From the NCBI GenBank assembly GCA_023264815.1, contig JAHFUZ010000005.1, positions 65,842-129,841 on the forward strand: DNA of 64,000 nt. The letters are read 5' to 3'. The position numbers and the translations under genes were made by a program. Shown here in pieces: positions 1-64,000 of this stretch. This DNA comes from Arthrobacter sp. Its GTDB lineage: Bacteria; Actinomycetota; Actinomycetes; Actinomycetales; Micrococcaceae. Position 1 is the stretch's first letter, and every line of letters begins with the position of its first letter. The notes beneath the pieces were generated by a model, which searched no databases, was not told the DNA's origin, and worked only from the letters and a program-made list of their open reading frames with translations.

Positions 1-1
1 G

Positions 2-253
2 GACACCGGCGAGCCGTTCGCGTCCGGCAAGGACTTCCGGCTCGAAGCCACCATCAAGGAAGGCATCGCCCAGGACCTGGCCAAGAAGATCAACAAGATC
101 ATCCGCGACGAAGCCCCCAAGTCGGTCAAGTCCCAGATCCAGGGCGACGAACTCCGTGTCACGTCCAAGTCCCGCGATGACCTGCAGGCCACCATGGCCC
201 TGCTGAAGGACTTCGACGAGGCCGATCTGCAGTTCGTCAACTTCCGCAGCTAG
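2..253 (+). CDS. yajQ: YajQ family (UPF0234) nucleotide-binding protein, C-terminal part; the 5' end lies outside the window
   Basis: Frame-2 reading frame is open from the window edge to TAG at 251-253. My translation, ...[74 protein letters not shown], matches the YajQ C-terminus as I remember it. It is absent from the ORF track because there is no in-window Met. Confidence 0.8.
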
Positions 254-301
254 GCCGGCCCCGCCGTCGCCTTCGACGCGCACAAACCATAGCGACACGC
301 A

Positions 302-343
302 GAAAGGCTGGCGCACCCGAAATATCGGGTGCGCCAGCCTTTC
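302..343. terminator. Bidirectional stem-loop terminator between convergent yajQ and htpX
   Basis: Perfect 19-bp stem: gaaaggctggcgcacccga (302-320) pairs with tcgggtgcgccagcctttc (325-343), with a 4-nt loop. It is flanked by a/t-rich runs (aga... / ...ttcttc). Confidence 0.8.
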
Positions 344-432
344 TTCGCGTCACAGGGTAATTTGCGCGTCGCGGGGTAGTTTGCGGTCACCAGGAAGCGG
401 ACGACGGCGGCGCCCGGCTTCTCCGGCACGCG

Positions 433-1323
433 TCAGTTCAGTGGCCGGCCGGCAATCCGTTCCAGCCGGGCAATCCGGTCCTTCATGGGCGGGTGCGTGG
501 CAAACAGCTTGGTCATGGCCCCGCCGCGGAACGGGTTGGCGATCATCAGGTGCGAGGTGTTGACCAGCTTCTGGTCCTGCGGGAGCGGCGCGATCCGCAC
601 CCCCTGCTCGATCTTGCGCAGGGCTGAGGCGAGCGCCAGCGGATCGCCAGTGAGCTGCGAACCGTCCTCGTCGGCGTCGTACTCGCGGGTCCGGGAGATG
701 GCGAGCTGGATCAGCGAAGCGGCAAACGGTGCCAGCAGCGCCATGGCGATCATGGCCAGCGGGTTGGAGTTGCGCCTGTCGCCGCCGAAGAACAGCAGCA
801 TCTGGCCCACCGACGTGATGACCCCGGCAACGGCAGCCGCCACGGAGGAGGTGAGGATGTCCCGGTTGTACACGTGCATCAGCTCGTGCCCCAGGACCCC
901 ACGGAGCTCCCGGGCGTCGAGCAACTGGAGGATGCCCTCGGTGCAGCAGACGGCCGCGTTCTGGGGATTCCGGCCGGTGGCGAACGCGTTCGGGTTCATG
1001 GTGGGCGAGAGGTAGATCCGCGGCATCGGCTGGTTGGCCCGGACCGAGAGCTCACGCACAATCTGGTACAGCTGCGGCGCCTGGGCCTCCGTGACGGGGT
1101 AGGCCGCCATCGAGCGGATGGCGATCTTGTCGCTGTTCCAATACCCATAGGCCGTGGTGGCCACACCCACGAGCGCCATGATCCAGATGGGCGCCGCGCT
1201 GCGGGTGTTCAGCCCGATCAGGCCACCCAGCCCCAGGAGCACCGCCCACAGCGCACCGAACAGCGCTGCGGTTTTTAGTCCGTTGTAATGCTTGTGCACG
1301 TCCACTCCTCCACGTCGCGCCAC
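433..1323 (-). CDS. htpX: Zinc metalloprotease HtpX (peptidase M48)
   Basis: 296-aa ORF with the HExxH motif in GVLGHELMHVYNRD. It has N-terminal hydrophobic helices and the C-terminal FATHPPMKDRIARL typical of HtpX. Confidence 0.92.
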   Translation of the reverse strand: MARRGGVDVHKHYNGLKTAALFGALWAVLLGLGGLIGLNTRSAAPIWIMALVGVATTAYGYWNSDKIAIRSMAAYPVTEAQAPQLYQIVRELSVRANQPMPRIYLSPTMNPNAFATGRNPQNAAVCCTEGILQLLDARELRGVLGHELMHVYNRDILTSSVAAAVAGVITSVGQMLLFFGGDRRNSNPLAMIAMALLAPFAASLIQLAISRTREYDADEDGSQLTGDPLALASALRKIEQGVRIAPLPQDQKLVNTSHLMIANPFRGGAMTKLFATHPPMKDRIARLERIAGRPLN

Positions 1324-1344
1324 CTGGGCCGCGGAACGCAGGCC

Positions 1345-2616
1345 CTACGGCAGCGGGTTATGGGCATCATACTTCCAGAAACCCGGCTGCAGCTGGGCGG
1401 CCAACCAGGCCACCGCCACGCACAACGCCCCGCCCAGGAGCAGGACCCAGCCCTCACTCAAAATCTTAGTCCCGCCGCCCGCCAGCAGGTCCCCCACGCG
1501 GGGCCCGCCGGCCACCACCACAATGAACACACCCTGGAGCCGGCCCCGAAGGTGGTCCGGCGCGGCTGCCTGCAGGATGGTGTTGCGGAAGACGGCGCTG
1601 ATGGAGTCCGCAATTCCTGCCAGGGCACAGCACGCAGCCGCCGGAATCAGCCACAGGGTGGCCCCGCCGTCGTCCGTCCGGCCCGCCAGGAGCACCACTA
1701 CACCGAAGCCCGCAATCGACGCGCCCCAGCCCATCACCGACCACACCACCGCACTTCCCTGCCGCCGGACCCGGCCCAGCGGTCCGGAGAAGAGGCCGGC
1801 CAGGAATGCGCCCACTGCCGTGGAGGCCAGCAGGACGCCCACGGTGGCTTCGCCGCCACCGATCATCAGCGCACCAATGGCGGGCATCAGCGCCCGCGGC
1901 TGGGCCAGGATCATGGCGATGAGGTCGATGATGAACGTCATCCGCAGGTTGGGCCGGGTGCCCAGGAAGCGGAAACCCTCGATCACGGACCGGACGCCTG
2001 CCCGTCCGGCGGTCCCCGAAGGCGGCATGGACGGCAGCCGAAAGACGGCCCACAGCACAAACACAAAGCAGATGAAGTCGATGGTGTAGGTCCAGCCGAA
2101 GCCCACCAGTGCCACCAGCACACCGGCCAGCAGCGGCCCCACGGTCATGGCCAGCCCGAAGGACATCATGCTGAGCGCGTTGGCGGCCGGGAGGAGTTCC
2201 TTGCGGATGAGCTTGGGAATGATGGCGCTGCGGGCCGGCTGGTTGATGGACTGGGCCCCGCTCTGCAGCGCCACCAGGGAGTAGAGCACCCAGACGTTCC
2301 CCAGGGCAAGCCATGACTGGAGCGCGATCAGGCCGGTGGTCAGCCACAGCACCGACGTGGCCAGCAGCGCCACGGTGCGGCGGTTGTGGGAGTCTGCAAT
2401 GGAGCCGCCCAGCAGCCCGCCGAATACCAGGGGCACCAGCGCGAAGACGCCCAGCAGCCCCACGTAGAAACTGTCCTGTGTGAGCCGGTAGACCTCCAGG
2501 CTGACCGCCACCAGCGTGAGCTGGCTGCCCACCGCCGCTACCGCCGAACCCAGCCAGAGCCGGCGGAAAGCGGGGCTCTCCCGGAGCGGTGTGATGTCGG
2601 CCAGTAATCTCCCCAC
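1345..2616 (-). CDS. MFS transporter (EntS/MFS_3-like exporter)
   Basis: 423-aa ORF that is hydrophobic throughout, with about 12 helices. The N-terminus FRRLWLGSAVAAVGSQLTLVAVSLEVYRLT is typical of the MFS_3 family. Confidence 0.85.
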   Translation of the reverse strand: MGRLLADITPLRESPAFRRLWLGSAVAAVGSQLTLVAVSLEVYRLTQDSFYVGLLGVFALVPLVFGGLLGGSIADSHNRRTVALLATSVLWLTTGLIALQSWLALGNVWVLYSLVALQSGAQSINQPARSAIIPKLIRKELLPAANALSMMSFGLAMTVGPLLAGVLVALVGFGWTYTIDFICFVFVLWAVFRLPSMPPSGTAGRAGVRSVIEGFRFLGTRPNLRMTFIIDLIAMILAQPRALMPAIGALMIGGGEATVGVLLASTAVGAFLAGLFSGPLGRVRRQGSAVVWSVMGWGASIAGFGVVVLLAGRTDDGGATLWLIPAAACCALAGIADSISAVFRNTILQAAAPDHLRGRLQGVFIVVVAGGPRVGDLLAGGGTKILSEGWVLLLGGALCVAVAWLAAQLQPGFWKYDAHNPLP

Positions 2617-2694
2617 CCCGCAACCCTAATGGTGACTTCCCGGTCCGGATGTCCCACACGCTTGGTATTCTCAGGCGGGGAAGGGAGTTAGCCA

Positions 2695-3549
2695 ATGAAT
2701 CTGTCCAGGCGCCTTCTTTACGCATCAGAGATCTGGGAGATTGCCCGGCCCCGCACCGCGCTGACCGCAGGACATCTGCTCATCCGGCTGACCAACCCCG
2801 CCATCGCCTTCGACCTCCACTCCGCCACCGACTGGCTCCTGTGCCACAACGCCGCCCGGCACGCCCTTGCCCATGTGCTCGGGGCCACGCGCTGCACAGT
2901 GCTTTTTGCCCACCAGTGGCACCCCATTGGTGCGGCCATTGGCGAGCCGGAGGTGGAGTCCTCCACACCCACGTTCCATCTGTTCGGCCGCTGGGACGGC
3001 GAGACGGCCACCCCGGGCGAACAGCTGCTGCTTCCCACCCAGCGCAGGGTACCGGTGGCACCCGAAAAGCTTGCAGCGTACGACGACGGCCTGCGCACCG
3101 CCCTGCGCCGCTCAGCCGTGGAGCGTGCGGAGGCTCAGCGTGCGGAGGATGAGCGCACGGCACGCGCGAGAGTGCACTTCGCGGCAGTGCTGACCGACGA
3201 TACTGCCGCGAAGTGCACTCTCGACGGGCAGGCCCCGGAGTCCGTCCCGCTGACGGACCGCCCGCTGCCCGGGATTTCTGCGACCCCGCCCCCAGCGAAA
3301 GCAGGCCGGCACCACACAGTGCTGTCTCCGGCGTCGGACGGGCCGCTGGCTCCGGGGCATTTGCTGGCGATCGCGGCCGTCCTCCAGGGCCTGACGGAAC
3401 GCCGCGGCGTCACTGGCCTGAGCTGCCTGGTGCCCGACCCGGGCCATGGGCGGCTTGAAGTCCATGTCCTGGGCAGGTCTGCCGGAGAGTCGGTCAACCC
3501 CCTGCAGGACTTCCTCGCGTTACCCAATGTTAGCCAAGCCTTATTGTGA
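2695..3549 (+). CDS. Hypothetical protein. N- and C-terminal halves weakly resemble HIT-like folds with a degenerate histidine triad. Carries an in-frame palindrome.
   Basis: 284-aa ORF. GC-rich third codon positions hold in this frame both before and after 3167-3223. FHLFGRW and LEVHVLGR stand where a HIT HxHxH motif would be. The function call is a weak by-eye impression. Confidence 0.55.
   Translation: MNLSRRLLYASEIWEIARPRTALTAGHLLIRLTNPAIAFDLHSATDWLLCHNAARHALAHVLGATRCTVLFAHQWHPIGAAIGEPEVESSTPTFHLFGRWDGETATPGEQLLLPTQRRVPVAPEKLAAYDDGLRTALRRSAVERAEAQRAEDERTARARVHFAAVLTDDTAAKCTLDGQAPESVPLTDRPLPGISATPPPAKAGRHHTVLSPASDGPLAPGHLLAIAAVLQGLTERRGVTGLSCLVPDPGHGRLEVHVLGRSAGESVNPLQDFLALPNVSQALL
3167..3223. 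repeat. Perfect 22-bp inverted repeat with a 13-nt spacer (57 bp, 19 codons) embedded in-frame in CDS 2695-3549
   Basis: cgagagtgcacttcgcggcagt (3167-3188) is the exact reverse complement of actgccgcgaagtgcactctcg (3202-3223). An in-frame 15-bp tandem duplication (agcgtgcggagg at 3122-3133 and 3137-3148) lies just upstream. Confidence 0.9.
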
Positions 3550-3564
3550 TGAACTCATAATAAG
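3540..3564. promoter_or_regulatory. AT-rich imperfect palindrome, a candidate Fur/PerR/CatR-type operator overlapping a CATAAT -10-like hexamer
   Basis: cttattgtgatgaactcataataag has 9 of 12 symmetric pairs. It is an AT-rich island in GC-rich DNA, 4-16 nt upstream of the possible starts of the Fur-family gene. Confidence 0.45.
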
Positions 3565-3579
3565 TGTTTGAATAGAGGC

Positions 3580-4062
3580 ATGACGGAACACTTTGGCGGA
3601 CACGATGCCTGGGCTGCCGCCCTGCGCGCCCACGGCCGCCGCGTAACCAAGCAGCGGCTCGCCGTGCTGGCCGCCGTCGAACACCACCCGCATTCACCGG
3701 CGGAAAGCATCCTGGCCGCCGCCCGTGCCGAGCTCCCGGAGCTCACCGCACAGTCCGTCTACGTGGTCCTGGGCGACCTCACGGACCTGCACATGCTGCG
3801 CCGCTTCGAGCCGCCGCACTCGCCAGCCCTGTACGAGACCCGCGTAGGCGACAACCACCACCACGCCATCTGCATCAGCTGCGGCCGCGTGGAGGACGTG
3901 GAATGCGCCGTCGGGCACGCACCCTGCCTCACCCCGCACTGGGATGAGAACTCCAGGCCCATGACCATCCAGATCGCCGATGTGATGTACCAGGGCATCT
4001 GCCAGGACTGCCAGCAGTCTCAACAACTTCCCTCTGAACGTAACCAAGAAATCGAGAAATAG
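3580..4062 (+). CDS. Fur-family peroxide-responsive regulator (CatR/FurA/PerR-like)
   Basis: Winged-helix region [24 protein letters not shown]. Metal sites are [18 protein letters not shown] and a C-terminal CQDC. It lies directly upstream of catalase. The start is ambiguous: ATG at 3580 or TTG at 3568. Confidence 0.88.
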
Positions 4063-4069
4063 GAGAACA

Positions 4070-5554
4070 ATGACTGCCATTTCAACCACCCAGTCAGGTG
4101 CCCCCGTCACGTCCGACGCGCACTCCCAGTCAGTTGGTGCCGACGGTGCCATCATCCTGACTGACCACTACCTGATCGAGAAGCTCGCCCAGTTCAACCG
4201 CGAGCGCGTGCCGGAGCGTGTGGTGCACGCCAAGGGCGGCGGCGCCTTCGGTACGTTCAAGACCACCTCGGACGTCTCCAAGTACACCAAGGCAGCCTTC
4301 CTGCAGCCCGGCGTCGAGACGGACATGCTGATCCGCTTCTCCTCGGTTGCCGGCGAAAACGGCTCCCCCGACACCTGGCGCGATCCCCGCGGCTTCGCCG
4401 TCAAGTTCTACACCACCGAGGGCAACTATGACCTCGTGGGCAACAACACCCCCGTCTTCTTCATCCGCGACGGCATCAAGTTCCCGGACTTCATCCACTC
4501 CCAGAAGCGCCTCCCGGGCACCCACCTGCGCGACGCCGACATGCAGTGGGACTTCTGGACCCTGTCCCCCGAGTCCGCACACCAGGTCACCTGGCTCATG
4601 GGCGACCGCGGCCTGCCGGCTTCCTGGCGTGAAATGCAGGGCTACGGCTCGCACACCTACCAGTGGATCAACGCCGAGGGCGAGCGCTTCTGGGTCAAGT
4701 ACCACTTCAAGTCCAACCAGGGCGTCAAGTCCATCACGGGCGACCGCGCCGAAGAACTGGCCGGCTCGGATGCGGACTTCTACATCCGCGACCTGCAGGA
4801 AAACATTGCCGCCGGCAACTTCCCGTCCTGGGAACTGCACGTCCAGGTCATGCCCTACGAGGAGGCAAAGACCTACCGCTTCAACCCGTTCGACCTCACC
4901 AAGGTGTGGCCGCACTCTGACTACCCGCTGATCCACGTGGGCACCATGGAGCTGAACAAGAACCCGGAGAACTACTTCGCGCAGATCGAGCAGGCCACCT
5001 TCGCGCCGTCGAACTTCGTGCCGGGCATCGCCGCCTCGCCGGACAAGATGCTGCAGGCCCGCATCTTCTCCTACGCCGACGCACACCGCTACCGCGTGGG
5101 CACCAACCACGCCCAGATCCCGGTGAACCAGCCCAAGAGCCAGGTCAACAACTACAGCCAGGACGGCGCCGGACGTTACCTCTTCAACGCCCCGTCCGTT
5201 CCGGTCTACGCACCGAACTCCGTGGGCGGCCCCGCTGCTGTTGAGCCGGCTTCCCCTGCCGGCGGCTGGGAGAACGACGGCGAGCTGACGCTGTCCGCGC
5301 ACTCCCTGCACGCCGAGGATGGCGACTTCGTCCAGGCCGGCACGCTGTACCGCGAAGTCTTCGACGACGGCGCCAAGGCCCGCCTGCTCGAGACCATCAC
5401 CGGTGCCGTGGGCGGCGTGAAGACCCCCGAGATCAAGGAACGCGCCATCCAGTACTGGACCAACGTCGACGCCGAACTCGGCGCCAAGCTGCGCGCCAAC
5501 CTGGGCGCCGGCGCTGTTGATTCAGACGCTGAGTCTGCCAACAAGATCGGCTAG
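4070..5554 (+). CDS. katA: Monofunctional heme catalase (small-subunit type)
   Basis: 494-aa ORF with [18 protein letters not shown] (distal His), RFSSVAGE and the proximal Tyr region [14 protein letters not shown]. Confidence 0.97.
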
Positions 5555-5585
5555 TCAGCCCTCTTGAGGCCTCGGGCCACAATGC

Positions 5586-5630
5586 GAAACACCCCGCCAC
5601 GATTCTGTCGTGGCGGGGTGTTTCGTTTCT
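5586..5630 (+). terminator. Rho-independent terminator after catalase
   Basis: Perfect 17-bp stem: gaaacaccccgccacga (5586-5602) pairs with tcgtggcggggtgtttc (5608-5624). It is followed by gtttct. Confidence 0.85.
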
Positions 5631-5639
5631 GCTTCGTCC

Positions 5640-6485
5640 CTAGGCGACGTCGGCGCCCGCCGATGCCGGGCGGTGGCCTTTCTTGGCGATCTGGATCTGT
5701 TCATAGACGTGGTGCCGAAGTTCGGTGAACCTCGGCAGGGCCCGCGTATTGAGCTGGTCGCGCTGTTCCGGCAGGTCGATGACGATGTCCTCCTGGACCA
5801 CTGTGGGCGAGGACGACAGGATGATGACCCGTTCGCCGAGGTAGACGGATTCGTCGATGTCATGGGTCACGAACAGCACGGTGATCCCCAGCTTCTTCCA
5901 CACGGTGCGGATCAGGTCCTCCAGGTCCGCACGGGTCTGCGCGTCCACGGCGGCAAACGGCTCGTCCATCAGAAGTACTTCGGGCTGGTACGCGATGGCG
6001 CGGGCGATTGCCACGCGCTGCTGCATGCCGCCGGACAGCTGCCACGGGTAGGAGCGTGGCACGTGGGACAGGCCTACGGCCTCAAGGGCGTCATCCACGA
6101 GCCTGTCGCGTTCGCCCTTGGGCACCCCCTGGTTCTTCAGCGGTAGGTCCACATTTTCCCGGACCCTCATCCAGGGAAACAGGGACCGGCCGTATTCCTG
6201 GAAGACCACGGCCATCTTTTTCGGTGGCCCGGACACACGTTTGCCGTCCAGGAGGACTTCCCCTTCGGTGGGGGCCATGAGGCCGGAGATGCACTTCAGG
6301 AGCGTGGTCTTGCCGGAACCGGAGGGTCCCACCAGGCAGGCCAGCTCGCCGGCCCGCAGGTCAAAGGTCAGGTTGCGCACGGCTTCGACGTCGCCGCCGT
6401 CGGTCTGGTACACCTTCTTCAGGCGTCTAACGGAGAGCATCGCTGCCGGCTTCCCCGACGGGGATGCGGTTGTGTCAGGCTGCAT
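5640..6485 (-). CDS. ABC transporter ATP-binding protein (NitT/TauT family)
   Basis: Walker A GPSGSGKTT, signature LSGGMQQR, Walker B LLMDEPF. Confidence 0.93.
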   Translation of the reverse strand: MQPDTTASPSGKPAAMLSVRRLKKVYQTDGGDVEAVRNLTFDLRAGELACLVGPSGSGKTTLLKCISGLMAPTEGEVLLDGKRVSGPPKKMAVVFQEYGRSLFPWMRVRENVDLPLKNQGVPKGERDRLVDDALEAVGLSHVPRSYPWQLSGGMQQRVAIARAIAYQPEVLLMDEPFAAVDAQTRADLEDLIRTVWKKLGITVLFVTHDIDESVYLGERVIILSSSPTVVQEDIVIDLPEQRDQLNTRALPRFTELRHHVYEQIQIAKKGHRPASAGADVA

Positions 6486-7248
6486 TTTCTACCTCTTTCT
6501 GGCCGTGGTACCAGCGCAGGATGTTCCGCTCGGCCCACTGGAAGATGAAGGACATGGCCACACCCAGCAGGCCCAGCACCACGATCCCGGACCACATTTC
6601 CGGAATGGCGAAGGACCGCTGGAACTGGACGATGGTGAAGCCAAGCCCTGAGGACGAGGCGAACATTTCGGAGATGACCATCAGGATCAGCCCCAGGGAC
6701 AGGGACTGGCGCACGCCGGCCATGATCTGCGGGCTGGCTGACGGCAGCACCAGGTACCGGACCCGGGCCCAGCCGTCGATGCCGTAAGTGTGGGCCGAAT
6801 CCGAGAGGACCCCGTCCACGGCGCGGACGCCTTCGATCGTGTTCAGCAGGACCGGCCAGACGCAGCCGGAGATGATGACAGCCACCTTCATGCCGTCCGT
6901 GATGCCCATCAGCAGGATCAGCACCGGCACCAGAACGGGCGGCGGAATGGCACGGAAGAATTCCAGCGTGGGTTCCAGCAGTGCCCGCAGCCATCTGACC
7001 GATCCAATGAGGACCCCGCCCACCACGCCGATCACGATGGCCGCGACAACACCGACCAGGAGCCTGCCGATGCTGGGCAGCACGTCCGAGAAGAACCGCG
7101 GACCGAACCAGACCTCACCGAATTTCGCGGCGAGCGTGGCCGGGGTGGGAACAAAGAAGTTGACCGCGCCGAGTGTGGAGGCCCACCAGGCCAGCACCAA
7201 CAGGACAGGCAGGGCCAGGATGTAGCCGAGGGTCTTCAGGGCTTTCAT
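6475..7248 (-). CDS. ABC transporter permease (NitT/TauT family)
   Basis: 257-aa multi-helix ORF whose ends overlap the neighbouring ABC genes. Binding-protein-dependent permease signature region ...SDSAHTYGIDGWARVRYLVLPSASPQIMAG... Confidence 0.9.
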   Translation of the reverse strand: MKALKTLGYILALPVLLVLAWWASTLGAVNFFVPTPATLAAKFGEVWFGPRFFSDVLPSIGRLLVGVVAAIVIGVVGGVLIGSVRWLRALLEPTLEFFRAIPPPVLVPVLILLMGITDGMKVAVIISGCVWPVLLNTIEGVRAVDGVLSDSAHTYGIDGWARVRYLVLPSASPQIMAGVRQSLSLGLILMVISEMFASSSGLGFTIVQFQRSFAIPEMWSGIVVLGLLGVAMSFIFQWAERNILRWYHGQKEVENAA

Positions 7249-8087
7249 ACGATCACCTCCGAACGGACCGAGGAGTGCCAGGACAGCGTCTTCCTTTCGA
7301 TGAATCGCATGAGGATGTTGATCAGCACGCCGATCAGGCCGGTGGCAAGCACCAGGGCATACATGCCCGAGATGGCGCCGCCGGACTGGGCGAGGGCGAT
7401 TTCATGGCCCAGGCCCGGCGAGCCAATCACCAGTTCCGCCGTGATGGCCAGCACCAGTGCAACCGTGGCCGCCAGCCGGACTCCGGTCATCAGGTACGGC
7501 AGGGCGGTGGGGAATACGACGTACCGGATCCGCGCCATCCTGCCCAGCCCGTACGTCTTGGCGGTGTTGTTGGCCACCATGTCGATATCCGCCACCCCGT
7601 AGAGGACCTGGATCAGCACCTGCCAGAAGGCGGCGTAGGTGATCAGCATGAGGGACGATTCGATCTTCACGCCAAAGAGCAGCACTGCGAGCGGAATCAG
7701 CGCCACCGAGGGGATGGGGCGCAGGAACTCCACCGTGGAGTTGGTGGCTTTGCGCAGGAAGTCGCTTGAGCCGATAACGAAACCCAGGACCACGGCCAGG
7801 ACGACGGCGATGATCAGCCCCAGGAACCAGGCCGTCATGGTCTCTCCCACCGCCACCCAGAATGCGGTCAGGCCGAAATCCCGTGCCAGCGCCACCATGA
7901 CCTCGCTGGCCGGCGGCAGGAAGCGTTCATTGACAATGCCGAGCCGGGGAATGAGTTCCCACGTGCCCAGGAATCCCAGGATCCCCGCGAGCCCGAGCAG
8001 TTGCTTGACGGGCACTTTGCGGACGGACCGGCGGTCCCGTCCCACGCTGGGGACGGGACCGCCGGAGGAAAGAGCGTCTGCACTCAC
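7245..8087 (-). CDS. ABC transporter permease (second subunit)
   Basis: 280-aa hydrophobic ORF. ...NNTAKTYGLGRMARIRYVVFPTALPYLMTG... is paralogous to the adjacent permease. 4-nt overlaps with both neighbours. Confidence 0.9.
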   Translation of the reverse strand: MSADALSSGGPVPSVGRDRRSVRKVPVKQLLGLAGILGFLGTWELIPRLGIVNERFLPPASEVMVALARDFGLTAFWVAVGETMTAWFLGLIIAVVLAVVLGFVIGSSDFLRKATNSTVEFLRPIPSVALIPLAVLLFGVKIESSLMLITYAAFWQVLIQVLYGVADIDMVANNTAKTYGLGRMARIRYVVFPTALPYLMTGVRLAATVALVLAITAELVIGSPGLGHEIALAQSGGAISGMYALVLATGLIGVLINILMRFIERKTLSWHSSVRSEVIV

Positions 8088-9070
8088 GGGAGCAGGTCGC
8101 CTGCGCTCGGGGACTTGGCCAGCGTGCCGTACTTGGCTGCGGCGTCGCCGAGGGTCTTGAACGCATCCTTGTTGAATTCCACGCGGTAGCGCGGCAGGAT
8201 CATCTTGGCGCGGGTGGCTTCGTCAATTTTGGTGTAGGTGCCCACGATGTCCCTGACCTCCTGCGGGTGCTCCTGGGCGTACTCAAGTGACTTGTTCATG
8301 GCACGGGTGAACTTCGCGGTCAGATCGGCCTTGCCCTTGATGGTGTCCGACTTCGTGAAGTAGCCGGCGATGTCCAGTTCGGGGCTCATTTCGACGAAGT
8401 TCGACGAGACGATGGTGCCGCCCTCGGACACGGCCTTGGACAGGAAAGGCTCCAGGATCCACGCCGCGTCCACCTGCTTGTTGGCCAGTGCCGCCGGGGC
8501 GTCGGGGAATGCCACCTCCACGAACTTCACGCTGGCGGGATCGCCACCGTCCTTTTCGATGATGGACTTGATGGTGGTGTCCCCGATGTTGGAGAGGTTG
8601 TTGACCGACACTGTTTTGCCTGCGAGGTCCTTCGGGGCCTTGATCGGCGAGCCCGCCGGGACCACCACGCCGCCGATGTCCTTGCCCTTTTCACCGGTGG
8701 TGGATGCGCCGTTGGCGACGAACTTGAGGTCCAGCCCCTTGTCCTTGGCCACCATCACGGAGATGAGGTTGGAGAACGCAAAGTCGAAGCTGCCGCTGAC
8801 CACACCGGGGACAATGGCGGCGCCGCCGGTGGCCGTCTGGATGTCCAGCTGCAGCCCCTCGTCCTTGAAGAAGCCCTGCTTGTCCCCCAGATAGATGGGC
8901 GCGCAGTCGACGATGGGGATGACTCCGACGCTGACTTTCGTCAGTTCCGAGCTTCCGGCTCCGGCAGTGGACGTTCCCCCGCCGGGGGAACTCGGTGAAC
9001 CGGATCCGCAGGCTGACAGGCCCAGGACGGATGCGGCGGCGAGGGCTGCGATGACGGTACGACGTTTCAT
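8084..9070 (-). CDS. ABC substrate-binding lipoprotein (NMT1/THI5/SsuA-like)
   Basis: Signal peptide with the lipobox LGLSAC, a Gly/Ser linker, then a periplasmic-binding-protein fold sequence. It is the first gene of the ABC operon. Confidence 0.88.
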   Translation of the reverse strand: MKRRTVIAALAAASVLGLSACGSGSPSSPGGGTSTAGAGSSELTKVSVGVIPIVDCAPIYLGDKQGFFKDEGLQLDIQTATGGAAIVPGVVSGSFDFAFSNLISVMVAKDKGLDLKFVANGASTTGEKGKDIGGVVVPAGSPIKAPKDLAGKTVSVNNLSNIGDTTIKSIIEKDGGDPASVKFVEVAFPDAPAALANKQVDAAWILEPFLSKAVSEGGTIVSSNFVEMSPELDIAGYFTKSDTIKGKADLTAKFTRAMNKSLEYAQEHPQEVRDIVGTYTKIDEATRAKMILPRYRVEFNKDAFKTLGDAAAKYGTLAKSPSAGDLLP

Positions 9071-9333
9071 GTCACTCCTTTGTGCACGGGCAGGGGAGCA
9101 ACGGCGCCCCCCATGCCAACGCTGTTCGCTTCCGAACAGGCGTTCAACTGACAGCCTCTGGTGTCAGACATTGAAGCGTCAACCAGATCCACCCATTGTT
9201 ATCCTCATGATACGTAAGCAACCGTATGGTGGACAGGGGCCTCATCTACGCGGAGCCTGCAACGAAAAACAGGCTTTCCACATAGCACGCGTGGGCTATG
9301 GCTGGCGTGCATTGCAGTACCTAGGATCACTGC

Positions 9334-9969
9334 ATGAGCACATTCCAGGGCATCCCAGCGGGGGCTTTCACGTTCTACGCCGACCTCGAGCACAACAACA
9401 ACCGGGAGTGGTGGCTGGAGCAGAAGGACAGGTACAACACCCTGGTCCGGGACCCGGTCACGGCCCTGCTGGCCGAACTGGAGCCACGGTTCGGGTCAGG
9501 CAGGATCTTCCGGCCCAACAGGGATGTGAGGTTCTCGCCGGACAAGTCGCCCTATAGGACCGCCCAGGGAGCCCTTGCCTCGGCACAGGAGGGCGTCGGC
9601 TACTACCTGCAGATCAGCGCCGATGGGCTGTTGGTGGGTGGCGGCTACCATTCGCACACCCCCGCGCAACTGGCGCGGTTCAGGAATTCGGTAGATGCGT
9701 CCGGCACCGGGGAGTCGCTGCGGCACATTGTGGATGGCGTGGCTGCGGCAGGCTTTGCCGTGGAGGGCGAGAAGCTCAAGACCGTGCCGCGTGGTTACGA
9801 CCGCGGGCATCCCCGGGCAGAACTCCTCAAACACAAGTCCCTCTCAGCCGGCATCGAACTGGGCCAGCCGGAATGGGTGGGAACGCCGGAAGCGGTCCGG
9901 CATGTGGCAGAGCTCTGGGACCAGCTGCGGCCGCTGGTGGAGTGGGTGGGCCGGCACGCGGCACCCTGA
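9334..9969 (+). CDS. DUF2461 (TIGR02453) family protein
   Basis: 211-aa ORF. The N-terminus FQGIPAGAFTFYADLEHNNNREWWLEQKDRYN and the later FRPNRDVRFSPDKSPY are characteristic of this family. Confidence 0.8.
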   Translation: MSTFQGIPAGAFTFYADLEHNNNREWWLEQKDRYNTLVRDPVTALLAELEPRFGSGRIFRPNRDVRFSPDKSPYRTAQGALASAQEGVGYYLQISADGLLVGGGYHSHTPAQLARFRNSVDASGTGESLRHIVDGVAAAGFAVEGEKLKTVPRGYDRGHPRAELLKHKSLSAGIELGQPEWVGTPEAVRHVAELWDQLRPLVEWVGRHAAP

Positions 9970-9976
9970 CAGCCGG

Positions 9977-10600
9977 CTACCTTTGGACGTTGCCGGTGCC
10001 GGACCCTTCTGCGGCCGCCAGCCGGTATTCGAGGTTGTTGAAAAATACTGTCAGCATCAGCTCAAAGGCCTTGGTTGCCGCCTCCGGCTGGTTCATCACC
10101 ACAAAGTCGAACTGCAGCCCATAGAACGTGGAGGTAAAGAGCCGGGCGTCTGTGTCGGCGTACTCCTCGGCAATGCCCTGGAACATCAGCCAGTCCCGGG
10201 CTTTGTGGTGCAGCATGCGGAAGTGTTCCTGAGCCGTGCCCCGCGGCTCCGCAGCCACGATGTCCTGGGCCGTGGCCTCGAATTCCAGCCGGGCAAGATG
10301 CCGGTTCCGCTGTGCCATGGTCCACTGCCAGGACTCCAGCAGGTAGGCCCGCCAGGCCTCACGGTCAATGTCCCGGACATCAGTGGTCCGCATGCTGTCC
10401 AGCCTGGACTCAATGGAACGAATGACCTCCGTGATCAGCTGCTCCCGGTTGCCGAAGTGGTACACCAGCGCGTACGCACTGATGCCCAGGCCGTCTGCAA
10501 GGGTGCGGAACGTCAGTTCGGCCAGCGTCTTGTCCATCAGGTAATCAAGGATCGCGCTCAGCAGCTCTGCTTTGCGCTCCGTTTTTGCGGGGCGGGCCAT
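9977..10600 (-). CDS. TetR family transcriptional regulator
   Basis: N-terminal HTH TFRTLADGLGISAYALVYHFGNREQL, with a helical C-terminal domain. Confidence 0.9.
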   Translation of the reverse strand: MARPAKTERKAELLSAILDYLMDKTLAELTFRTLADGLGISAYALVYHFGNREQLITEVIRSIESRLDSMRTTDVRDIDREAWRAYLLESWQWTMAQRNRHLARLEFEATAQDIVAAEPRGTAQEHFRMLHHKARDWLMFQGIAEEYADTDARLFTSTFYGLQFDFVVMNQPEAATKAFELMLTVFFNNLEYRLAAAEGSGTGNVQR

Positions 10601-10700
10601 GGATCCATCTTAGGGACGCGGGAGGGCCATTCCCGCCATCTGCCGCTCCGCCGAGGCCGGAAGATTCCTGTAGGTGGGAATCATCCCTATACATGGGATA

Positions 10701-11480
10701 ATGGGGGCCATGGAAGCGAACCCCTCTGGAGCCCGCACGCTGGAGCGCGGACTAAGCCTCCTCGATCACGTCGCCGCAGGAGCCCACCGGCTGGAAGACA
10801 TTACCAAGGCCTCGGGCCTGAGCCGCTCCGCCACCCACCGGATGCTGACCTCACTGGTGGCCGGCCGGTACCTTAGCCAGCAACCGGACCACACCTATCA
10901 TCTGGGCATCAAACTGCTGGAGCTCGGCACCAAGGCCGAGGCCACCATCAGCCTCCCGGACACCGTCCAGGCCATCCTCGCCGACGTCGCCAGGACCACG
11001 CAGGACACCACCCATCTGGGCATCCTCACCGGCAACGATGTCCTCTACCTTGCCAAGGCACGCGGCCACCGCGGCATCGAAATGGCATCCCGCCCGGGAG
11101 CCAGGCTGCGGGCCCAGAACACCGCCATGGGCAAAGCCCTGCTGGCCCAGCTCAGCAACGACGAAGCAGTCAAGGCCTTTGATACCGCTGCGATCGCCAC
11201 CCCGCGGTCCATCCAGGACGCTGAGGCTTTCCGGACGGTGCTGGACCGGGCCAGGGCCAACGGCTATGCCCTGGACGACCAGGAGAACGAACTGGGAATC
11301 ACCTGCGTTGCCATCGCCATTCCCGACCTGCTGGGCACGGTTGCGGCAGCTGTCTCCATCTCAGCGCCCAGCGTCCACATGACCCAGGAGCGGATCGATT
11401 CGCTCGTCGCCCTGCTCAAGGACGTTCAGCCGGAACTCAGCCGCTGCCTGCCACCAGGATTTGAAAGGGCCTGGATCTAG
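10701..11480 (+). CDS. IclR family transcriptional regulator (KdgR-like by context)
   Basis: HTH LEDITKASGLSRSATHRMLTSL followed by an IclR effector domain. Convergent with kdgK-eda. The start is ambiguous: GTG 10674, ATG 10701 or ATG 10710. Confidence 0.88.
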   Translation: MGAMEANPSGARTLERGLSLLDHVAAGAHRLEDITKASGLSRSATHRMLTSLVAGRYLSQQPDHTYHLGIKLLELGTKAEATISLPDTVQAILADVARTTQDTTHLGILTGNDVLYLAKARGHRGIEMASRPGARLRAQNTAMGKALLAQLSNDEAVKAFDTAAIATPRSIQDAEAFRTVLDRARANGYALDDQENELGITCVAIAIPDLLGTVAAAVSISAPSVHMTQERIDSLVALLKDVQPELSRCLPPGFERAWI

Positions 11481-11494
11481 CGCAGCTGCGCTAG
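11477..11494. terminator. 18-bp perfect palindrome at the IclR stop codon, between convergent genes
   Basis: ctagcgcagctgcgctag is self-complementary. There is no T-run, so its terminator function is uncertain. Confidence 0.35.
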
Positions 11495-11529
11495 GTCCAG
11501 GCCCATCGCCACAGTCCCGCCGGCAAGCG

Positions 11530-12480
11530 TCAGCGGGCCACCGGTTCGGTCGCGTCAAGCAGGGCCAGCTCGTGGCGGCGCGGCATGCCTTCCCAGTCGC
11601 CCGGAACAAGGCACGCGAAGGCGCCGGTGCGGACCGCCGTGAGCAGCCGCGCCTCCACGGAAGCCCCAGCCAGCAGGTCCGAAATGTAGCCGGCCACAAA
11701 GGCGTCGCCGGCACCCACTGTATCGATGGCGTTGACCCGGACAGCGTCCTGCGCATATTCAGCGCCGTCGATCACGGCCGCGCAGCCCGCGGCCCCGCGC
11801 TTGATGATCGCCTGGCCTGGCCCCAGGGCGGCGACCCGCCGGGCCAGCTCCAGGGAATCCTCGGACGGGCCCACCGCGATGGCGGCTTCGTCGTCGCCGG
11901 CGAAGACAATGTCAGCCCTGGCAATGAAGCTTCGGAAGACCTCGCCGGCATCGCCGGCGGACCAGAGTGCGGCCCGGTAGTTCAGGTCGAAGGAGACCAG
12001 CACACCGGTTTCCCGGGCGATGTCGAGTGCGTAGTGCGCGGCCTCGGCGGCCGACGGCGACAGGGCGGGCGTGATCCCGGTGACGTGCACCAGCCTGGCG
12101 TTGGCAATCCGTTCGGCCGGGATGTCTTCGCGGGACAGCCGGGAGCCGGCACTTCCGGAGCGGTAGTACCAGACCTTGAGCTGGTCCATGGTGCGCCGCT
12201 CTTTGATCATCAGGCCGGTTGGCGCCGACTCGTCGCGCAGCGGATCCACCACGATCCCTTCGGCGGCGAGCTCACGCAGGACGAGCTCGCCCAGGCTGTC
12301 GGTGCCCACTCGGCCCACCCAGGTCACGGACGTGCCCAGCCGGCGGAGCGCGATGGCGAAATTGCTCTCCGAACCGCCCATGCCCAGGCTGAGGGAGGAC
12401 ACCTGCGCCAGCGGACCGGGTGTCTGGGCCGTCATCAGGCCCATGGTCTCGCCGAGGGTCACGACGTCGGTGAAGGTCAC
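11530..12480 (-). CDS. kdgK: 2-dehydro-3-deoxygluconokinase (PfkB sugar kinase)
   Basis: 316-aa ORF with the PfkB signature DTVGAGDAFVAGYI. 4-nt overlap with the upstream aldolase gene. Confidence 0.87.
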   Translation of the reverse strand: MTFTDVVTLGETMGLMTAQTPGPLAQVSSLSLGMGGSESNFAIALRRLGTSVTWVGRVGTDSLGELVLRELAAEGIVVDPLRDESAPTGLMIKERRTMDQLKVWYYRSGSAGSRLSREDIPAERIANARLVHVTGITPALSPSAAEAAHYALDIARETGVLVSFDLNYRAALWSAGDAGEVFRSFIARADIVFAGDDEAAIAVGPSEDSLELARRVAALGPGQAIIKRGAAGCAAVIDGAEYAQDAVRVNAIDTVGAGDAFVAGYISDLLAGASVEARLLTAVRTGAFACLVPGDWEGMPRRHELALLDATEPVAR

Positions 12481-13142
12481 CGTGCACCCCTCGCCTGGAC
12501 GGCGTCCGCCACGATCGTGCTGAGCTGCCGGGACCGTTCGGTCAAGGCCCCGAGGTCGCCGCCGGCGAACGCATCCCGCAGCAGCGGGCCGCCGAGGCTT
12601 ACCGCCAGGGCCCCCGCGGCGATCCAGTCCGCGGCGTCCTGGATGCCGATGCCGCCGGACGGGATGACCCGCATGGCGGGGAATGGCCCGCGCAGCTGGC
12701 CGAGGTAGCCGGGACCCACCGTCGAGGCAGGGAACAGCTTCACGGCGGTAGCGCCTGCCTGCATGCCGGTGAGCAGTTCGGTGGGCGTCAGCCCGCCGGG
12801 GAACACCGGAACGCCGGCCTTCACGGCGGCATGCACCACGTCGGTCACCATGGCGGGTGTGACGAGGTAGTCTGCGCCGCCGTCGAGCGCCTGGCGGGCC
12901 TGGTCACCGGAGGTGACGGTCCCGACGCCGATTTCCGCGTCGGTGCCGAACTGCCGTTTGAGTTGAGGCAGGAGGTCAAAGACGCCATCGGTGCTGAGGG
13001 TCAGTTCGATGGACCGCACGCCGCCGCTGACGAGTGCCTCGATGACCGGGGCGTATTCCCGGGCGTGCCGGGCGCGGAGGACCGCCACCACGGGGTTGGC
13101 CTCAAGGATTGCGGACACGGGCTGGCTCTGGAGGGTACTCAT
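12477..13142 (-). CDS. eda: KDPG/KHG aldolase (2-dehydro-3-deoxy-phosphogluconate aldolase)
   Basis: 221-aa ORF with ...AVKLFPAST... and ...VIPSGGI... motifs and the TIM-barrel aldolase pattern. Operonic with kdgK. Confidence 0.87.
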   Translation of the reverse strand: MSTLQSQPVSAILEANPVVAVLRARHAREYAPVIEALVSGGVRSIELTLSTDGVFDLLPQLKRQFGTDAEIGVGTVTSGDQARQALDGGADYLVTPAMVTDVVHAAVKAGVPVFPGGLTPTELLTGMQAGATAVKLFPASTVGPGYLGQLRGPFPAMRVIPSGGIGIQDAADWIAAGALAVSLGGPLLRDAFAGGDLGALTERSRQLSTIVADAVQARGAR

Positions 13143-13322
13143 CGGGCCAGCAACCCGCCGTCGACCGGGAGAGCTCCCAGGACCATCGATTTTCTGCGAC
13201 GAACATCATTCCCAGCCACAGTTCACCATTTCTCTCTGATGCCGAATCATATTCCGATTATCGGGACGTAATCCCGAAAACTTCAGGACTGACTATATAG
13301 GGCATATCGCGCGCATCACAAC

Positions 13323-13362
13323 CAAAGGCACCCGGCCACTTGTGGGTGTCCGGGTGCCTTTG
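13323..13362 (-). terminator. Stem-loop downstream of the APC permease gene
   Basis: caaaggcacccgg (13323-13335) pairs with ccgggtgcctttg (13350-13362), giving a 13-bp perfect stem 48 nt after the permease stop. Confidence 0.6.
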
Positions 13363-13410
13363 TCAGTACTGGCCGCCACTGCCCGCGAAGGGGCTCCGCG
13401 GCGGCGGATG

Positions 13411-14994
13411 TTAGCGGCGGGTCGCTGCTTCCTCCGCCGGAGCGGACTCCGCGGCGGAATCCTGCCGGGCGGCATCTACGGCGGCTGCTTCCTGCGGGGC
13501 CGCGTCCACGGCGGACTTGGCCGCCGCGAACTTTTCGTTGAGGCGGGAGTGCTTGTGGCCGTACGCGAAGTAGATGGCGATGCCGATCATCAGCCAGCCG
13601 GCGAAGAAGATCCAGGTCTCCACGGCGAGGTTGGTCATCAGGTACAGGCACAGCACCGCCGACGCGATGGGCAGGACCTTGCCGAACGGCACGCGGAAGG
13701 ACGGCTTGAGGTCCGGGCGCTTCTTGCGCAGCACCAGGATGCCCAGGCTCACCATGACAAACGCCGACAGCGTGCCGATGTTGATCATTTCTTCAAGGAG
13801 GTCAACGTTGGTCAGGCCGGCCACGAGGGCAACGGCGGCGCCGCAGATGATCTGGAGGCGGACCGGCGTCGAACGCTTGTCACTGGTCCTGGACAGCGAT
13901 CGCGGCAGCAGGCCGTCGCGGCTCATGGCCAGAACCACACGGGACAGGCCCATCAGCAGCACCATAATGACGGTGGTGAGGCCGATCAGCGAGCCGAAGG
14001 CGATGACCTTGGCCGCCGTGGTGTTGCCCACGGCCTCAAACGCCGTGGTGAGGGTGGGGTTCTCCGCTGCCGCGAGATCGGTGTAGGACACCATGCCGGT
14101 CAGCGCCAGGGATACCAGGATGTAGAGCAGGGTGACGACGGCGAGTCCACCGAAGATGCCGCGGGGCAAGGTCTTCTGGGGGTTCTTTACTTCCTCCGCG
14201 GAGGTAGCCACCACGTCGAAGCCGATGAAGGCGAAGAACACCAGGGCTGCGCCGGCGAAGACACCGAGGGTCCCGTACTGAGCGGGAGCTGCACCGGTGA
14301 GGAAGCCGAAGAAGGACTGCTTGAGGACGTCGGCGGCACCACCGGCGGTGGGCTCGGCGGCCGGGACGAACGGTGCGTAGTTCTCGAACTTGACATAGGT
14401 GAAGCCCACCACGATCACGAACAGCACCACGCCGATCTTGATCAGGGTGAACACGTTGCCCACGCGGGCCGAGAGCTTGGTGCCCAGCACCAGCAGGACG
14501 GTGAAGATGGCAACAATCAGGAAGGCGCCCCAGTAGAGGTCAACACCGCCGACTGATAGTGCCGGCGGGACATCCGCACCCATCAGCGCGAAGACCTTGC
14601 TGAGGTAGATGCCCCAGTACTTGGCGATCACTGCCGCCGCGGTGAAGAGTTCCAGGATCAGGTTCCAGCCGATGATCCACGCGAGCAATTCGCCCATGGT
14701 GGCATAGGTGAAAACGTAGGCGGATCCGGCGACCGGAATGGCGGTGGCAAATTCGGCATAGCACATGATGGCCAGGGCGCACGTCACGGCGGCGATGGCG
14801 AAGGAGACGGTCACCGCCGGGCCGGCGAAGTTGGCAGCAGCCTTGGCGCCCACCGAGAAAATCCCGGCACCCACGGCCACCGCGACACCCATGATCATCA
14901 GGTCCCAGGTGCTGAGCGACCGCTTGAGCTTGCGTCCGGGTTCATCAGCGTCGGCGATGGACTGCTCAATGGATTTTGTCCGGAGTAGGTTCAT
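13411..14994 (-). CDS. APC-superfamily amino-acid permease (cationic amino-acid transporter-like) with an Ala-rich cytoplasmic tail
   Basis: 527-aa ORF. The N-terminus ...LKRSLSTWDLMIMGVAVAVGAGIFSVG... is a typical APC signature, with 12-14 hydrophobic helices. Confidence 0.92.
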   Translation of the reverse strand: MNLLRTKSIEQSIADADEPGRKLKRSLSTWDLMIMGVAVAVGAGIFSVGAKAAANFAGPAVTVSFAIAAVTCALAIMCYAEFATAIPVAGSAYVFTYATMGELLAWIIGWNLILELFTAAAVIAKYWGIYLSKVFALMGADVPPALSVGGVDLYWGAFLIVAIFTVLLVLGTKLSARVGNVFTLIKIGVVLFVIVVGFTYVKFENYAPFVPAAEPTAGGAADVLKQSFFGFLTGAAPAQYGTLGVFAGAALVFFAFIGFDVVATSAEEVKNPQKTLPRGIFGGLAVVTLLYILVSLALTGMVSYTDLAAAENPTLTTAFEAVGNTTAAKVIAFGSLIGLTTVIMVLLMGLSRVVLAMSRDGLLPRSLSRTSDKRSTPVRLQIICGAAVALVAGLTNVDLLEEMINIGTLSAFVMVSLGILVLRKKRPDLKPSFRVPFGKVLPIASAVLCLYLMTNLAVETWIFFAGWLMIGIAIYFAYGHKHSRLNEKFAAAKSAVDAAPQEAAAVDAARQDSAAESAPAEEAATRR

Positions 14995-15122
14995 AAGTTG
15001 GTTCCACGATCCTGAATAGTGTAGGAAACAGACTTATCAACTTTACCGTCCATCCAGTGGACGGCCATATTTGTCCCGAATGGTGAGACAGCCGGACTGC
15101 CGAACTTAATTGCGGGAAACGT

Positions 15123-15159
15123 CTTGAGGCCCTCCTTTCGAAGGGCCTCAAGGGTTTTT
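15123..15159 (-). terminator. Stem-loop terminator after the aldehyde-DH/ADH/DUF779 operon (bidirectional design)
   Basis: cttgaggccct (15123-15133) pairs with agggcctcaag (15142-15152). A T-run follows on the plus strand at 15155-15159. It lies 12 nt beyond the DUF779 stop. Confidence 0.6.
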
Positions 15160-15170
15160 GGTCGAACGGC

Positions 15171-15578
15171 TCAGGCTGGCCAATCCATCAGCGCCGACCT
15201 GATCAGGAAGCGTTTGCCTTCCGGCGATTCCACCGAGAACCCGCTCCCCCGGCCGGGCACCACATCCACCGTCAGATGCGTGTGGCTCCAATATTCGAAC
15301 TGCTCACGGGACATCCAGAACTCCAGCGGCTGAGGTTCAAGCCCGGCTGAGAGGTCGAACAGCCCCAGCAGGACGTCCGAATCGCCGGTGATGAAGTCGC
15401 CGGCCGGATAGCACATGGGTGAGGACCCGTCGCAGCAGCCGCCGGACTGGTGGAACATCAGCGGTCCGTGCTGCCGCCACAGTTTCCGGAGCAGTTCCGC
15501 GGCGTCCGCGGTAAGCGCCACCCGGGAGAAGTCCTCCCCGGGCAGCGTCACCGCGGCCTCAAGCCTGGTGTGCGGCAT
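15171..15578 (-). CDS. DUF779 domain protein
   Basis: 135-aa ORF with ...HQSGGCCDGSSPMCYP.... A 1-nt TAATG overlap with the ADH gene. DUF779 commonly follows aldehyde/alcohol dehydrogenase genes. Confidence 0.85.
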   Translation of the reverse strand: MPHTRLEAAVTLPGEDFSRVALTADAAELLRKLWRQHGPLMFHQSGGCCDGSSPMCYPAGDFITGDSDVLLGLFDLSAGLEPQPLEFWMSREQFEYWSHTHLTVDVVPGRGSGFSVESPEGKRFLIRSALMDWPA

Positions 15579-16600
15579 TAGAACCTCAGCACTACGCGGC
15601 CGTCAATCTTCGCGTGCTTCATTTCATCAAAGACGGCGTTGACCTCCCCGAGTTCCCGGACCGAAACGGTGGGGTGGATCTTGCCCTGGGCGTAGAAGTC
15701 CAGCGCCTCCTCCAGGTCCTGCCGGGTGCCCACAATGGAGCCGCGGACCGTCAGGCCCTTGAGCACAATCTCGAAGATGGGTGCCGGAAAGTCGCCCGGC
15801 GGCAGGCCATTGAACACAATCGTCCCGCCGCGGCGGGCCATCCCGATCGCCTGTCCAAAAGCCGACGGGTGCACTGCGGTGACAAGGACTCCATGGCAAC
15901 CTCCGGTTTCGCGCTGAATGACTTCAGCTGGATCTTCGTGCAGGGCGTTGACCGTCAGCTCGGCGCCGTGGGCCTTGGCAAGGGCGAGCTTGTCGTCCGC
16001 GATGTCCACGGCCGCCACCCGCAGTCCCATGGCCACGGCGTACTGGACGGCGATGTGTCCCAGGCCGCCGATGCCGGAAATGGTGACCCACTGGCCGGGC
16101 TTGGCCTCGGTCATCTTGAGGCCCTTGTAGACGGTGACGCCGGCACAGAGCACCGGCGCCACCTCGACGGGGTCGGATCCCGCCGGTATGCGCGCTGCGA
16201 AGCGCGAGTCCACGAGCATGTATTCGCCGAAGGAGCCGTCCACGCTGTAGCCGGCGTTCTTCTGGGCTTCGCAGAGGGTCTCCCAGCCGGTGCGGCAATA
16301 CTGGCAGTCGCCACAGGCGGACCAGAGCCATGCGTTGCCCACCAGGTCACCGACGGCGAGGTCCGTGACGCCCTCGCCGAGGGCCACCACTTCGCCCACC
16401 CCTTCGTGGCCCGGAACAAACGGCGGCGACGGTTTGACGGGCCAGTCTCCTTCGGCCGCGTGGAGGTCCGTGTGGCAGACACCGGTGGTGAGCACCTTGA
16501 CCAGCGCTTCCCCCGGCCCCGGGGTGGGGACTGCGATGTCCTGGATCTGCAGGTCCTTGCCGAATTCGGTTACTACTGCTGCTTGCATTGTCGTCGTCAT
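15578..16600 (-). CDS. Zinc-dependent alcohol dehydrogenase
   Basis: 340-aa ORF with the catalytic Zn motif GHEGVGEV, structural Zn cysteines CGDCQYCRTGWETLC, and a GIGGLGH Rossmann motif. Confidence 0.95.
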   Translation of the reverse strand: MTTTMQAAVVTEFGKDLQIQDIAVPTPGPGEALVKVLTTGVCHTDLHAAEGDWPVKPSPPFVPGHEGVGEVVALGEGVTDLAVGDLVGNAWLWSACGDCQYCRTGWETLCEAQKNAGYSVDGSFGEYMLVDSRFAARIPAGSDPVEVAPVLCAGVTVYKGLKMTEAKPGQWVTISGIGGLGHIAVQYAVAMGLRVAAVDIADDKLALAKAHGAELTVNALHEDPAEVIQRETGGCHGVLVTAVHPSAFGQAIGMARRGGTIVFNGLPPGDFPAPIFEIVLKGLTVRGSIVGTRQDLEEALDFYAQGKIHPTVSVRELGEVNAVFDEMKHAKIDGRVVLRF

Positions 16601-16639
16601 TGGCGAAATCCTTGCGTTGGTGTAGCGGTATAAGGCGGC

Positions 16640-18166
16640 TTAGAAGAAGCCGAGTTTGTTTTCGTTGTAGCTGACCAGCAGGTTCTTGGTCTGCTGGTAG
16701 TGGTCCAGCATCATGGCGTGGTTTTCACGTCCGATGCCTGAGGACTTGTAGCCGCCGAACGCGGCACCCGCCGGGTAGGCGTGGTAGTTGTTGACCCAGA
16801 CACGGCCGGCCTGGATCTCCCGGCCCGCCCGGTATGCAACGTTGCCGTTGCGGGACCAGACGCCGGCGCCGAGGCCGTAGAGGGTGTCGTTGGCGATGCC
16901 CATGGCGTCGCTGTAGTCGCTGAACTTTGTCACCGAAACCACGGGTCCGAAGATCTCCTCCTGGAAGATCCGCATCTTGTTGTGGCCTTCGAACACGGTG
17001 GGCTGGACGTAGTAGCCGCCGGCCAGGTCACCCGGAAGCTCCGCGCGGCCGCCGCCGGTGAGGACCTTGGCGCCTTCCTGCTTGCCGATGTCGATGTAGG
17101 AGAGGATCTTCTCGAGCTGGTCGTTGGAGGCCTGGGCGCCCACCTGGGTTTCGGTGTCCAGCGGGTTGCCCTGGACCATTTTCTCGACCCGGGCCACGGC
17201 GTCTGCCATGAAGGAGTCGTAGATGTCTTCCTGGATCAGGGCGCGGGACGGGCAGGTGCAAACTTCGCCCTGGTTGAAGGCGAACAGCGCGAAGCCTTCC
17301 TGGGCCTTGTCGTAGAAGGCATCGCCGGTATCCTCGGCAACGTCGTTGAAGAAGATGTTGGGGCTCTTGCCGCCCAGTTCCAGCGTGACGGGGATGAGGT
17401 TCTGGCTGGCGTACTGGCTGATCAGCCGGCCGGTGGTGGTTTCGCCGGTGAAGGCGATCTTGCGGATCCGGGGGCTGGACGCGAGCGGTTTGCCTGCCTC
17501 GACACCAAAGCCGTTGACGACGTTCAGGACACCGGCGGGGAGCAGGTCACCGATGAGTTCCATCAGGACCAGGATCGACGACGGCGTCTGCTCGGCCGGC
17601 TTGAGGACCACGGCGTTTCCTGCCGCGAGGGCAGGGGCGAGCTTCCAGACGGCCATCAGGATGGGGAAGTTCCACGGGATGATCTGGCCCACGACGCCGA
17701 GCGGCTCGTGGTAGTGGTAGGCGGTGGTGTCGTCGTCGAGCTGGGACAGCCGGCCCTCCTGTGCGCGGACGGCGGAGGCGAAGTAGCGGAAGTGGTCCGA
17801 AGCCAGCGGAATGTCGGCGTTCAGGGTTTCGCGGATGGGCTTGCCGTTGTCCCAGGACTCGGCCACGGCCAGCATCTCGAGGTTTTCGTCGATCCGGTCC
17901 GCGATCTTGTTCAGGATGGCCGCACGCTCAGCCACCGAGGTCTTGCCCCAGGAAGGGGCAACCTTATGGGCGGCGTCCAGCGCCAGCTCGATGTCCTCGG
18001 CGGTGCCGCGGGCCACTTCGCAGAAGACCTTTCCGGTGACGGGAGTGATGTTCTCGAAGTACTGGCCCTTGACGGGGGCAACCCATTCGCCGCCGATCCA
18101 GTTCTCGTAGCGGTCCTTGAAAGTGACCTTCGAACCCTCGGTACCGGGCTGTGCGTAAACAGTCAT
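16640..18166 (-). CDS. NAD-dependent aldehyde (acetaldehyde) dehydrogenase
   Basis: ELGGKSP and [12 protein letters not shown] (catalytic Cys) motifs. I chose the start at ATG 18166 (MTVYAQPG...), because the 45-codon upstream extension in the ORF track has no family-like sequence. Confidence 0.93.
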
Positions 18167-18297
18167 TGCTAGCTCCTTTGCTGTGCATGGGGCGGGGCCT
18201 GATGCCGGCGGCCCGCCGTTGCATTCAGCGTAGGAGCGCGAAGGTTGCAGCCAGGTTGCAACGGGGTGAGTCAGGTCACATGGGGCGCTCCCGGTGC

Positions 18298-19683
18298 TCA
18301 ACCGCCGCCGAGTTCGGCTTCCAGCCGCTCCAGGTCGGCGACGACGGCGGCACGCTTGGGTGAGCGCGGTGGCAGCAGCTTGAGCGCGGCAGTGCGGACG
18401 CCGACGTCGTTGATTGCCTCGGGGAGGTCCGCGTATTTGAGCAGCGTTTCAGCGCTGCCGTCGGTGAGTACTGCCTCCCGCATCAGCGCGGAGACCCGGT
18501 CCCGGAGCCTGATGACACCCGGCGCTTCGGACCGCGGCAACACGGCGCCGCGGTAGATTTCCAGGGCGATCCTGTGGGCCCCGCGCTGGAGGCAGCTGAG
18601 GACCTGCCCGCTGTCCGGGACAAAGTCCATGCTGAGCTTGTACGGCCGGGATTCGGGGACGGCGGCCGGGTTGAGCTGCTGGAGGACCTTGCGGAGCCGC
18701 ACCATTTCGGCGCGCAGCGTGATGGTGGACCCGCCGCCAGGATAAAGCTGGTCGCTGAGTTCCTCGGCGCTCAGGCCGTCAGGGTGGGTGCTGAGCAGGG
18801 CCAGGATTTCGCTGTGCCGTGCCGAGAGCACCACTGTGCGGCCTTCGATGCTGAGCACGGCCTGGTCGCGGCCCAGGAGCTGGAGGCTGTTGCGGTAGAG
18901 GCTGCCTTCCTTGCCGCCGTCGGCTCCCCCCGCCCGGCCGGACCCGGGAGCTGTGCCGGTGGTCCGCCGTCGGGCAGGCCGGCTGGCGAGGGCGGCCGCG
19001 AGCTGGAGGCGTTCCACCCGCAGCTGCGCCTGCGCGGCAGCCACGGTGGCTTCCACCAGCGAGAGGGTGTGTGGTGCCACGGCCGAGGCTTTGCCGGTGA
19101 TGTCCACTACGCCGAGCAGCGCGCCGGAATCCGGGTCGTGGAAGGGGACGGCAGTGCAGCTCCAGGGGTGCACGGACCGCTGGTAGTGCTCGGCCCCGGA
19201 AATCTGGATGCCGCGTCCCAGCGCGAGGGCTGTACCGGGGGCGCTGGTCCCCACGGTGGCTTCGGACCAGTCCGCACCGGCAACGAACATCATGCCTTCG
19301 GCGCGGCGCTGCAGGGCAGGATCCCCTTCCACCCACAGCAGCCGCCCCACCTCGTCCCCCACGGCCACGAGCAGCCCGCTGTCGTGGCTGGGCTGGACCA
19401 GGAGCTTGTGGATCACGGGCATGATGCTGGCCAGCGGGTGCTGCCGGCGGTATTCCTCGAGCTCGTCGTGGTCCAGGGCGAGGGGCGCTTCCGGGTTGTC
19501 CGGGTTGGCTTTCAGCTGCGCGGACCGCTGCCAGGATTCCCTGATCAGCCGGCGCAGCCCTGGGATTTCGGGGGCGTCCGGAAACGCCTGCGCCTCGAGG
19601 TGCTCGTGGGCAGCCAGGGCACGCCGCTGGGTCAGCGCTGACTCGTCGCCGGTGGCTTCCGGCGGCAGGATCAGGTTCGTCAT
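18298..19683 (-). CDS. GAF-domain transcriptional regulator with a C-terminal DNA-binding region; likely activator of the downstream dehydrogenase operon
   Basis: 461-aa ORF. The central region ...[35 protein letters not shown]... is GAF-like. The C-terminal ...[29 protein letters not shown]... is wHTH-like. It lies upstream of and co-directional with the aldehyde DH gene. Confidence 0.7.
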
Positions 19684-19710
19684 CGAACTCCCTCGGGCCC
19701 AAGCCTCGAA

Positions 19711-21144
19711 TTAGGCGCGGGAAATGTTGATCATTTCCTCTCGCGGTACTACTTTGATGCGTTCACGTACGACGTCGGCGGTGCCGTCGGTGCCGGCCCA
19801 TTCTGCCCCGAGGGCTGCTTCGTGGGCATCCAGCTTGATCCAGCCCTCCCAGGTTGTGTACTCGATCCCGCGCTCATGCAGGAGGTCGATAATAGCCTGC
19901 GGATCCGGGTTCTGGGCAGGGGGCAGCGTGAGCCGGTCCTCCAGCAGGAAGCCGATGGTCTCCAGGGCGTCGCCCTTGGTGTGGCCGATCAGGCCGACGG
20001 GGCCGCGTTTGATCCAGCCCGTGGCGTAAATTCCGGGCACGGTGTTGCCCCCGGCGTCCAGGACGCGGCCGCCCTCGTTGGGCACCACGCCGCGCTTGGC
20101 ATCGTATTCCAGCTCGTCCAGGGGTGAGCCGTGGTAGCCGATGGCCCGGTACACGGCCTGGACGGGGTAGTCCACAAACTCCCCTGTGCCTTTGGCGTTA
20201 CCGGTCCCATCCAGCTCCATACGCTCGAACCTGATCCCGGCCACACGACCGGACCCGCCGTCGTCGTAAATCTCTACCGGGCTGTGCAGGAAGTGCAGGT
20301 GGAGTCGGCGGGAGGACGGCTCTTCGGCTTCGGCGTGCTCCTCCACGAGCCAGTTGGTGAGGGTGTTCACCATGGTCTTGATCTGGTTGTTGCTGCGGAT
20401 TGCGTCGTCGGAGGCTTCATCGAATTCGAAGTCCTCCGGGTACAGGACGATGTCCACGTCCTTCATGTGGCTCAGCTCGCGCAGCTCCAGCGGCGTGAAT
20501 TTCACCTGGGCCGGTCCGCGGCGGCCAAAGACATGCACGTCCGTCACGGGGGAACTCTTCAGGCCCTGGTAGACATTGTCCGGAATCTCGGTGGTGAGCA
20601 GTTCCTCGGCATGCTTGGCCAGCATCCGGGCCACGTCCAGCGCCACGTTGCCATTGCCGATCACGGCGATTTCCTTGGCGTCCAGCGGCCAGTCGCGCGG
20701 CACATCGGGGTGTCCGTCGTACCAGGACACAAAGTCCGCCGCGCCGAAGGAGCCTTCCAGGTCAATGCCGGGAATGGGCAGGTCGGCGTCCTTGATGGCG
20801 CCCGTGGAGAAGATCACGGCGTCATAGAAGGCACGGAAGTCGTGCAGGGTGAGGTCCCGGCCGTAGGTGACGTTGCCCAGGAAGCGGATGTCGCCGCGGT
20901 CCAGGACCTTGTGCAGGGCGTTGACGATGCCCTTGATCCGGGGATGGTCAGGAGCCACGCCGTACCTGATCAGGCCGTAGGGTGCCGGGTACGCCTCAAA
21001 GAGGTCGATGCTGACCTCGAAGTCCCCGTCCTTCTCCCCGGTGGATTTGGTGAGGATGTCCGCAGCGTACACACCTGCAGGTCCCGCGCCCACAATGGCT
21101 ACGCGGAGTGGACGCTTGGAGGTGGTTTCGCCTGGGTTGGACAC
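19711..21144 (-). CDS. fprA: Ferredoxin--NADP+ reductase, FprA type (copy 1)
   Basis: FAD site RVAIVGAGPAGVYAA, NADP site IAVIGNGNVALDVAR, and GWIKRGPVGLIGHTK. High similarity by eye to the ORF at 47734-49200. Confidence 0.9.
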   Translation of the reverse strand: MSNPGETTSKRPLRVAIVGAGPAGVYAADILTKSTGEKDGDFEVSIDLFEAYPAPYGLIRYGVAPDHPRIKGIVNALHKVLDRGDIRFLGNVTYGRDLTLHDFRAFYDAVIFSTGAIKDADLPIPGIDLEGSFGAADFVSWYDGHPDVPRDWPLDAKEIAVIGNGNVALDVARMLAKHAEELLTTEIPDNVYQGLKSSPVTDVHVFGRRGPAQVKFTPLELRELSHMKDVDIVLYPEDFEFDEASDDAIRSNNQIKTMVNTLTNWLVEEHAEAEEPSSRRLHLHFLHSPVEIYDDGGSGRVAGIRFERMELDGTGNAKGTGEFVDYPVQAVYRAIGYHGSPLDELEYDAKRGVVPNEGGRVLDAGGNTVPGIYATGWIKRGPVGLIGHTKGDALETIGFLLEDRLTLPPAQNPDPQAIIDLLHERGIEYTTWEGWIKLDAHEAALGAEWAGTDGTADVVRERIKVVPREEMINISRA

Positions 21145-21348
21145 CGGGAGCCCTTCTGGAAGAAGATTTTCGCGCCTGGGCGCTTGGAGCAGTTCACAGT
21201 GCTCTTGCGAACAGTGACCCTATTCTAAATGTCCACAGCAGGCATCGCGGCACGAGTTCACAGCAGACGTTCAGCTGCTATACAGCATTCCTTTGCCTGC
21301 GCGGCCCCGCCTGTTAACAATCCGGCCTGAGCCTTATCACGACCGCGC

Positions 21349-22044
21349 GTGCGGCGTCCAGTCACACGATCCTGGGGGGCCACCATTTCCAATGAACGCA
21401 TTTCCTTCACGTCTCTTGTCAGCCAGGCCCATCCAGCGGCAACCCGCTGGAGGGAACGCGAACTTGCCGTTTTCCGGGCGGCTGTGCAGCACGGGCATGT
21501 CTCGGCACTCGCATCGCTCAGTACGCGGCACCGGCCGGCAGGCATCGATCAGCTGCCTTCCGGCGTGCCCGTTCAGGCGCAGCGGCCCCCGGCAGTGCAT
21601 CAACTGGTCCGCCGGATGGATCACTTCAACCAGCCGCTGGTGGTCTGGCGCCTCATCTCGGGAAACCACCGGGAGCTCGGACGGGGCGTGGGCCTCTTTC
21701 CCAGCTACGCCGCGGCCGCCGCACATGCCGCGGCCATTCAGGGCCACGCCAGCGAACTGATCGTGACCTTCATCCAGAGCCAACCGGCCCGGCAGTTCGG
21801 GTGGTACGCCACCTACCAGGATCGTCCGGTTCTGATGGCCAGCGCGTGGTACCCCACTGTCCGTGACCGGGACCGCAGCGCGCAGGCCGCACTTGACCTG
21901 CTCGGCGGCGCGCGCCTGCTGACCACAGTCATCCGCCACGGCCACCGGCATCTTCCACTGGAACTGGCCGTCGAACCGGACCATGCCACAGCATCTGGCC
22001 CGGAACGGGCTCCCGGCGGCCCCGTGGAGGCATTTTCACCATAA
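21349..22044 (+). CDS. Hypothetical protein, possibly with a DUF1508/YegP-like repeat; start uncertain
   Basis: GC-rich third codon positions favour this plus frame, at least from about 21590. ...VVWRLISGNHRELGRGVGLFPSYAAAAAHAAAIQGHA... loosely resembles YegP repeats. The competing minus-strand ORF 21337-21984 was rejected. Confidence 0.35.
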   Translation: MRRPVTRSWGATISNERISFTSLVSQAHPAATRWRERELAVFRAAVQHGHVSALASLSTRHRPAGIDQLPSGVPVQAQRPPAVHQLVRRMDHFNQPLVVWRLISGNHRELGRGVGLFPSYAAAAAHAAAIQGHASELIVTFIQSQPARQFGWYATYQDRPVLMASAWYPTVRDRDRSAQAALDLLGGARLLTTVIRHGHRHLPLELAVEPDHATASGPERAPGGPVEAFSP

Positions 22045-22055
22045 GTTCACCTGTC
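22034..22055 (+). promoter_or_regulatory. PHO-box-like pair of 11-nt direct repeat units upstream of the first PstS-fold gene
   Basis: tttcaccataa|gttcacctgtc: TTTCACC and GTTCACC start exactly 11 nt apart, 85-100 nt upstream of the ATGs at 22140/22155. Confidence 0.4.
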
Positions 22056-22139
22056 CGCAGCTTGTTCTTAGCCAGGCAATTCAAGCTGCCGGACCGCACC
22101 GCCGCAGACTCAAAGCCGCACATCCACACGCAATCCAAG

Positions 22140-23273
22140 ATGGGGAATCCTGACATGAAATTGAAGTCCTTCCGGGCTGTTGGCGCAGTCTGCGCCACGG
22201 CCCTGGCACTTGGCCTGATCAGCACTTCCAGTGCCTCCGCAGAACCCTCGACGCCGGACCGGGCCTTCGCCGCGGTGGGCTCCGACACTATCCAGGACGT
22301 CTGGAACGGGCTGACGAACAACGGTCCGGTCAAGTCCGTAGCCTCCTTCGACGCCTTCGGCGCACCCGCAACGATCGTGACCAAAGCCGGGGCAACACCG
22401 ATCACCCGCCCCAATGGCTCCGGTGCCGGCGTCAAGGCCCTCAGCGCCAGCCTGAATCCGCTCAACCACGTCTACAAGGACTCGGCCAACAACTCCTTCA
22501 CGCTGAAGAAGAACGACGTGGACATTGCCCGGTCCTCATCCTCGCCGAGCGTTGCCGGTACGGACCTGACGTTCCTGCCGTTCGCGCGCGATGCCGTGAC
22601 CGTGGCGGTCAAGGACTCCGCGAACAACCCGCTCAGCCTCACCACCCAGCAGATCGCCAACATCTTCAGCTGCACGGCCGGCGATGGCGTCACGATTGAC
22701 GGCGGCACCGGAAAGCCGATGCTCGGCGGCATGGTGTTCACGCCCAAGCTCCCCCAGGCTGCCTCCGGCACGCGCGGGTTCTTCCTCAAGGCGATCGGCG
22801 TCACGCCGAACACCACCTGCATCCCCAACGCCGAGCAGGCCTACCCGGAAAACAGCGGCGCAGCACTGGTCAACAACGGCGACATCATCCCCTTCTCAGC
22901 CGCACAGTGGATCGCACAGAAGAACGGCGCCATGACGGACACCACCGCCGCCGGCCAGCTGCTTGCGGACATCGATGGGCTGAAGGCCGTTGCTCCCGGT
23001 ACCGTGGCTCCGGCGCTGGCTCCCGGCGACCTGTACGGCGACGCCGCCGTGGCGCCCGCCAGCGGAAAGGGTATTTTCGCCCGCGACACCTACAACGTGG
23101 TGGCCAGCACCACCCAGACCAGCAAGCTGATTTACAGCCTCCTGCTGGGCAATTCCGTGTCCACCAACCTGAAGACAATTGGCAGCAAGGTAGTCATCAA
23201 CAAATTCGGTTTCAAGACGCTCTCCTACGTGGGCGACTGGACCTATGGCAAAAAGTCCGGGTACACCAACTAA
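22140..23273 (+). CDS. Secreted PstS/PBP_like_2-fold substrate-binding-type protein with no membrane anchor
   Basis: Signal peptide MKLKSFRAVGAVCATALALGLISTSSASA with no lipobox. PBP-type motifs are AVGSDTIQ, RPNGSGAGVKAL, DIARSSS, LSLTTQQIANIF and ASGTRGFF. The start is ATG 22140 or 22155. Confidence 0.8.
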   Translation: MGNPDMKLKSFRAVGAVCATALALGLISTSSASAEPSTPDRAFAAVGSDTIQDVWNGLTNNGPVKSVASFDAFGAPATIVTKAGATPITRPNGSGAGVKALSASLNPLNHVYKDSANNSFTLKKNDVDIARSSSSPSVAGTDLTFLPFARDAVTVAVKDSANNPLSLTTQQIANIFSCTAGDGVTIDGGTGKPMLGGMVFTPKLPQAASGTRGFFLKAIGVTPNTTCIPNAEQAYPENSGAALVNNGDIIPFSAAQWIAQKNGAMTDTTAAGQLLADIDGLKAVAPGTVAPALAPGDLYGDAAVAPASGKGIFARDTYNVVASTTQTSKLIYSLLLGNSVSTNLKTIGSKVVINKFGFKTLSYVGDWTYGKKSGYTN

Positions 23274-23373
23274 GCGCTTATTGAAAACCTGCATTATGCG
23301 GGGAATTTACTCCGCTCTTTGCCCTACCTGAATTTCAGCTCTAAATACAACAACCTGAGAAAGAGAAACGATT

Positions 23374-24588
23374 ATGGCTGACGCCACATCAAGGAAATCC
23401 CGCCTGGGCCTGAACGCGACGGCGGCAGTGGCCGGCACCGCGCTCCTGCTGGGCGGTGGAATTACGGTGGCAAATGCCACCCTGCCCGCCGGTTCCGCGG
23501 GAACCGTTACGTCAAACCCCACCTCCGGTGACTGGAGCACCGTGAGCCTGTCGCTGATGAAGCTGCACAGCGACATGGTCTGCCCCACCACCGGGAACAT
23601 CCTGGAAGGCGCACTGATTTTCATGTCCGAGCCCGGCCAGGAAATCCAGCCTGCACCGAGCAACACCGTTGAAGCCCAGACTCTCTACCCGTGGACGCAG
23701 GACCCGCAGTACGCGATGTCCCTGAACCCCAACGGCACCATCGCCGATGACAACACCCTGGAGTCCGGCTTCGTCAACATGAGCAAGGCACCGATCGCGG
23801 ACATGTCAACGGTTGTGGAAGCAAACCACACCTACAGCATCGGTTACGTCTGCACCGTGTCCAACGACAACGTCACCACGGCAAAAATCAACCCGGTTGC
23901 CGGCAAGACCGTAGCCTCCTGGGCCACGCTGACCACCGACGCCGCGAAGAAATGGACCATCAGCCAGCCTGTGGTCACCACGCCGAGCGCCACCCCCACG
24001 GCCACCGAAACCGTTGACCCGTCACCGACTGCCACGCCGACGGCCACCGAAACCGTTGACCCGTCGCCGAGCGCCTCTGAGTCACCCTCGGCAACCGCCA
24101 CCGCCACCACCCCGGCTCCGCTGGCCACCACCGGCAGGGGTGCAACCGCGGGCGGTTCGGACATCGTTCCGCTGACCACCGGAACCGCTCTGGTGGAAGG
24201 CACCAAGCACTCAGTGGCAGCTCCTGCCGGCACCTTTGTGGCCGGCGAAACGGTCACCGGCGCGATCCACTCCGATCCGGTTGCCCTGGTTGAAACGGCC
24301 GTGGCCAACGCCGACGGTTCGGTCACGTACAGCTTCACTGTTCCGGCCGGCCTGCCCGCCGGAACGCACACACTCGTCCTGACCGGCGCCGCCGGCGCCA
24401 CGTTCGAGGTCACCGGCCTGACTGTCGCCGGTACGTCCAACGCGCCGTTCCTCGCCGACACCAACTGGCTCGCCACCACCGGCCCGGCGGGCACTGCCGG
24501 AATGACCGCCATGGTACTGGGCGGCCTGACGCTCATGGCAGCGGGCGCCGGAGTATACCTGCGCCGCCGTAAGGGCAGCAGGGCCTGA
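23374..24588 (+). CDS. Secreted surface protein with a C-terminal LAxTG cell-wall sorting signal
   Basis: N-terminal signal peptide (...GGGITVANA). The C-terminus WLATTGPAGTAGMTAMVLGGLTLMAAGAGVYLRRRKGSRA reads as motif, then hydrophobic helix, then basic tail. There is a Pro/Thr linker with a tandem repeat and an Ig-like C-terminal domain. Confidence 0.85.
   Translation: MADATSRKSRLGLNATAAVAGTALLLGGGITVANATLPAGSAGTVTSNPTSGDWSTVSLSLMKLHSDMVCPTTGNILEGALIFMSEPGQEIQPAPSNTVEAQTLYPWTQDPQYAMSLNPNGTIADDNTLESGFVNMSKAPIADMSTVVEANHTYSIGYVCTVSNDNVTTAKINPVAGKTVASWATLTTDAAKKWTISQPVVTTPSATPTATETVDPSPTATPTATETVDPSPSASESPSATATATTPAPLATTGRGATAGGSDIVPLTTGTALVEGTKHSVAAPAGTFVAGETVTGAIHSDPVALVETAVANADGSVTYSFTVPAGLPAGTHTLVLTGAAGATFEVTGLTVAGTSNAPFLADTNWLATTGPAGTAGMTAMVLGGLTLMAAGAGVYLRRRKGSRA
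23998..24070 (+). repeat. 42-bp tandem repeat (2 copies) encoding the TATETVDPSP linker
   Basis: acggccaccgaaaccgttgacccgtc[a/g]ccga occurs at 23998-24028 and 24040-24070. Confidence 0.9.
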
Positions 24589-24597
24589 TTTACCAGC

Positions 24598-24638
24598 AAT
24601 TGCCCGGATCCCGCTGGGGTCCGGGCAATTCCTTTTCC
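24598..24638 (+). terminator. Rho-independent terminator after the LAxTG protein gene
   Basis: aattgcccggatccc (24598-24612) pairs with ggggtccgggcaatt (24616-24630) with one G-U pair. It is followed by ccttttcc. Confidence 0.8.
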
Positions 24639-24824
24639 AGCGCCGATTCCTTTTGTTCACCTCCGGGAAATGTTTCCTTTATCAGGGCACAGCAGGTCAC
24701 GGAAGAAGCCACGAAATAATAGTCCAGCAGCTTCCGCTGATGCCGGCGGAACATTCCCATGCCACGCGCATCAGCCAGTCCCCAGGCTCAGCTGCCATCC
24801 CGGAATTACGGAAAGAAAGAATTC

Positions 24825-27596
24825 ATGCTGCCTCCATGGAATACCCGACGGGGCCACGCCAGGACCCGCCTCCGGCCCGCAATACGGTGGGCTTCCCCCG
24901 TAGCCGCTGCCGCTGCCGCCGGCGCCCTCCTCCTGGTTTCCCTGCCGCCCGTCACGGCGGACACCATCGTCCCGGGCACCGATTGGGGCCCCCGGGGTTC
25001 CATGGTTAGCGATACCGCCACCACCGTGAGCTGGGGCAACACCGGCAATGCCGCGGAGAGCACTGTGCCCCGCGGCGGGCAGCAGAAGCTGCCGCACACG
25101 GCTGCCAAGACGTTCAACGACGTCGACCAGCGGCTTCGCGACGCAGCGAACCGCGCGTTCGGGGCTGACAACGGCCGTGGCGGACTCTCACTGCAGGTTT
25201 CCCAAACCAGGAACCTGCAGAACCAGTCAGTGACGGTCAGCTTCTCCGGCGCGGATCCGGCAGCAAGCAGCAATGGCGCCAGCACCTCCTACCTCCAGGT
25301 GTTCCAGTGCTGGGGCAAACCAGGCGCGGACAACAAACCCGACCCCGCCGCAACCGAACCCGATCCGGCGACGTGCCAGTTCGGTGCCACGGGGCTCGAC
25401 GGCGACATCTCCAACACTGCACACCAGCGTTCGCTGCTCAACGATCCGCTGGTCCGCGGCGGAGACTGGGAAGCAGCCGATCCGGCTTCTCCCTCCATGA
25501 ACCTCCCGGCTCCGTTCAAAACAGTCACCGGGGAAGAAACGCGCATCACCGACGGCTTCAACCTCAGCGAATACCGCAACCCTTTCTTCAGCCGCACCAG
25601 CACCAACGAGTTCTCCCGGTTCATGGCCTCGGAACAGGGTGCCGGCTCGCGGACGTTCGAAGTGCAAAGCGGCATGGAGGCCTCCGGGCTGGGCTGCGGC
25701 TTCCGTCCGGACGCACCCAGCGTGGCCAAATGCTGGCTGGTGGCTGTGCCCCGCACCGCCGCCATGGACGCCATCCTGCCCGCCGGTCCGCTCTCGCCCA
25801 GCCTGTGGGCGATGCGCCTGCAGGTTCCCCTCCACTTCCAGGACGTCGCGGCGGTCTGCCCCACCGACCGGTCAGCCACCCTCAGCGTCGGCTCCGAAGC
25901 CCTCGGCGCCGCGATGAAGTCCTGGATCCCCGCAGTCTGCGACTCCAAGAAGTTCACGCTGGGGTTCTCTCCCCTGGCTGACCTGCAGGCCCGTAGCCAA
26001 CTGCAGCAGCCGGACACGCTGGCGTTCATGACCCGTCCCGCTGCCAGCGGCAACAATCTCTACGTGCCCACCGCACTGGCCGGCGTGGTGGTTGCCATGA
26101 CCATCGACAACGCCTGCACGGCGGCTTTCACCCCCTACACCCTGGCCGACTGCGGCTACAAGGACAAGGCCGAGTGGGAAGCAGACAAGGCCCGCAGTGC
26201 CGGCCTTGTCCGCGACCTGAAGCTGAACGCCCGGCTCCTGGCCAAGCTGCTGACCCAAAGCTACGTGCAGCACACGGCCCCGGCCTCCGCCGTCGACGCC
26301 CCCTTCACCAAGCCCGGCACCACCGCCTACGGCCGGCCCATGACGTACTCCATCCAGAACGACCCCGAGTTCACGTCCCTGAACCCGAAAGGCCTGGGTT
26401 CCTCTGGCAACCTCAACCCGCCCGTGGTCGAAGGCCTCCGTTCGGACGCCGCAGCCGCCGTCTGGGACTGGCTCCTGAACGACCAGGCCGCACGGGCTTT
26501 CCTGAACGGCTGCCCGGATCCGGCAGGAATGACCATCAACCCGTTCTACTCGACCCGCACATACGCCGAATGCCAGGACCAGGCCGCCGAACTGGACCGC
26601 CAGGCCGGGAAGAAGATCGCCGACACCAAGACGCCGGCGGGTTTCAGCTACGCCCGCCAGTCCTACCCCTCTGAGGGCGCCTCCTACCCCCAGATCTACT
26701 GGGCACAGAACGAGGCCATCCTCAATGCCCAGGGCGCCGTGGAGCAGCCGGCGCTGACCGTTGGCGACCAGTACTCCCGGGTCCACGACATGGCAACGGC
26801 AGCCCAGTACACGGTGCGGGCGCAGCCGGCCTCCACCACGTCCTGGTGCGCGGACTGCAGCCCACCGGCCTACAAGTCGGTGTCCCGGCAGGGGTACGGC
26901 AGCCGCAGCGTCATCTCCATCACCGACGCCGCCTCGGCAGCGAAGTTCCAGCTCCCCACCGCCCAGCTGTGCAACACCGAGGGCTCACAGTGCATCGGTG
27001 CCACCACCGCCAGCCTGCAGGCGGCCGCCGGCCAGTTCGAACCCACCGGAGTCCCCGGCGTGCAGCGGGCGTCCGCCAGCCCCGACTACCGCACGTCTTA
27101 CCCGCTGACGCTGCCCATCTACGGCGCAGTGGACCTGGCCACGGTCAGCCAGCCGCAGGCAGCCACGTTCGCGCAACTGTTCTCCTACATCAGCACCGAT
27201 GGCCAGAAGTCCGGGTTCCGGAGCGGAATGCTGCCGCCCGGCTATGCACCGCTCACCCCCGCCCTGCTACTGGGCGCCGCAGCCGGCATCCAGGCGCTGC
27301 AGAGCGTGCAGGGCCCGCAGCAGCTGGCGGCCACCGCGCAGCTGCTGCCGATGGACTCAACGCCGGCCGCGGTGCAGCCCCTGGCCGCCGTCCCGGCGTC
27401 GCCGGTGGAGCCCCCGGCGGCTGCGGCAGTGCCTGCTGCGGCCCCGGCAGCTGTTCCTGCCGCTGCTGACGCCATACCTGGCCGGACCGCGGCCACCGGG
27501 AGTGCCTGGCCGCAGTTCACCATGGCGATCGGACTGCTGGCAGCCCTCGCCACCGCCGCCGCCGCGCCCCTGCTGGCCCGGGGACGGCGCCGATGA
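24825..27596 (+). CDS. Large secreted protein (923 aa): unknown N-terminal half, degenerate PstS-like C-terminal half, Ala/Pro linker and a sorting-signal-like tail
   Basis: Signal-like N-terminus ...AAAAAGALLLVSLPPVTADT. PstS-like landmarks are LKLNARLLAKLLTQSY, EGLRSDAAAAVWDWLL, YPLTLPIYGAVD and LPPGYAPLTPAL. The tail is ...IPGRTAATGSAWPQFTMAIGLLAALATAAAAPLLARGRRR. The stop overlaps the pstC start (ATGA). An alternative upstream ATG lies at 24759. Confidence 0.8.
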   Translation: MLPPWNTRRGHARTRLRPAIRWASPVAAAAAAGALLLVSLPPVTADTIVPGTDWGPRGSMVSDTATTVSWGNTGNAAESTVPRGGQQKLPHTAAKTFNDVDQRLRDAANRAFGADNGRGGLSLQVSQTRNLQNQSVTVSFSGADPAASSNGASTSYLQVFQCWGKPGADNKPDPAATEPDPATCQFGATGLDGDISNTAHQRSLLNDPLVRGGDWEAADPASPSMNLPAPFKTVTGEETRITDGFNLSEYRNPFFSRTSTNEFSRFMASEQGAGSRTFEVQSGMEASGLGCGFRPDAPSVAKCWLVAVPRTAAMDAILPAGPLSPSLWAMRLQVPLHFQDVAAVCPTDRSATLSVGSEALGAAMKSWIPAVCDSKKFTLGFSPLADLQARSQLQQPDTLAFMTRPAASGNNLYVPTALAGVVVAMTIDNACTAAFTPYTLADCGYKDKAEWEADKARSAGLVRDLKLNARLLAKLLTQSYVQHTAPASAVDAPFTKPGTTAYGRPMTYSIQNDPEFTSLNPKGLGSSGNLNPPVVEGLRSDAAAAVWDWLLNDQAARAFLNGCPDPAGMTINPFYSTRTYAECQDQAAELDRQAGKKIADTKTPAGFSYARQSYPSEGASYPQIYWAQNEAILNAQGAVEQPALTVGDQYSRVHDMATAAQYTVRAQPASTTSWCADCSPPAYKSVSRQGYGSRSVISITDAASAAKFQLPTAQLCNTEGSQCIGATTASLQAAAGQFEPTGVPGVQRASASPDYRTSYPLTLPIYGAVDLATVSQPQAATFAQLFSYISTDGQKSGFRSGMLPPGYAPLTPALLLGAAAGIQALQSVQGPQQLAATAQLLPMDSTPAAVQPLAAVPASPVEPPAAAAVPAAAPAAVPAAADAIPGRTAATGSAWPQFTMAIGLLAALATAAAAPLLARGRRR

Positions 27597-28612
27597 GCAC
27601 CGTACTGCCCGGGACCCGGGCTGACGAAGCCCAGGACACTCCGCGCGTGCTGCGCCAGGTGCTGGAGCAGCAGGACTACCTCTTCCGGGCCGTGACCCGG
27701 GTGGGCGGCGGGATGGTCCTGGCCATCATGGCCCTGGTGGGCCTGTTCCTCGCCGGCAACGGCGTCGGCGCGATTGGTGAAGTAGGCCTGGGCAGGTTCC
27801 TCACCACGCAGAACTGGGCACCGGAGACCAACGACTTCGGGATCGCCGCAGTCCTTTGGGGCACCCTGCAGATTGCCACGGTGGCGTTGGCCGTGGCCAT
27901 GCCGCTGGCCCTGGGCACGGCCCTGTTCATCACCGAAGTGGCCACGGGCTGGCTGCAGAAGGCACTGACCAGCCTCATCGACCTCCTCGCCGCCGTACCG
28001 TCCGTGGTCTTCGGCCTGTGGGGGGCGTACATGCTGCAGCCCAACGTGGTGGACTTCAGCAAATGGCTGTCCACCTGGTTCGGCTGGATACCGTTCCTGC
28101 AGGTTGACGGCGTGGACCCGGCCAGCCCGCTGCGCGACACCGTGCCGTTCACGGCCTCGGCGTTCATCGCCGGCCTGGTGGTGGCCATGATGATCGTGCC
28201 GATCCAGACCTCCATCATGACCGAGTCGTTCCGCCGCGCCCCGATCGGCGAGCGCGAGGGCGCCTACGCCCTGGGCGCCACCCGGCTGGGCATGATCCGC
28301 ACCGTGGTGTTGCCCTTCGGCCGCGGCGGCATCATCGGCGGCACGATGCTGGGGCTGGGCAGGGCCTTGGGCGAGACCATCGCGATCTACCTGATCATCA
28401 GCCCGGTCTATGCGATCAATTTCCATGTCCTGGAAAAAGGCGCCAACTCAATCGCCGCCATGATCGCCCTGAAATACTCCGAATCCAACGAATCCGCGAT
28501 GGGAGCCCTGATGGCCGCCGGTCTGACGCTGTTCGTGATCACCATGCTGGTCAATATCACCGCCTCAGCCATCATGGCCAGGTCGCGGTCCGGCGCAGAA
28601 AGTGAGGGCTGA
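27593..28612 (+). CDS. pstC: Phosphate-type ABC transporter permease PstC
   Basis: 339-aa ORF. ...LIDLLAAVPSVVFGLWGAYML... and ...EGAYALGATRLGMIRTVVLPFGRGGIIGG... are typical of PstC. Confidence 0.9.
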   Translation: MSTVLPGTRADEAQDTPRVLRQVLEQQDYLFRAVTRVGGGMVLAIMALVGLFLAGNGVGAIGEVGLGRFLTTQNWAPETNDFGIAAVLWGTLQIATVALAVAMPLALGTALFITEVATGWLQKALTSLIDLLAAVPSVVFGLWGAYMLQPNVVDFSKWLSTWFGWIPFLQVDGVDPASPLRDTVPFTASAFIAGLVVAMMIVPIQTSIMTESFRRAPIGEREGAYALGATRLGMIRTVVLPFGRGGIIGGTMLGLGRALGETIAIYLIISPVYAINFHVLEKGANSIAAMIALKYSESNESAMGALMAAGLTLFVITMLVNITASAIMARSRSGAESEG

Positions 28613-28615
28613 GCC

Positions 28616-29893
28616 ATGACCACCGTGGATGAGGCACCCGCCACCACCGGGCTGCACCAAGTCACCCCGGGACAGCACCAGGCCCGGCCGACTACCCACC
28701 TTCCGCTGCTGTCCAAACCCCCGGCCGGGGATGAGGTCCGGGTGCGCGCGGGCGCCGGACGCGCCCATGTCCTCTCGCTGACCGGTTCAGCCCTCGGCGG
28801 CCTGGGCATGGGCCTGCTGCTGACGGTGGGCCTCGGCCTGATCCCTGTCGGCTGGCTGTTCATCGTGTCCTACCTGTGGTTCCTGCTGCTCTACACCGCG
28901 CTGGTGCACCTGCGGCAACCCGGACCGGCGGTACGCAACGGCCTGGTGACGGTGCTGCTCAGCTCCGCGGGCGCCGCCGTCGCCGGCACGCTGGGACTGG
29001 TGGTGATGTTCACCTTCGCCCGCGGGCAGGAAGCCCTGTTCCACCTGAACTTCTTCACCACAGACATGACCGGCGCCGGGCCCCTGTCCGGCCTGGACCA
29101 GGGCGGCGTGCTGCACGCACTGGTGGGAACGCTGGAACAGATCGGCATCGCCCTGGCCATCACCATTCCGCTGGGACTGACGACGGCGGTGTTCCTCAAC
29201 GAGGTGGGCGGCCGCTTCGCCCGGATGGTACGCACCGTGGTGGAGGCAATGACGGCGCTGCCTTCGGTGGTGGCTGGACTGTTCATCTATGCCGCGGTGG
29301 TGATGTCCATCACGCACCAGACCAACGGCCTGGCCGCGTCCCTGGCCATCACCGTCCTGATGCTGCCCATCATGATCCGCTCATCCGACGTCGTGCTCCG
29401 CCTGGTGCCAGGCAACCTGCGCGAGGCGGGCCTGGCCCTGGGCGCGGGACAGTGGCGCGTGGTGTGGCACATTGTGCTGCCGACGGTCCGCTCAGGCCTG
29501 ACCACCGGAATCATCCTGGCCACGGCCCATGGCATCGGCGAAACCGCGCCCGTACTGCTGACCTCCGGCTTCACCGGCGTTATGAACGTCAACCCGTTTT
29601 CCGGTCCGCAGACGCCGCTGCCCCTGGCGGCGCTGGACTACGTCCGCTCCCCCGTGCCGGGAATGGTGGCGCGTGGGTTTGCCACCGCGGCCTTCCTGCT
29701 CTTCGTGGTGCTGGTGCTGTTCATCATCGCCCGGATCATCGGCGGACAGGACGCCGGCAAACAGACAGAAGCCCAGGCACGCCGCGCGGCAGCCAGGTCC
29801 CGGCGCGATCTGCCGCGCATTGAACGCAACCATGCCCGGCTGTTGGCGGGCATGGCCACGGCCCCTACCGACAATCTGCAGGAGAAACCATGA
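28616..29893 (+). CDS. pstA: Phosphate-type ABC transporter permease PstA with a long N-terminal extension
   Basis: 425-aa ORF. ...FLNEVGGRFARMVRTVVEAMTALPSVVAGLFIY... and ...REAGLALGAGQWRVVWHIVLPTVRSGLTTG... are PstA-like. The first 60 or so residues are non-membrane and Pro/Thr/Gly-rich. Confidence 0.88.
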   Translation: MTTVDEAPATTGLHQVTPGQHQARPTTHLPLLSKPPAGDEVRVRAGAGRAHVLSLTGSALGGLGMGLLLTVGLGLIPVGWLFIVSYLWFLLLYTALVHLRQPGPAVRNGLVTVLLSSAGAAVAGTLGLVVMFTFARGQEALFHLNFFTTDMTGAGPLSGLDQGGVLHALVGTLEQIGIALAITIPLGLTTAVFLNEVGGRFARMVRTVVEAMTALPSVVAGLFIYAAVVMSITHQTNGLAASLAITVLMLPIMIRSSDVVLRLVPGNLREAGLALGAGQWRVVWHIVLPTVRSGLTTGIILATAHGIGETAPVLLTSGFTGVMNVNPFSGPQTPLPLAALDYVRSPVPGMVARGFATAAFLLFVVLVLFIIARIIGGQDAGKQTEAQARRAAARSRRDLPRIERNHARLLAGMATAPTDNLQEKP

Positions 29894-31584
29894 TCCGCCC
29901 CCTTTCCACGCGACGGACCTTCCCGGCGGTCCTGGGAATCCTGCTGTCCTTGGGCATGGTCTTCGCCGGCCTCGCCCCCGCCCAGGCCGCCAACTACCTG
30001 CGCATTGGCGGTTCCGGTTCCTCTTGGGCCGGCAACGCGCTCCAGGACTGGGTGGCGCGGGTGGGAGCCCAGGGCGTGACTGTGGACTACGAAAACAAGG
30101 GCTCCTCCACCGGGCGCAAGGAATTCGCAGACCAGATGAAGCAGTTCGCCGTCTCGGAAATCCCCTACACCGGTGACACCGCCGACCCGCGGGACAACAG
30201 CATGCCCGGCTTCTCCTACGGCATGTTGCCCGTGGTGGCCGGCGGCACCGCCTTTATGTACAACCTCAAGGCGGGCAGCTCGCGCCTGACCAGCCTGAAG
30301 CTCTCGCAGCCGGCCATCGCCAAGATCTTCACCGGCCAAGTCACCCGCTGGAACGATCCCCTCATCACGGCCGACAACCCCGGCGTGGCCCTGCCGGACG
30401 CCACCATCAACGTGGTGGTCCGCTCGGACGGTTCCGGCGCGACGGCCCAGTTCACGCTCTGGCTGCTGCGCCAGTTCCCGGCCGACTACGCCAAGCTGTG
30501 CGCCGTCACGGGCTGCGACCCGCAGCATGCCACATCCTTCTTCCCCACCCAGGGGCTGAAGAACTTCGTGGCACAGAACGGGTCGCAGGGCGTCACCACG
30601 TACTCCGCCAATAACCAGTTCACCATCAACTATGACGAATACTCCTACGCCCAGGGCATCGGCTTCCCGGTGGCGCAGGTCAAGAACGCTGCCGGCTTCT
30701 ACACACTGCCCACCGAACACGCTGTGGCGGTGGCCCTGACCCAGGCAGGCATCAACCAGGACAAGGGGTCGGCCAACTACCTGTCCCAGGACCTTTCCAA
30801 GGTCTACGGCTACAAGGACCCGCGCACCTATCCGATGTCCGCCTACTCATACATGATTGTCCCGACGCAGGCCACGAATGCGCTGAACCCCGCCCAGGGC
30901 GCCACGCTGGGATTCTTCGCCAACTTTGCGTTGTGTGAAGGCCAGCGTCCCATGGGCCAGCTCGGCTACTCGCCGCTGCCCATGAACCTGGTCCTGGCCG
31001 GGATGGAGCAGATCCGCAAGATCCCCGGCGTTGACCAGGAAACCGTCCAGAAGATGGACCAGACCCGGGACAGCGTGGCCGGCGGGTCAACGCCCGCCTG
31101 CAACAACCCCACCTTCAAGCCCGGCGACTCGCCCTCCGCCAACCAGCTGGTCCGCACGGCACCGTTCGACAAGTCCTGCGACGCCGCCTGCCAGGCGCCG
31201 TGGCGCGGTGCCGATGCTGCCGTCAACCAGGGCCCCGGCGGTCCCGCGGCGGGTACGGGGCCGGCGGCCGCCGCCGCCACCGACGTCCCGGCCGAGGCCG
31301 GCCCGGCAGCCACCACGGACCCCGCCGCCGCCGCGGCGGCAGAGGCCTGCGACCCGGATAGCGGAAGCTGCGCCGCCGTAGCAGCCGGAGCATCGAGCGG
31401 TACCGGCGCCGGCCAGCAGCTGACCCCGGTCACCACCACCCTGGCCTCCAGCCGCGGCTGGGGCCAGCCACAGAACCTGCTGCTGATCATCGGCGGGCTG
31501 GTTGGCCTGCTGGTGCTGGTGCCGCCGCTGGCCGCCGGCGTGTTCTCCCGGCGGGCGGGCAGCAAGAGCGGCACCAAGGCATGA
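29890..31584 (+). CDS. pstS: PstS-like substrate-binding protein with a ~200-aa Cys- and Ala/Pro-rich C-terminal extension and a C-terminal membrane/sorting-like tail
   Basis: Signal peptide ...GLAPAQAANY with no lipobox Cys. PstS motifs are GGSGSSWAGNALQDW, NKGSSTGRKEF, LKLSQPAIAKIFTGQVTRWNDP, VVVRSDGSGATAQFTLWL and GYSPLP. The tail is ...NLLLIIGGLVGLLVLVPPLAAGVFSRRAGSKSGTKA. Confidence 0.85.
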   Translation: MIRPLSTRRTFPAVLGILLSLGMVFAGLAPAQAANYLRIGGSGSSWAGNALQDWVARVGAQGVTVDYENKGSSTGRKEFADQMKQFAVSEIPYTGDTADPRDNSMPGFSYGMLPVVAGGTAFMYNLKAGSSRLTSLKLSQPAIAKIFTGQVTRWNDPLITADNPGVALPDATINVVVRSDGSGATAQFTLWLLRQFPADYAKLCAVTGCDPQHATSFFPTQGLKNFVAQNGSQGVTTYSANNQFTINYDEYSYAQGIGFPVAQVKNAAGFYTLPTEHAVAVALTQAGINQDKGSANYLSQDLSKVYGYKDPRTYPMSAYSYMIVPTQATNALNPAQGATLGFFANFALCEGQRPMGQLGYSPLPMNLVLAGMEQIRKIPGVDQETVQKMDQTRDSVAGGSTPACNNPTFKPGDSPSANQLVRTAPFDKSCDAACQAPWRGADAAVNQGPGGPAAGTGPAAAAATDVPAEAGPAATTDPAAAAAAEACDPDSGSCAAVAAGASSGTGAGQQLTPVTTTLASSRGWGQPQNLLLIIGGLVGLLVLVPPLAAGVFSRRAGSKSGTKA

Positions 31585-32543
31585 CCGCCACCCTGACCGG
31601 CCGCCGCCAGCCCGATCCCCGCTCCGCCTACCGCGGGGTCCTGACCTGGGTGCGCCGGAATGCCCGACGGCGGGCCGCACCCCTGCGCGTTCCGCCGTCA
31701 CCGCGGCGCAAGGCGCTGTCCCTGGGGCTGTCGATGGTTTCGGTACTCCTTTTCGGGCAGCTCATCAACGTGGTGGTCATTTCCCAGGTGCAGCACGCCA
31801 CCACCCAGGCCAGGCTCTTCGATGACCTGCGGACCAGCCTGGCGGAAGGGTCTGCGCCGCTGGGCCAGACCGGCCCTGAAGGTGCCCTCGTGGCGCCCGG
31901 CACGCCTCTGGCACTGCTGTCCATTCCCTCACTGAACCTGACCGAGACGGTGGTGGAGGGGACGGCCTCGCGCGAGCTCATGGACGGCGTGGGGCACCGG
32001 CGGGATACTCCCCTGCCGGGCCAGAGCGGCACCAGTGTGCTGATGGGCCGTGCCGCCGCCTACGGCGGGGTCTTCGGGCAACTGGGCCGCCTCGCACCCG
32101 GCGAACGGTTCACTGTTACCACCGGCCTGGGCGTCGCCGAGTACGAGGTGACCGGCCAGCGCCGGGCCGGTGATCCGGGCCCGGCCGTGCTCAAAGGTGA
32201 CGAAGGGCGGCTGACCCTGACCACCGCCGCGGGCTACGCCTTCCTGCCCGACGGGGTCCTGCGGGTGGATGCAAAGCTGGTTTCCACGCCCCATCCCAAG
32301 GCGGCGCCCGTGCTGTATGCGGCCTCGCTCAAGGACTCCGAACTGCCCTTGGGATCCGATACCTCCGACCTGGTGGGCCTCCTGGTGTGCCTGGAACTGC
32401 TGATTGTTGCCGCCGCCGGCGCGGTGTGGTCCTGGTACCGCTGGGGCCAGCGGGAAACCTGGCTGGTGTTCCTGCCGGCCCTCGGTGCCCTGTCCGTCCT
32501 GACCGGGACCCAGGTCAACCTCCTGCTGCCCAACCTGCTTTAG
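31581..32543 (+). CDS. Sortase-fold membrane protein (class E-like) lacking the catalytic His and Cys; putative pseudo-sortase
   Basis: ...LSIPSLNLTETVVEGTASRELMDGVGHRRDTPLPGQSGTSVLMGRAAAYGGVFGQLGRLAPGERFTV...GRLTLTTAAGYAF...VLRVDAKLV follows the sortase landmarks. These are PGxxGNxxxAGH(R), TLxTC and the Arg strand, but here they read MGR instead of AGH and TLTTA instead of TLTTC. There is an N-terminal TM helix plus two extra C-terminal helices. Confidence 0.75.
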   Translation: MTATLTGRRQPDPRSAYRGVLTWVRRNARRRAAPLRVPPSPRRKALSLGLSMVSVLLFGQLINVVVISQVQHATTQARLFDDLRTSLAEGSAPLGQTGPEGALVAPGTPLALLSIPSLNLTETVVEGTASRELMDGVGHRRDTPLPGQSGTSVLMGRAAAYGGVFGQLGRLAPGERFTVTTGLGVAEYEVTGQRRAGDPGPAVLKGDEGRLTLTTAAGYAFLPDGVLRVDAKLVSTPHPKAAPVLYAASLKDSELPLGSDTSDLVGLLVCLELLIVAAAGAVWSWYRWGQRETWLVFLPALGALSVLTGTQVNLLLPNLL

Positions 32544-32568
32544 TGAAAATGCCACAGAAAGAACTGCC

Positions 32569-33432
<864 letters not shown>

Positions 33433-34164
33433 ATGCGGCGGGCCAGAACAGCCGCCGCACGCGGACGCCGTCGGGTCCTGAACATTGCCGCGGCAGCGCT
33501 GACGACGCTGGGCCTGGCGGTGGTGCTCGTCTACGGTGTCCCGCTGCTCAGCGGGACACCGCCGTTGCTCGCTGTCCCGGGCCAACCCTCCGGGCCCGCG
33601 CCACGCCCGGCTGTAGACGGGACTGAAGGCGCGGCGGCCCCGCTGGTGATCGGGACACCTGAAGAGGCTGAATCCGTGGCAGCCCGCGAGCTGGTGCGGA
33701 CCCCCGCACGGCCCGGCCAGCCGGTGCGGGTGCAGCTGCCGCGGCTGGGTATGGACATCCCGGTGCTGCCCATGGCGCTGCCGGCGGACCGCCGCGTCAA
33801 CCCGCCGTCGAACGGGTTCGCGTACTGGATCAGCGATTTTGGACCGTCCGGCTCCGGTGCGACCAACACCACCTATCTGGCCGCGCACTCGTGGAACCTG
33901 GGATATTCGGCGTTCAACGGCCTGATGGACATTGCGGCCGGCACCGGCAGGGTGCAGCAGGGCGACGCCATCCTGGTCACCACCCCGGAAGGCGTCACCA
34001 GCTACACGGTGACGGGCGCGGGCGGCTACGTGAAGACCACCCTGGGGCAGCAGCAGAACCTGTGGGACGCCGTGCCCGGCCGGCTGGTCCTGCTGACCTG
34101 CTTCCAGCTCAACGATGCCGGCGCCAACGAAAACTACATCGTCTACGCCGAGCGGACCTCCTGA
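33433..34164 (+). CDS. Class F-like sortase (transpeptidase) with the catalytic His and Cys present
   Basis: N-terminal signal-anchor VLNIAAAALTTLGLAVVLVY, then ...VQLPRLGMDIPVLPM..., TTYLAAHSW (His), GDAILVTTPEGVTSYTV and GRLVLLTCFQ (Cys). The start codon directly abuts the pstB stop. Confidence 0.82.
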   Translation: MRRARTAAARGRRRVLNIAAAALTTLGLAVVLVYGVPLLSGTPPLLAVPGQPSGPAPRPAVDGTEGAAAPLVIGTPEEAESVAARELVRTPARPGQPVRVQLPRLGMDIPVLPMALPADRRVNPPSNGFAYWISDFGPSGSGATNTTYLAAHSWNLGYSAFNGLMDIAAGTGRVQQGDAILVTTPEGVTSYTVTGAGGYVKTTLGQQQNLWDAVPGRLVLLTCFQLNDAGANENYIVYAERTS

Positions 34165-34172
34165 ACTGCGGC

Positions 34173-35171
34173 CTAACCGTTCCCGCCCAGCGGGACCACG
34201 TCGCCCTCCCGGTACAGGAGCGCACGGAGTTCGGACTCGGCCGACTGTGTCCGGTGCGCGTCGATGGTCTCCCCCGCGGCAAAATGGTCCAGGAGCCGGG
34301 GGTCAACGTAGCTCTTGCGGGCGATCGACGGCGTGTTCCCCAGCACCGCCGCTGCGTCTTCCATGGCCATGCTGATGGCACGCTTCCGCGCCGCCACCCT
34401 GTCCTGCGGACCGCTGCGCGCCAGGCTGATGGCTGCCGCGACTGTCCCGTGCAGCGTCCGGAAGTCCTTGGCCGTGAAGTCCGAGCCGGTGCGCTCCTTG
34501 ACGTAGGCGTTGATGTCCGCGGCGGTGACAGGATGCCAGGCCCGCCCATTCTTATACGCGAGCAGCCGGGCGTTGCCACCGCGTCGCTTGAGGGTGCGCA
34601 CCAGGGCGGCGAGGTCGGCGTCGTGGATTTCCGATTCCCAGTCCTTGCCGCTCTTGGCCGGGAACCTCAGCTCCAGGCATTCCTTCCTCACATGGACGTG
34701 GGCGCACAGGAGGGTGGCCAGGCCGCGGCTGCCGTTCTGGTTGGTGTAGCGCTCGGACCCCACGCGCAGGGAGCCGCTGTCCAGCATCCTGAACGCCGCC
34801 GCCAGCACGCGTTCGCGGCCGTGGCCGTCGCTGCGCAGGTCAAGGGTGACCAGCCGGCGGGCGGTGGGCAGCGACTCCGCGAGCTGCAGGGCGCGGTCGA
34901 ACTTCAGCCGGTCCTTCCGCTCACGCCACTCGGGATGGTAGATGTACTGCCGCCTTCCCACGGCGTCCAGTCCGGTCGCCTGGATGTGCCCGTTGTCGAA
35001 CGGGGCAATCCACACGTCCGTCCAGGCCGGCGGGATCCCAATGCTTTCCAGCCTGTCCCGCACCGGTCCGGGTGGCAGCGTGGAGCCGTCCAGGTCCCGG
35101 TAGCTGAAGCCGGTTCCGGCGGCGACGCGCCGGTAGCCGCGGCCGTTTGCGTTGCTGCGGCGGAGCCTCAC
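34173..35171 (-). CDS. Bacterial type IB DNA topoisomerase (poxvirus-like TopIB)
   Basis: ...VRLRRSNANGRGYRRV..GFSYRD..., ...RFPAKSGKDWE..., ...FTAKDFRTLHGT... and the catalytic Tyr region ARKSYVDPR. The start is ambiguous: GTG at 35171 is preferred because conserved sequence begins there, and the alternative is ATG at 35246. Confidence 0.85.
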   Translation of the reverse strand: MRLRRSNANGRGYRRVAAGTGFSYRDLDGSTLPPGPVRDRLESIGIPPAWTDVWIAPFDNGHIQATGLDAVGRRQYIYHPEWRERKDRLKFDRALQLAESLPTARRLVTLDLRSDGHGRERVLAAAFRMLDSGSLRVGSERYTNQNGSRGLATLLCAHVHVRKECLELRFPAKSGKDWESEIHDADLAALVRTLKRRGGNARLLAYKNGRAWHPVTAADINAYVKERTGSDFTAKDFRTLHGTVAAAISLARSGPQDRVAARKRAISMAMEDAAAVLGNTPSIARKSYVDPRLLDHFAAGETIDAHRTQSAESELRALLYREGDVVPLGGNG

Positions 35172-35252
35172 GCGGCGTCCTGCCAGGTCATCCGTTCCAT
35201 AAAGGCAAGCGTACTGACTAATTGGCGGAATACGCTCCGGGAGCATGATGTT

Positions 35253-36311
35253 ATGGACAACGTGCCTACTCCCCATGGATCCGCGTCCCCCACCCAAGCC
35301 ACCGCCGGTCAGCCGGCCGGCGGTCCGAAGGTTAGCGGGGCGGGAAGCAAAGCTGCGGGCCCCAAGGTCCCGGCGCTCAAGGCTGTAGACAAAGATACGA
35401 CGGCGGGAATCCTCTTCGGCGTCGGCGCCTACGGGCTGTGGGGGCTGCTGCCGGTGTACTTCGTGGCGCTGATGCCCGCGGGGCCGGTGGAGATCGTGGC
35501 CAACCGCGTGGTGTGGTCGCTGGTGTTCTGTATCCTGCTGATCACCGCCACCCGGTCCTGGCGTGCCTTGGCCAATGCTTTCCGGAACCGTTCTGTTTTC
35601 GGCGCCCTGGCCATCGCCAGCGCCCTGATCGGCGCCAACTGGCTCATCTTCACGTACGGCGTGACCACGGGCCAGGCGGTCGAGGCGTCGCTGGGCTACT
35701 TCATCAACCCGCTCGTCTCGGTCCTCCTCGGTGTGCTGGTCCTGAAGGAGAAGCTGCGCCCGCTCCAGTGGGCCGCCGTCGGAATCGGTTTTGTGGCCGT
35801 GGGCGTGCTCACGGTGAGTTACGGCAAGCTGCCATGGATCGCCCTGGGGCTGGCCTTCAGTTTCGGGTTCTACGGGTTTGTGAAAAAGCGCGTCGGCTCG
35901 AAGGTGGATGCCGTGACGAGCCTGAGCGTGGAGACCATAGTGCTGGCCCCGCTGGCCGCGGGCACCATGGTGTTCCTGGCCCTGGCCGGTTCCGCCACAC
36001 TGGCCAGCCAGGGCCCCGGTCATTTCTGGCTCCTCGTGGCGTCCGGCGTGATCACCGCCGTACCGCTGCTGTTCTTTGGCGCCTCAGCCCGGCGGTTGCC
36101 GCTGACCACCATCGGGCTGCTGCAGTACCTCGCACCGGTGCTGCAGTTCATCATGGCGCTGCTGGTGTTCCACGAAACCATGACGCCGGACCGCTGGATT
36201 GGCTTCGGTGTGGTGTGGCTGGCGCTGCTGGTCCTGACCGTGGATACACTGCGTGCGGCCGGCAGGAAATCGTTGGCCAGGAAGCAGGCACGGCTGAACG
36301 CCGCCCCCTGA
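35253..36311 (+). CDS. rarD: RarD protein (EamA/DMT family transporter)
   Basis: ...GILFGVGAYGLWGLLPVYF... and ...SLGYFINPLVSVLLGVLVLKEKLRPLQW... are typical of RarD. The ~45-aa Ala/Gly/Pro-rich N-terminal extension makes the start uncertain. Only the 3' part of the 806-aa track ORF is used. Confidence 0.85.
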   Translation: MDNVPTPHGSASPTQATAGQPAGGPKVSGAGSKAAGPKVPALKAVDKDTTAGILFGVGAYGLWGLLPVYFVALMPAGPVEIVANRVVWSLVFCILLITATRSWRALANAFRNRSVFGALAIASALIGANWLIFTYGVTTGQAVEASLGYFINPLVSVLLGVLVLKEKLRPLQWAAVGIGFVAVGVLTVSYGKLPWIALGLAFSFGFYGFVKKRVGSKVDAVTSLSVETIVLAPLAAGTMVFLALAGSATLASQGPGHFWLLVASGVITAVPLLFFGASARRLPLTTIGLLQYLAPVLQFIMALLVFHETMTPDRWIGFGVVWLALLVLTVDTLRAAGRKSLARKQARLNAAP

Positions 36312-36336
36312 CACTGCGCTGCAGGGGGCGGCGTTC
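36296..36336. terminator. Bidirectional stem-loop between convergent rarD and gabT
   Basis: Perfect 15-bp stem: gaacgccgccccctg (36296-36310) pairs with cagggggcggcgttc (36322-36336), with an 11-nt loop. It overlaps the rarD stop. Confidence 0.7.
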
Positions 36337-36357
36337 CAGTCCTGCGGGTCAATGCTG

Positions 36358-37728
36358 TTACGCGTTGGCCCTGATGGCGGCGGCCAGGACATCCAGCCCG
36401 TCGTTCAACAGCTCATCCGTCATGACCAGCGGCGGCAGCAGGCGGATCACGTTGCCGTAGGTACCGCAGCTGAGGATGATGACACCCTCCTTGAGGCAGG
36501 CGGCTGCCACGGCCCTGGTCAGTTCCGGGTTGGGTTCCTTGGAGCCGGCCTGGACCAGTTCGAGGGCCAGCATGGCGCCGCGGCCGCGGATGTCGCCGAT
36601 CACGGATTTCCCGGCTCCGGCCAGTTCGGACTGCAGTTCGCGGAGCCGCCCGGTGGCCAGTTCCTCAATGTGGCGGGCGCGGCCGGCGAGGTTGTATTCC
36701 TCCATGGAACCGATCGCAGCCAACGCGGCAGCGCACGCCACCGGGTTGCCGCCGTAGGTGCCGCCGAGGCCGCCCGGATGGACGGCGTCGAGCAGGTCTG
36801 CCCGGCCGGTGATGGCGGAGAGCGGCATGCCGCCGGCGATGCCCTTGGCCATGGTCAGGATGTCCGGAACCACGCCTTCGTGGTTGACGGCAAACCATTC
36901 ACCGGTGCGGCAGAAACCGGACTGGACCTCGTCGGCGATGAACACGATGCCCTTTTCCTTGGCCCAGGCGGCCAGCGCGGGCAGGAAGCCCTCAGCGGGC
37001 ACGATGAACCCGCCCTCACCCTGGATGGGTTCGATGATGATGGCGGCCACCTGGTCCCCGCCGATCTGCTTTTCGATCATGGTGATGGCCCGCTTGGCCG
37101 CCTCCGCACCGGTGATCGAGGGGTTTTCCTCGCGGTACGGGTAGCTCATGGGCATGCGGTAGACCTCGGGCGCGAAGGGGCCAAAGTTGGTCTTGTACGG
37201 CATGGCCTTGGCGGTCAGCGCCATGGTGAGGTTGGTGCGCCCGTGGTAGGCGTGGTCAAAGGCTACGACGGCGTCACGCCCGGTGGCGAGGCGGGCCACC
37301 TTCACAGCGTTCTCCACGGCCTCGGCGCCCGAGTTGAACAGCACGGTGCGCTTCTCGTGGTCCCCCGGGGTCAGCCGGTTCAGCTGTTCGGCGAGGGCCA
37401 CGTAGCTTTCGTACGGGGTGACCATAAAACAGGTGTGGGTGAAGTGCTCCACGGCTTCCTTCACGGCCCCGACGACGGCGGGATCGGAGGCGCCGACGCT
37501 GGTCACCGCGATGCCCGAGCCGAGGTCGATGAAGGAGTTGCCGTCCACGTCGTGGATGATCCCGCCGTCGGCATCTGCCACATAGACCGGGACGCTGGAG
37601 GCGACGCCGGCGGCAACCACGGCCTTGCGGCGTTCAGTCAGGGCGATCGATTTGGGGCCCGGGAAGTCGGCCTGGACGCGGCGCTTCTGTTCCAGGCGGA
37701 AGGTGATGTCATTTGCTGTGGTGGTCAT
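36358..37728 (-). CDS. gabT: 4-aminobutyrate--2-oxoglutarate aminotransferase
   Basis: 456-aa class-III aminotransferase. ...FIADEVQSGFCRTGEWFA... and ...PDILTMAKGIAGGMPLSA... contain the PLP Lys. Confidence 0.93.
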   Translation of the reverse strand: MTTTANDITFRLEQKRRVQADFPGPKSIALTERRKAVVAAGVASSVPVYVADADGGIIHDVDGNSFIDLGSGIAVTSVGASDPAVVGAVKEAVEHFTHTCFMVTPYESYVALAEQLNRLTPGDHEKRTVLFNSGAEAVENAVKVARLATGRDAVVAFDHAYHGRTNLTMALTAKAMPYKTNFGPFAPEVYRMPMSYPYREENPSITGAEAAKRAITMIEKQIGGDQVAAIIIEPIQGEGGFIVPAEGFLPALAAWAKEKGIVFIADEVQSGFCRTGEWFAVNHEGVVPDILTMAKGIAGGMPLSAITGRADLLDAVHPGGLGGTYGGNPVACAAALAAIGSMEEYNLAGRARHIEELATGRLRELQSELAGAGKSVIGDIRGRGAMLALELVQAGSKEPNPELTRAVAAACLKEGVIILSCGTYGNVIRLLPPLVMTDELLNDGLDVLAAAIRANA

Positions 37729-37764
37729 GGTGTTTCTTTCGTCGAAAGGAGCCGTCAGGAGTCG

Positions 37765-39204
37765 TCAGGAGTCGAGGGCGGACATGACGTGCTTGATGCG
37801 TGTGTAGTCCTCAACGCCGTACATGGAGAGGTCTTTGCCGTAGCCGGACTGCTTGAAGCCGCCGTGCGGCATTTCGGCCGTCAGCAGGATGTGGGTGTTG
37901 ATCCAGACAGCGCCGAAGTCCAGGTCGCGGCTCATCCGCATGGCCGTGCCGTGGTCGGTGGTCCAGACGCTGGAGGCGAGGGCGTAGTCGACGTCGTTGG
38001 CCAGCTCGAGCGCTTCAGCTTCCGTGGTGAACTTCTGCACGGTGATCACCGGGCCGAAGGTTTCCTTCTGCACCACATCGTCCGTCTGCCTGGCCCCGGT
38101 GATGATGGTGGGCTCGAAGAAGAAGCCTTTCTCCCCCGCCCGGTGTCCGCCGGTGACGATCTGGCAGTTCTCCGGCAGGTGCTCCACCACGGAGGTGACG
38201 GCGTTGAAGTGGTTCACGTTGTTCAGCGGGCCGAAGTAGTTCTCTTCATCGTTCTGCGAACCCGTGTGCAGCGTCTTGGTGTGCTCCACCATGGCGGCCA
38301 CCACGTCGTCGTGCACCGAATCCTCCACGAGCACGCGGGTGATGGCGGTGCAGTCCTGGCCGGCGTTGAAGAACGCGAACTCGGCGATGGCCGCGGCGCT
38401 CTTTTTGATGTCGGCGTCCTTGAACACGATGGCCGGGGCCTTGCCGCCGAGCTCCAGGTGGGCGCGCTTGAGGCCCTTGGCGGCACCCGAGGCCACCGCG
38501 ATTCCCGCACGGACGGAGCCGGTGATGGACACCAGGCCGGGCACCTTGTGCTCCACCATCATGGCGCCGGTTTCGCCGGTTCCCAGCACAACGTTCAGCA
38601 CGCCAGCGGGCAGGATCTCACCGGCCAGGCGCGCCAGCACCAGCGTGGATTCGGGGGTGGTGTCGGAAGGCTTGAGGACCACGGTGTTGCCGGCCGCGAG
38701 CGCGGGGCCGATCTTCCAGATGGCCATCAGGAAGGGGTAGTTCCACGGGGCCACCTGGGCCACGACGCCGATCGGTTCACGGCGGACATAGGAAGTGTGG
38801 CCCTCGAAGTACTCCCCGGCGGACTTGCCTTCCAGGATCCGGGCGGCCCCGGCGAAAAAACGGAGCTGGTCGGCTCCGGCAGCAACTTCCTCGGAGGCGA
38901 TCAGTGAGCGGACCTGGCCGGTGTTCCGGTGCTGGGCTTCCACCAGTTCGTCGCTGTTGGCTTCAATGGCGTCGGCGAGCTTGAGCAGCATCAGCTGGCG
39001 CTGGCCCGGGGTGACGTGCTTCCAGCTCTTAAAGGCATCCTTGGCAGCAGTCATGGCTGCGTCCACATCGGCCTGCACCGACACCGGCGAAATGGCCACC
39101 ACCTCGCCATTGGTGGGGTTGACGATGTCCAGCAGGGCGGTCCCCGCCGGGGTGACAAACGCACCGTTGATGAAGTTTTGCAAGGTCTGGACCACGGTGT
39201 ACAA
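37765..39204 (-). CDS. NAD(P)-dependent aldehyde dehydrogenase (gamma-aminobutyraldehyde / succinate-semialdehyde dehydrogenase-like)
   Basis: 479-aa ORF with ELGGKAP and FFNAGQDCTAITR (catalytic Cys). Operonic with gabT. Substrate specificity cannot be told from the sequence alone. Confidence 0.9.
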   Translation of the reverse strand: MYTVVQTLQNFINGAFVTPAGTALLDIVNPTNGEVVAISPVSVQADVDAAMTAAKDAFKSWKHVTPGQRQLMLLKLADAIEANSDELVEAQHRNTGQVRSLIASEEVAAGADQLRFFAGAARILEGKSAGEYFEGHTSYVRREPIGVVAQVAPWNYPFLMAIWKIGPALAAGNTVVLKPSDTTPESTLVLARLAGEILPAGVLNVVLGTGETGAMMVEHKVPGLVSITGSVRAGIAVASGAAKGLKRAHLELGGKAPAIVFKDADIKKSAAAIAEFAFFNAGQDCTAITRVLVEDSVHDDVVAAMVEHTKTLHTGSQNDEENYFGPLNNVNHFNAVTSVVEHLPENCQIVTGGHRAGEKGFFFEPTIITGARQTDDVVQKETFGPVITVQKFTTEAEALELANDVDYALASSVWTTDHGTAMRMSRDLDFGAVWINTHILLTAEMPHGGFKQSGYGKDLSMYGVEDYTRIKHVMSALDS

Positions 39205-39352
39205 CCTCTTTCAAAGAAAACACGGCACTGTGCAGTGTTCGTTGGCGACTGCTCTGAGCCTATGCCCCCGCCCCGCGCCAGGGAATAGCCACCTGCACAC
39301 CGTTCGGCGCAATGTTTAGTGCGGTCGACCAGCCCGCGATTACCCTTGAGGC

Positions 39353-40786
39353 ATGGCCATTTCCCTCGCGATGCTGCTCGGCGTGCAGTCCCTCCACCTG
39401 TCCAAGGCGGGGCTCGCCGAAACCACCTGGCACCACGACATCAACTGGGTGGCCGTCACCGAGCTGGAGGACCCACAGCGTTTCCTCAACGGCGGGGAGC
39501 TGGTGCTGACCACCGGCCTGCGGCTGAAGTCCGCCCCGGACCAGCGCCGCTTCGTCCGCCAGGTCCAGCGTGCGGGCGCGGTGGGGATCGGGTTCGGCAC
39601 AGGGCTGACGCACGACGACGTTCCGCAGGCCCTGATCGCCGAGGCCAACCGCTGGGGCCTGCCGGTGGTCCGGGTCCCCTACGAGACACCGTTCATCGCC
39701 ATCGGCAAGCTCGTGGCCGATGCCCAGTCCGCCGATCACGTTGCCAAACTGGAGCGCCTGATCGCGGGCCACCAGATCCTGGCGCGGGCGCTCCTGACCG
39801 GCGGCGGCCTGGGCCAGCTCCTGAAACACCTCGGCACCATGCTCCGCACCGAGATCGCCCTCACCCAGTTCACGGCCCACCTGTACAACAGCAGCCCCGA
39901 CCAGCCCTCCACGCAGGGCTGGTCCTCCTTCCCGGTGCCCACCGGACGCCGCGATGCCTGCACCCTGTGGGTCCGCCAGCCCTTCGAGGATTCCGGCATC
40001 ATCGGATACGCCCAGAACCTGATCAGCGTGGAGCTGAACAACATGGTCAAACAGCGCCAGGCCCAGCGCGCGCTGTGCGGCCAGGTCCTGGAGGATGTCA
40101 TTCACGGCGCCCTGGAGACCAGCGAGGCCCAGCGCAGGCTGGCCGGCGTCGGCCTCAACAGCACCCGCCGGAACGTGGTGCTGCTGGCGGTCTCCGCCGC
40201 ACATCACAAGGCACTGGTGAGCACCTCGGTGCCGCAGGTCCTGGAGGACGCGGTGGCCGCCGTCGTCGGGCAGGATCTGGTGGTTGTAGTACACGACGAC
40301 GGCGCCGCGGCACCTGCGCTGGCGCGCCAGCTCAGCGACCACCTGGCTGAGGCGGGCATCCATGCGACGATCGGCATCGGCGGCGCGTACACGAAGCCGA
40401 ACGGCCTGCGCTGGAGCTATTTCGAGGCCCGGGATGCGGCCAGCCACGGGCTGCCGGTGAACGAGCCGGAACGCCTCAGCCTGACGTCCCTGCTGCTGGC
40501 CAGCGAGGACGTCCCCCTGGCCGACATGGCGAAAGAAGCCCTGGGACCGCTGCGCGCGTTCGATGCCACGCACGGCTCTGAACTGATGACCACGCTGGAG
40601 AGCTACCTGAACCACAACGGCTCAGTGGCTGCCGTCGCCGAGGCCCTGACCCTGCACCGCAATACCGTGCGCTACCGGCTCGCGCAGATCACCGAACTGA
40701 CCGGCTACGATCCCGCGGTCACGGCAGACAGGGTGCAGCTGTGGCTCGCCCTGGCCGTGGCCCGGCTCGGCGCACGGCACCCCTGA
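39353..40786 (+). CDS. PucR family transcriptional regulator (GabR-like by context)
   Basis: N-terminal PucR-type sensory region and a C-terminal HTH ...NGSVAAVAEALTLHRNTVRYRLAQITELTG.... Divergent from the gabT operon. Confidence 0.88.
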   Translation: MAISLAMLLGVQSLHLSKAGLAETTWHHDINWVAVTELEDPQRFLNGGELVLTTGLRLKSAPDQRRFVRQVQRAGAVGIGFGTGLTHDDVPQALIAEANRWGLPVVRVPYETPFIAIGKLVADAQSADHVAKLERLIAGHQILARALLTGGGLGQLLKHLGTMLRTEIALTQFTAHLYNSSPDQPSTQGWSSFPVPTGRRDACTLWVRQPFEDSGIIGYAQNLISVELNNMVKQRQAQRALCGQVLEDVIHGALETSEAQRRLAGVGLNSTRRNVVLLAVSAAHHKALVSTSVPQVLEDAVAAVVGQDLVVVVHDDGAAAPALARQLSDHLAEAGIHATIGIGGAYTKPNGLRWSYFEARDAASHGLPVNEPERLSLTSLLLASEDVPLADMAKEALGPLRAFDATHGSELMTTLESYLNHNGSVAAVAEALTLHRNTVRYRLAQITELTGYDPAVTADRVQLWLALAVARLGARHP

Positions 40787-40799
40787 CCCCCGCCCCTCC

Positions 40800-42404
40800 C
40801 TAAATAACCCCGCGCTGGAGGACCGTGCGGGACTTCTTGCGGTCCTTCCAGTAGGCGGCTTCAGCCTCGGCCGCCAACTCAACTTCGCGGGTGTGGAGGG
40901 TGACGTACGCGGAGGCCACCCCGTCCGACAGATCGGGCATCGCAGCCAGCCTGGCCAGCAGGTCCCGGGCCACCACACTGTCCTGGAAATCACCCAGGAT
41001 CTTCTGCTGGCGCTGGGCGGCCTTGACGATCTTCCCGGCCGGCTTGCCGTAGACAGGACCAACGGATTCCGCCACGTGCCGCATCCGTTTGGCGTCCTTG
41101 CGGACCTGGTGGAGGGCTGTTTCATGCTCGGTCCCCCGCCGGGCGCGTTTGGCACTGCGGGCCGAGCGCTGCAGCCGTTTGCCCGCCTGATGCACCAGCT
41201 TGCGCGCCTCCTTGCGGGCAGGGGCCGCCCCGGCCGCCCGTACCGATGGCCGGTCCCGGAACTCCTCGAGGTCATCCAGCAGGCGGAAGTACCGCTCGGA
41301 CAGCAGCGCCTTCTGGAGTTTCCGGTAGCCGGTGTCCAGCGTATTGCCCAGTTCCTCCTCCAGCCGGTCGGCCGCCGCCTTCGATGCGGGTCCCGGCGGC
41401 AGCTCAGCGGCGTGCCGGCGGAGGCGTTCCAGCATCACTTCGGCATCGCGCGGCGCCCCCAGGACTCCGGCCAGCCACTTCAGTTCGTCCCGGAGGCGCC
41501 GCACGGCGGCGTCGCTGTAATAACGCCGGTACGCCGCCAGCGCCGACCGTGCCCGCCGTGTGGCCGAGCGCAGGTCATGCACTGCCTCGGGCTGTTCCAG
41601 CCGCACTCCGGGATCGTGGGCCAGGATCTCGCTGACCTGCCCGGCCAGATAGGCGACCAGGAGGTCCGAGACCGGCCCCTTCTTTCGCGGCGGCCTGGCG
41701 GACTGGGCACCGGCCGCCGGCGCTTTCCGCGCGCCGGTGACCCGCAGTGCCTTCGCCAGTTTGGAGCCGTGTTCGGCCGGGCGCGCTCCGGCAGCAGCCA
41801 AGACGTCATCGGCGGCGGGGAACAGGTCCGGGCTTCCGTGCACCAGTTCGAGTTCCCACTCGCGCCACTGCTGCGGCGGTGCCTCACTGTCCGCGGCATG
41901 GCCGGTGAGGGGGTGGGCGCTGACCCGGTCATCGGCCAGGTCCGCAAGGTGGACGCCATCGCCGCCGTAGAGCGGATAGGTGGTGCGCCGGGTTTCCAGC
42001 CGGACGGCGGGGAGCGGGTCGTCGCCGCGGAGGTAGGAGAGCAAGTAGGCCAGCAGGCTGTCAGGAACGACGTCGGCCTGGCCCAGTGGCGCCCGGAGCT
42101 CGCGCCGCTGCCGGGGTTCTGCGGCGCCCGGCCCGGCAACCGCCGCCCCGGGAGCGTCCGCTACCCCGGCAATGTCCGAGGGCAGCTTCACGTGCCAGCC
42201 GGCGTCGGTACCGCCGGTCCGGCGGCGGAGGGTGATGCCGCGGGCGGCGAGCACCTGGCCCTGGGTGTCGAAATACACCGCTTCCAGGTGGTCCTCGCGT
42301 GGCTCCCCCACCCGGGCGACCCCGGGGATCGCCGAGAGGTCCGGCACCGGGGCGTCACTGCCGACGTCGTACTTCTTTTCGACCTCAACGTCCTGGGATG
42401 CCAT
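40800..42404 (-). CDS. CYTH and CHAD domain-containing protein
   Basis: N-terminal EVEKKYDV... (the ExExK CYTH signature) and a long helical His/Arg-rich C-terminal region typical of CHAD. Confidence 0.85.
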   Translation of the reverse strand: MASQDVEVEKKYDVGSDAPVPDLSAIPGVARVGEPREDHLEAVYFDTQGQVLAARGITLRRRTGGTDAGWHVKLPSDIAGVADAPGAAVAGPGAAEPRQRRELRAPLGQADVVPDSLLAYLLSYLRGDDPLPAVRLETRRTTYPLYGGDGVHLADLADDRVSAHPLTGHAADSEAPPQQWREWELELVHGSPDLFPAADDVLAAAGARPAEHGSKLAKALRVTGARKAPAAGAQSARPPRKKGPVSDLLVAYLAGQVSEILAHDPGVRLEQPEAVHDLRSATRRARSALAAYRRYYSDAAVRRLRDELKWLAGVLGAPRDAEVMLERLRRHAAELPPGPASKAAADRLEEELGNTLDTGYRKLQKALLSERYFRLLDDLEEFRDRPSVRAAGAAPARKEARKLVHQAGKRLQRSARSAKRARRGTEHETALHQVRKDAKRMRHVAESVGPVYGKPAGKIVKAAQRQQKILGDFQDSVVARDLLARLAAMPDLSDGVASAYVTLHTREVELAAEAEAAYWKDRKKSRTVLQRGVI

Positions 42405-42498
42405 TGCGCCGTCCTTCCGTCACCGCGGCCCAAGCGGCCTGCTGGCCCGAGTCTATGCCTGCCAGATGAACAGCCGGGAGAGTTTCGCCACAGAACCC

Positions 42499-42522
42499 TA
42501 GACATCAAACGTCTGATGTCTA
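42499..42522. promoter_or_regulatory. 9-bp inverted repeat (6-nt spacer), a candidate operator for the operon-encoded GntR regulator
   Basis: tagacatca-aacgtc-tgatgtcta with perfect arms. It ends 10 nt upstream of the MFS ATG at 42533, just before the ggagag Shine-Dalgarno sequence. Confidence 0.5.
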
Positions 42523-42532
42523 AGCTGGAGAG

Positions 42533-43762
42533 ATGACTGCTCCACCCACATCCCCCGCCCTGGCCTCCGCCCCGCCCACGCGGCGCACCGTTGCCGTGTT
42601 CGGCGTAGTGGCACTGGTGCTGATTGGCCTGAACCTGCGGACCGGAATCGCCGGCGCGTCCCCCCTGCTGCACGATCTGCAGCAGGTGCTGGGCTACGGA
42701 CCGCTGGTGGCGGCAATCATCCCGTCCATTCCCACCCTCTGCTTTGCTGTGGCGGGGGCTGCAACGTCCTGGCTGACCGGGCGCCTGGGTGTAGAGAAGG
42801 CCATCCTGCTTGCTTTGGCCTTCCTGGCCGGCGGCCTGCTGCTGCGCTGGATCCCGGCCACCGGCATGCTGCTCGCGGGCACGGTGGTGGGGATGTCCGG
42901 ACTGGCCGTCTGCAACGTGGCCATGCCGTCCTTTATCCGTGAGCATTTCGCCCACCGCACGTCGGTAATGACAGCGGTCTACACCGTGACCATGACCACC
43001 GGCGCAACGGTGGCCGCCGTGACCGTGGTGCCGCTCTCCCAGGCGCTGGGTTCACCGTCGTCCGCGGTGGGAACACTCGGTTTCCTGGCGGTTGCCGCGC
43101 TCCTGGGCTTCGTGCCCATGGTGCTGCACACACACCGGAACCGGGTCCGGAGCACGGCAACCCGCATCTCCCCGTGGCCGTTGCTGCGCACGCGGAAGGG
43201 CCAGCTCCTCACCGCGATCTTCACCCTGCAGGCGCTGCTTGCGTACGCGCTCATCAGCTGGTTTCCCTCCATGCTGACCAGCATGGGCCTCAATGCTGCG
43301 GACAGCGGCCTGCTGTTCGGGCTTTTGCAGCTGGTGTCCGTGCCGGCCGGCATGCTGATCCTCGCCATCGGCTCGCGGCCCCGGATGCTCCGGCCCGCAC
43401 TGTACCTGGTCAGCATGATCATGGTGGCCGGCCTGGCATCGCTGCTGGTGCTGCCCGTGGGCCTGGCCGTCATTCCCGCCATCCTGCTGGGCTTCGGCCT
43501 GGGCATCTTCCCGCTGGTCATGGTGATGATCAGCCGCAGCGGGACGAACACCGCCGAAACCACGGCGCTTTCCACGCTGGCGCAGTCCACGGGGTACCTT
43601 CTGGCGACTGCGGGCCCGTTCGGCACCGGCCTGCTCCACGGCATCACCGGCAGCTGGACCCTGCCGGTGGCGCTGCTGCTGGGACTCGCGGTGATCCAGG
43701 TGGTGGTGGCCCACCTGATCTCGCGCTCCCCCATCACAGCCCGGAAACGCAGGACGCCATGA
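42533..43762 (+). CDS. MFS transporter (CynX/cyanate-transporter-like family)
   Basis: 409-aa ORF with 12 helices. ...LVLIGLNLRTGIAGASPLLHDLQ... is typical of the CynX-type MFS family. Confidence 0.85.
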   Translation: MTAPPTSPALASAPPTRRTVAVFGVVALVLIGLNLRTGIAGASPLLHDLQQVLGYGPLVAAIIPSIPTLCFAVAGAATSWLTGRLGVEKAILLALAFLAGGLLLRWIPATGMLLAGTVVGMSGLAVCNVAMPSFIREHFAHRTSVMTAVYTVTMTTGATVAAVTVVPLSQALGSPSSAVGTLGFLAVAALLGFVPMVLHTHRNRVRSTATRISPWPLLRTRKGQLLTAIFTLQALLAYALISWFPSMLTSMGLNAADSGLLFGLLQLVSVPAGMLILAIGSRPRMLRPALYLVSMIMVAGLASLLVLPVGLAVIPAILLGFGLGIFPLVMVMISRSGTNTAETTALSTLAQSTGYLLATAGPFGTGLLHGITGSWTLPVALLLGLAVIQVVVAHLISRSPITARKRRTP

Positions 43763-44439
43763 CCTTGAGCACTTCACACCGCCAGCCCCTCGCCGAGGAG
43801 GTTACCGCCAAACTGCGCGCAATGATCCACTCCGGCGAATGGCAGCTGGACCAGCGCATCCCTGCCGAACCGGAGCTGATGGCCGGACTTGGAGTGTCGC
43901 GCGGCACGCTCCGCGAAGCCATCAAGGCCCTGGCGCACAGCGGCATGCTGGAGGTCCGCCGCGGCGACGGCACCTACGTCCGTGCCACCAGCGAAATCTC
44001 CGGCGCCGCCCGCCGGATGTACCAGGACCATACTGACGAACACATCCTCGAAGTCAGGCTTGGTTTGGACACGCAGGCCGCCCGGCTCGCCGCCAGGAAT
44101 GCCACGGCCGACGACGTCACCGCCCTGCGTGCCGTACTCGCCGAGCGGGAGGTCGCCTGGCATGCCGCCGATTTCGAGGCGTGGGCCCGCGCTGACTGGG
44201 CCTTCCACGCCCGCGTGGCCCAGGCTACCGGGAACCCGCTCCTGCACGAGCTCTACGTCAGCTTCGGCGACGTCTTCCACCAGGACCTGCTCAAGCAGCA
44301 GCGGAAGGGCCGCATGGACGGCCTCACCTACGAGGGCCACGGTGCCCTGGTGGACGCCATCGAGGCCCACGACGCCGACGCCGCAGTGGCCAGCGTCAAC
44401 CAGAACCTCAACTCCTGTGCGGAGTGGCTGCGCGCGTAA
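43759..44439 (+). CDS. GntR family (FadR/FCD subfamily) transcriptional regulator
   Basis: The start ATG overlaps the MFS stop (ATGA). The wHTH is ...RIPAEPELMAGLGVSRGTLREAIKALAHSGMLEVRRGDGTYV..., followed by a helical FCD domain. Confidence 0.9.
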   Translation: MTLSTSHRQPLAEEVTAKLRAMIHSGEWQLDQRIPAEPELMAGLGVSRGTLREAIKALAHSGMLEVRRGDGTYVRATSEISGAARRMYQDHTDEHILEVRLGLDTQAARLAARNATADDVTALRAVLAEREVAWHAADFEAWARADWAFHARVAQATGNPLLHELYVSFGDVFHQDLLKQQRKGRMDGLTYEGHGALVDAIEAHDADAAVASVNQNLNSCAEWLRA

Positions 44440-44536
44440 CCCGGGGTTTCGGCCTCGACGGGGCACTCAGTAGGCTTACGATCTGACGTAGGTCCGGGGT
44501 TCCGTCCCGGGCGCCCGCCGATGACCAGGAGCTTCC

Positions 44537-45706
44537 ATGTCACGAGCAGCCCACCAGCGCGAGCACACCGAACCCGCGGTGAATGCCGCCGTACCGAACC
44601 CCAGGGAGCGAAGGCCACCTTCCGCACTGTGGGCCGACGGCTTGGGCAGGGTGGGGATCCGTTCCGCGCAGGTGCTGCTGATCCTGGCAGTGGCCGTGGT
44701 GTCCGTGTACGCCCTGATGCAGATCAAGCTGCTGGTCGTCCCGGTCCTGATCGCCCTGATCCTTGCCGCGGCAATCGGCCCGTTCGTGAACCTCCTCCGG
44801 CGCCGCGGCCTGCCCGGTGCCGTGGCCACCGGCGTGGCCTTCGTGGCCCTGCTGCTCCTGTTGGCCGGAGTTGGCACCGTGGTCTACTTCTCCGTCAGGA
44901 ATCAGTGGGCGGAGCTGGCGCAGCAGGCGTCCTCCGGGCTGGACGAGCTGGAGCAGTTCCTTCGCAACGGGCCCATCCCCATCGAGCAGGAGCAGCTGGA
45001 CCAGGCACGGGAGGGCCTCATCCAGTTCCTCACCAGCAGCCAGGTCCGGTCGGGCGCCATCACAGGGCTCTCCCTGGTCACGGAATTCATTGCCGGGAGC
45101 ATCCTGATGGTGGTCATCCTGTTTTTCTTCCTCAAGGACGGCGCCAAAATCTGGGAGTTTTTCGTGCGGGCCTTCAGCGGGCAGCGCGAAGCCAAAATGC
45201 GCCGCATGGGCAGCCGCACCCTCGAGGTGCTGGGCGGCTACGTCCGAGGCACTGCCATCGTGGCATTGGTGGACGCCGTGGCCATCGGCGCAGCGCTCCT
45301 GATTCTCCAGGTCCCGCTGGCGTTCCCGCTGGCCATCATCGTCTTCATTACCGCCTTCATCCCGCTGGTGGGGGCAACGGTAGCGGGCATCCTCGCGGCC
45401 CTGGTTGCCCTGGTGGCCAACGGCCCGGTGGTGGCGCTGATCGTGGTGGCTGTGGTCATCGCCGTGAACCAGCTGGAGGGAGACCTGCTGCAGCCGATCG
45501 TGATGGGCAAGTCGCTTCAGCTCCACGCGCTCGTGATCCTGATGGCGCTGACTGCCGGCACCATCCTGGCCGGCATCATCGGGGCCGTCCTGTCGGTCCC
45601 GCTGGCGGCTGTCATCTGGGCGGTCATCCAGGTGTGGACTGCCGAAGATCCGCAGCTCGAGGACATGAACCCGGACCTTCCGCCACCGAACACCCAACCC
45701 ATCTGA
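44537..45706 (+). CDS. AI-2E family transporter (PerM/UPF0118)
   Basis: 389-aa ORF with about 8 helices. ...FIPLVGATVAGILAALVALV... and ...VNQLEGDLLQPIVMGKSLQLHALVIL... are typical of the family. Confidence 0.88.
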   Translation: MSRAAHQREHTEPAVNAAVPNPRERRPPSALWADGLGRVGIRSAQVLLILAVAVVSVYALMQIKLLVVPVLIALILAAAIGPFVNLLRRRGLPGAVATGVAFVALLLLLAGVGTVVYFSVRNQWAELAQQASSGLDELEQFLRNGPIPIEQEQLDQAREGLIQFLTSSQVRSGAITGLSLVTEFIAGSILMVVILFFFLKDGAKIWEFFVRAFSGQREAKMRRMGSRTLEVLGGYVRGTAIVALVDAVAIGAALLILQVPLAFPLAIIVFITAFIPLVGATVAGILAALVALVANGPVVALIVVAVVIAVNQLEGDLLQPIVMGKSLQLHALVILMALTAGTILAGIIGAVLSVPLAAVIWAVIQVWTAEDPQLEDMNPDLPPPNTQPI

Positions 45707-45770
45707 GTGCCTGGCGGACTTCGCCGCCAACCGTCACACCCGCTCCTGCACCACGCCCGCAGGACGCACG

Positions 45771-45804
45771 ACGGCGGTCCGGCACCCAGGTGCCGGACCG
45801 CCGT
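45771..45804. terminator. Bidirectional stem-loop between convergent genes
   Basis: Perfect 15-bp stem: acggcggtccggcac (45771-45785) pairs with gtgccggaccgccgt (45790-45804), with loop ccag. Confidence 0.7.
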
Positions 45805-45848
45805 CGGGCGTTGCCGCGGGCGAGCCCTGCTGCCGCGGCTCCTTCAGC

Positions 45849-46385
45849 TCAGGACCGGAGGCCGGCGAAGACGTTCTTGGGACGCTGCATCTCGCCATGC
45901 TTGGCGCCGAGAATGATGACCGCGGCGGCGAAGGCAGGGATGGCCCACTGGAGCAGTTTGAGCTGCTCTTGCGCGGACTTGAGCTCGTCGGACGCCTGCG
46001 GGCTGGGTTCGGTGGCACCCTCGCCGCCCTGGTCTGCCAGCTGGTCCACTTTCTTGCCGAGGATGCCCGCGTACAGCGTCACGGCGGCGCCGGCGACGGT
46101 CACCGCCGTCTTCACCGCCGTGTCCCGCGCAACGCCGTCCTGCTGCGCAATGCGGCCCTTGTTTTCCCAGGCGATGGCAAGGTCCGCCACCAGGTGCGAG
46201 GCGAACGCCGCCGTCTGGAAGGGCGCCCATTTCATCCAACCAGCGCTGGAGAGCCTGGTGCGTTCGGCCGGGTCCTTGGCCTCGGCAGCCGCCCCATTCA
46301 GCCCGATGGCGCCCATCAGCGAACCGCCAAACCAAGCAGCGGCGGTCAGGTCGTGAATGGATCGGGCAACAAGATTTCCTGCCAT
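45849..46385 (-). CDS. Hypothetical membrane protein
   Basis: 178-aa ORF with good GC3 and several hydrophobic segments (AAWFGGSLMGAIGL, AIPAFAAAVIILGA). I do not recognise a family. Confidence 0.6.
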   Translation of the reverse strand: MAGNLVARSIHDLTAAAWFGGSLMGAIGLNGAAAEAKDPAERTRLSSAGWMKWAPFQTAAFASHLVADLAIAWENKGRIAQQDGVARDTAVKTAVTVAGAAVTLYAGILGKKVDQLADQGGEGATEPSPQASDELKSAQEQLKLLQWAIPAFAAAVIILGAKHGEMQRPKNVFAGLRS

Positions 46386-46519
46386 GATGTGTTTTCCTTA
46401 CGTCGAAACTGGTTCGGTCTTTTGTGTCCTCGACCCACCCCGGGTCGCCTACACGTCATGGTAAGCACACTTACTAATGTTTCGGAAGCCCGCCCCGGGC
46501 AGCCCAAACGCGTAATATC

Positions 46520-46813
46520 GTGGTCATGGAGACAGGCACTTTGTTCGGCTGGGCCTTCGGGGACCCATCGCGGGAAAACGACGGCGGCTACGTTTCAGGC
46601 CTTGAGAAAGAGGCGTTCAACAACGCGGCGGCAACCGCCAGGGCCAAGGGCGTCACCGTGGTGGACGGATCTGAAGTCTTCACTGTTTTGAGTGCCCATG
46701 ACAGCCTGGTGGAGCTGGATCACGCCCCGGGCAAGCTGGTGGTCCGCTGCACCGTCCACGTTGAAGGACCGGGCGCAGGCAAGATGCACGCCGAGGGGCC
46801 CATGAACGGCTAA
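46520..46813 (+). CDS. Hypothetical small protein
   Basis: 97-aa ORF (GTG 46520 or ATG 46526), 4 nt upstream of the DUF1206 gene. I do not recognise a family. Confidence 0.5.
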   Translation: MVMETGTLFGWAFGDPSRENDGGYVSGLEKEAFNNAAATARAKGVTVVDGSEVFTVLSAHDSLVELDHAPGKLVVRCTVHVEGPGAGKMHAEGPMNG

Positions 46814-46817
46814 AGCC

Positions 46818-47645
46818 ATGGCAGACGGGGAATCCAGCCTCAGCGAGGCGGCAGACGCCATCGAGGAAGCGTCGGACACCAAGGCACTGGACGTCGTGGC
46901 GCGCCTAGGCTTCGCGGTCCTGGCCCTGCTCCACATCATCATCGGCGCCATATCGATAGCACTCGCCTTCGGTCAGCCAGGCCAGGCCGAAGCCACCGGG
47001 GCCATCGAGCAAATGGGGGCCAACCCGTGGGGCCCCGCCATCCTGTGGGCCTGCGTGATTGCGTGCACCGGCCTGGCGCTGTGGCAATTGAGCGAGGCCA
47101 CGCTCCGGTCGCGGCGCCTGCCGCGTAAGGCGCGGCTGGGCAAGCTGGTCTCGTCCGGCGGCCTCGCCCTTGTTTACGGCAGCGTGGGGCTCAGCTTCGC
47201 GGGCTTCGCCGTCGGGATGCGCACGGACTCCGGCGACACCACCCGGGACCTCAGCACCGCACTCCTGAACACACCCGTCGGGCTGCCCGCCTTGGTGGCT
47301 GTGGGCCTGGCCGTCATGGGCGTGGGCGTTTTCTTTGTGGTGAAGGGCCTTCGCCGCGGGTTCAAACAGGAACTTTTCCGGTTTGACGGCACCCGCCGCG
47401 GCAGGCTTATCGATTCGTTGGGCGTCACCGGCCACGTGGCCAAAGGCGTCGCGCTGAACCTGGTGGGCCTGCTGTTCGTCATCGCCGCGGGCAAGCAGAG
47501 CCCCGAAGAATCCACCGGGCTGGATGGGAGCCTGCAGGCACTGACGGATCATCCGTTCGGCCCGTACCTTCTCGTCGCCATCGGGGCAGGGTTCATCTGC
47601 TACGGCCTGTTCGCGCTGGTCCGGGCACGGTTCGGGCGGATGTAA
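46818..47645 (+). CDS. DUF1206 domain-containing membrane protein
   Basis: 275-aa ORF with three repeats of paired TM helices (ARLGFAVLALLHIIIGAISIALAFG...). This is the typical DUF1206 architecture. Confidence 0.8.
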   Translation: MADGESSLSEAADAIEEASDTKALDVVARLGFAVLALLHIIIGAISIALAFGQPGQAEATGAIEQMGANPWGPAILWACVIACTGLALWQLSEATLRSRRLPRKARLGKLVSSGGLALVYGSVGLSFAGFAVGMRTDSGDTTRDLSTALLNTPVGLPALVAVGLAVMGVGVFFVVKGLRRGFKQELFRFDGTRRGRLIDSLGVTGHVAKGVALNLVGLLFVIAAGKQSPEESTGLDGSLQALTDHPFGPYLLVAIGAGFICYGLFALVRARFGRM

Positions 47646-47676
47646 CCGCCCAAAGACTTGGCTTCAGCGGCCCTGG

Positions 47677-47714
47677 CCCGCAGGAACGGTGCTGGCCGGC
47701 ACCGTTCCTGCGGG
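47677..47714. terminator. Bidirectional stem-loop between convergent DUF1206 and fprA copy 2
   Basis: Perfect 16-bp stem: cccgcaggaacggtgc (47677-47692) pairs with gcaccgttcctgcggg (47699-47714). Confidence 0.75.
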
Positions 47715-47733
47715 CTGGGGCCGCACTGCGCCG

Positions 47734-49200
47734 TCAGACGCTGGCGGCCACGCCGTCGCGGGAGATGGCAACCATGTCCTCGCGCGGGACCACCTTGATG
47801 CGCTCACGCTTGACCTCGACGCCATGCGATCCGCCGGCCTCGGTGGCGGCCGCGCCCAGGGCGAGCTCGTGGGCGTCCAGCGCCAGCCAGCCTTCCCAGC
47901 TGGTGAACTTCACGCCGCGGGCGTCAAGGAGTTCGACGACGGCATCCGCTTCGGGAACGGCAGCGACCGGCAGGTTCTCACGGTCCTCCAGCAGGTAGGT
48001 CACCGTCTCCAGGGCGTCGCCCTTGGTGTGGCCGATCAGGCCGACGGGTCCGCGCTTGATCCAGCCCGTGGCGTAGATGCCCGGCACGTGGGTGCCGGAC
48101 GCGTCCAGGACGCGGCCGCCGTCGTTCGGTACAACGCCCTTCTTGTGGTCGAACTCGATCTCCGGCAGGGCGGAACCGAAGTAGCCGATGGCCCGGTACA
48201 CGGCCTGGACCGGGTAGTCCACGAACTCGCCGGTGCCGCGGGCGTTGCCCGTGCCGTCCAGCTCGGTGCGCTCGAACTTGATGCCGGCCACCTTGCCCGG
48301 TTTTTCCGGGGAGTCGTAGATCTCCACCGGGCTGTGCAGGAAGTGCAGGTGCAGGCGGCGCGAAGCCTTGAGCTCGGAGAGGTCCTCGGGCTGTTCGGCG
48401 ATCCAGTTGGTGAGCGTGCCCACCATGGTCTTGGTCTGGTTGTTGCTCTGGATCTGGCGGTCCGATTCCTCGTCGAATTCGAAGTCCTCGGCGTAAAGGA
48501 TGATGTCCACGTCCTTGGAGTGGGACAGCTCGCGCAGCTCCAGCGGGGTGAACTTCACCTGGGCGGGGCCGCGGCGGCCGAACACGTGGACATCCGTGAC
48601 GGGCGAGGCCTTCAGGCCGGCGTAGACGTTGTCCGGGATCTCGGAGACGAGCAGGTCATCGGCGTGCTTGGACAGGACACGGGCCACGTCCAGGGCCACG
48701 TTGCCGTTGCCGATCACGGCGATTTCCTTGGCCTCGAGCGGCCATTCGCGGGGGACGTCCGGGTGGCCGTCGTACCAGGAGACGAAGTCGGCGCCGCCGT
48801 AGGAGCCGTCCAGCTCGATGCCGGGGATGTTCAGGTCCGCGTCCTTGATGGCGCCGGTGGCGAAGATGACGGCGTCGTAGTGGGTGCGGAGGTCCTCGAT
48901 GGAGAGGTCCGTGCCGTAGTCCACGTTGCCGAAGAAGCGGATGTCGCCGCGGTCCAGGACCTTGTGCAGGGCGTTGACGATGCCCTTGATGCGGGGGTGG
49001 TCCGGGGCCACGCCGTAGCGGATCAGGCCGTAGGGTGCCGGGTAGCGGTCAAAGAGGTCGATGCTCACGGTCAGCTCGCCGCTCTTGACGGCTTCGCTCT
49101 TGGTGAGGATGTCCGCGGCGTAGACGCCGGCCGGGCCGGAGCCCACGACGGCGACGCGCAGCGGGCGTTCGGCAGAACCTACGGTGGTGCTTGATGACAC
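47734..49200 (-). CDS. fprA: Ferredoxin--NADP+ reductase, FprA type (copy 2; fpr2-like by sulfur-cluster context)
   Basis: RVAVVGSGPAGVYAA, IAVIGNGNVALDVAR and GWIKRGPVGLIGHTK. The start is set at GTG 49200, which has AAGGA 8 nt upstream and gives an N-terminal length matching copy 1. The track start at ATG 49224 is the alternative. Confidence 0.9.
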   Translation of the reverse strand: MSSSTTVGSAERPLRVAVVGSGPAGVYAADILTKSEAVKSGELTVSIDLFDRYPAPYGLIRYGVAPDHPRIKGIVNALHKVLDRGDIRFFGNVDYGTDLSIEDLRTHYDAVIFATGAIKDADLNIPGIELDGSYGGADFVSWYDGHPDVPREWPLEAKEIAVIGNGNVALDVARVLSKHADDLLVSEIPDNVYAGLKASPVTDVHVFGRRGPAQVKFTPLELRELSHSKDVDIILYAEDFEFDEESDRQIQSNNQTKTMVGTLTNWIAEQPEDLSELKASRRLHLHFLHSPVEIYDSPEKPGKVAGIKFERTELDGTGNARGTGEFVDYPVQAVYRAIGYFGSALPEIEFDHKKGVVPNDGGRVLDASGTHVPGIYATGWIKRGPVGLIGHTKGDALETVTYLLEDRENLPVAAVPEADAVVELLDARGVKFTSWEGWLALDAHELALGAAATEAGGSHGVEVKRERIKVVPREDMVAISRDGVAASV

Positions 49201-49221
49201 GGCTGTGTTCCTTTTCTTCTG

Positions 49222-49283
49222 CATCGATTGCTGAGCAACTGCCGTTTTGAACGCTCATAACGGCGGTTACGGAGCAGTCGATG
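49222..49283. repeat. 62-bp palindromic intergenic repeat, copy A (partly decayed stem)
   Basis: catcgattgctgagcaactgccgttttgaacgctcataacggcggttacggagcagtcgatg. 52 of 62 positions are identical to 63405-63466 in my manual alignment. It lies between the cysG stop and the fprA-2 ribosome-binding site. Confidence 0.8.
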
Positions 49284-49287
49284 GGTT

Positions 49288-50565
49288 TCAGGGGGTGAGA
49301 ACTCGGGTGGTGCTTGCTGTGGTGCGGGGCTTGTTCGGCGTGGTGGTGCTGTAGTCGGCGGTCTTGAAGTGCGGCGGCGCAAACGGGCTGACGCGCACTA
49401 CGTCACCGATCACAATCACGGCCGGATTTGCCACGCCGGTGGCTTCTGCCTGGTCAGCGATGGAACCTAGCGTGCCGATGGTCACGCGCTGAGTCGGCAA
49501 ATAGCCGTTTTCAACAATACCAACCGGGGTGTCCTGGGGCAGGCCGGCTTTGCCCAGGGCGGAAGCCGAATCACGCAGCGCACCCACTCCCATCAGCAAC
49601 ACCACGGTGTGGTCGGCGCGGGCCGGGACCTCGGACAGTTCCTCATGGCCGGTGACCACGCTGAAGCCCTTGGCCAGGCCCCGGTGTGTGACGGGGATGC
49701 CGGCGGCGGCGGGCACGGAGATCGCGGACGTCACGCCGGAAACCACTTCAACATCGACGCCGTGCTGCCGGCAGTATTCAGCTTCCTCGCCGCCGCGGCC
49801 CAGCACGTAGGGGTCGCCGCCCTTGAGCCGGACCACGCGGTGGCCCTGCTGGGCTTCGTCCACGAGGATCCGGTTGATCTCCGCCTGCGGCACGGGATGG
49901 TGGCCGGGTGTTTTGCCCACTTCGATCACGCGGACGTCGGGGGCGAGCTCGTTGAGCAGTTCGCGCGGGCCGAGCCGGTCGGCCACGACGACGTCGGCCT
50001 GGCCCAGGAGCCGGCGGCCGCGCACGGTGATGAGGCCGGTATCGCCGGGTCCGCCGCCCACCAGGGCAACGGAGCCGCGGTGGGCGCGTTGGCGGCGCAG
50101 CGGGAGGTCGCCGGTTTCGAGCGCGGTGGCAACGGCGTTCCGGAGGGCCATTGCGCGGCGCGGGTCTCCCCCGGCGTTCACGGCGATCTGGACGTCATCA
50201 ACCACGGCGACGGCGGGGGTCCACGCAGCCGAGGCTTCGTGGTCGGAGGCGTTGACGCACCAGATACGCTGCGCTTCGGCGTCCTGCGAAACTTTAGTGT
50301 CTACGGCGGAATCGCCGGTGGCCGTCTGGACGAACCAGACGGCGTCGACGTCTTCCCTGCGGTACGGGCGCGGCTCCCAGGTGAGGAGCCCGGCGTCGGC
50401 CAGTTCTTTTAGTGCCGGGCAGGCAACGGGAGCAACGACGGTGACCTGGGCACCGGCGTCGAGCAGGCCCTTGGCGCGGCGGGCAGCCACCGCGCCGCCG
50501 CCCACCACCAGCACGGGGCGGCCGAGGAGGCGCAGTGCTGTGGGGTAAATATCCTGAATTGCCAT
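49288..50565 (-). CDS. cysG: Siroheme synthase-type fusion: precorrin-2 dehydrogenase-like N-domain plus uroporphyrinogen-III C-methyltransferase
   Basis: N-terminal Rossmann VLVVGGGAVAARRAKGLLDAGAQVTVVAP. The C-terminal SUMT motifs are VALVGGGPGDTGLITVRG and VVRLKGGDPYVLGRGGEE. Confidence 0.9.
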   Translation of the reverse strand: MAIQDIYPTALRLLGRPVLVVGGGAVAARRAKGLLDAGAQVTVVAPVACPALKELADAGLLTWEPRPYRREDVDAVWFVQTATGDSAVDTKVSQDAEAQRIWCVNASDHEASAAWTPAVAVVDDVQIAVNAGGDPRRAMALRNAVATALETGDLPLRRQRAHRGSVALVGGGPGDTGLITVRGRRLLGQADVVVADRLGPRELLNELAPDVRVIEVGKTPGHHPVPQAEINRILVDEAQQGHRVVRLKGGDPYVLGRGGEEAEYCRQHGVDVEVVSGVTSAISVPAAAGIPVTHRGLAKGFSVVTGHEELSEVPARADHTVVLLMGVGALRDSASALGKAGLPQDTPVGIVENGYLPTQRVTIGTLGSIADQAEATGVANPAVIVIGDVVRVSPFAPPHFKTADYSTTTPNKPRTTASTTRVLTP

Positions 50566-50668
50566 GAATCAACGGTAGGGCCGCGTCACACTGGCCAACA
50601 ACGGTACGGAAACACCCGGTAACGCTAGGTAATCCTGCGTCACATTGGTCCGGCCAGCAGGCTGATTG

Positions 50669-50812
50669 CTACTCGAGTTGAGCGAGGAATCGCCCCCGGT
50701 CAACGATGAGGCGTTCCAGGTACCGGTGCAGGACCAGCTTTTCGGCCAGGCGGCCCAGAATCCCAAACGGTGCGGTGAACTCCACGCGGTCCGTCACGAT
50801 GCTGACGGTCAT
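50669..50812 (-). pseudogene. 47-codon remnant resembling the C-terminus of an SRPBCC (cyclase/dehydrase-like) protein
   Basis: My translation is MTVSIVTDRVEFTAPFGILGRLAEKLVLHRYLERLIVDRGRFLAQLE*. GC3 is high. Only 39 bp separate it from the upstream cysteine synthase stop, so the ~100-aa N-terminal part of the fold is missing. Confidence 0.4.
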
Positions 50813-50851
50813 GGCGCCAGTCTTTCAGTCCGGAGGCCAAATAAGGCGCCC

Positions 50852-51793
50852 CTATGCATACAGCCCCGTGCTGAGATACCGGAAACCGGAGTCGACCATG
50901 ACCGTGACCACAGTGGCTTCCGGCCCCAACTCCTTGGCGACGCGCAGTGCCGCCACAACATTGCCTCCCGACGAAGTCCCCGCAAAGATTCCCTCTTCAC
51001 GGGCCAGCCGCCGGCTCATCGCCATCGCTTCGTCCGAAGAGACCCGCTCAATGCGGTCGACTTCGTCGGGCTCCCAAAGCGGCGGAATGAACCCGATGCC
51101 GGTGCCCTCAATCCGGTGGGATCCCGTTGGCTCCCCGGAGAGCACGGCGGACTCGGCGGGTTCCGCGGCGATGATGCGGACCGTGGGAAGGTGGGCCCGC
51201 AGGCCGCGCGCCGTGCCGTGGATGGAGTGGGCGGTTCCCACGAACTGGACAAAAGCGTCCACTCGGCCGTACGACTGCTGCCAGATTTCCTCGCCCAGGG
51301 CCAGATAGCCCGTGATGGCGTCACGGTTGTTGAGCTGATCGCAGGCCCAGTGGCCCGGCTGCGCGCTGAGCTCACCGGCCCGGGCAATCATGGCCTTGAT
51401 CAGCTGTTCCGTGATTTTGCCTTGGTCGCTGGGAATATCCTCCACGGTGGCGCCGAGCGCTTCCATGGTGCGGCGCTTTTCCTCGCTGAAGGCGTCCGAG
51501 AAGACCACATGGAGCCGGTAGCCCTTGGCTGCGCAGACCAGGGCGAGTGAGATGCCCGTTGTTCCAGCCGTGTATTCGACGACGGTGTCGCCCGGTTTGA
51601 TGTCCCCGCGGGCCTCAGCAGCGCTGATCGCGGCCGCGGCCATCCGGTCTTTCATGCTTCCGGTGGGGTTTGCGAACTCCAGCTTGGCGAGCAAACGGGC
51701 CGAGCCCGGCGGCACCAGTTTCCGCAGTTCGATCAACGGCGTGGAACCGATCCCCGCCAGGACGCCTTCCTCTGCCCCCGCCGCACGTCCCAT
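50852..51793 (-). CDS. PLP-dependent cysteine synthase family protein (CysK/CysM/CBS-like)
   Basis: 313-aa ORF with the PLP-Lys motif NPTGSMKDR and TAGTTG / GTGIG loops. Confidence 0.88.
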   Translation of the reverse strand: MGRAAGAEEGVLAGIGSTPLIELRKLVPPGSARLLAKLEFANPTGSMKDRMAAAAISAAEARGDIKPGDTVVEYTAGTTGISLALVCAAKGYRLHVVFSDAFSEEKRRTMEALGATVEDIPSDQGKITEQLIKAMIARAGELSAQPGHWACDQLNNRDAITGYLALGEEIWQQSYGRVDAFVQFVGTAHSIHGTARGLRAHLPTVRIIAAEPAESAVLSGEPTGSHRIEGTGIGFIPPLWEPDEVDRIERVSSDEAMAMSRRLAREEGIFAGTSSGGNVVAALRVAKELGPEATVVTVMVDSGFRYLSTGLYA

Positions 51794-51895
51794 CTGTCCG
51801 CCTCTAACTCAGCGTCCGCCCGGTCTCGCGAGAGTTGCCGGATACGACTCAAGGTATACCCGGTGGGACAACGGCGCCAGTGGTCTCCCGCGACG

Positions 51896-51932
51896 GCAAA
51901 GCCCGACGGCGGGAGGCGCCGTCGGGCTTTGC
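51896..51932 (-). terminator. Stem-loop after the Ssu-like ABC operon
   Basis: Perfect 15-bp stem: gcaaagcccgacggc (51896-51910) pairs with gccgtcgggctttgc (51918-51932). It lies 19 nt beyond the permease stop. Confidence 0.7.
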
Positions 51933-51950
51933 TGGGGAAGGCGGGGGTGC

Positions 51951-52916
51951 TTAGCGGGTGCTTCCCGCGAGGAGTCCGCGGCTGCGGAGGAGGCGCTTTT
52001 CGATCGGGGCGAACACCAGCAGCTCGATCAGGATACCGACGCCCAGGATCAGCAGGATCGCAGCCATCACGATGGTCATGTCGGACAGGACGCGGCCCTG
52101 GTCCAGCAGCGAGCCCAGGCCGAACCCGATGGTGCCGCCCACTGCGATGATTTCCGCAGCCATGAGGGACCGCCACGAGAAGGCCCAGCCCTGTTTGAGG
52201 CCGCCGAGGTAGCCGGGAAGGGCTGCGGGGAGGATGATCTGGATGGCCATCTGCAGCCTGTTCGCGCCCAGGACCGTGCCCACGCGGCGGTACTGCGGCG
52301 GGATCTGGTCCACACCCGAAATCAGGCCGTTGATGATGGACGGGATGGCCCCCATGAACACCACGAAATACACGGTGGCGTCGGTCAGTCCGAACCAGAT
52401 GATCGCGGCAGGAACCCAGGCGACGGACGGCAGGACCTGCAGGCCCGAGATCAGCGGCCCGAAGGCTCGGCGCAGCGGGGCAACCTGGGCCAGCAGCAGA
52501 CCCACCGGCGTGGCGATGGCCACCGATATCAGGAAGCCGACAATGCCGCGCTGCAACGACGTCCATAGGGCTTCCTGCAGTTTCGCATCGCCCCAGAGGA
52601 CCCCCAGCTGCCCCAGCACGTCGAGCGGGCCGGGGACCAGGTCGCGGCGCTTCACACCGAGGGTGACGTAGAACTGCCAGACCAGGACCAGGACCACCAG
52701 CGCGGCCACGGGCAGGAGCACACGGCTCCAGTCGATCCGGTGCTTGCGCGCGGAGTCGGACTGAAGCGAATCGAGCCCGGCCTCGAGCTCCCGCAGGTCC
52801 TCGTGCCCGGTGGACGTCCTCGTCAATGCGGCGTGGATGTGCCGCGGTTCGGCCGGTTCGGCTGAAGCTTCGGCAAGAGGCGTGGTGTTACTTGGCATGG
52901 CGGCGAATCTCCTCAC
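51951..52916 (-). CDS. ABC transporter permease (SsuC/TauC-like)
   Basis: 321-aa ORF. ...VLGANRLQMAIQIILPAALPGYLGGLKQG... is the EAA-type loop. The true start may be the downstream ATG at 52898. Confidence 0.88.
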   Translation of the reverse strand: MRRFAAMPSNTTPLAEASAEPAEPRHIHAALTRTSTGHEDLRELEAGLDSLQSDSARKHRIDWSRVLLPVAALVVLVLVWQFYVTLGVKRRDLVPGPLDVLGQLGVLWGDAKLQEALWTSLQRGIVGFLISVAIATPVGLLLAQVAPLRRAFGPLISGLQVLPSVAWVPAAIIWFGLTDATVYFVVFMGAIPSIINGLISGVDQIPPQYRRVGTVLGANRLQMAIQIILPAALPGYLGGLKQGWAFSWRSLMAAEIIAVGGTIGFGLGSLLDQGRVLSDMTIVMAAILLILGVGILIELLVFAPIEKRLLRSRGLLAGSTR

Positions 52917-53613
52917 GGAGCCGGGCGGTGATGACCCCGGTCAGCTGTCCGGCCAGGCCGGCGTCGGTGCGGTGTTCCTCGGTGACGGCCCATTCCTGGA
53001 CCACCCGGCCGGGCCGGGATGACAGCAGCAGCACGCGCTGGCCCAGCCGCACGGCCTCGCGGACGTTGTGGGTGACGAAGACGATGGTGCGCCCGGTTTC
53101 CTTCCAGATGCGTTCCAGTTCGTCGTGCAGCAGGTCGCGGGTGATGGCGTCGAGGGCGGCGAACGGCTCGTCCATCAGCAGCAGCTGCCGGTCCTGGGAC
53201 AGCGCCCGGGCCAGTGCCACCCGCTGGCGCATGCCGCCGGAGAGCTCGTGCGGGCGCTTGTCCCCGGCCTCGCCAAGGTGGACCAGCTCCAGGAGTTCGT
53301 GGGCCTTGGCCCGGCGCTCGGCCTTGCCCACGCCGCGCAGCTTGAGGGCCAGCTCGATGTTTTCCCGCGCAGTCAGCCAGGGGAACAGGGCGGCGTCCTG
53401 GAACATAAACGCGGCGCCGTCGCTGGGTACTTCCAGGGCGCCCGACGTCGGGGCCTCCAGTCCCGCCATGATGTTCAGCAGGGTGGATTTGCCGCAGCCG
53501 GAGGCACCGAGGAGGGCGACGAACTCGCCCGAGCCGATGGTGGCGTTCACATCCTCCAGCACCGGGGCGCCGTCGCCGAAGCGCTTGCCCAGCTGTTCCA
53601 GTACGACTGGCAT
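52888..53613 (-). CDS. ABC transporter ATP-binding protein (SsuB/TauB-like)
   Basis: Walker A GASGCGKST, signature LSGGMRQR, Walker B LLMDEPF. Confidence 0.93.
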   Translation of the reverse strand: MPVVLEQLGKRFGDGAPVLEDVNATIGSGEFVALLGASGCGKSTLLNIMAGLEAPTSGALEVPSDGAAFMFQDAALFPWLTARENIELALKLRGVGKAERRAKAHELLELVHLGEAGDKRPHELSGGMRQRVALARALSQDRQLLLMDEPFAALDAITRDLLHDELERIWKETGRTIVFVTHNVREAVRLGQRVLLLSSRPGRVVQEWAVTEEHRTDAGLAGQLTGVITARLREEIRRHAK

Positions 53614-53643
53614 GGTCCCGTCCTTAGGTTGGTGGTGGTGCGG

Positions 53644-54804
53644 TCAGTCCTGGCCGAGGCCAGCGGCGGAGATGCGCTGGCCATCGTTCCCGGTGACTTC
53701 GTTGAGGGCGCGGAGGTCAAACAGGCCCTTGATGTCGGCCTGCTTGGTGGTGCCGGCGTCCGCCCCGTCCTTGAGCAGTTTGGGGTAGGTTCCGGCAAGC
53801 GGATCCACGGTGAAGATGACACTCTGCAGGGCCCGGTCCAGGACGTCAGCCGGAAGCGCCGCTCCGGCCGATTCCTGCAGGGCGGAGTTGATGACGTCCG
53901 CTTTTTCGGCCGCCGGCGCACTGTTCAGCCAGGCCACGGACTCGGCGTGGCCGCGCAGGAGGGCCTTGACGGTGTCCGGGTGTTCTGCGGCGAACGTCTT
54001 GTTCACGATCAGGATGGTGGTGGGGAATTCGCCGGCCTTGCCGGCGAGCGAACCGTCCCAGAGGTCCTTCTCGTCCACCAGGACCTTGGCGCCGGCGGTC
54101 AGCACCAGGCGGGACGCCCACGGTTCAGGCAACCACGCGCCGTCGAGCTTTCCGTCCTGGAACAGCTTCAGGGTCTGGGCGTTCTCGGTGGGGTTGATGG
54201 CCACGTCGCCGCTGCCGTCCACGTTGGTCTTGTAGCCCTGGGATGCCAGCCATGCGCGCAATGCGACGTCCTGGGTGCCGCCCAGCTGCGGCGAAGCGAG
54301 GGTCTTGCCCTTGAGATCCGCGGCGGAGGTGATTTCCGGCTTGACCACCAGCTGCGCACCGCCTGCTGCGGCGCCGGCAATCACGGTCACCGATTCGCCG
54401 CGGCTCTTGACGAACGAGTTGATGGCCGGATTCGGGCCGATGTAGGCGGCGTCAATGGCGCCGGCGTTCAGGGCCTCGATGGCGGCGGGTCCGGCGTTGA
54501 AGGTCTCCGTGCTGAGCTTGGTGGTACCCAGGCTGCGGGCCAGAATGCCCTGCTTCACACCCACCAGCGCGGGGGCGTGGGTCAGGTTGCCGAAGTAGCC
54601 CAGCTTCAGCTCGTCGGCCGGAGCGGGCAACGGGGCGGCGGCTTCGGCCGAAGTGTTACGGGAAATGTTGGAGGCCACGATGGCGCCAACGGCAATCAGC
54701 AGGACGAGCCCGATGGCCAGGGCAGCCTCGATGGCACGCTTGCGCTGGGGAACAGCGTTTTCGCCTGCCACGATGCGGATCATCCCGGGCTTGGAACTTG
54801 TCAT
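53644..54804 (-). CDS. ABC substrate-binding protein (SsuA/TauA-like, N-terminal TM anchor)
   Basis: Start chosen at ATG 54804 (MTSSKPGMIRIV...). TM anchor AIGLVLLIAVGAIVA, then the SsuA-like ...LKLGYFGNLTHAPALVG.... The track ORF's 19-codon 5' extension was dropped. Confidence 0.85.
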   Translation of the reverse strand: MTSSKPGMIRIVAGENAVPQRKRAIEAALAIGLVLLIAVGAIVASNISRNTSAEAAAPLPAPADELKLGYFGNLTHAPALVGVKQGILARSLGTTKLSTETFNAGPAAIEALNAGAIDAAYIGPNPAINSFVKSRGESVTVIAGAAAGGAQLVVKPEITSAADLKGKTLASPQLGGTQDVALRAWLASQGYKTNVDGSGDVAINPTENAQTLKLFQDGKLDGAWLPEPWASRLVLTAGAKVLVDEKDLWDGSLAGKAGEFPTTILIVNKTFAAEHPDTVKALLRGHAESVAWLNSAPAAEKADVINSALQESAGAALPADVLDRALQSVIFTVDPLAGTYPKLLKDGADAGTTKQADIKGLFDLRALNEVTGNDGQRISAAGLGQD

Positions 54805-54846
54805 TGTTTCACCATAGGGAGTGGCATAAACCCATTCAATGAAGCA

Positions 54847-54861
54847 GAAACGGGGGGTCAC
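54847..54861 (-). promoter_or_regulatory. GAAAC-N5-GTCAC motif (GTGAC-N5-GTTTC on the coding strand) upstream of the Ssu-like ABC operon
   Basis: gaaacggggggtcac lies 43 nt upstream of ATG 54804. The same bipartite motif occurs twice upstream of the sulfite reductase gene. Confidence 0.4.
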
Positions 54862-54916
54862 GCGGGTTCATGCAGCGTCACATTTCCGGCGCGGCCCGGT
54901 GCCGAGATCGTCCGGG

Positions 54917-56083
54917 TCAGTCCCCCTTGACGTTGATCAGCTGATGCAGTTTATGGCGCACCTTGACCAGGTCCGCGGCGTCATGCATCACTTGGTCAAT
55001 AGGTTTGTACGCCGCCGGAATCTCGTCGATGAACGCATCGCTGGCGCGGAATTCGATTCCGCGCATGGCGGTCTTCAGCTCTGCGAGGGTGAACGCCTTG
55101 CGGGCGGCGTTGCGCGAGTATTCCCGCCCGGCGCCGTGCGGGGAGGAATTGAGGGAGGCGGGGTTGCCGAGGCCTTCCACAACGTACGACGCCGTTCCCA
55201 TGGATCCGGGGATCAGCCCGGGATCGCCGTGCTCGGCTTTGATGGCCCCCTTCCGGGAGACCCAGACGGACTTTCCGTAGTGCGTCTCCTGCCGGGTGAA
55301 GTTGTGGTGGCAGTTGATCCGTTCGCGTTCCGTAACATGGCCGCCCAACCAGCGGCTGAACTGTTCGATGACGCGGTCCATCATTTCCTCGCGGTTGAGC
55401 AGGGCGAAATGCTGGGCCCACCGGAGCTCCGCCAGGTACCGGTTGAATTCGGACGTGCCTTCCTCCAGGTAGGCGAGGTCCGGGTCCGGCAGCCGTGTTC
55501 CGCGCTTCTGGGTCACGTGCCGGGCGACGCCGATGTGGTGCTGGGCGATTTTGTTGCCGATGCCGCGTGAGCCGGAGTGCAGGAACAGCCAGACCGCGCC
55601 GGTTTCGTCGGCCGAAACCTCGATGAAGTGGTTGCCGGAGCCGAGCGAGCCCAGCTGCAGCTCCCATTTCTCCACGTATTGGGCCGGGTTGAAGCCTGCC
55701 TTGGCCGCGAGTTTCCTGAGTTCGGCGATCCGAGGCTCGGCGGTGGCCTTGATGGTCCGGTTGTTGTGGCCCGCCGAGAGCGGAATGGCCTTTTCGATGT
55801 CCTCACGCAGCCGTTTCCGGTCCCTGGGCAGGTCCTGCACGGCGTACTGGGTCCGGACCGCGATCATGCCGCAACCGATGTCCACCCCCACGGCTGCCGG
55901 AATGATGGCGTGCAGGGTGGGAATGACCGAGCCAACGGTGGCGCCCTTGCCCAGGTGGGCGTCCGGCATCAGGGCCAGGTGCGGGTAGATAAACGGGAGC
56001 GTGGACGTGGCCAGCGCCTGGGCGCGGGTCTTCTCGTCCAGGATCGAGGCCCAGCTGATGAGCTTGGCTGAGATGGTTTCCAA
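54917..56083 (-). CDS. rtcB: RNA-splicing ligase RtcB
   Basis: ...LMPDAHLGKGATVGSVIP..., ...GVDIGCGM..., ...GSLGSGNHFIE..., ...HSGSRGIGN... and ...HHNF.... The start is TTG at 56083, preceded by GGGAGGG. Confidence 0.92.
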   Translation of the reverse strand: METISAKLISWASILDEKTRAQALATSTLPFIYPHLALMPDAHLGKGATVGSVIPTLHAIIPAAVGVDIGCGMIAVRTQYAVQDLPRDRKRLREDIEKAIPLSAGHNNRTIKATAEPRIAELRKLAAKAGFNPAQYVEKWELQLGSLGSGNHFIEVSADETGAVWLFLHSGSRGIGNKIAQHHIGVARHVTQKRGTRLPDPDLAYLEEGTSEFNRYLAELRWAQHFALLNREEMMDRVIEQFSRWLGGHVTERERINCHHNFTRQETHYGKSVWVSRKGAIKAEHGDPGLIPGSMGTASYVVEGLGNPASLNSSPHGAGREYSRNAARKAFTLAELKTAMRGIEFRASDAFIDEIPAAYKPIDQVMHDAADLVKVRHKLHQLINVKGD

Positions 56084-56148
56084 CGGTCTGCCCTCCCACT
56101 CCCGATGATGGTGGGAGGGGCACGGACCCGCAAGGCCTAATAACGGCT

Positions 56149-56175
56149 CTGCCCCGCACAACCGATGCGGGGCAG
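56149..56175 (-). terminator. Stem-loop downstream of cysN, with an alternative pairing partner at 56185-56194
   Basis: ctgccccgca (56149-56158) pairs with tgcggggcag (56166-75). A second tgcggggcag lies at 56185-56194. Only a weak U-run follows on the minus strand. Confidence 0.45.
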
Positions 56176-56229
56176 CAACGGTCATGCGGGGCAGGGCAGC
56201 TCCAGCAGAGGCTTAGATCGGCTAGAGGC

Positions 56230-57633
56230 TTAGATCGAGTAGCGCTCATCCTCGTGATCGCCCGGGTGGTCCTTGACCAGTCCGGCGGCCAGCGTATTGC
56301 CGTCCAGCGGGTCGATCACCAGGAACGCGCCGGTCCGGCGGTGGTGCAGGTAGTTCTCCAGTGGCAGCGCGGCGGCGAGGCGGAGCTGCGCGTGCCCGAT
56401 GTCGTTCAGCTCCAGGCTGGATGCGCCCTCAAGCTTGAAGGTGGACAGGTCCAGCTTGCCGCTGACGTTGCGGACCACTGCCTGGACGGTGCGGGTGCCG
56501 TGCTTGACCAGGACCTTTGCACCTTCCCGGAGCGGCTTGGGCGAGAGCCAGCAGAGGGCTGCGTACAGGTCGGCGGAGGCTTCGCGGACGGTGCCGGCGG
56601 CGGCGATCGTGTCACCGCGGGCCACGTCGAACTCGTCGGCCAGGCGCAGGGCCACGGACTGCGGGGCGGCGGCTTCCTCCAGCGAGGATCCGGCGAAGTC
56701 GATGCCCGCCACGGTGGTGGTGCGCGGGTCCTGGCCGGGGGTCAGCACGGAGACCTGGTCCCCCACCTTCACGGAGCCTTCGGTGATCTGCCCGGCATAT
56801 GCGCGGTAGTCGCGGTAGGCCTCCACGTCCAGGCCGGCCGCCACGGCGTCGGGTGCCAGGGCGCCCTGCGGCCGGATGACCAGCTGCACCGGGAAGCGGA
56901 AGCTCTCCAGGTGGCTTTCCAGTTCGTCGGCGGCGGGGAGGGTTTCCAGGACCTCCAGCAGCGCCGGCCCGGTGTACCAGGGGGTGCGCTCCGAGCGATC
57001 CACCACGTTGTCGCCGTCGAGCGCGGACACAGGGATCACCAGGAGGTCGCTGATGCCATCGGAGCCAAGGCCAAGTTCGCGGCCCACTTGCTGTACGTCC
57101 GCCTCAATCTCGCGGAATACGGACTCGCTGAACTCCACCAGGTCGATCTTGTTGACCGCCACAATCACGTGCGCCACCCGCAGCAGCTGCAGCACGGACA
57201 GGTGCCGGCGGGTCTGCTCCAGCACGCCCTTGCGGGCGTCGATAAGTACGACGACGGCATCCGCAGTGGACGCGCCGGTCACCGTGTTCTTGGTGTACTG
57301 GACGTGCCCGGGGCAGTCCGCCAGGATGAAGCTGCGCCGGTCCGTGGCGAAGTAGCGGTAGGCCACGTCGATGGTGATGCCCTGTTCGCGCTCGGCGCGC
57401 AGGCCGTCGGTCAGCAGGGCGAGGTCGATCCCGCCCTTCTCGCCGCCGAAGCCGCGGTCTGCGGACGTGCGGGCAACGGCGTCGAGCGTGTCAGCCAGGA
57501 TGGCCTTGGAATCGTGGAGGAGGCGGCCCACCAAAGTGGACTTGCCGTCGTCGACCGATCCTGCGGTGGCGAACCGGAACAAGGTGGTGGGCAGGGCAGT
57601 CTCGAGGTCTGCAGCCAAAGTGTCCGTGCTCAT
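56230..57633 (-). CDS. cysN: Sulfate adenylyltransferase subunit 1 (GTPase)
   Basis: GTPase motifs G1 GSVDDGKST, DCPGH and NKID. There is an EF-Tu-like beta-barrel C-terminus and no APS-kinase domain. A 1-nt overlap with cysD. Confidence 0.93.
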   Translation of the reverse strand: MSTDTLAADLETALPTTLFRFATAGSVDDGKSTLVGRLLHDSKAILADTLDAVARTSADRGFGGEKGGIDLALLTDGLRAEREQGITIDVAYRYFATDRRSFILADCPGHVQYTKNTVTGASTADAVVVLIDARKGVLEQTRRHLSVLQLLRVAHVIVAVNKIDLVEFSESVFREIEADVQQVGRELGLGSDGISDLLVIPVSALDGDNVVDRSERTPWYTGPALLEVLETLPAADELESHLESFRFPVQLVIRPQGALAPDAVAAGLDVEAYRDYRAYAGQITEGSVKVGDQVSVLTPGQDPRTTTVAGIDFAGSSLEEAAAPQSVALRLADEFDVARGDTIAAAGTVREASADLYAALCWLSPKPLREGAKVLVKHGTRTVQAVVRNVSGKLDLSTFKLEGASSLELNDIGHAQLRLAAALPLENYLHHRRTGAFLVIDPLDGNTLAAGLVKDHPGDHEDERYSI

Positions 57634-58577
57634 TAGAAGTACCCGTCCTTCTTGCGGTCTTCCATGGCGGCCTCGGAGATGCGGTCATCTGCACGGGTGG
57701 CGCCACGTTCGGTCAGGGTGGAGGCAGCAACTTCGACGACGACGTCGGACACGGTGTACGCGTCCGACTCCACGGCGCCGGTGCAGGACATGTCCCCCAC
57801 GGTGCGGTAGCGGACGGTCTTGGTGATGACTTCCTCGTGCGGCAGCGGCTGGGACACCTCGCCCACCGCCCGCCACATGCCGTCGCGGGCAAACACCTCG
57901 CGCTCGTGGGCGTAGTACAGGCCCGGCAGTTCGATGTTCTCGCGCTCGATGTAGCGCCAGATGTCCAGCTCGGTCCAGTTGCTGATGGGGAATGCGCGCA
58001 CGTGCTGGCCCACGGTGTGGCGGCCGTTGTACAGGTTCCACAGCTCGGGGCGCTGGTTGCGCGGATCCCACTGGCCGAATTCGTCGCGCAGGCTCAGGAT
58101 GCGTTCCTTGGCGCGGGCCTTGTCCTCGTCACGGCGGCCGCCGCCGAAGACGGCGTCGAACTTGTTGCGCTGGATCGCGTCCAGCAGCGGGACGGTCTGC
58201 AGCGGGTTGCGGGTGCCGTCGGCACGCTCGGCCAGTTCGCCGGAGTCGATGAACTCCTGCACGGAGCCGACAACCAGCTTCAGGCCCAGGCGCTCCACGG
58301 TGCGGTCGCGGAAGTCGATGACCTCGGGGAAGTTGTGGCCGGTATCCACGTGCAGCACGGGGAAGGGCACCTTGCCCGGCCAGAACGCCTTGGTGGCCAG
58401 GTGCAGCATCACCACGGAGTCCTTGCCGCCGGAGAACAGCAGCGCAGGCTTCTCGAACTCGGCCACGACTTCGCGGATGATGTGGATGGCCTCGGATTCG
58501 AGGGTGTCCAGGCTGGAGAGGCGCGTTGATACGGCGGCGTCGGTCACCTGGGTCTCCTCGGTTAGGAAAGTGCTCAT
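57633..58577 (-). CDS. cysD: Sulfate adenylyltransferase subunit 2
   Basis: Start at ATG 58577 (MSTFLTEE...). PP-loop LFSGGKDSVVMLHL. ...HVDTGHNFPEV.... ATGA overlap with the cysH stop. Confidence 0.93.
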   Translation of the reverse strand: MSTFLTEETQVTDAAVSTRLSSLDTLESEAIHIIREVVAEFEKPALLFSGGKDSVVMLHLATKAFWPGKVPFPVLHVDTGHNFPEVIDFRDRTVERLGLKLVVGSVQEFIDSGELAERADGTRNPLQTVPLLDAIQRNKFDAVFGGGRRDEDKARAKERILSLRDEFGQWDPRNQRPELWNLYNGRHTVGQHVRAFPISNWTELDIWRYIERENIELPGLYYAHEREVFARDGMWRAVGEVSQPLPHEEVITKTVRYRTVGDMSCTGAVESDAYTVSDVVVEVAASTLTERGATRADDRISEAAMEDRKKDGYF

Positions 58578-59305
58578 ACGTGTAGTCCGCATTCTGTCTT
58601 GTCGGTACCTGCCCAGCGGCCGGCGCGCGGGTCGTCGCCCGGCGCCACCTTGCGGGTGCAGGGCTGGCAGCCAATGGAGGGGTAGCCCTGGGAAAGCAGC
58701 GGGTTCACGGGCAGGAGGTTGTCGTCCGAGTACTGGACCAGCTGGTCGAACGTCCACGCAGCCACCGGATTGACCTTGACCAGGCCGTTGGCCTCGTCCC
58801 AGGTCACCAGCGGGGTGTTGGTGCGGGTGGGGGCCTCGTCGCGGCGCACGCCGGTGAACCACAGTTCGTAGCCGGACAGGGTGCGGCGCAGCGGGGCCAC
58901 CTTGCGGAGGGCGCAGCACTGGGCTGCGTCGCGGGCGAACAGGTCCTTGCCCAGGAGCCGGTCCTGCTGCTCCACGGTGTTCTCGGGGAGCACGTCCACC
59001 ACGTTGACCCGGAGGTTCGCGGCCACCTCATCGCGCGTGGCGTAGGTTTCCGGGAAGTGGTAGCCGGTCTCCAGGAACAGGACGTCGACGCCGGGCATCT
59101 GGTCAGCGACCAGCGCCGGCAGGACGGCGTCGGCCATGGAGCAGGCGACGGCGACGGCGGGCAGGTCGAAGTTGCGCTCCACCCAGGCGATCACGTCGCG
59201 GGCCGGGGCGTCCCAGCCGAGTTCGGCGGCGCCGGACTCGGCCAGGGCCCTAAGCTCGTCGTGAGAGCGGAGTACGGGATCTACCCCCAGGGCGTGCTTG
59301 CTCAC
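58574..59305 (-). CDS. cysH: Adenosine 5'-phosphosulfate (APS/PAPS) reductase, Fe-S type
   Basis: Cys pairs QCCALRKV and SIGCQPCT suggest a 4Fe-4S APS-reductase type. C-terminal KTECGLHV. The start GTG at 59305 overlaps the sulfite reductase stop (GTGA). Confidence 0.9.
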   Translation of the reverse strand: MSKHALGVDPVLRSHDELRALAESGAAELGWDAPARDVIAWVERNFDLPAVAVACSMADAVLPALVADQMPGVDVLFLETGYHFPETYATRDEVAANLRVNVVDVLPENTVEQQDRLLGKDLFARDAAQCCALRKVAPLRRTLSGYELWFTGVRRDEAPTRTNTPLVTWDEANGLVKVNPVAAWTFDQLVQYSDDNLLPVNPLLSQGYPSIGCQPCTRKVAPGDDPRAGRWAGTDKTECGLHV

Positions 59306-61050
59306 TGGAGTGCCTCCTCGTCTGCTGCGTGGGCCCACTCTGCGAAGGTCTGGCCTTCGGCGCGCTGGGCCACGAAGGTGCGCACAACGCGCTCAACGTA
59401 GTCCGGCAGGTCCTCGACGTAGACCTTGAGGCCGCGCACGGTGCGTCCCAGCCCTGCTTCGTCACGGGTGGAGGAAGCCAGCCCGCCACCGAGGTGGACC
59501 TGGAATCCCGGGGAGGGATCGCCGTCGGGCGTTGGCAGCATCATGCCCTTCAGTCCGATGTCCGCGGTCTGGATGCGGGCGCACGAGTTGGGGCAGCCGT
59601 TGATGTGGAGGGACAGTGCGTGCGGCAGGTCGCCGGACTCCGCCAGGTCCGCGAGGCGGCGTTCCAGCTCGGCCACGGCGGTGGCGGCGGTGACCTTCGT
59701 TTCCACGATGGCGAGCTTGCAGTATTCGATGCCGGTGCAGGCGATGGTGCCGCGGCGGAACACGGACGGGCGGGCGGACAGGCCCAGCGCATCCAGTTCG
59801 GCCACGAGCGGCTCAACCTGGTCCTTCTCGACGTCCAGCACCACGAGCTTCTGGTGCGGCGTGGTGCGCAGCCGGTAGGAGCCGCGGGCCTCGAGGGTGT
59901 CCGCCAGCTTGACCAGCGCGGCGCCGGACAGGCGGCCGGCCAGCGGGGTGGCGCCGATGAAGAACTTCCCGTCCTTCTGCTCGTGCACGCCGATGTGGTC
60001 ACCGGGGGTGGTGGGCTTGGGCGCGGCAGGACCGTCGGCAAGCTTGTAGCCCAGGTATTCGTCCTCGAGGATCTGGCGGAACTTCTCCGGACCCCAGTCG
60101 GCCATGAGGAACTTCAGGCGGGCCTTGGTGCGCATGCGCCGGTAGCCGTAGTCGCGGAAGATGCTGGTGACGCCGAGCCACACGTCAGCGGCCTGTTCCG
60201 GCTTCACGAAGGCGCCCAGGCGCTTGCCGAGCATCGGGTTGGTGGACAGCGCGCCGCCGGCCCAGAGGTCGTAGCCAATGCCGAGTTCCGGGTGGCGGAC
60301 ACCCACCAGGGCGAAGTCGTTGATCTCGTGGACCACATCCTGGCTGGGGTGGCCGGTGATGGCGGTCTTGTACTTGCGCGGCAGGTTGGAGAGCAGCGGG
60401 TTGCCGATGAACCGCTCCCCCAGTTCCGCGATCAGCGGGGTGGGGTCGATGATCTCGTCCTTGGCGATGCCGGCCACGGGCGAGCCCAGGATGACGCGCG
60501 GAACGTCGCCGCAGGCCTCGGTGGTGGACAGGCCAACACCTTCCAGGCGGGTCCAGATCTCGGGGATATCCTCCACGCGGATCCAGTGCAGCTGGATGTT
60601 CTGGCGGTCGGTGAGGTCCGCGGAGTCCCGGGCGAAGTCCACGGAGATCTGGCCGATCACGCGCAGCTGCTCGGTGGTGAGCGCGCCGCCGTCGATCCTC
60701 ACGCGGAGCATAAAGTACTTGTCCTCGAGCTCGTGCGGCTCAAGGGTTGCGGTCTTGCCGCCGTCGATCCCGGGCTTGCGCTGGGTGTAGAGGCCCCACC
60801 AGCGGAACCGGCCGTGCAGGTCCTGGCTGGGGATGGCGTCGAAGCCGTCCTTGGAGTAAATGGTCTCGATACGCTCGCGCACGTTGAGGCCGTCGTCTTC
60901 CTGTTTCCAGGTTTCATTGGCGTTCAGCGGGGTTTTGCCGTCCACTTTCCACTGCCCGTGCGGCTTCGCGGCGGGGCGGGTGGAGGTGCGTGCGGGCCGC
61001 GTGGAAGCGGCGGAGTCCGCGGACGCTCCGGCTAGAGCTGTATCAGTCAT
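59302..61050 (-). CDS. sirA: Ferredoxin-dependent sulfite reductase (siroheme/4Fe-4S; SirA/CysI type)
   Basis: Cluster cysteines are in TIACTGIEYCKLAIVETK and HINGCPNSCARIQ. There are duplicated nitrite/sulfite reductase halves. The start is set at ATG 61050, with ATG 61083 as the alternative. Confidence 0.92.
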   Translation of the reverse strand: MTDTALAGASADSAASTRPARTSTRPAAKPHGQWKVDGKTPLNANETWKQEDDGLNVRERIETIYSKDGFDAIPSQDLHGRFRWWGLYTQRKPGIDGGKTATLEPHELEDKYFMLRVRIDGGALTTEQLRVIGQISVDFARDSADLTDRQNIQLHWIRVEDIPEIWTRLEGVGLSTTEACGDVPRVILGSPVAGIAKDEIIDPTPLIAELGERFIGNPLLSNLPRKYKTAITGHPSQDVVHEINDFALVGVRHPELGIGYDLWAGGALSTNPMLGKRLGAFVKPEQAADVWLGVTSIFRDYGYRRMRTKARLKFLMADWGPEKFRQILEDEYLGYKLADGPAAPKPTTPGDHIGVHEQKDGKFFIGATPLAGRLSGAALVKLADTLEARGSYRLRTTPHQKLVVLDVEKDQVEPLVAELDALGLSARPSVFRRGTIACTGIEYCKLAIVETKVTAATAVAELERRLADLAESGDLPHALSLHINGCPNSCARIQTADIGLKGMMLPTPDGDPSPGFQVHLGGGLASSTRDEAGLGRTVRGLKVYVEDLPDYVERVVRTFVAQRAEGQTFAEWAHAADEEALQ

Positions 61051-61093
61051 GCATCGACTGTAGGTGTCCCATAATGGCGTCACAAAGGGTCGG

Positions 61094-61128
61094 GAAACGC
61101 TAAGTCACCTAGGGAAACATTTCGTCAC
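61094..61128 (-). promoter_or_regulatory. Two GAAAC-N5-GTCAC motifs exactly 20 bp apart upstream of the sulfite reductase operon
   Basis: gaaacgctaagtcac (61094-61108) and gaaacatttcgtcac (61114-61128). An extra GTCAC lies at 61078-61082. The proximal motif is 44 nt upstream of ATG 61050. Confidence 0.45.
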
Positions 61129-61227
61129 GAACCGCCGGTGAGCCTTGAAGAACACCGCTTCCTGTGATTCGCCGCGCCCTGGGTTTTGGGGCGCTGCAGG
61201 CGCCCTGCAGGCGCACCGGTGGCGCCT

Positions 61228-61962
61228 TTACTGCCCGTTCGCGACGGCGGCGTCGAACCGTTCCAGCGCAATCTCGGCGAGCACGGCGGACGGCAGCAGC
61301 GGTTCCGTGACGAGGTCGGCCCCTGCCTTCGCCAGCTGGTCGTGGAAGAAGCCCGGCGCGAGGAGGTAGGAGGCAATCACCACGCGGCCGCCGTCGTCCA
61401 CGGCCCCCGCGGACTCTCCCGCACCGGCACCTCCGGCCTGTTCCTCGCGGAGCATGGCGACGGCGTCGGGCACGGACGGCTTGGCAGAAGCTCCATAGGC
61501 GGGCTCAATCCGGTTGCGCCGAAGCTTCCGGAGCTGGTCCGCGAGCTCCTCGACGCTCAGGGCGGCATTGGCGTTGGAGGACCCCGCAGCGGCGAGCACC
61601 ACGGCGTCGCGGTCGGTTACGCCGGCCTCGCGGAGGCGCTGGTCCAGCAGGGCCGCGAGGCGCGGATCCGGCCCGAGCGGCGCGGCAGCGAAGGTGCCCG
61701 GCCGGCTTTTGACGGCCCGCGCGATATCCACCTTGACGTGGTAGCCCACGCTGAGCAGCAGGGGAACCACGACGGCGGCCTCCCCCTCGGGCAGGCCGGC
61801 CACCACATCCACCAGGTCCGGCTGCTGGACGTCCACGTAGGCTTCCCGGACGTCCAGTCCCGGGCGCAGCTCGGCGATTGCGGCGCGCAGGGCATTGACC
61901 TCCGCGGCCCCCTGGCTGCTGGAGGTCCCGTGGGCGCAGGCGATCATGATGGGGTTGTTCAT
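61228..61962 (-). CDS. Sirohydrochlorin ferrochelatase (CbiX/SirB family)
   Basis: Start at ATG 61962 (MNNPIMIACAHGTSS...). It has the duplicated CbiX-like halves and lies in the sulfite-reductase cluster. Confidence 0.8.
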   Translation of the reverse strand: MNNPIMIACAHGTSSSQGAAEVNALRAAIAELRPGLDVREAYVDVQQPDLVDVVAGLPEGEAAVVVPLLLSVGYHVKVDIARAVKSRPGTFAAAPLGPDPRLAALLDQRLREAGVTDRDAVVLAAAGSSNANAALSVEELADQLRKLRRNRIEPAYGASAKPSVPDAVAMLREEQAGGAGAGESAGAVDDGGRVVIASYLLAPGFFHDQLAKAGADLVTEPLLPSAVLAEIALERFDAAVANGQ

Positions 61963-62022
61963 AGGGGCTAGCGTAACGTTGGAGCCGCACTGTCCGCCCA
62001 CTATTGACCAGCCAGGACGCCC

Positions 62023-62718
62023 ATGACCTTCGCCTTTGACAACGCTCCGGTATGGCTTGACCTGCTGGGCGTTTTCTTCTTCGCGGTATCCGGCTCACTC
62101 CTGGCAGCCCGGAAGAACATCGACATTGTGGGCTCCCTGCTCCTGGCCTCCCTGGTGGGCCTGGGCGGCGGCGTCATCCGCGACCTCATCCTCGACAGCG
62201 GCCCGCCCGCCGCCTTCAGCAACCCGGCCTACCTGTTCCCGCCGCTGCTGGCCACTGTCCTGGTCTACTTCCTGTTCACCAGCGTGCAGCGGTACACCTC
62301 GCTGCTGATCCTGTTCGACGCCGGCGGGCTGGCCCTGTTCTGCATGACCGGCACCGTCAAGGCCCTGGAGGTGGGCATGCACCCGGTGGCAGCCGTCCTC
62401 CTCGGCGTGATGACGGCCGTGGGCGGCGGCCTGCTCCGCGACGTCACGGCCAACGAGGTGCCGCAGCTGTTCAACCCCAAGGACATTTACGCCCTGCCGG
62501 CCTTTGCGGGCGCAGCGCTGACGTCCCTCCTGTGGGTTGCCGGCGCCTTCAACGTCCTCACCGCTGCGGCCGTGGCCACCATTGTGTTCACCTTCCGCGT
62601 GGTGGCTTGGCGGCGTTCGTGGCAGGCCCCGCTGGCCGTCCACGGCTGGCACCGGCGGTCCTTGCGCAAGGGCGGTTCCGGGGATGGCGGGAGCGGCATT
62701 GAGGGCCGCCGCGATTAG
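62023..62718 (+). CDS. Trimeric intracellular cation channel-type membrane protein (UPF0126/YadS family)
   Basis: Two internal repeats, each with the Gly-rich helix motif LGGGVIRD / VGGGLLRD. Confidence 0.88.
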   Translation: MTFAFDNAPVWLDLLGVFFFAVSGSLLAARKNIDIVGSLLLASLVGLGGGVIRDLILDSGPPAAFSNPAYLFPPLLATVLVYFLFTSVQRYTSLLILFDAGGLALFCMTGTVKALEVGMHPVAAVLLGVMTAVGGGLLRDVTANEVPQLFNPKDIYALPAFAGAALTSLLWVAGAFNVLTAAAVATIVFTFRVVAWRRSWQAPLAVHGWHRRSLRKGGSGDGGSGIEGRRD

Positions 62719-62726
62719 CTAGGATT

Positions 62727-63158
62727 GTGGTCATGACTGACATGTTCCTCGAGAAGTTCCGCGCGCTTGTTCCGAAATATCTCGAGGACGAATGGCAGGA
62801 AGAAGACGGCCTGTCCACGGAAGAGCTGGACGCCGCCCTCGCCGAACACCAGTTCCAGATTCCCCTGGTGCTGCGCGAGTTCTACCAGGCTGTGGGCGGC
62901 TGCGAGGACCTCATGGAGGCCTACCACTACTTCTGGGACCCTGAAGAACTCGAAGTGGACGACGAAGGCTTCCTCATGTTCCTCGAGGACGAAGAGGAAC
63001 AGTTCACCTGGGGCTTCCGGGTGGGCGACCTCGGCGTCCCGGACCCCATCGTGTACCGCCGCAACAACGCCCGCGCGCAGTGGAAATCTGAGGAAGGCAC
63101 CTTCTCGGAATTCGTCTTCGACATGTTCGAGTGGGCCTTCAACGACGAGGAAGACTAG
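62727..63158 (+). CDS. SMI1/KNR4 (SUKH superfamily) protein, highly acidic
   Basis: 143-aa ORF. ...EELDAALAEHQFQIPLVLREFYQAVGG... and ...FLMFLEDEEEQFTWGF... follow the SUKH-1 pattern as I remember it. Confidence 0.65.
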   Translation: MVMTDMFLEKFRALVPKYLEDEWQEEDGLSTEELDAALAEHQFQIPLVLREFYQAVGGCEDLMEAYHYFWDPEELEVDDEGFLMFLEDEEEQFTWGFRVGDLGVPDPIVYRRNNARAQWKSEEGTFSEFVFDMFEWAFNDEED

Positions 63159-63265
63159 CCCTCCTCCGGTCTTCTCCGCCGGAACTGGGGCACCTCGACA
63201 CTCACTTGCCGAACGAAGCCCAAGAAAGCTTGTGACACGCCAAGTAACAAAGCACTTGTAGTATG

Positions 63266-63279
63266 TGACAGATCTGTCA
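63266..63279. promoter_or_regulatory. 14-bp perfect palindrome TGACAGATCTGTCA in the convergent intergenic region
   Basis: tgacagatctgtca is self-complementary. Its function is unknown. Confidence 0.3.
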
Positions 63280-63334
63280 TAGACTGTTCACGGATCCGCT
63301 AAACGCCTCCGGCGGGTCTGATGCGAACGGAGAT

Positions 63335-63390
63335 ATAGCCCCGGTTCGACGCAACGTATGACTCGTATCGTTGCTGAGAACCGGGGCTAT
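63335..63390. other. Long imperfect hairpin (13-bp outer stem plus 6-bp inner stem)
   Basis: atagccccggttc (63335-63347) pairs with gaaccggggctat (63378-63390). The inner gcaacg pairs with cgttgc. Confidence 0.6.
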
Positions 63391-63404
63391 TGCCTTTAAA
63401 TAGG

Positions 63405-63466
63405 CATCGATTGCTCCGTAACCGCCGTTTTGACGGCTCAAAAGGGCGGTTACGGAGCAACCGATG
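63405..63466. repeat. 62-bp palindromic intergenic repeat, copy B (near-perfect hairpin), immediately after the polyprenyl synthase stop
   Basis: catcgattgctccgtaaccgcc (63405-63426) pairs with ggcggttacggagcaaccgatg (63445-63466) with one mismatch. The inner ttttga pairs with tcaaaa. It is homologous to 49222-49283. Confidence 0.85.
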
Positions 63467-63477
63467 AAGGAAGGGAA

Positions 63478-64000
63478 TCAGCTGGCGCGGTCCACCACGG
63501 CCAGCGCGAAGTTGGACAGCGAGGACTTGACCACGCCCTCCGGCAGCGGCTTCAAAGCAGCAATCGCTTCGTCGGCCCAGCGGCGGGCAACCACCCAGGA
63601 CTCGGCGGTAACAGGGTGCTCGCGTAGCCCGGCCACGGCGGCAGCCAATGCAGAATCTGAGGAAAGGTCCCCGTCAATGAGTTTCAAAAGTTCGACGGCG
63701 GACTGGTCACCGGCGGCGGCATCGCGCCGAAGGAACAGGACCGGCAGCGTGGGGACGCCTTCGCGGAGGTCGGTCCCCGGGGACTTGCCCGACTTGACCT
63801 TGACGCCGGTGACATCGATAACGTCATCGGCGAGCTGGAAGGCCACGCCCACTTTCTCGCCGTATTCCACGAGGACTTCTTCATAGGCTTCGTCGGCACC
63901 GGCAAAGATCGCACCGAGCTGGCCGGACGCCGCAACCAAGGACCCGGTCTTGTCCGCGATGACCGAGAGGTAGTGCTCCACCGGATCCTCGTCCGGGCGC
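63478..64000 (-). CDS. Polyprenyl diphosphate synthase (trans-isoprenyl, long-chain type), C-terminal part; the 5' end lies outside the window
   Basis: Second Asp-rich motif FQLADDVIDV, then ...KSGKSPGTDLREGVPTLPVL.... The reading frame is open to the window edge. Confidence 0.85.
   Translation of the reverse strand, partial: RPDEDPVEHYLSVIADKTGSLVAASGQLGAIFAGADEAYEEVLVEYGEKVGVAFQLADDVIDVTGVKVKSGKSPGTDLREGVPTLPVLFLRRDAAAGDQSAVELLKLIDGDLSSDSALAAAVAGLREHPVTAESWVVARRWADEAIAALKPLPEGVVKSSLSNFALAVVDRAS

Follow-up and report, generated by a model that had tools for sequence, protein, structure and literature searches.

We report here that the gene at 31581..32543 of the window (the whole stretch of 64,000 nucleotides of Arthrobacter sp. 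DNA that was analysed; all features below lie on its plus strand) encodes a 320-aa membrane protein of the sortase fold, in which both the catalytic histidine and the catalytic cysteine are replaced. The initial annotation took this one protein for a catalytically dead pseudo-sortase. Translation, the Pfam Sortase profile, the AlphaFold2 (AF2) model, Foldseek, family conservation and dN/dS now strongly support this view, and it holds for the whole family, a large and phylum-wide group in actinobacteria of membrane-embedded sortase-fold pseudoenzymes. The gene is almost always found in one type of operon, that of a paralogous Pst-type phosphate ABC importer.

Results

Layout of the product

As noted initially, the ATG of the gene overlaps the stop codon of pstS' (ATGA, 31581-31584); the start of pstB' lies 25 nt past its own stop codon. 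The product begins with an Arg-rich N-terminus followed by a signal-anchor helix (TM1, aa 45-70, 31713..31790). There are 13 Arg/Lys and 1 Asp/Glu ahead of TM1, so that a cytoplasmic N-terminus is predicted if the positive-inside tendency applies. An extracellular sortase-fold beta-barrel domain follows (aa 104-236, 31890..32288; delimited by Pfam, alignments, AF2 and Foldseek). Between TM1 and this domain there is a juxtamembrane linker motif, L-A-x-[G/A]-T-A-P (31839..31859, LAEGSAP here), and the nearly invariant Arg84 stands ahead of it; L87 is kept in 135, A88 in 125 and P93 in 140 of 151 family sequences.

The two extra C-terminal hydrophobic helices seen in the initial annotation were recovered by AF2 as helices 264-288 and 290-319, forming a membrane hairpin (32367..32540), and they are conserved in the family as a part of its full-length architecture. 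The hairpin consists of TM2 with W-x-W-x-R-W, a short basic loop YRWGQRET, TM3 and the terminal LLPNLL; W283, W288, W294, P299, P317 and N318 are kept across the family.

Sortase homology

The sortase fold is well founded. Pfam PF04203 matches aa 113-215 with 52 bits (E = 7.7e-14, cutoff 26.6), and TIGR01076 gives 40.5 bits (cutoff 39.35). The AF2 model (pLDDT 80.1, pTM 0.73) is predicted to adopt the eight-stranded sortase beta-barrel, and the best 50 PDB matches listed by Foldseek are all sortases (probability 1.00, target TM-score up to 0.80). Every motif quoted in the initial annotation is present in the translation.

The resemblance to class E did not hold as a class assignment: NF033747 gives 52.2 bits where 160 are required, and Arg140 stands in the place of the Tyr in the SrtE GHY motif. 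The profiles of classes C, D and F (NF033745, NF033746 and NF033748) give 27.6, 48.3 and 20.8 bits, below their cutoffs of 160, 165 and 166; class C enzymes nevertheless account for eight of the ten top Foldseek matches. In SrtE1, Tyr229 of the beta3/beta4 loop reads the Ala of LAXTG (PMC5148588). The residue that aligns to Arg140, in the 'GHR' of our protein, is the Tyr of the 'GHY' motif of S. avermitilis SrtE (5go5), and we infer that this Tyr is the equivalent of Tyr229 of SrtE1, i.e., the class E beta3/beta4 Tyr. Among 151 diverse homologues the column contains Arg (89), Leu (28), Gln (10) and other residues. The loop itself carries the family signature G-x-G-H-R-R-D-T (31986..32009, established from the alignment to 5go5 and from conservation); conservation in the family is among the highest in the longer groove-lining stretch GxGHRRDTxxPGQxG and in the motifs of the C-terminal membrane segments.

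Loss of the catalytic residues

The segment AGHRRTYG of SrtE (5go5) aligns to MGRAAAYG, so that the catalytic His corresponds to Arg157 (CGT, 32049..32051); the flanking PGQxG and YGG anchors fix this alignment, and the stretch LMGRAAAYGG contains no His anywhere. Similarly, GRLTLTTA aligns to LTLVTC/VTLITC of class C and to GRLVLLTC of the intact sortase encoded in the same operon, and the catalytic Cys of TLxTC therefore corresponds to Ala216 (GCC, 32226..32228), which stands opposite the Cys of 8t28, 2xwg and that intact sortase. The replacement of both residues, as originally read from the motifs, was thus confirmed by alignment to solved sortases.

The alignment of orthologues proposed in the initial annotation was made, and the loss proved to be a property of the family. 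The His column contains Arg in all of 120 close homologues, and 149 Arg with 2 Lys in the 151 diverse sequences; the Cys column contains Ala (118) or Ser (2) in the former and A111, S19, T8, G5, V5 and L2 in the latter. In the total of 270 homologues there is neither a His at the one column nor a Cys at the other, and seven more loci reached by other routes are all of the dead type. We consider it practically negligible that the protein is an artefact, in which an ordinary class E sortase was inactivated by mutation in this strain, is decaying as a pseudogene or was misread in sequencing. Nothing was found in favour of this: all homologues examined, from many genera, carry the substitutions, either Cys codon could be reached from that of Ala216 only by two nucleotide changes, and the full-length architecture is conserved. 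The dN/dS of 0.06-0.34, which is similar to that of the neighbouring PstS' and well below 1, indicates purifying selection on the gene. The artefact reading is refuted by the family-wide columns and dN/dS.

The third member of the triad is less clear. The initial annotation considered the catalytic Arg to be retained. A candidate, Arg228 of the Arg228-Val-Asp230 segment in strand beta8 (32262..32270), is indeed present here; it is lineage-specific, however, with R56, Y56, F9, W4 and others at this position among the 151 diverse members, so that about half of them have Tyr or Phe. Arg228 is no more than a candidate equivalent of the catalytic Arg, because the alignments to the solved sortases and to the intact sortase end before beta8; a further alignment places the class C Arg three residues before Arg228. 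D230 (143/151) and A231 (148/151) are almost invariant in the family, and Arg141 is nearly so.

Transpeptidation by sortases needs the Cys thiolate and the His; with both lost, the family cannot perform the thioester-based reaction. One may ask whether the protein is still an enzyme with a non-canonical mechanism, in which other residues (e.g., Thr/Ser215, His139, Asp230 or Glu126) process the tails of the partner proteins described below or some other substrate. These polar residues are conserved (H139 in 136, D230 in 143, E126 in 127 and T/S215 in 149 of 151); however, most of them are also kept in true sortases without serving as nucleophiles, and the variation at the Cys position (A, S, T, G, V, L) means that no conserved nucleophile is found there. 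Considering also the established need for Cys and His, we give this reading very little credence.

Family spread

The family comprises 496 clusters (50% identity) at E<=1e-30, and its relatives are encoded in at least 427 species genomes. Its members carry the database label "sortase", and no paper on such a family was found in the literature searched. Homology to an enzyme, loss of the catalytic residues and maintenance of the gene by selection are all observed, which is what is generally understood by a pseudoenzyme.

The operon

The initial annotation described the gene as inserted between pstS' and pstB. We find instead that the gene is a constant component of the operon, as a gene for a PstB-like ATPase is located directly downstream in 76 of 77 testable loci. 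A few family members (L071, L085/L086 and L088) have no PstB-like gene behind them. Besides the pseudo-sortase, the operon encodes PstC', PstA', PstB' and three PstS-fold proteins. In 69 loci the DNA extends far enough upstream to score the other genes: PstC' was found in 62, PstA' in 64, PstS' in 65, the approximately 900-aa protein in 66 and the PstS-like protein in 67. In the reverse direction, a search from distant homologues of the approximately 900-aa protein revealed the module in 3/3 cases, and a family member with the Tyr variant (P0126) has the same full module. Some members located apart from pstB' still overlap the stop codon of the PstS' or the approximately 900-aa gene. The co-location and co-orientation with the transporter genes are therefore conserved, as would be required of a subunit or an accessory protein of the importer.

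In the window, the PstC' permease (27593..28612) matches TIGR02138 with 244 bits, above the cutoff of 196. The PstA' permease (28616..29893), which has N- and C-terminal extensions, matches TIGR00974 with 190 bits, just under the cutoff of 193, and the PstB' ATPase (32569..33432), directly after the pseudo-sortase, matches TIGR00972 with 339.7 bits against 343.2. The secreted PstS-like protein (22062..23273; a weak match to TIGR02136) has no membrane anchor, and none of its 71 homologues has a C-terminal helix; its homologues in Streptomyces and Nocardioides contain Big_3_5 domains. No match to PhoU was obtained in the family scans of the module genes, and the regulation of the operon by phosphate is only hinted at.

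Anchored PstS-fold partners

The other two PstS-fold proteins are type I membrane proteins with wall-spanning linkers and with tails that resemble sorting signals and lack a cleavable LPXTG/LAXTG. PstS' (564 aa, 29890..31584; TIGR00975 187 bits, PF12849 121.6 bits) consists of a cleavable signal peptide without a lipobox, a phosphate-binding domain, a Cys-containing Ala/Gly/Pro-rich linker of about 190 aa and a C-terminal membrane anchor; its phosphate-site motif RSDGSGAT aligns to solved PstS proteins. In the tail (31420..31581), an LTPVTTT strand leads into G-W-x3-Q; a hydrophobic helix follows, which contains a late Pro, and the end is basic. The helix and the basic end are present in 69 of 70 PstS' tails and L[P/A]xTG in none of them, and the Pro-containing strand with G-W-x3-Q is in register in 65.

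The second partner has 923 aa (24825..27596; 945 aa if counted from the ATG at 24759) and was characterised by AF2, Foldseek and tail comparison. Its signal peptide is followed by a beta-rich domain at the N-terminus and by a PstS-type fold that carries insertions; then come a Pro/Ala-rich linker, a C-terminal anchor helix and RGRRR. Its AF2 model (pLDDT 81.4, pTM 0.81) has only PstS or DING proteins as the top Foldseek matches, at probability 1.00. The order of a conserved strand, a helix and a basic end is common to the tails of both partners. The motif ahead of the helices is loosely conserved save for one Pro and GW, and the tails of the approximately 900-aa proteins in Streptomyces differ from those in Micrococcaceae. 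Thus the tails of both partners are conserved, resemble sorting signals and are not cleavable, and searches in either direction find these proteins together with the pseudo-sortase; a docking of the tails is compatible with this.

Lineage-specific passengers

Two further genes of the operon are lineage-specific passengers. One encodes a LATTG surface protein (23374..24588; from the sequence and family scans) with a genuine sorting signal, a hydrophobic helix and RRRK; a homologue of it is present in no more than 4 of the 83 related loci. The other encodes the intact sortase (33433..34164; Pfam Sortase 46.7 bits), in which AAHS and LVLLTC are present; its best class match is class F, a weak one (NF033748, 30.7 bits against the cutoff of 166), and its homologues occur in only 2 of the 83 loci.

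Pseudoenzymes often regulate active paralogues, and the presence of an intact sortase and a LATTG protein in the same operon of the window makes it tempting to regard the pseudo-sortase as a decoy or regulator, which would compete with or inhibit the class F-like or a housekeeping sortase or, in another version, shield the receptors from cleavage off the membrane. Regulation of the downstream class F sortase, as suggested initially, is disfavoured because that sortase is found in so few loci, compared to the near-universal link between the pseudo-sortase and the transporter. The LATTG protein is similarly rare, and the tails of the partners have no LPXTG/LAXTG for which shielding would be needed. 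We see only a slim chance for such a role.

Discussion

We tentatively favour, with somewhat less than even confidence and on the grounds of sequence comparison, a role of the pseudo-sortase inside a specialised Pst-type importer: it would belong to the transporter as a membrane subunit without catalytic function and dock the tails of its partners. The outward sortase domain and the Trp-rich C-terminal hairpin would recognise the uncleavable tails of PstS' and the approximately 900-aa protein via the juxtamembrane strand and the anchor helix. The tethered phosphate receptors would then be held beside the PstC'A'B' translocon, which may support its assembly or the hand-over of phosphate. Such a system may have evolved from a dedicated sortase/substrate pair, in which the enzyme and the signal lost the cleavage and retained the binding.

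Several observations can be read against tail docking. The groove might be filled by the conserved LAxG[ST]AP linker segment of the pseudo-sortase itself. The loose motif ahead of the partner helices, the differing tails in Streptomyces, the few members with no PstB-like gene behind them and the mere hints of phosphate regulation also count on this side. Furthermore, an anionic ligand other than a protein would fit the former active site, rich in Arg (Arg140, Arg141, Arg157, Arg228), just as well. In its full form, which we hold to be unlikely, the latter proposal states that this site (with Arg228 in this lineage, and together with Asp142 and Asp230) binds an anion or a cell-wall ligand, such as lipid II, teichoic acid-like polymers or phosphate, rather than protein tails, and thereby positions the transporter in the wall or scavenges or senses phosphate. 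Arg157 is effectively invariant, with Arg141, Asp230 and Ala231 close to it; the operon is built on phosphate-binding folds; and lipid II is the normal second substrate of sortases, bound as the nucleophile. On the other hand, Arg140 and Arg228 vary in the wider family, Arg157 and Asp230 may form a mere structural salt bridge filling the dead site, and the conserved sorting-signal-like tails on the two anchored partners are left unexplained.

Docking of the tails could also be transient. The pseudo-sortase would then be a chaperone- or insertase-like assembly factor, which catches the tails of PstS' and the approximately 900-aa protein while these are being secreted, secures their folding and their retention in the membrane and then lets go of them, being no stable subunit. 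The synteny and the tails speak for this as they do for a docking subunit, and the members located apart from pstB' and still overlapping a partner gene agree with it. Sequence data are alike for transient and stable binding; however, the near-invariant place just before the ATPase gene better suits a stoichiometric subunit, and we find an assembly factor rather improbable.

A broader picture can also be drawn, which we consider possible and still quite doubtful. The family would be the first natural family of sortase pseudoenzymes and the fossil of a sortase/substrate pair, in which the His and Cys and the scissile motif were lost while recognition persisted. The sortase fold would now act as a sixth, stoichiometric part of Pst-type importers of a new class, in which it keeps the PstS-fold receptors, anchored by their C-termini and spanning the wall, close to the translocon.

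Comparison with known systems

Class E sortases (S. coelicolor SrtE1, PDB 5CUW; S. avermitilis SrtE, PDB 5GO5) are the best match of the pseudo-sortase both in NCBIfam and in sequence among solved structures. They have in common the beta-barrel fold, the N-terminal membrane anchor with a cytoplasmic tail, the actinobacterial distribution and the motifs EGT, GxGH, PGQxG and TLxT. Unlike class E, the pseudo-sortase has the three substitutions by Arg157, Ala216 and Arg140 and adds the conserved two-helix hairpin; it belongs to a transporter operon, whereas class E is a housekeeping enzyme. In class C sortases, membrane segments flank the catalytic domain on both ends, as they do here; these pilus-specific enzymes, however, possess the His-Cys-Arg triad, a lid and nearby pilin genes, none of which is found for the pseudo-sortase.

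Dedicated pairs (the class GN 'marine' sortase TIGR03784 with its adjacent target, and SrtB/IsdC) likewise place a sortase homologue beside proteins with a motif, a helix and a basic tail. The difference is that cleavage is precluded on both sides here, as the pseudo-sortase has no Cys/His and the tails have no LPXTG/LAXTG; we presume that the outcome for the tails is likely membrane retention rather than wall linkage.

As a functional analogy and not homology, iRhoms and Derlins are dead rhomboid-fold proteins that bind membrane clients. In both cases a membrane-associated protease or transpeptidase fold is conserved with the catalytic residues lost, and client recognition is proposed to be kept; the folds and organisms are unrelated, and client binding by the pseudo-sortase is a proposal.

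Finally, the operon shares with canonical PstSCAB the homologues of PstC, PstA, PstB and PstS, and PstS' retains the phosphate-site motifs. It differs in that PstS', PstA' and PstB' fall just under the equivalog cutoffs, that PstS' is anchored by a C-terminal helix instead of being lipid-held or free in solution, and that two additional PstS-fold proteins and the three-helix membrane pseudo-sortase are present.

Results

Fold and catalytic positions

The open reading frame at 31581-32543 (+) encodes a 320-aa protein, here called the pseudo-sortase, and all motifs quoted for it in the initial annotation are found in its translation. Its start codon shares ATGA with the stop codon of the PstS-like gene upstream, as had been noted, and 25 nt separate its own stop from the start of the PstB-like gene; the closest named homologues are from Pseudarthrobacter and Arthrobacter. 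The Pfam Sortase profile (PF04203) matches the protein at 52 bits (cutoff 26.6). Among the NCBIfam models class E ranks first with 52 bits, and SrtD and class D come next; none of the three is near its subfamily cutoff (140-165). Membership in class E, as initially suggested, is rejected: the score compares with a cutoff of 160 bits, and Arg140 stands at the position of the class E beta3/beta4 Tyr. In SrtE1 this residue, Tyr229, reads the Ala of LAXTG (PMC5148588); we infer that it is the Tyr of the SrtE GHY motif.

The AlphaFold2 model, built with 33 family sequences as input (mean pLDDT 80.1, pTM 0.73), begins with a single long helix, followed by a beta-rich domain (about 109-233) and two C-terminal helices (264-288 and 290-319), the latter having been expected from the sequence. 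A Foldseek comparison with the PDB returned sortases of classes A, C, D, E and F as all of the best 50 matches listed, with probability 1.00 and target TM-scores of up to 0.80. By both fold and profile the protein belongs to the sortase superfamily, and it fails the defining catalytic features.

The replacement of the catalytic His is borne out by the alignment of AVAGHRRTYG of SrtE (5go5, S. avermitilis) with VLMGRAAAYG. The register is fixed because the conserved PGQxG and YGG anchors flank both sides, and the His therefore corresponds to Arg157. For the Cys, GRLTLTTA aligns with LTLVTC (8t28), VTLITC (2xwg) and GRLVLLTC of the intact sortase encoded in the same operon; these three TLxTC-type strands place the Cys at Ala216, as the initial annotation had it. 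The Ala216 codon, GCC, is two changes from any Cys codon. The third residue is a different matter. The profile-to-PDB alignment and the hhalign alignment with the operon's intact sortase both end at the TLxT(A/C) strand, before beta8, and in the alignment coming nearest to beta8 the class C Arg falls three residues ahead of Arg228. Strand beta8 is beyond the reach of every alignment, and Arg228, whose strand the initial annotation took to be retained, is only a candidate for the catalytic Arg.

The losses are a property of the family

Two sets of homologues were aligned: the 120 closest (48-87% identity; Arthrobacter, Pseudarthrobacter, Sinomonas, Psychromicrobium, Nocardioides and Streptomyces), and 151 diverse sequences, i.e., the protein of the window and 150 cluster representatives. 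The His column holds Arg in 120/120 close homologues, and Arg (149) or Lys (2) in the diverse set. The Cys column holds Ala (118) or Ser (2) in the close set, and Ala (111), Ser (19), Thr (8), Gly (5), Val (5) or Leu (2) in the diverse set. The Arg228 column is Arg in 114/120 close homologues; the diverse set has Arg (56), Tyr (56), Phe (9), Trp (4) and others. Therefore, none of the three triad residues is conserved family-wide. With no Cys at the Cys column and no His at the His column in any of the 120 and 151 sequences, the initial proposal of a catalytically dead pseudo-sortase holds, and so does the loss of both residues across the family. Chemically, the protein cannot act as a sortase. 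That it is instead a non-canonical enzyme is a reading we disfavour, since no nucleophile is conserved.

The family is large. An exhaustive profile search gave 496 clusters (50% identity) at E<=1e-30, and the matches to the top 150 clusters are full-length, C-terminal helices included. Relatives are encoded in at least 427 species of the genome collection, in Micrococcales, Streptomyces, Micromonospora, Streptosporangiales, Jiangella, Propionibacteriales and Acidimicrobiia. Fused domains were sought in ten unusually long members, and the sortase domain alone was detected. In ten pairs of closely related loci dN/dS is 0.06-0.34 for the pseudo-sortase, 0.04-0.21 for PstS' and 0-0.13 for PstB'. 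A strain-specific mutation, a sequencing error or an artefact is refuted by the fixed substitutions, the codon distance of GCC and these dN/dS values; the protein is conserved and under purifying selection.

Within the fold domain the conserved elements are the beta3/beta4 loop GxGHRRDTxxPGQxG, Gly156-Arg157, YGG and Asp230-Ala231. A rival reading would have an Arg-lined pocket of this domain bind an anionic or wall ligand. Outside the domain a juxtamembrane R-x2-L-A-x-[G/A]-T-A-P, several Trp of the hairpin and the terminal LLPNLL are conserved. The LAxGTAP-type segment (31839-31859, aa 87-93) resembles a permuted LAXTG; judging from its sequence, it could be an internal occupant of the groove, comparable to the AQA tripeptide in the SrtE1 crystal or to the class C lid.

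A phosphate importer module

The pseudo-sortase gene lies in an operon for a paralogous Pst-type phosphate importer. The row of genes encodes a secreted PstS-like protein (22062-23273), a LATTG-anchored surface protein (23374-24588), a 923-aa protein (24825-27596), PstC' (27593-28612), PstA' (28616-29893), PstS' of 564 aa (29890-31584), the pseudo-sortase, PstB' (32569-33432) and the intact sortase (33433-34164). Scanning 21000-36500 for consensus promoters and terminators gave no convincing candidate within the row; the GC content is high across the window.

The operon proteins were compared by tblastn with the 83 best-scoring related loci, among which Streptomyces predominates; distant members were sampled through a handful of look-ups. 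A PstB-like gene follows on the same strand within 1.5 kb in 76/77 loci with sufficient DNA. In the 69 loci with sufficient upstream DNA we found PstC' in 62, PstA' in 64, PstS' in 65, a homologue of the 923-aa protein (hereafter the ~900-aa protein) in 66 and the PstS-like protein in 67. Lineages vary in gene order; in the loci compared the pseudo-sortase keeps its place beside the ATPase gene. The full module, identical in content, also surrounds P0126, a family member with Tyr at the Arg228 column. In two other members the start overlaps the stop of a long PstS' gene or of a ~900-aa gene, though the next gene is not pstB', and on one short contig a different neighbour stands beside the family member. 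The reverse search agrees: 3/3 distant homologues of the ~900-aa protein (25-31% identity) are in modules with a sortase-domain gene of the dead type (307-326 aa). We are nearly certain that the protein is a dead enzyme and belongs to this module; it is wired into the transporter operon.

Family members that have no adjoining PstB-like gene occur at loci L085/L086 and L071; one is followed by a weakly matching DUF6318 protein, another by a different ABC ATPase (39% identity). These may be secondary contexts for the family.

The intact sortase and the LATTG protein share the operon only in a few Micrococcaceae; their homologues are in 2/83 and 4/83 loci, respectively, and they look like a lineage-specific addition. 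The best match of the intact sortase is a weak one to class F (30.7 bits, cutoff 166), and a PDB sequence search gave no solved relative of it. Regulation of a class F sortase, put forward in the initial annotation, is consequently rejected as a general role, with homologues of that sortase in only 2/83 loci. The related reading of the pseudo-sortase as a decoy for active sortases is disfavoured as well: the class F-like gene is too rare.

Downstream, a long plus-strand ORF (33891-36311) was rejected as a single gene, the region holding two genes on opposite strands: a gene for a bacterial type IB topoisomerase, which runs towards the operon on the minus strand (about 34173-35200), and one for a RarD/EamA transporter on the plus strand (about 35403-36311). 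A protein with CYTH and CHAD domains, which are linked to triphosphate or polyphosphate metabolism, is encoded at 40800-42404 (-), 6 kb from the module.

Partner proteins

PstS' has a cleavable signal peptide and no lipobox; its phosphate-binding domain retains the RSDGSGAT site motif. Between this domain and a C-terminal hydrophobic helix with a basic end lies an Ala-, Gly- and Pro-rich linker of about 190 residues. This helix with a basic end is present in 69/70 PstS' tails, and L[P/A]xTG ahead of the helix in 0/70. In register, 65/70 tails carry a Pro-containing strand ([L/V]-A-x-P-[V/T/F]-x-[V/L/T]), G-W-x3-Q and a late helix Pro. Within the linker (31100-31400) Cys pairs such as CDPD(S/T)GxC are conserved across genera, which suggests a small disulfide-bonded element in an otherwise low-complexity segment.

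The model of the 923-aa protein (pLDDT 81.4, pTM 0.81) has as top structural matches only PstS or DING phosphate-binding proteins (probability 1.00, target TM-score about 0.7), and the protein ends in a C-terminal anchor helix. Its N-terminal domain (24825-25900, aa ~50-350) is beta-rich and well modelled, with several invariant Cys; no family or fold match was found for it, the PstS structures matching the rest of the protein only. The PstS-like protein has an anchor in 0/71 loci. The module therefore contains three PstS-fold proteins, two of them type I membrane proteins. The C-termini of these two resemble sorting signals, in a form that cannot be cut.

The upstream region

A strict PHO-box search upstream of pstC' (two G[GT]TCA[CT] units, 11 or 22 nt apart) was positive in 1/55 loci. 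Among the same 55 loci 41 have a CATTGA[A/C/T]T box, and in 33/41 of these GTTC[A/G][C/T] occurs exactly 47 nt before it, on a background of 0.15 per 110 nt. This conserved block lies about 150 nt upstream of pstC' in L001, L009-L038 and other loci of the Streptomyces type, and the box is -35-like; a regulator of the module may bind this block. The operon of the window has GT[T/C]CACAG-type repeats at 21192, 21231 and 21256 and GTTCAGC at 21269, in the divergent intergenic region (21192-21279), and GTTCACC at 22045-22051, 17 nt ahead of the ORF at 22062. The repeats resemble the core of the actinobacterial PhoP site (PHO-box), and their spacing is not 11 nt; the upstream elements are at most a hint of phosphate control of the operon. 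A 231-aa candidate ORF without a Pfam match (21349-22044, +) lies between the divergent gene and the operon; its third-position GC is 0.73, versus 0.81-0.90 in the operon genes.

Discussion

We presume that recognition was kept and cleavage lost on both sides, which is the simplest reading. In the predicted topology the N-terminus would be inside (13 Arg/Lys versus 1 Asp/Glu ahead of TM1), the sortase domain outside and the basic TM2-TM3 loop inside; the chain would end at the outer face with LLPNLL. This would bring the groove to the point at which a substrate presents its juxtamembrane motif to a true sortase, and the conserved Trp-rich helix pair would take the site of the substrate's anchor helix. 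The pseudo-sortase would thereby keep the phosphate receptors, by their tethers, at the PstC'A'B' translocon. We offer this tail docking tentatively, at somewhat less than an even chance. A transient assembly factor, acting on the same module, is a rival to it.

The named homologues retrieved are labelled "sortase", "class E sortase" or "sortase domain-containing protein" in the databases, and sortases are counted and classified by homology. If transpeptidation is impossible, sortase inventories and predicted surface proteomes are wrong for many actinobacteria, including many genomes of Streptomyces, Arthrobacter, Nocardioides, Micromonospora and Cryobacterium. The full-text literature, subscription-only work being outside our reach, yielded neither an account of natural sortases that as a family have no catalytic Cys nor a report of sortases encoded within pst operons; a search for pseudo-sortases or inactive sortases gave nothing relevant. 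No homologue from S. coelicolor is among the matches listed, and the family may have been overlooked owing to its absence from this heavily studied model organism.

The observations point to an undescribed design of ABC importer in thick-walled bacteria, in which C-terminal helices would tether several phosphate receptors by way of wall-spanning linkers and an accessory membrane protein would act as organiser. The family would also join, as a bacterial cell-surface case, the few protease or transpeptidase folds that have been turned into non-catalytic binding modules. Its closest functional analogy is with the catalytically dead rhomboid-fold proteins, which retain client binding; the likeness is one of function, and there is no homology.
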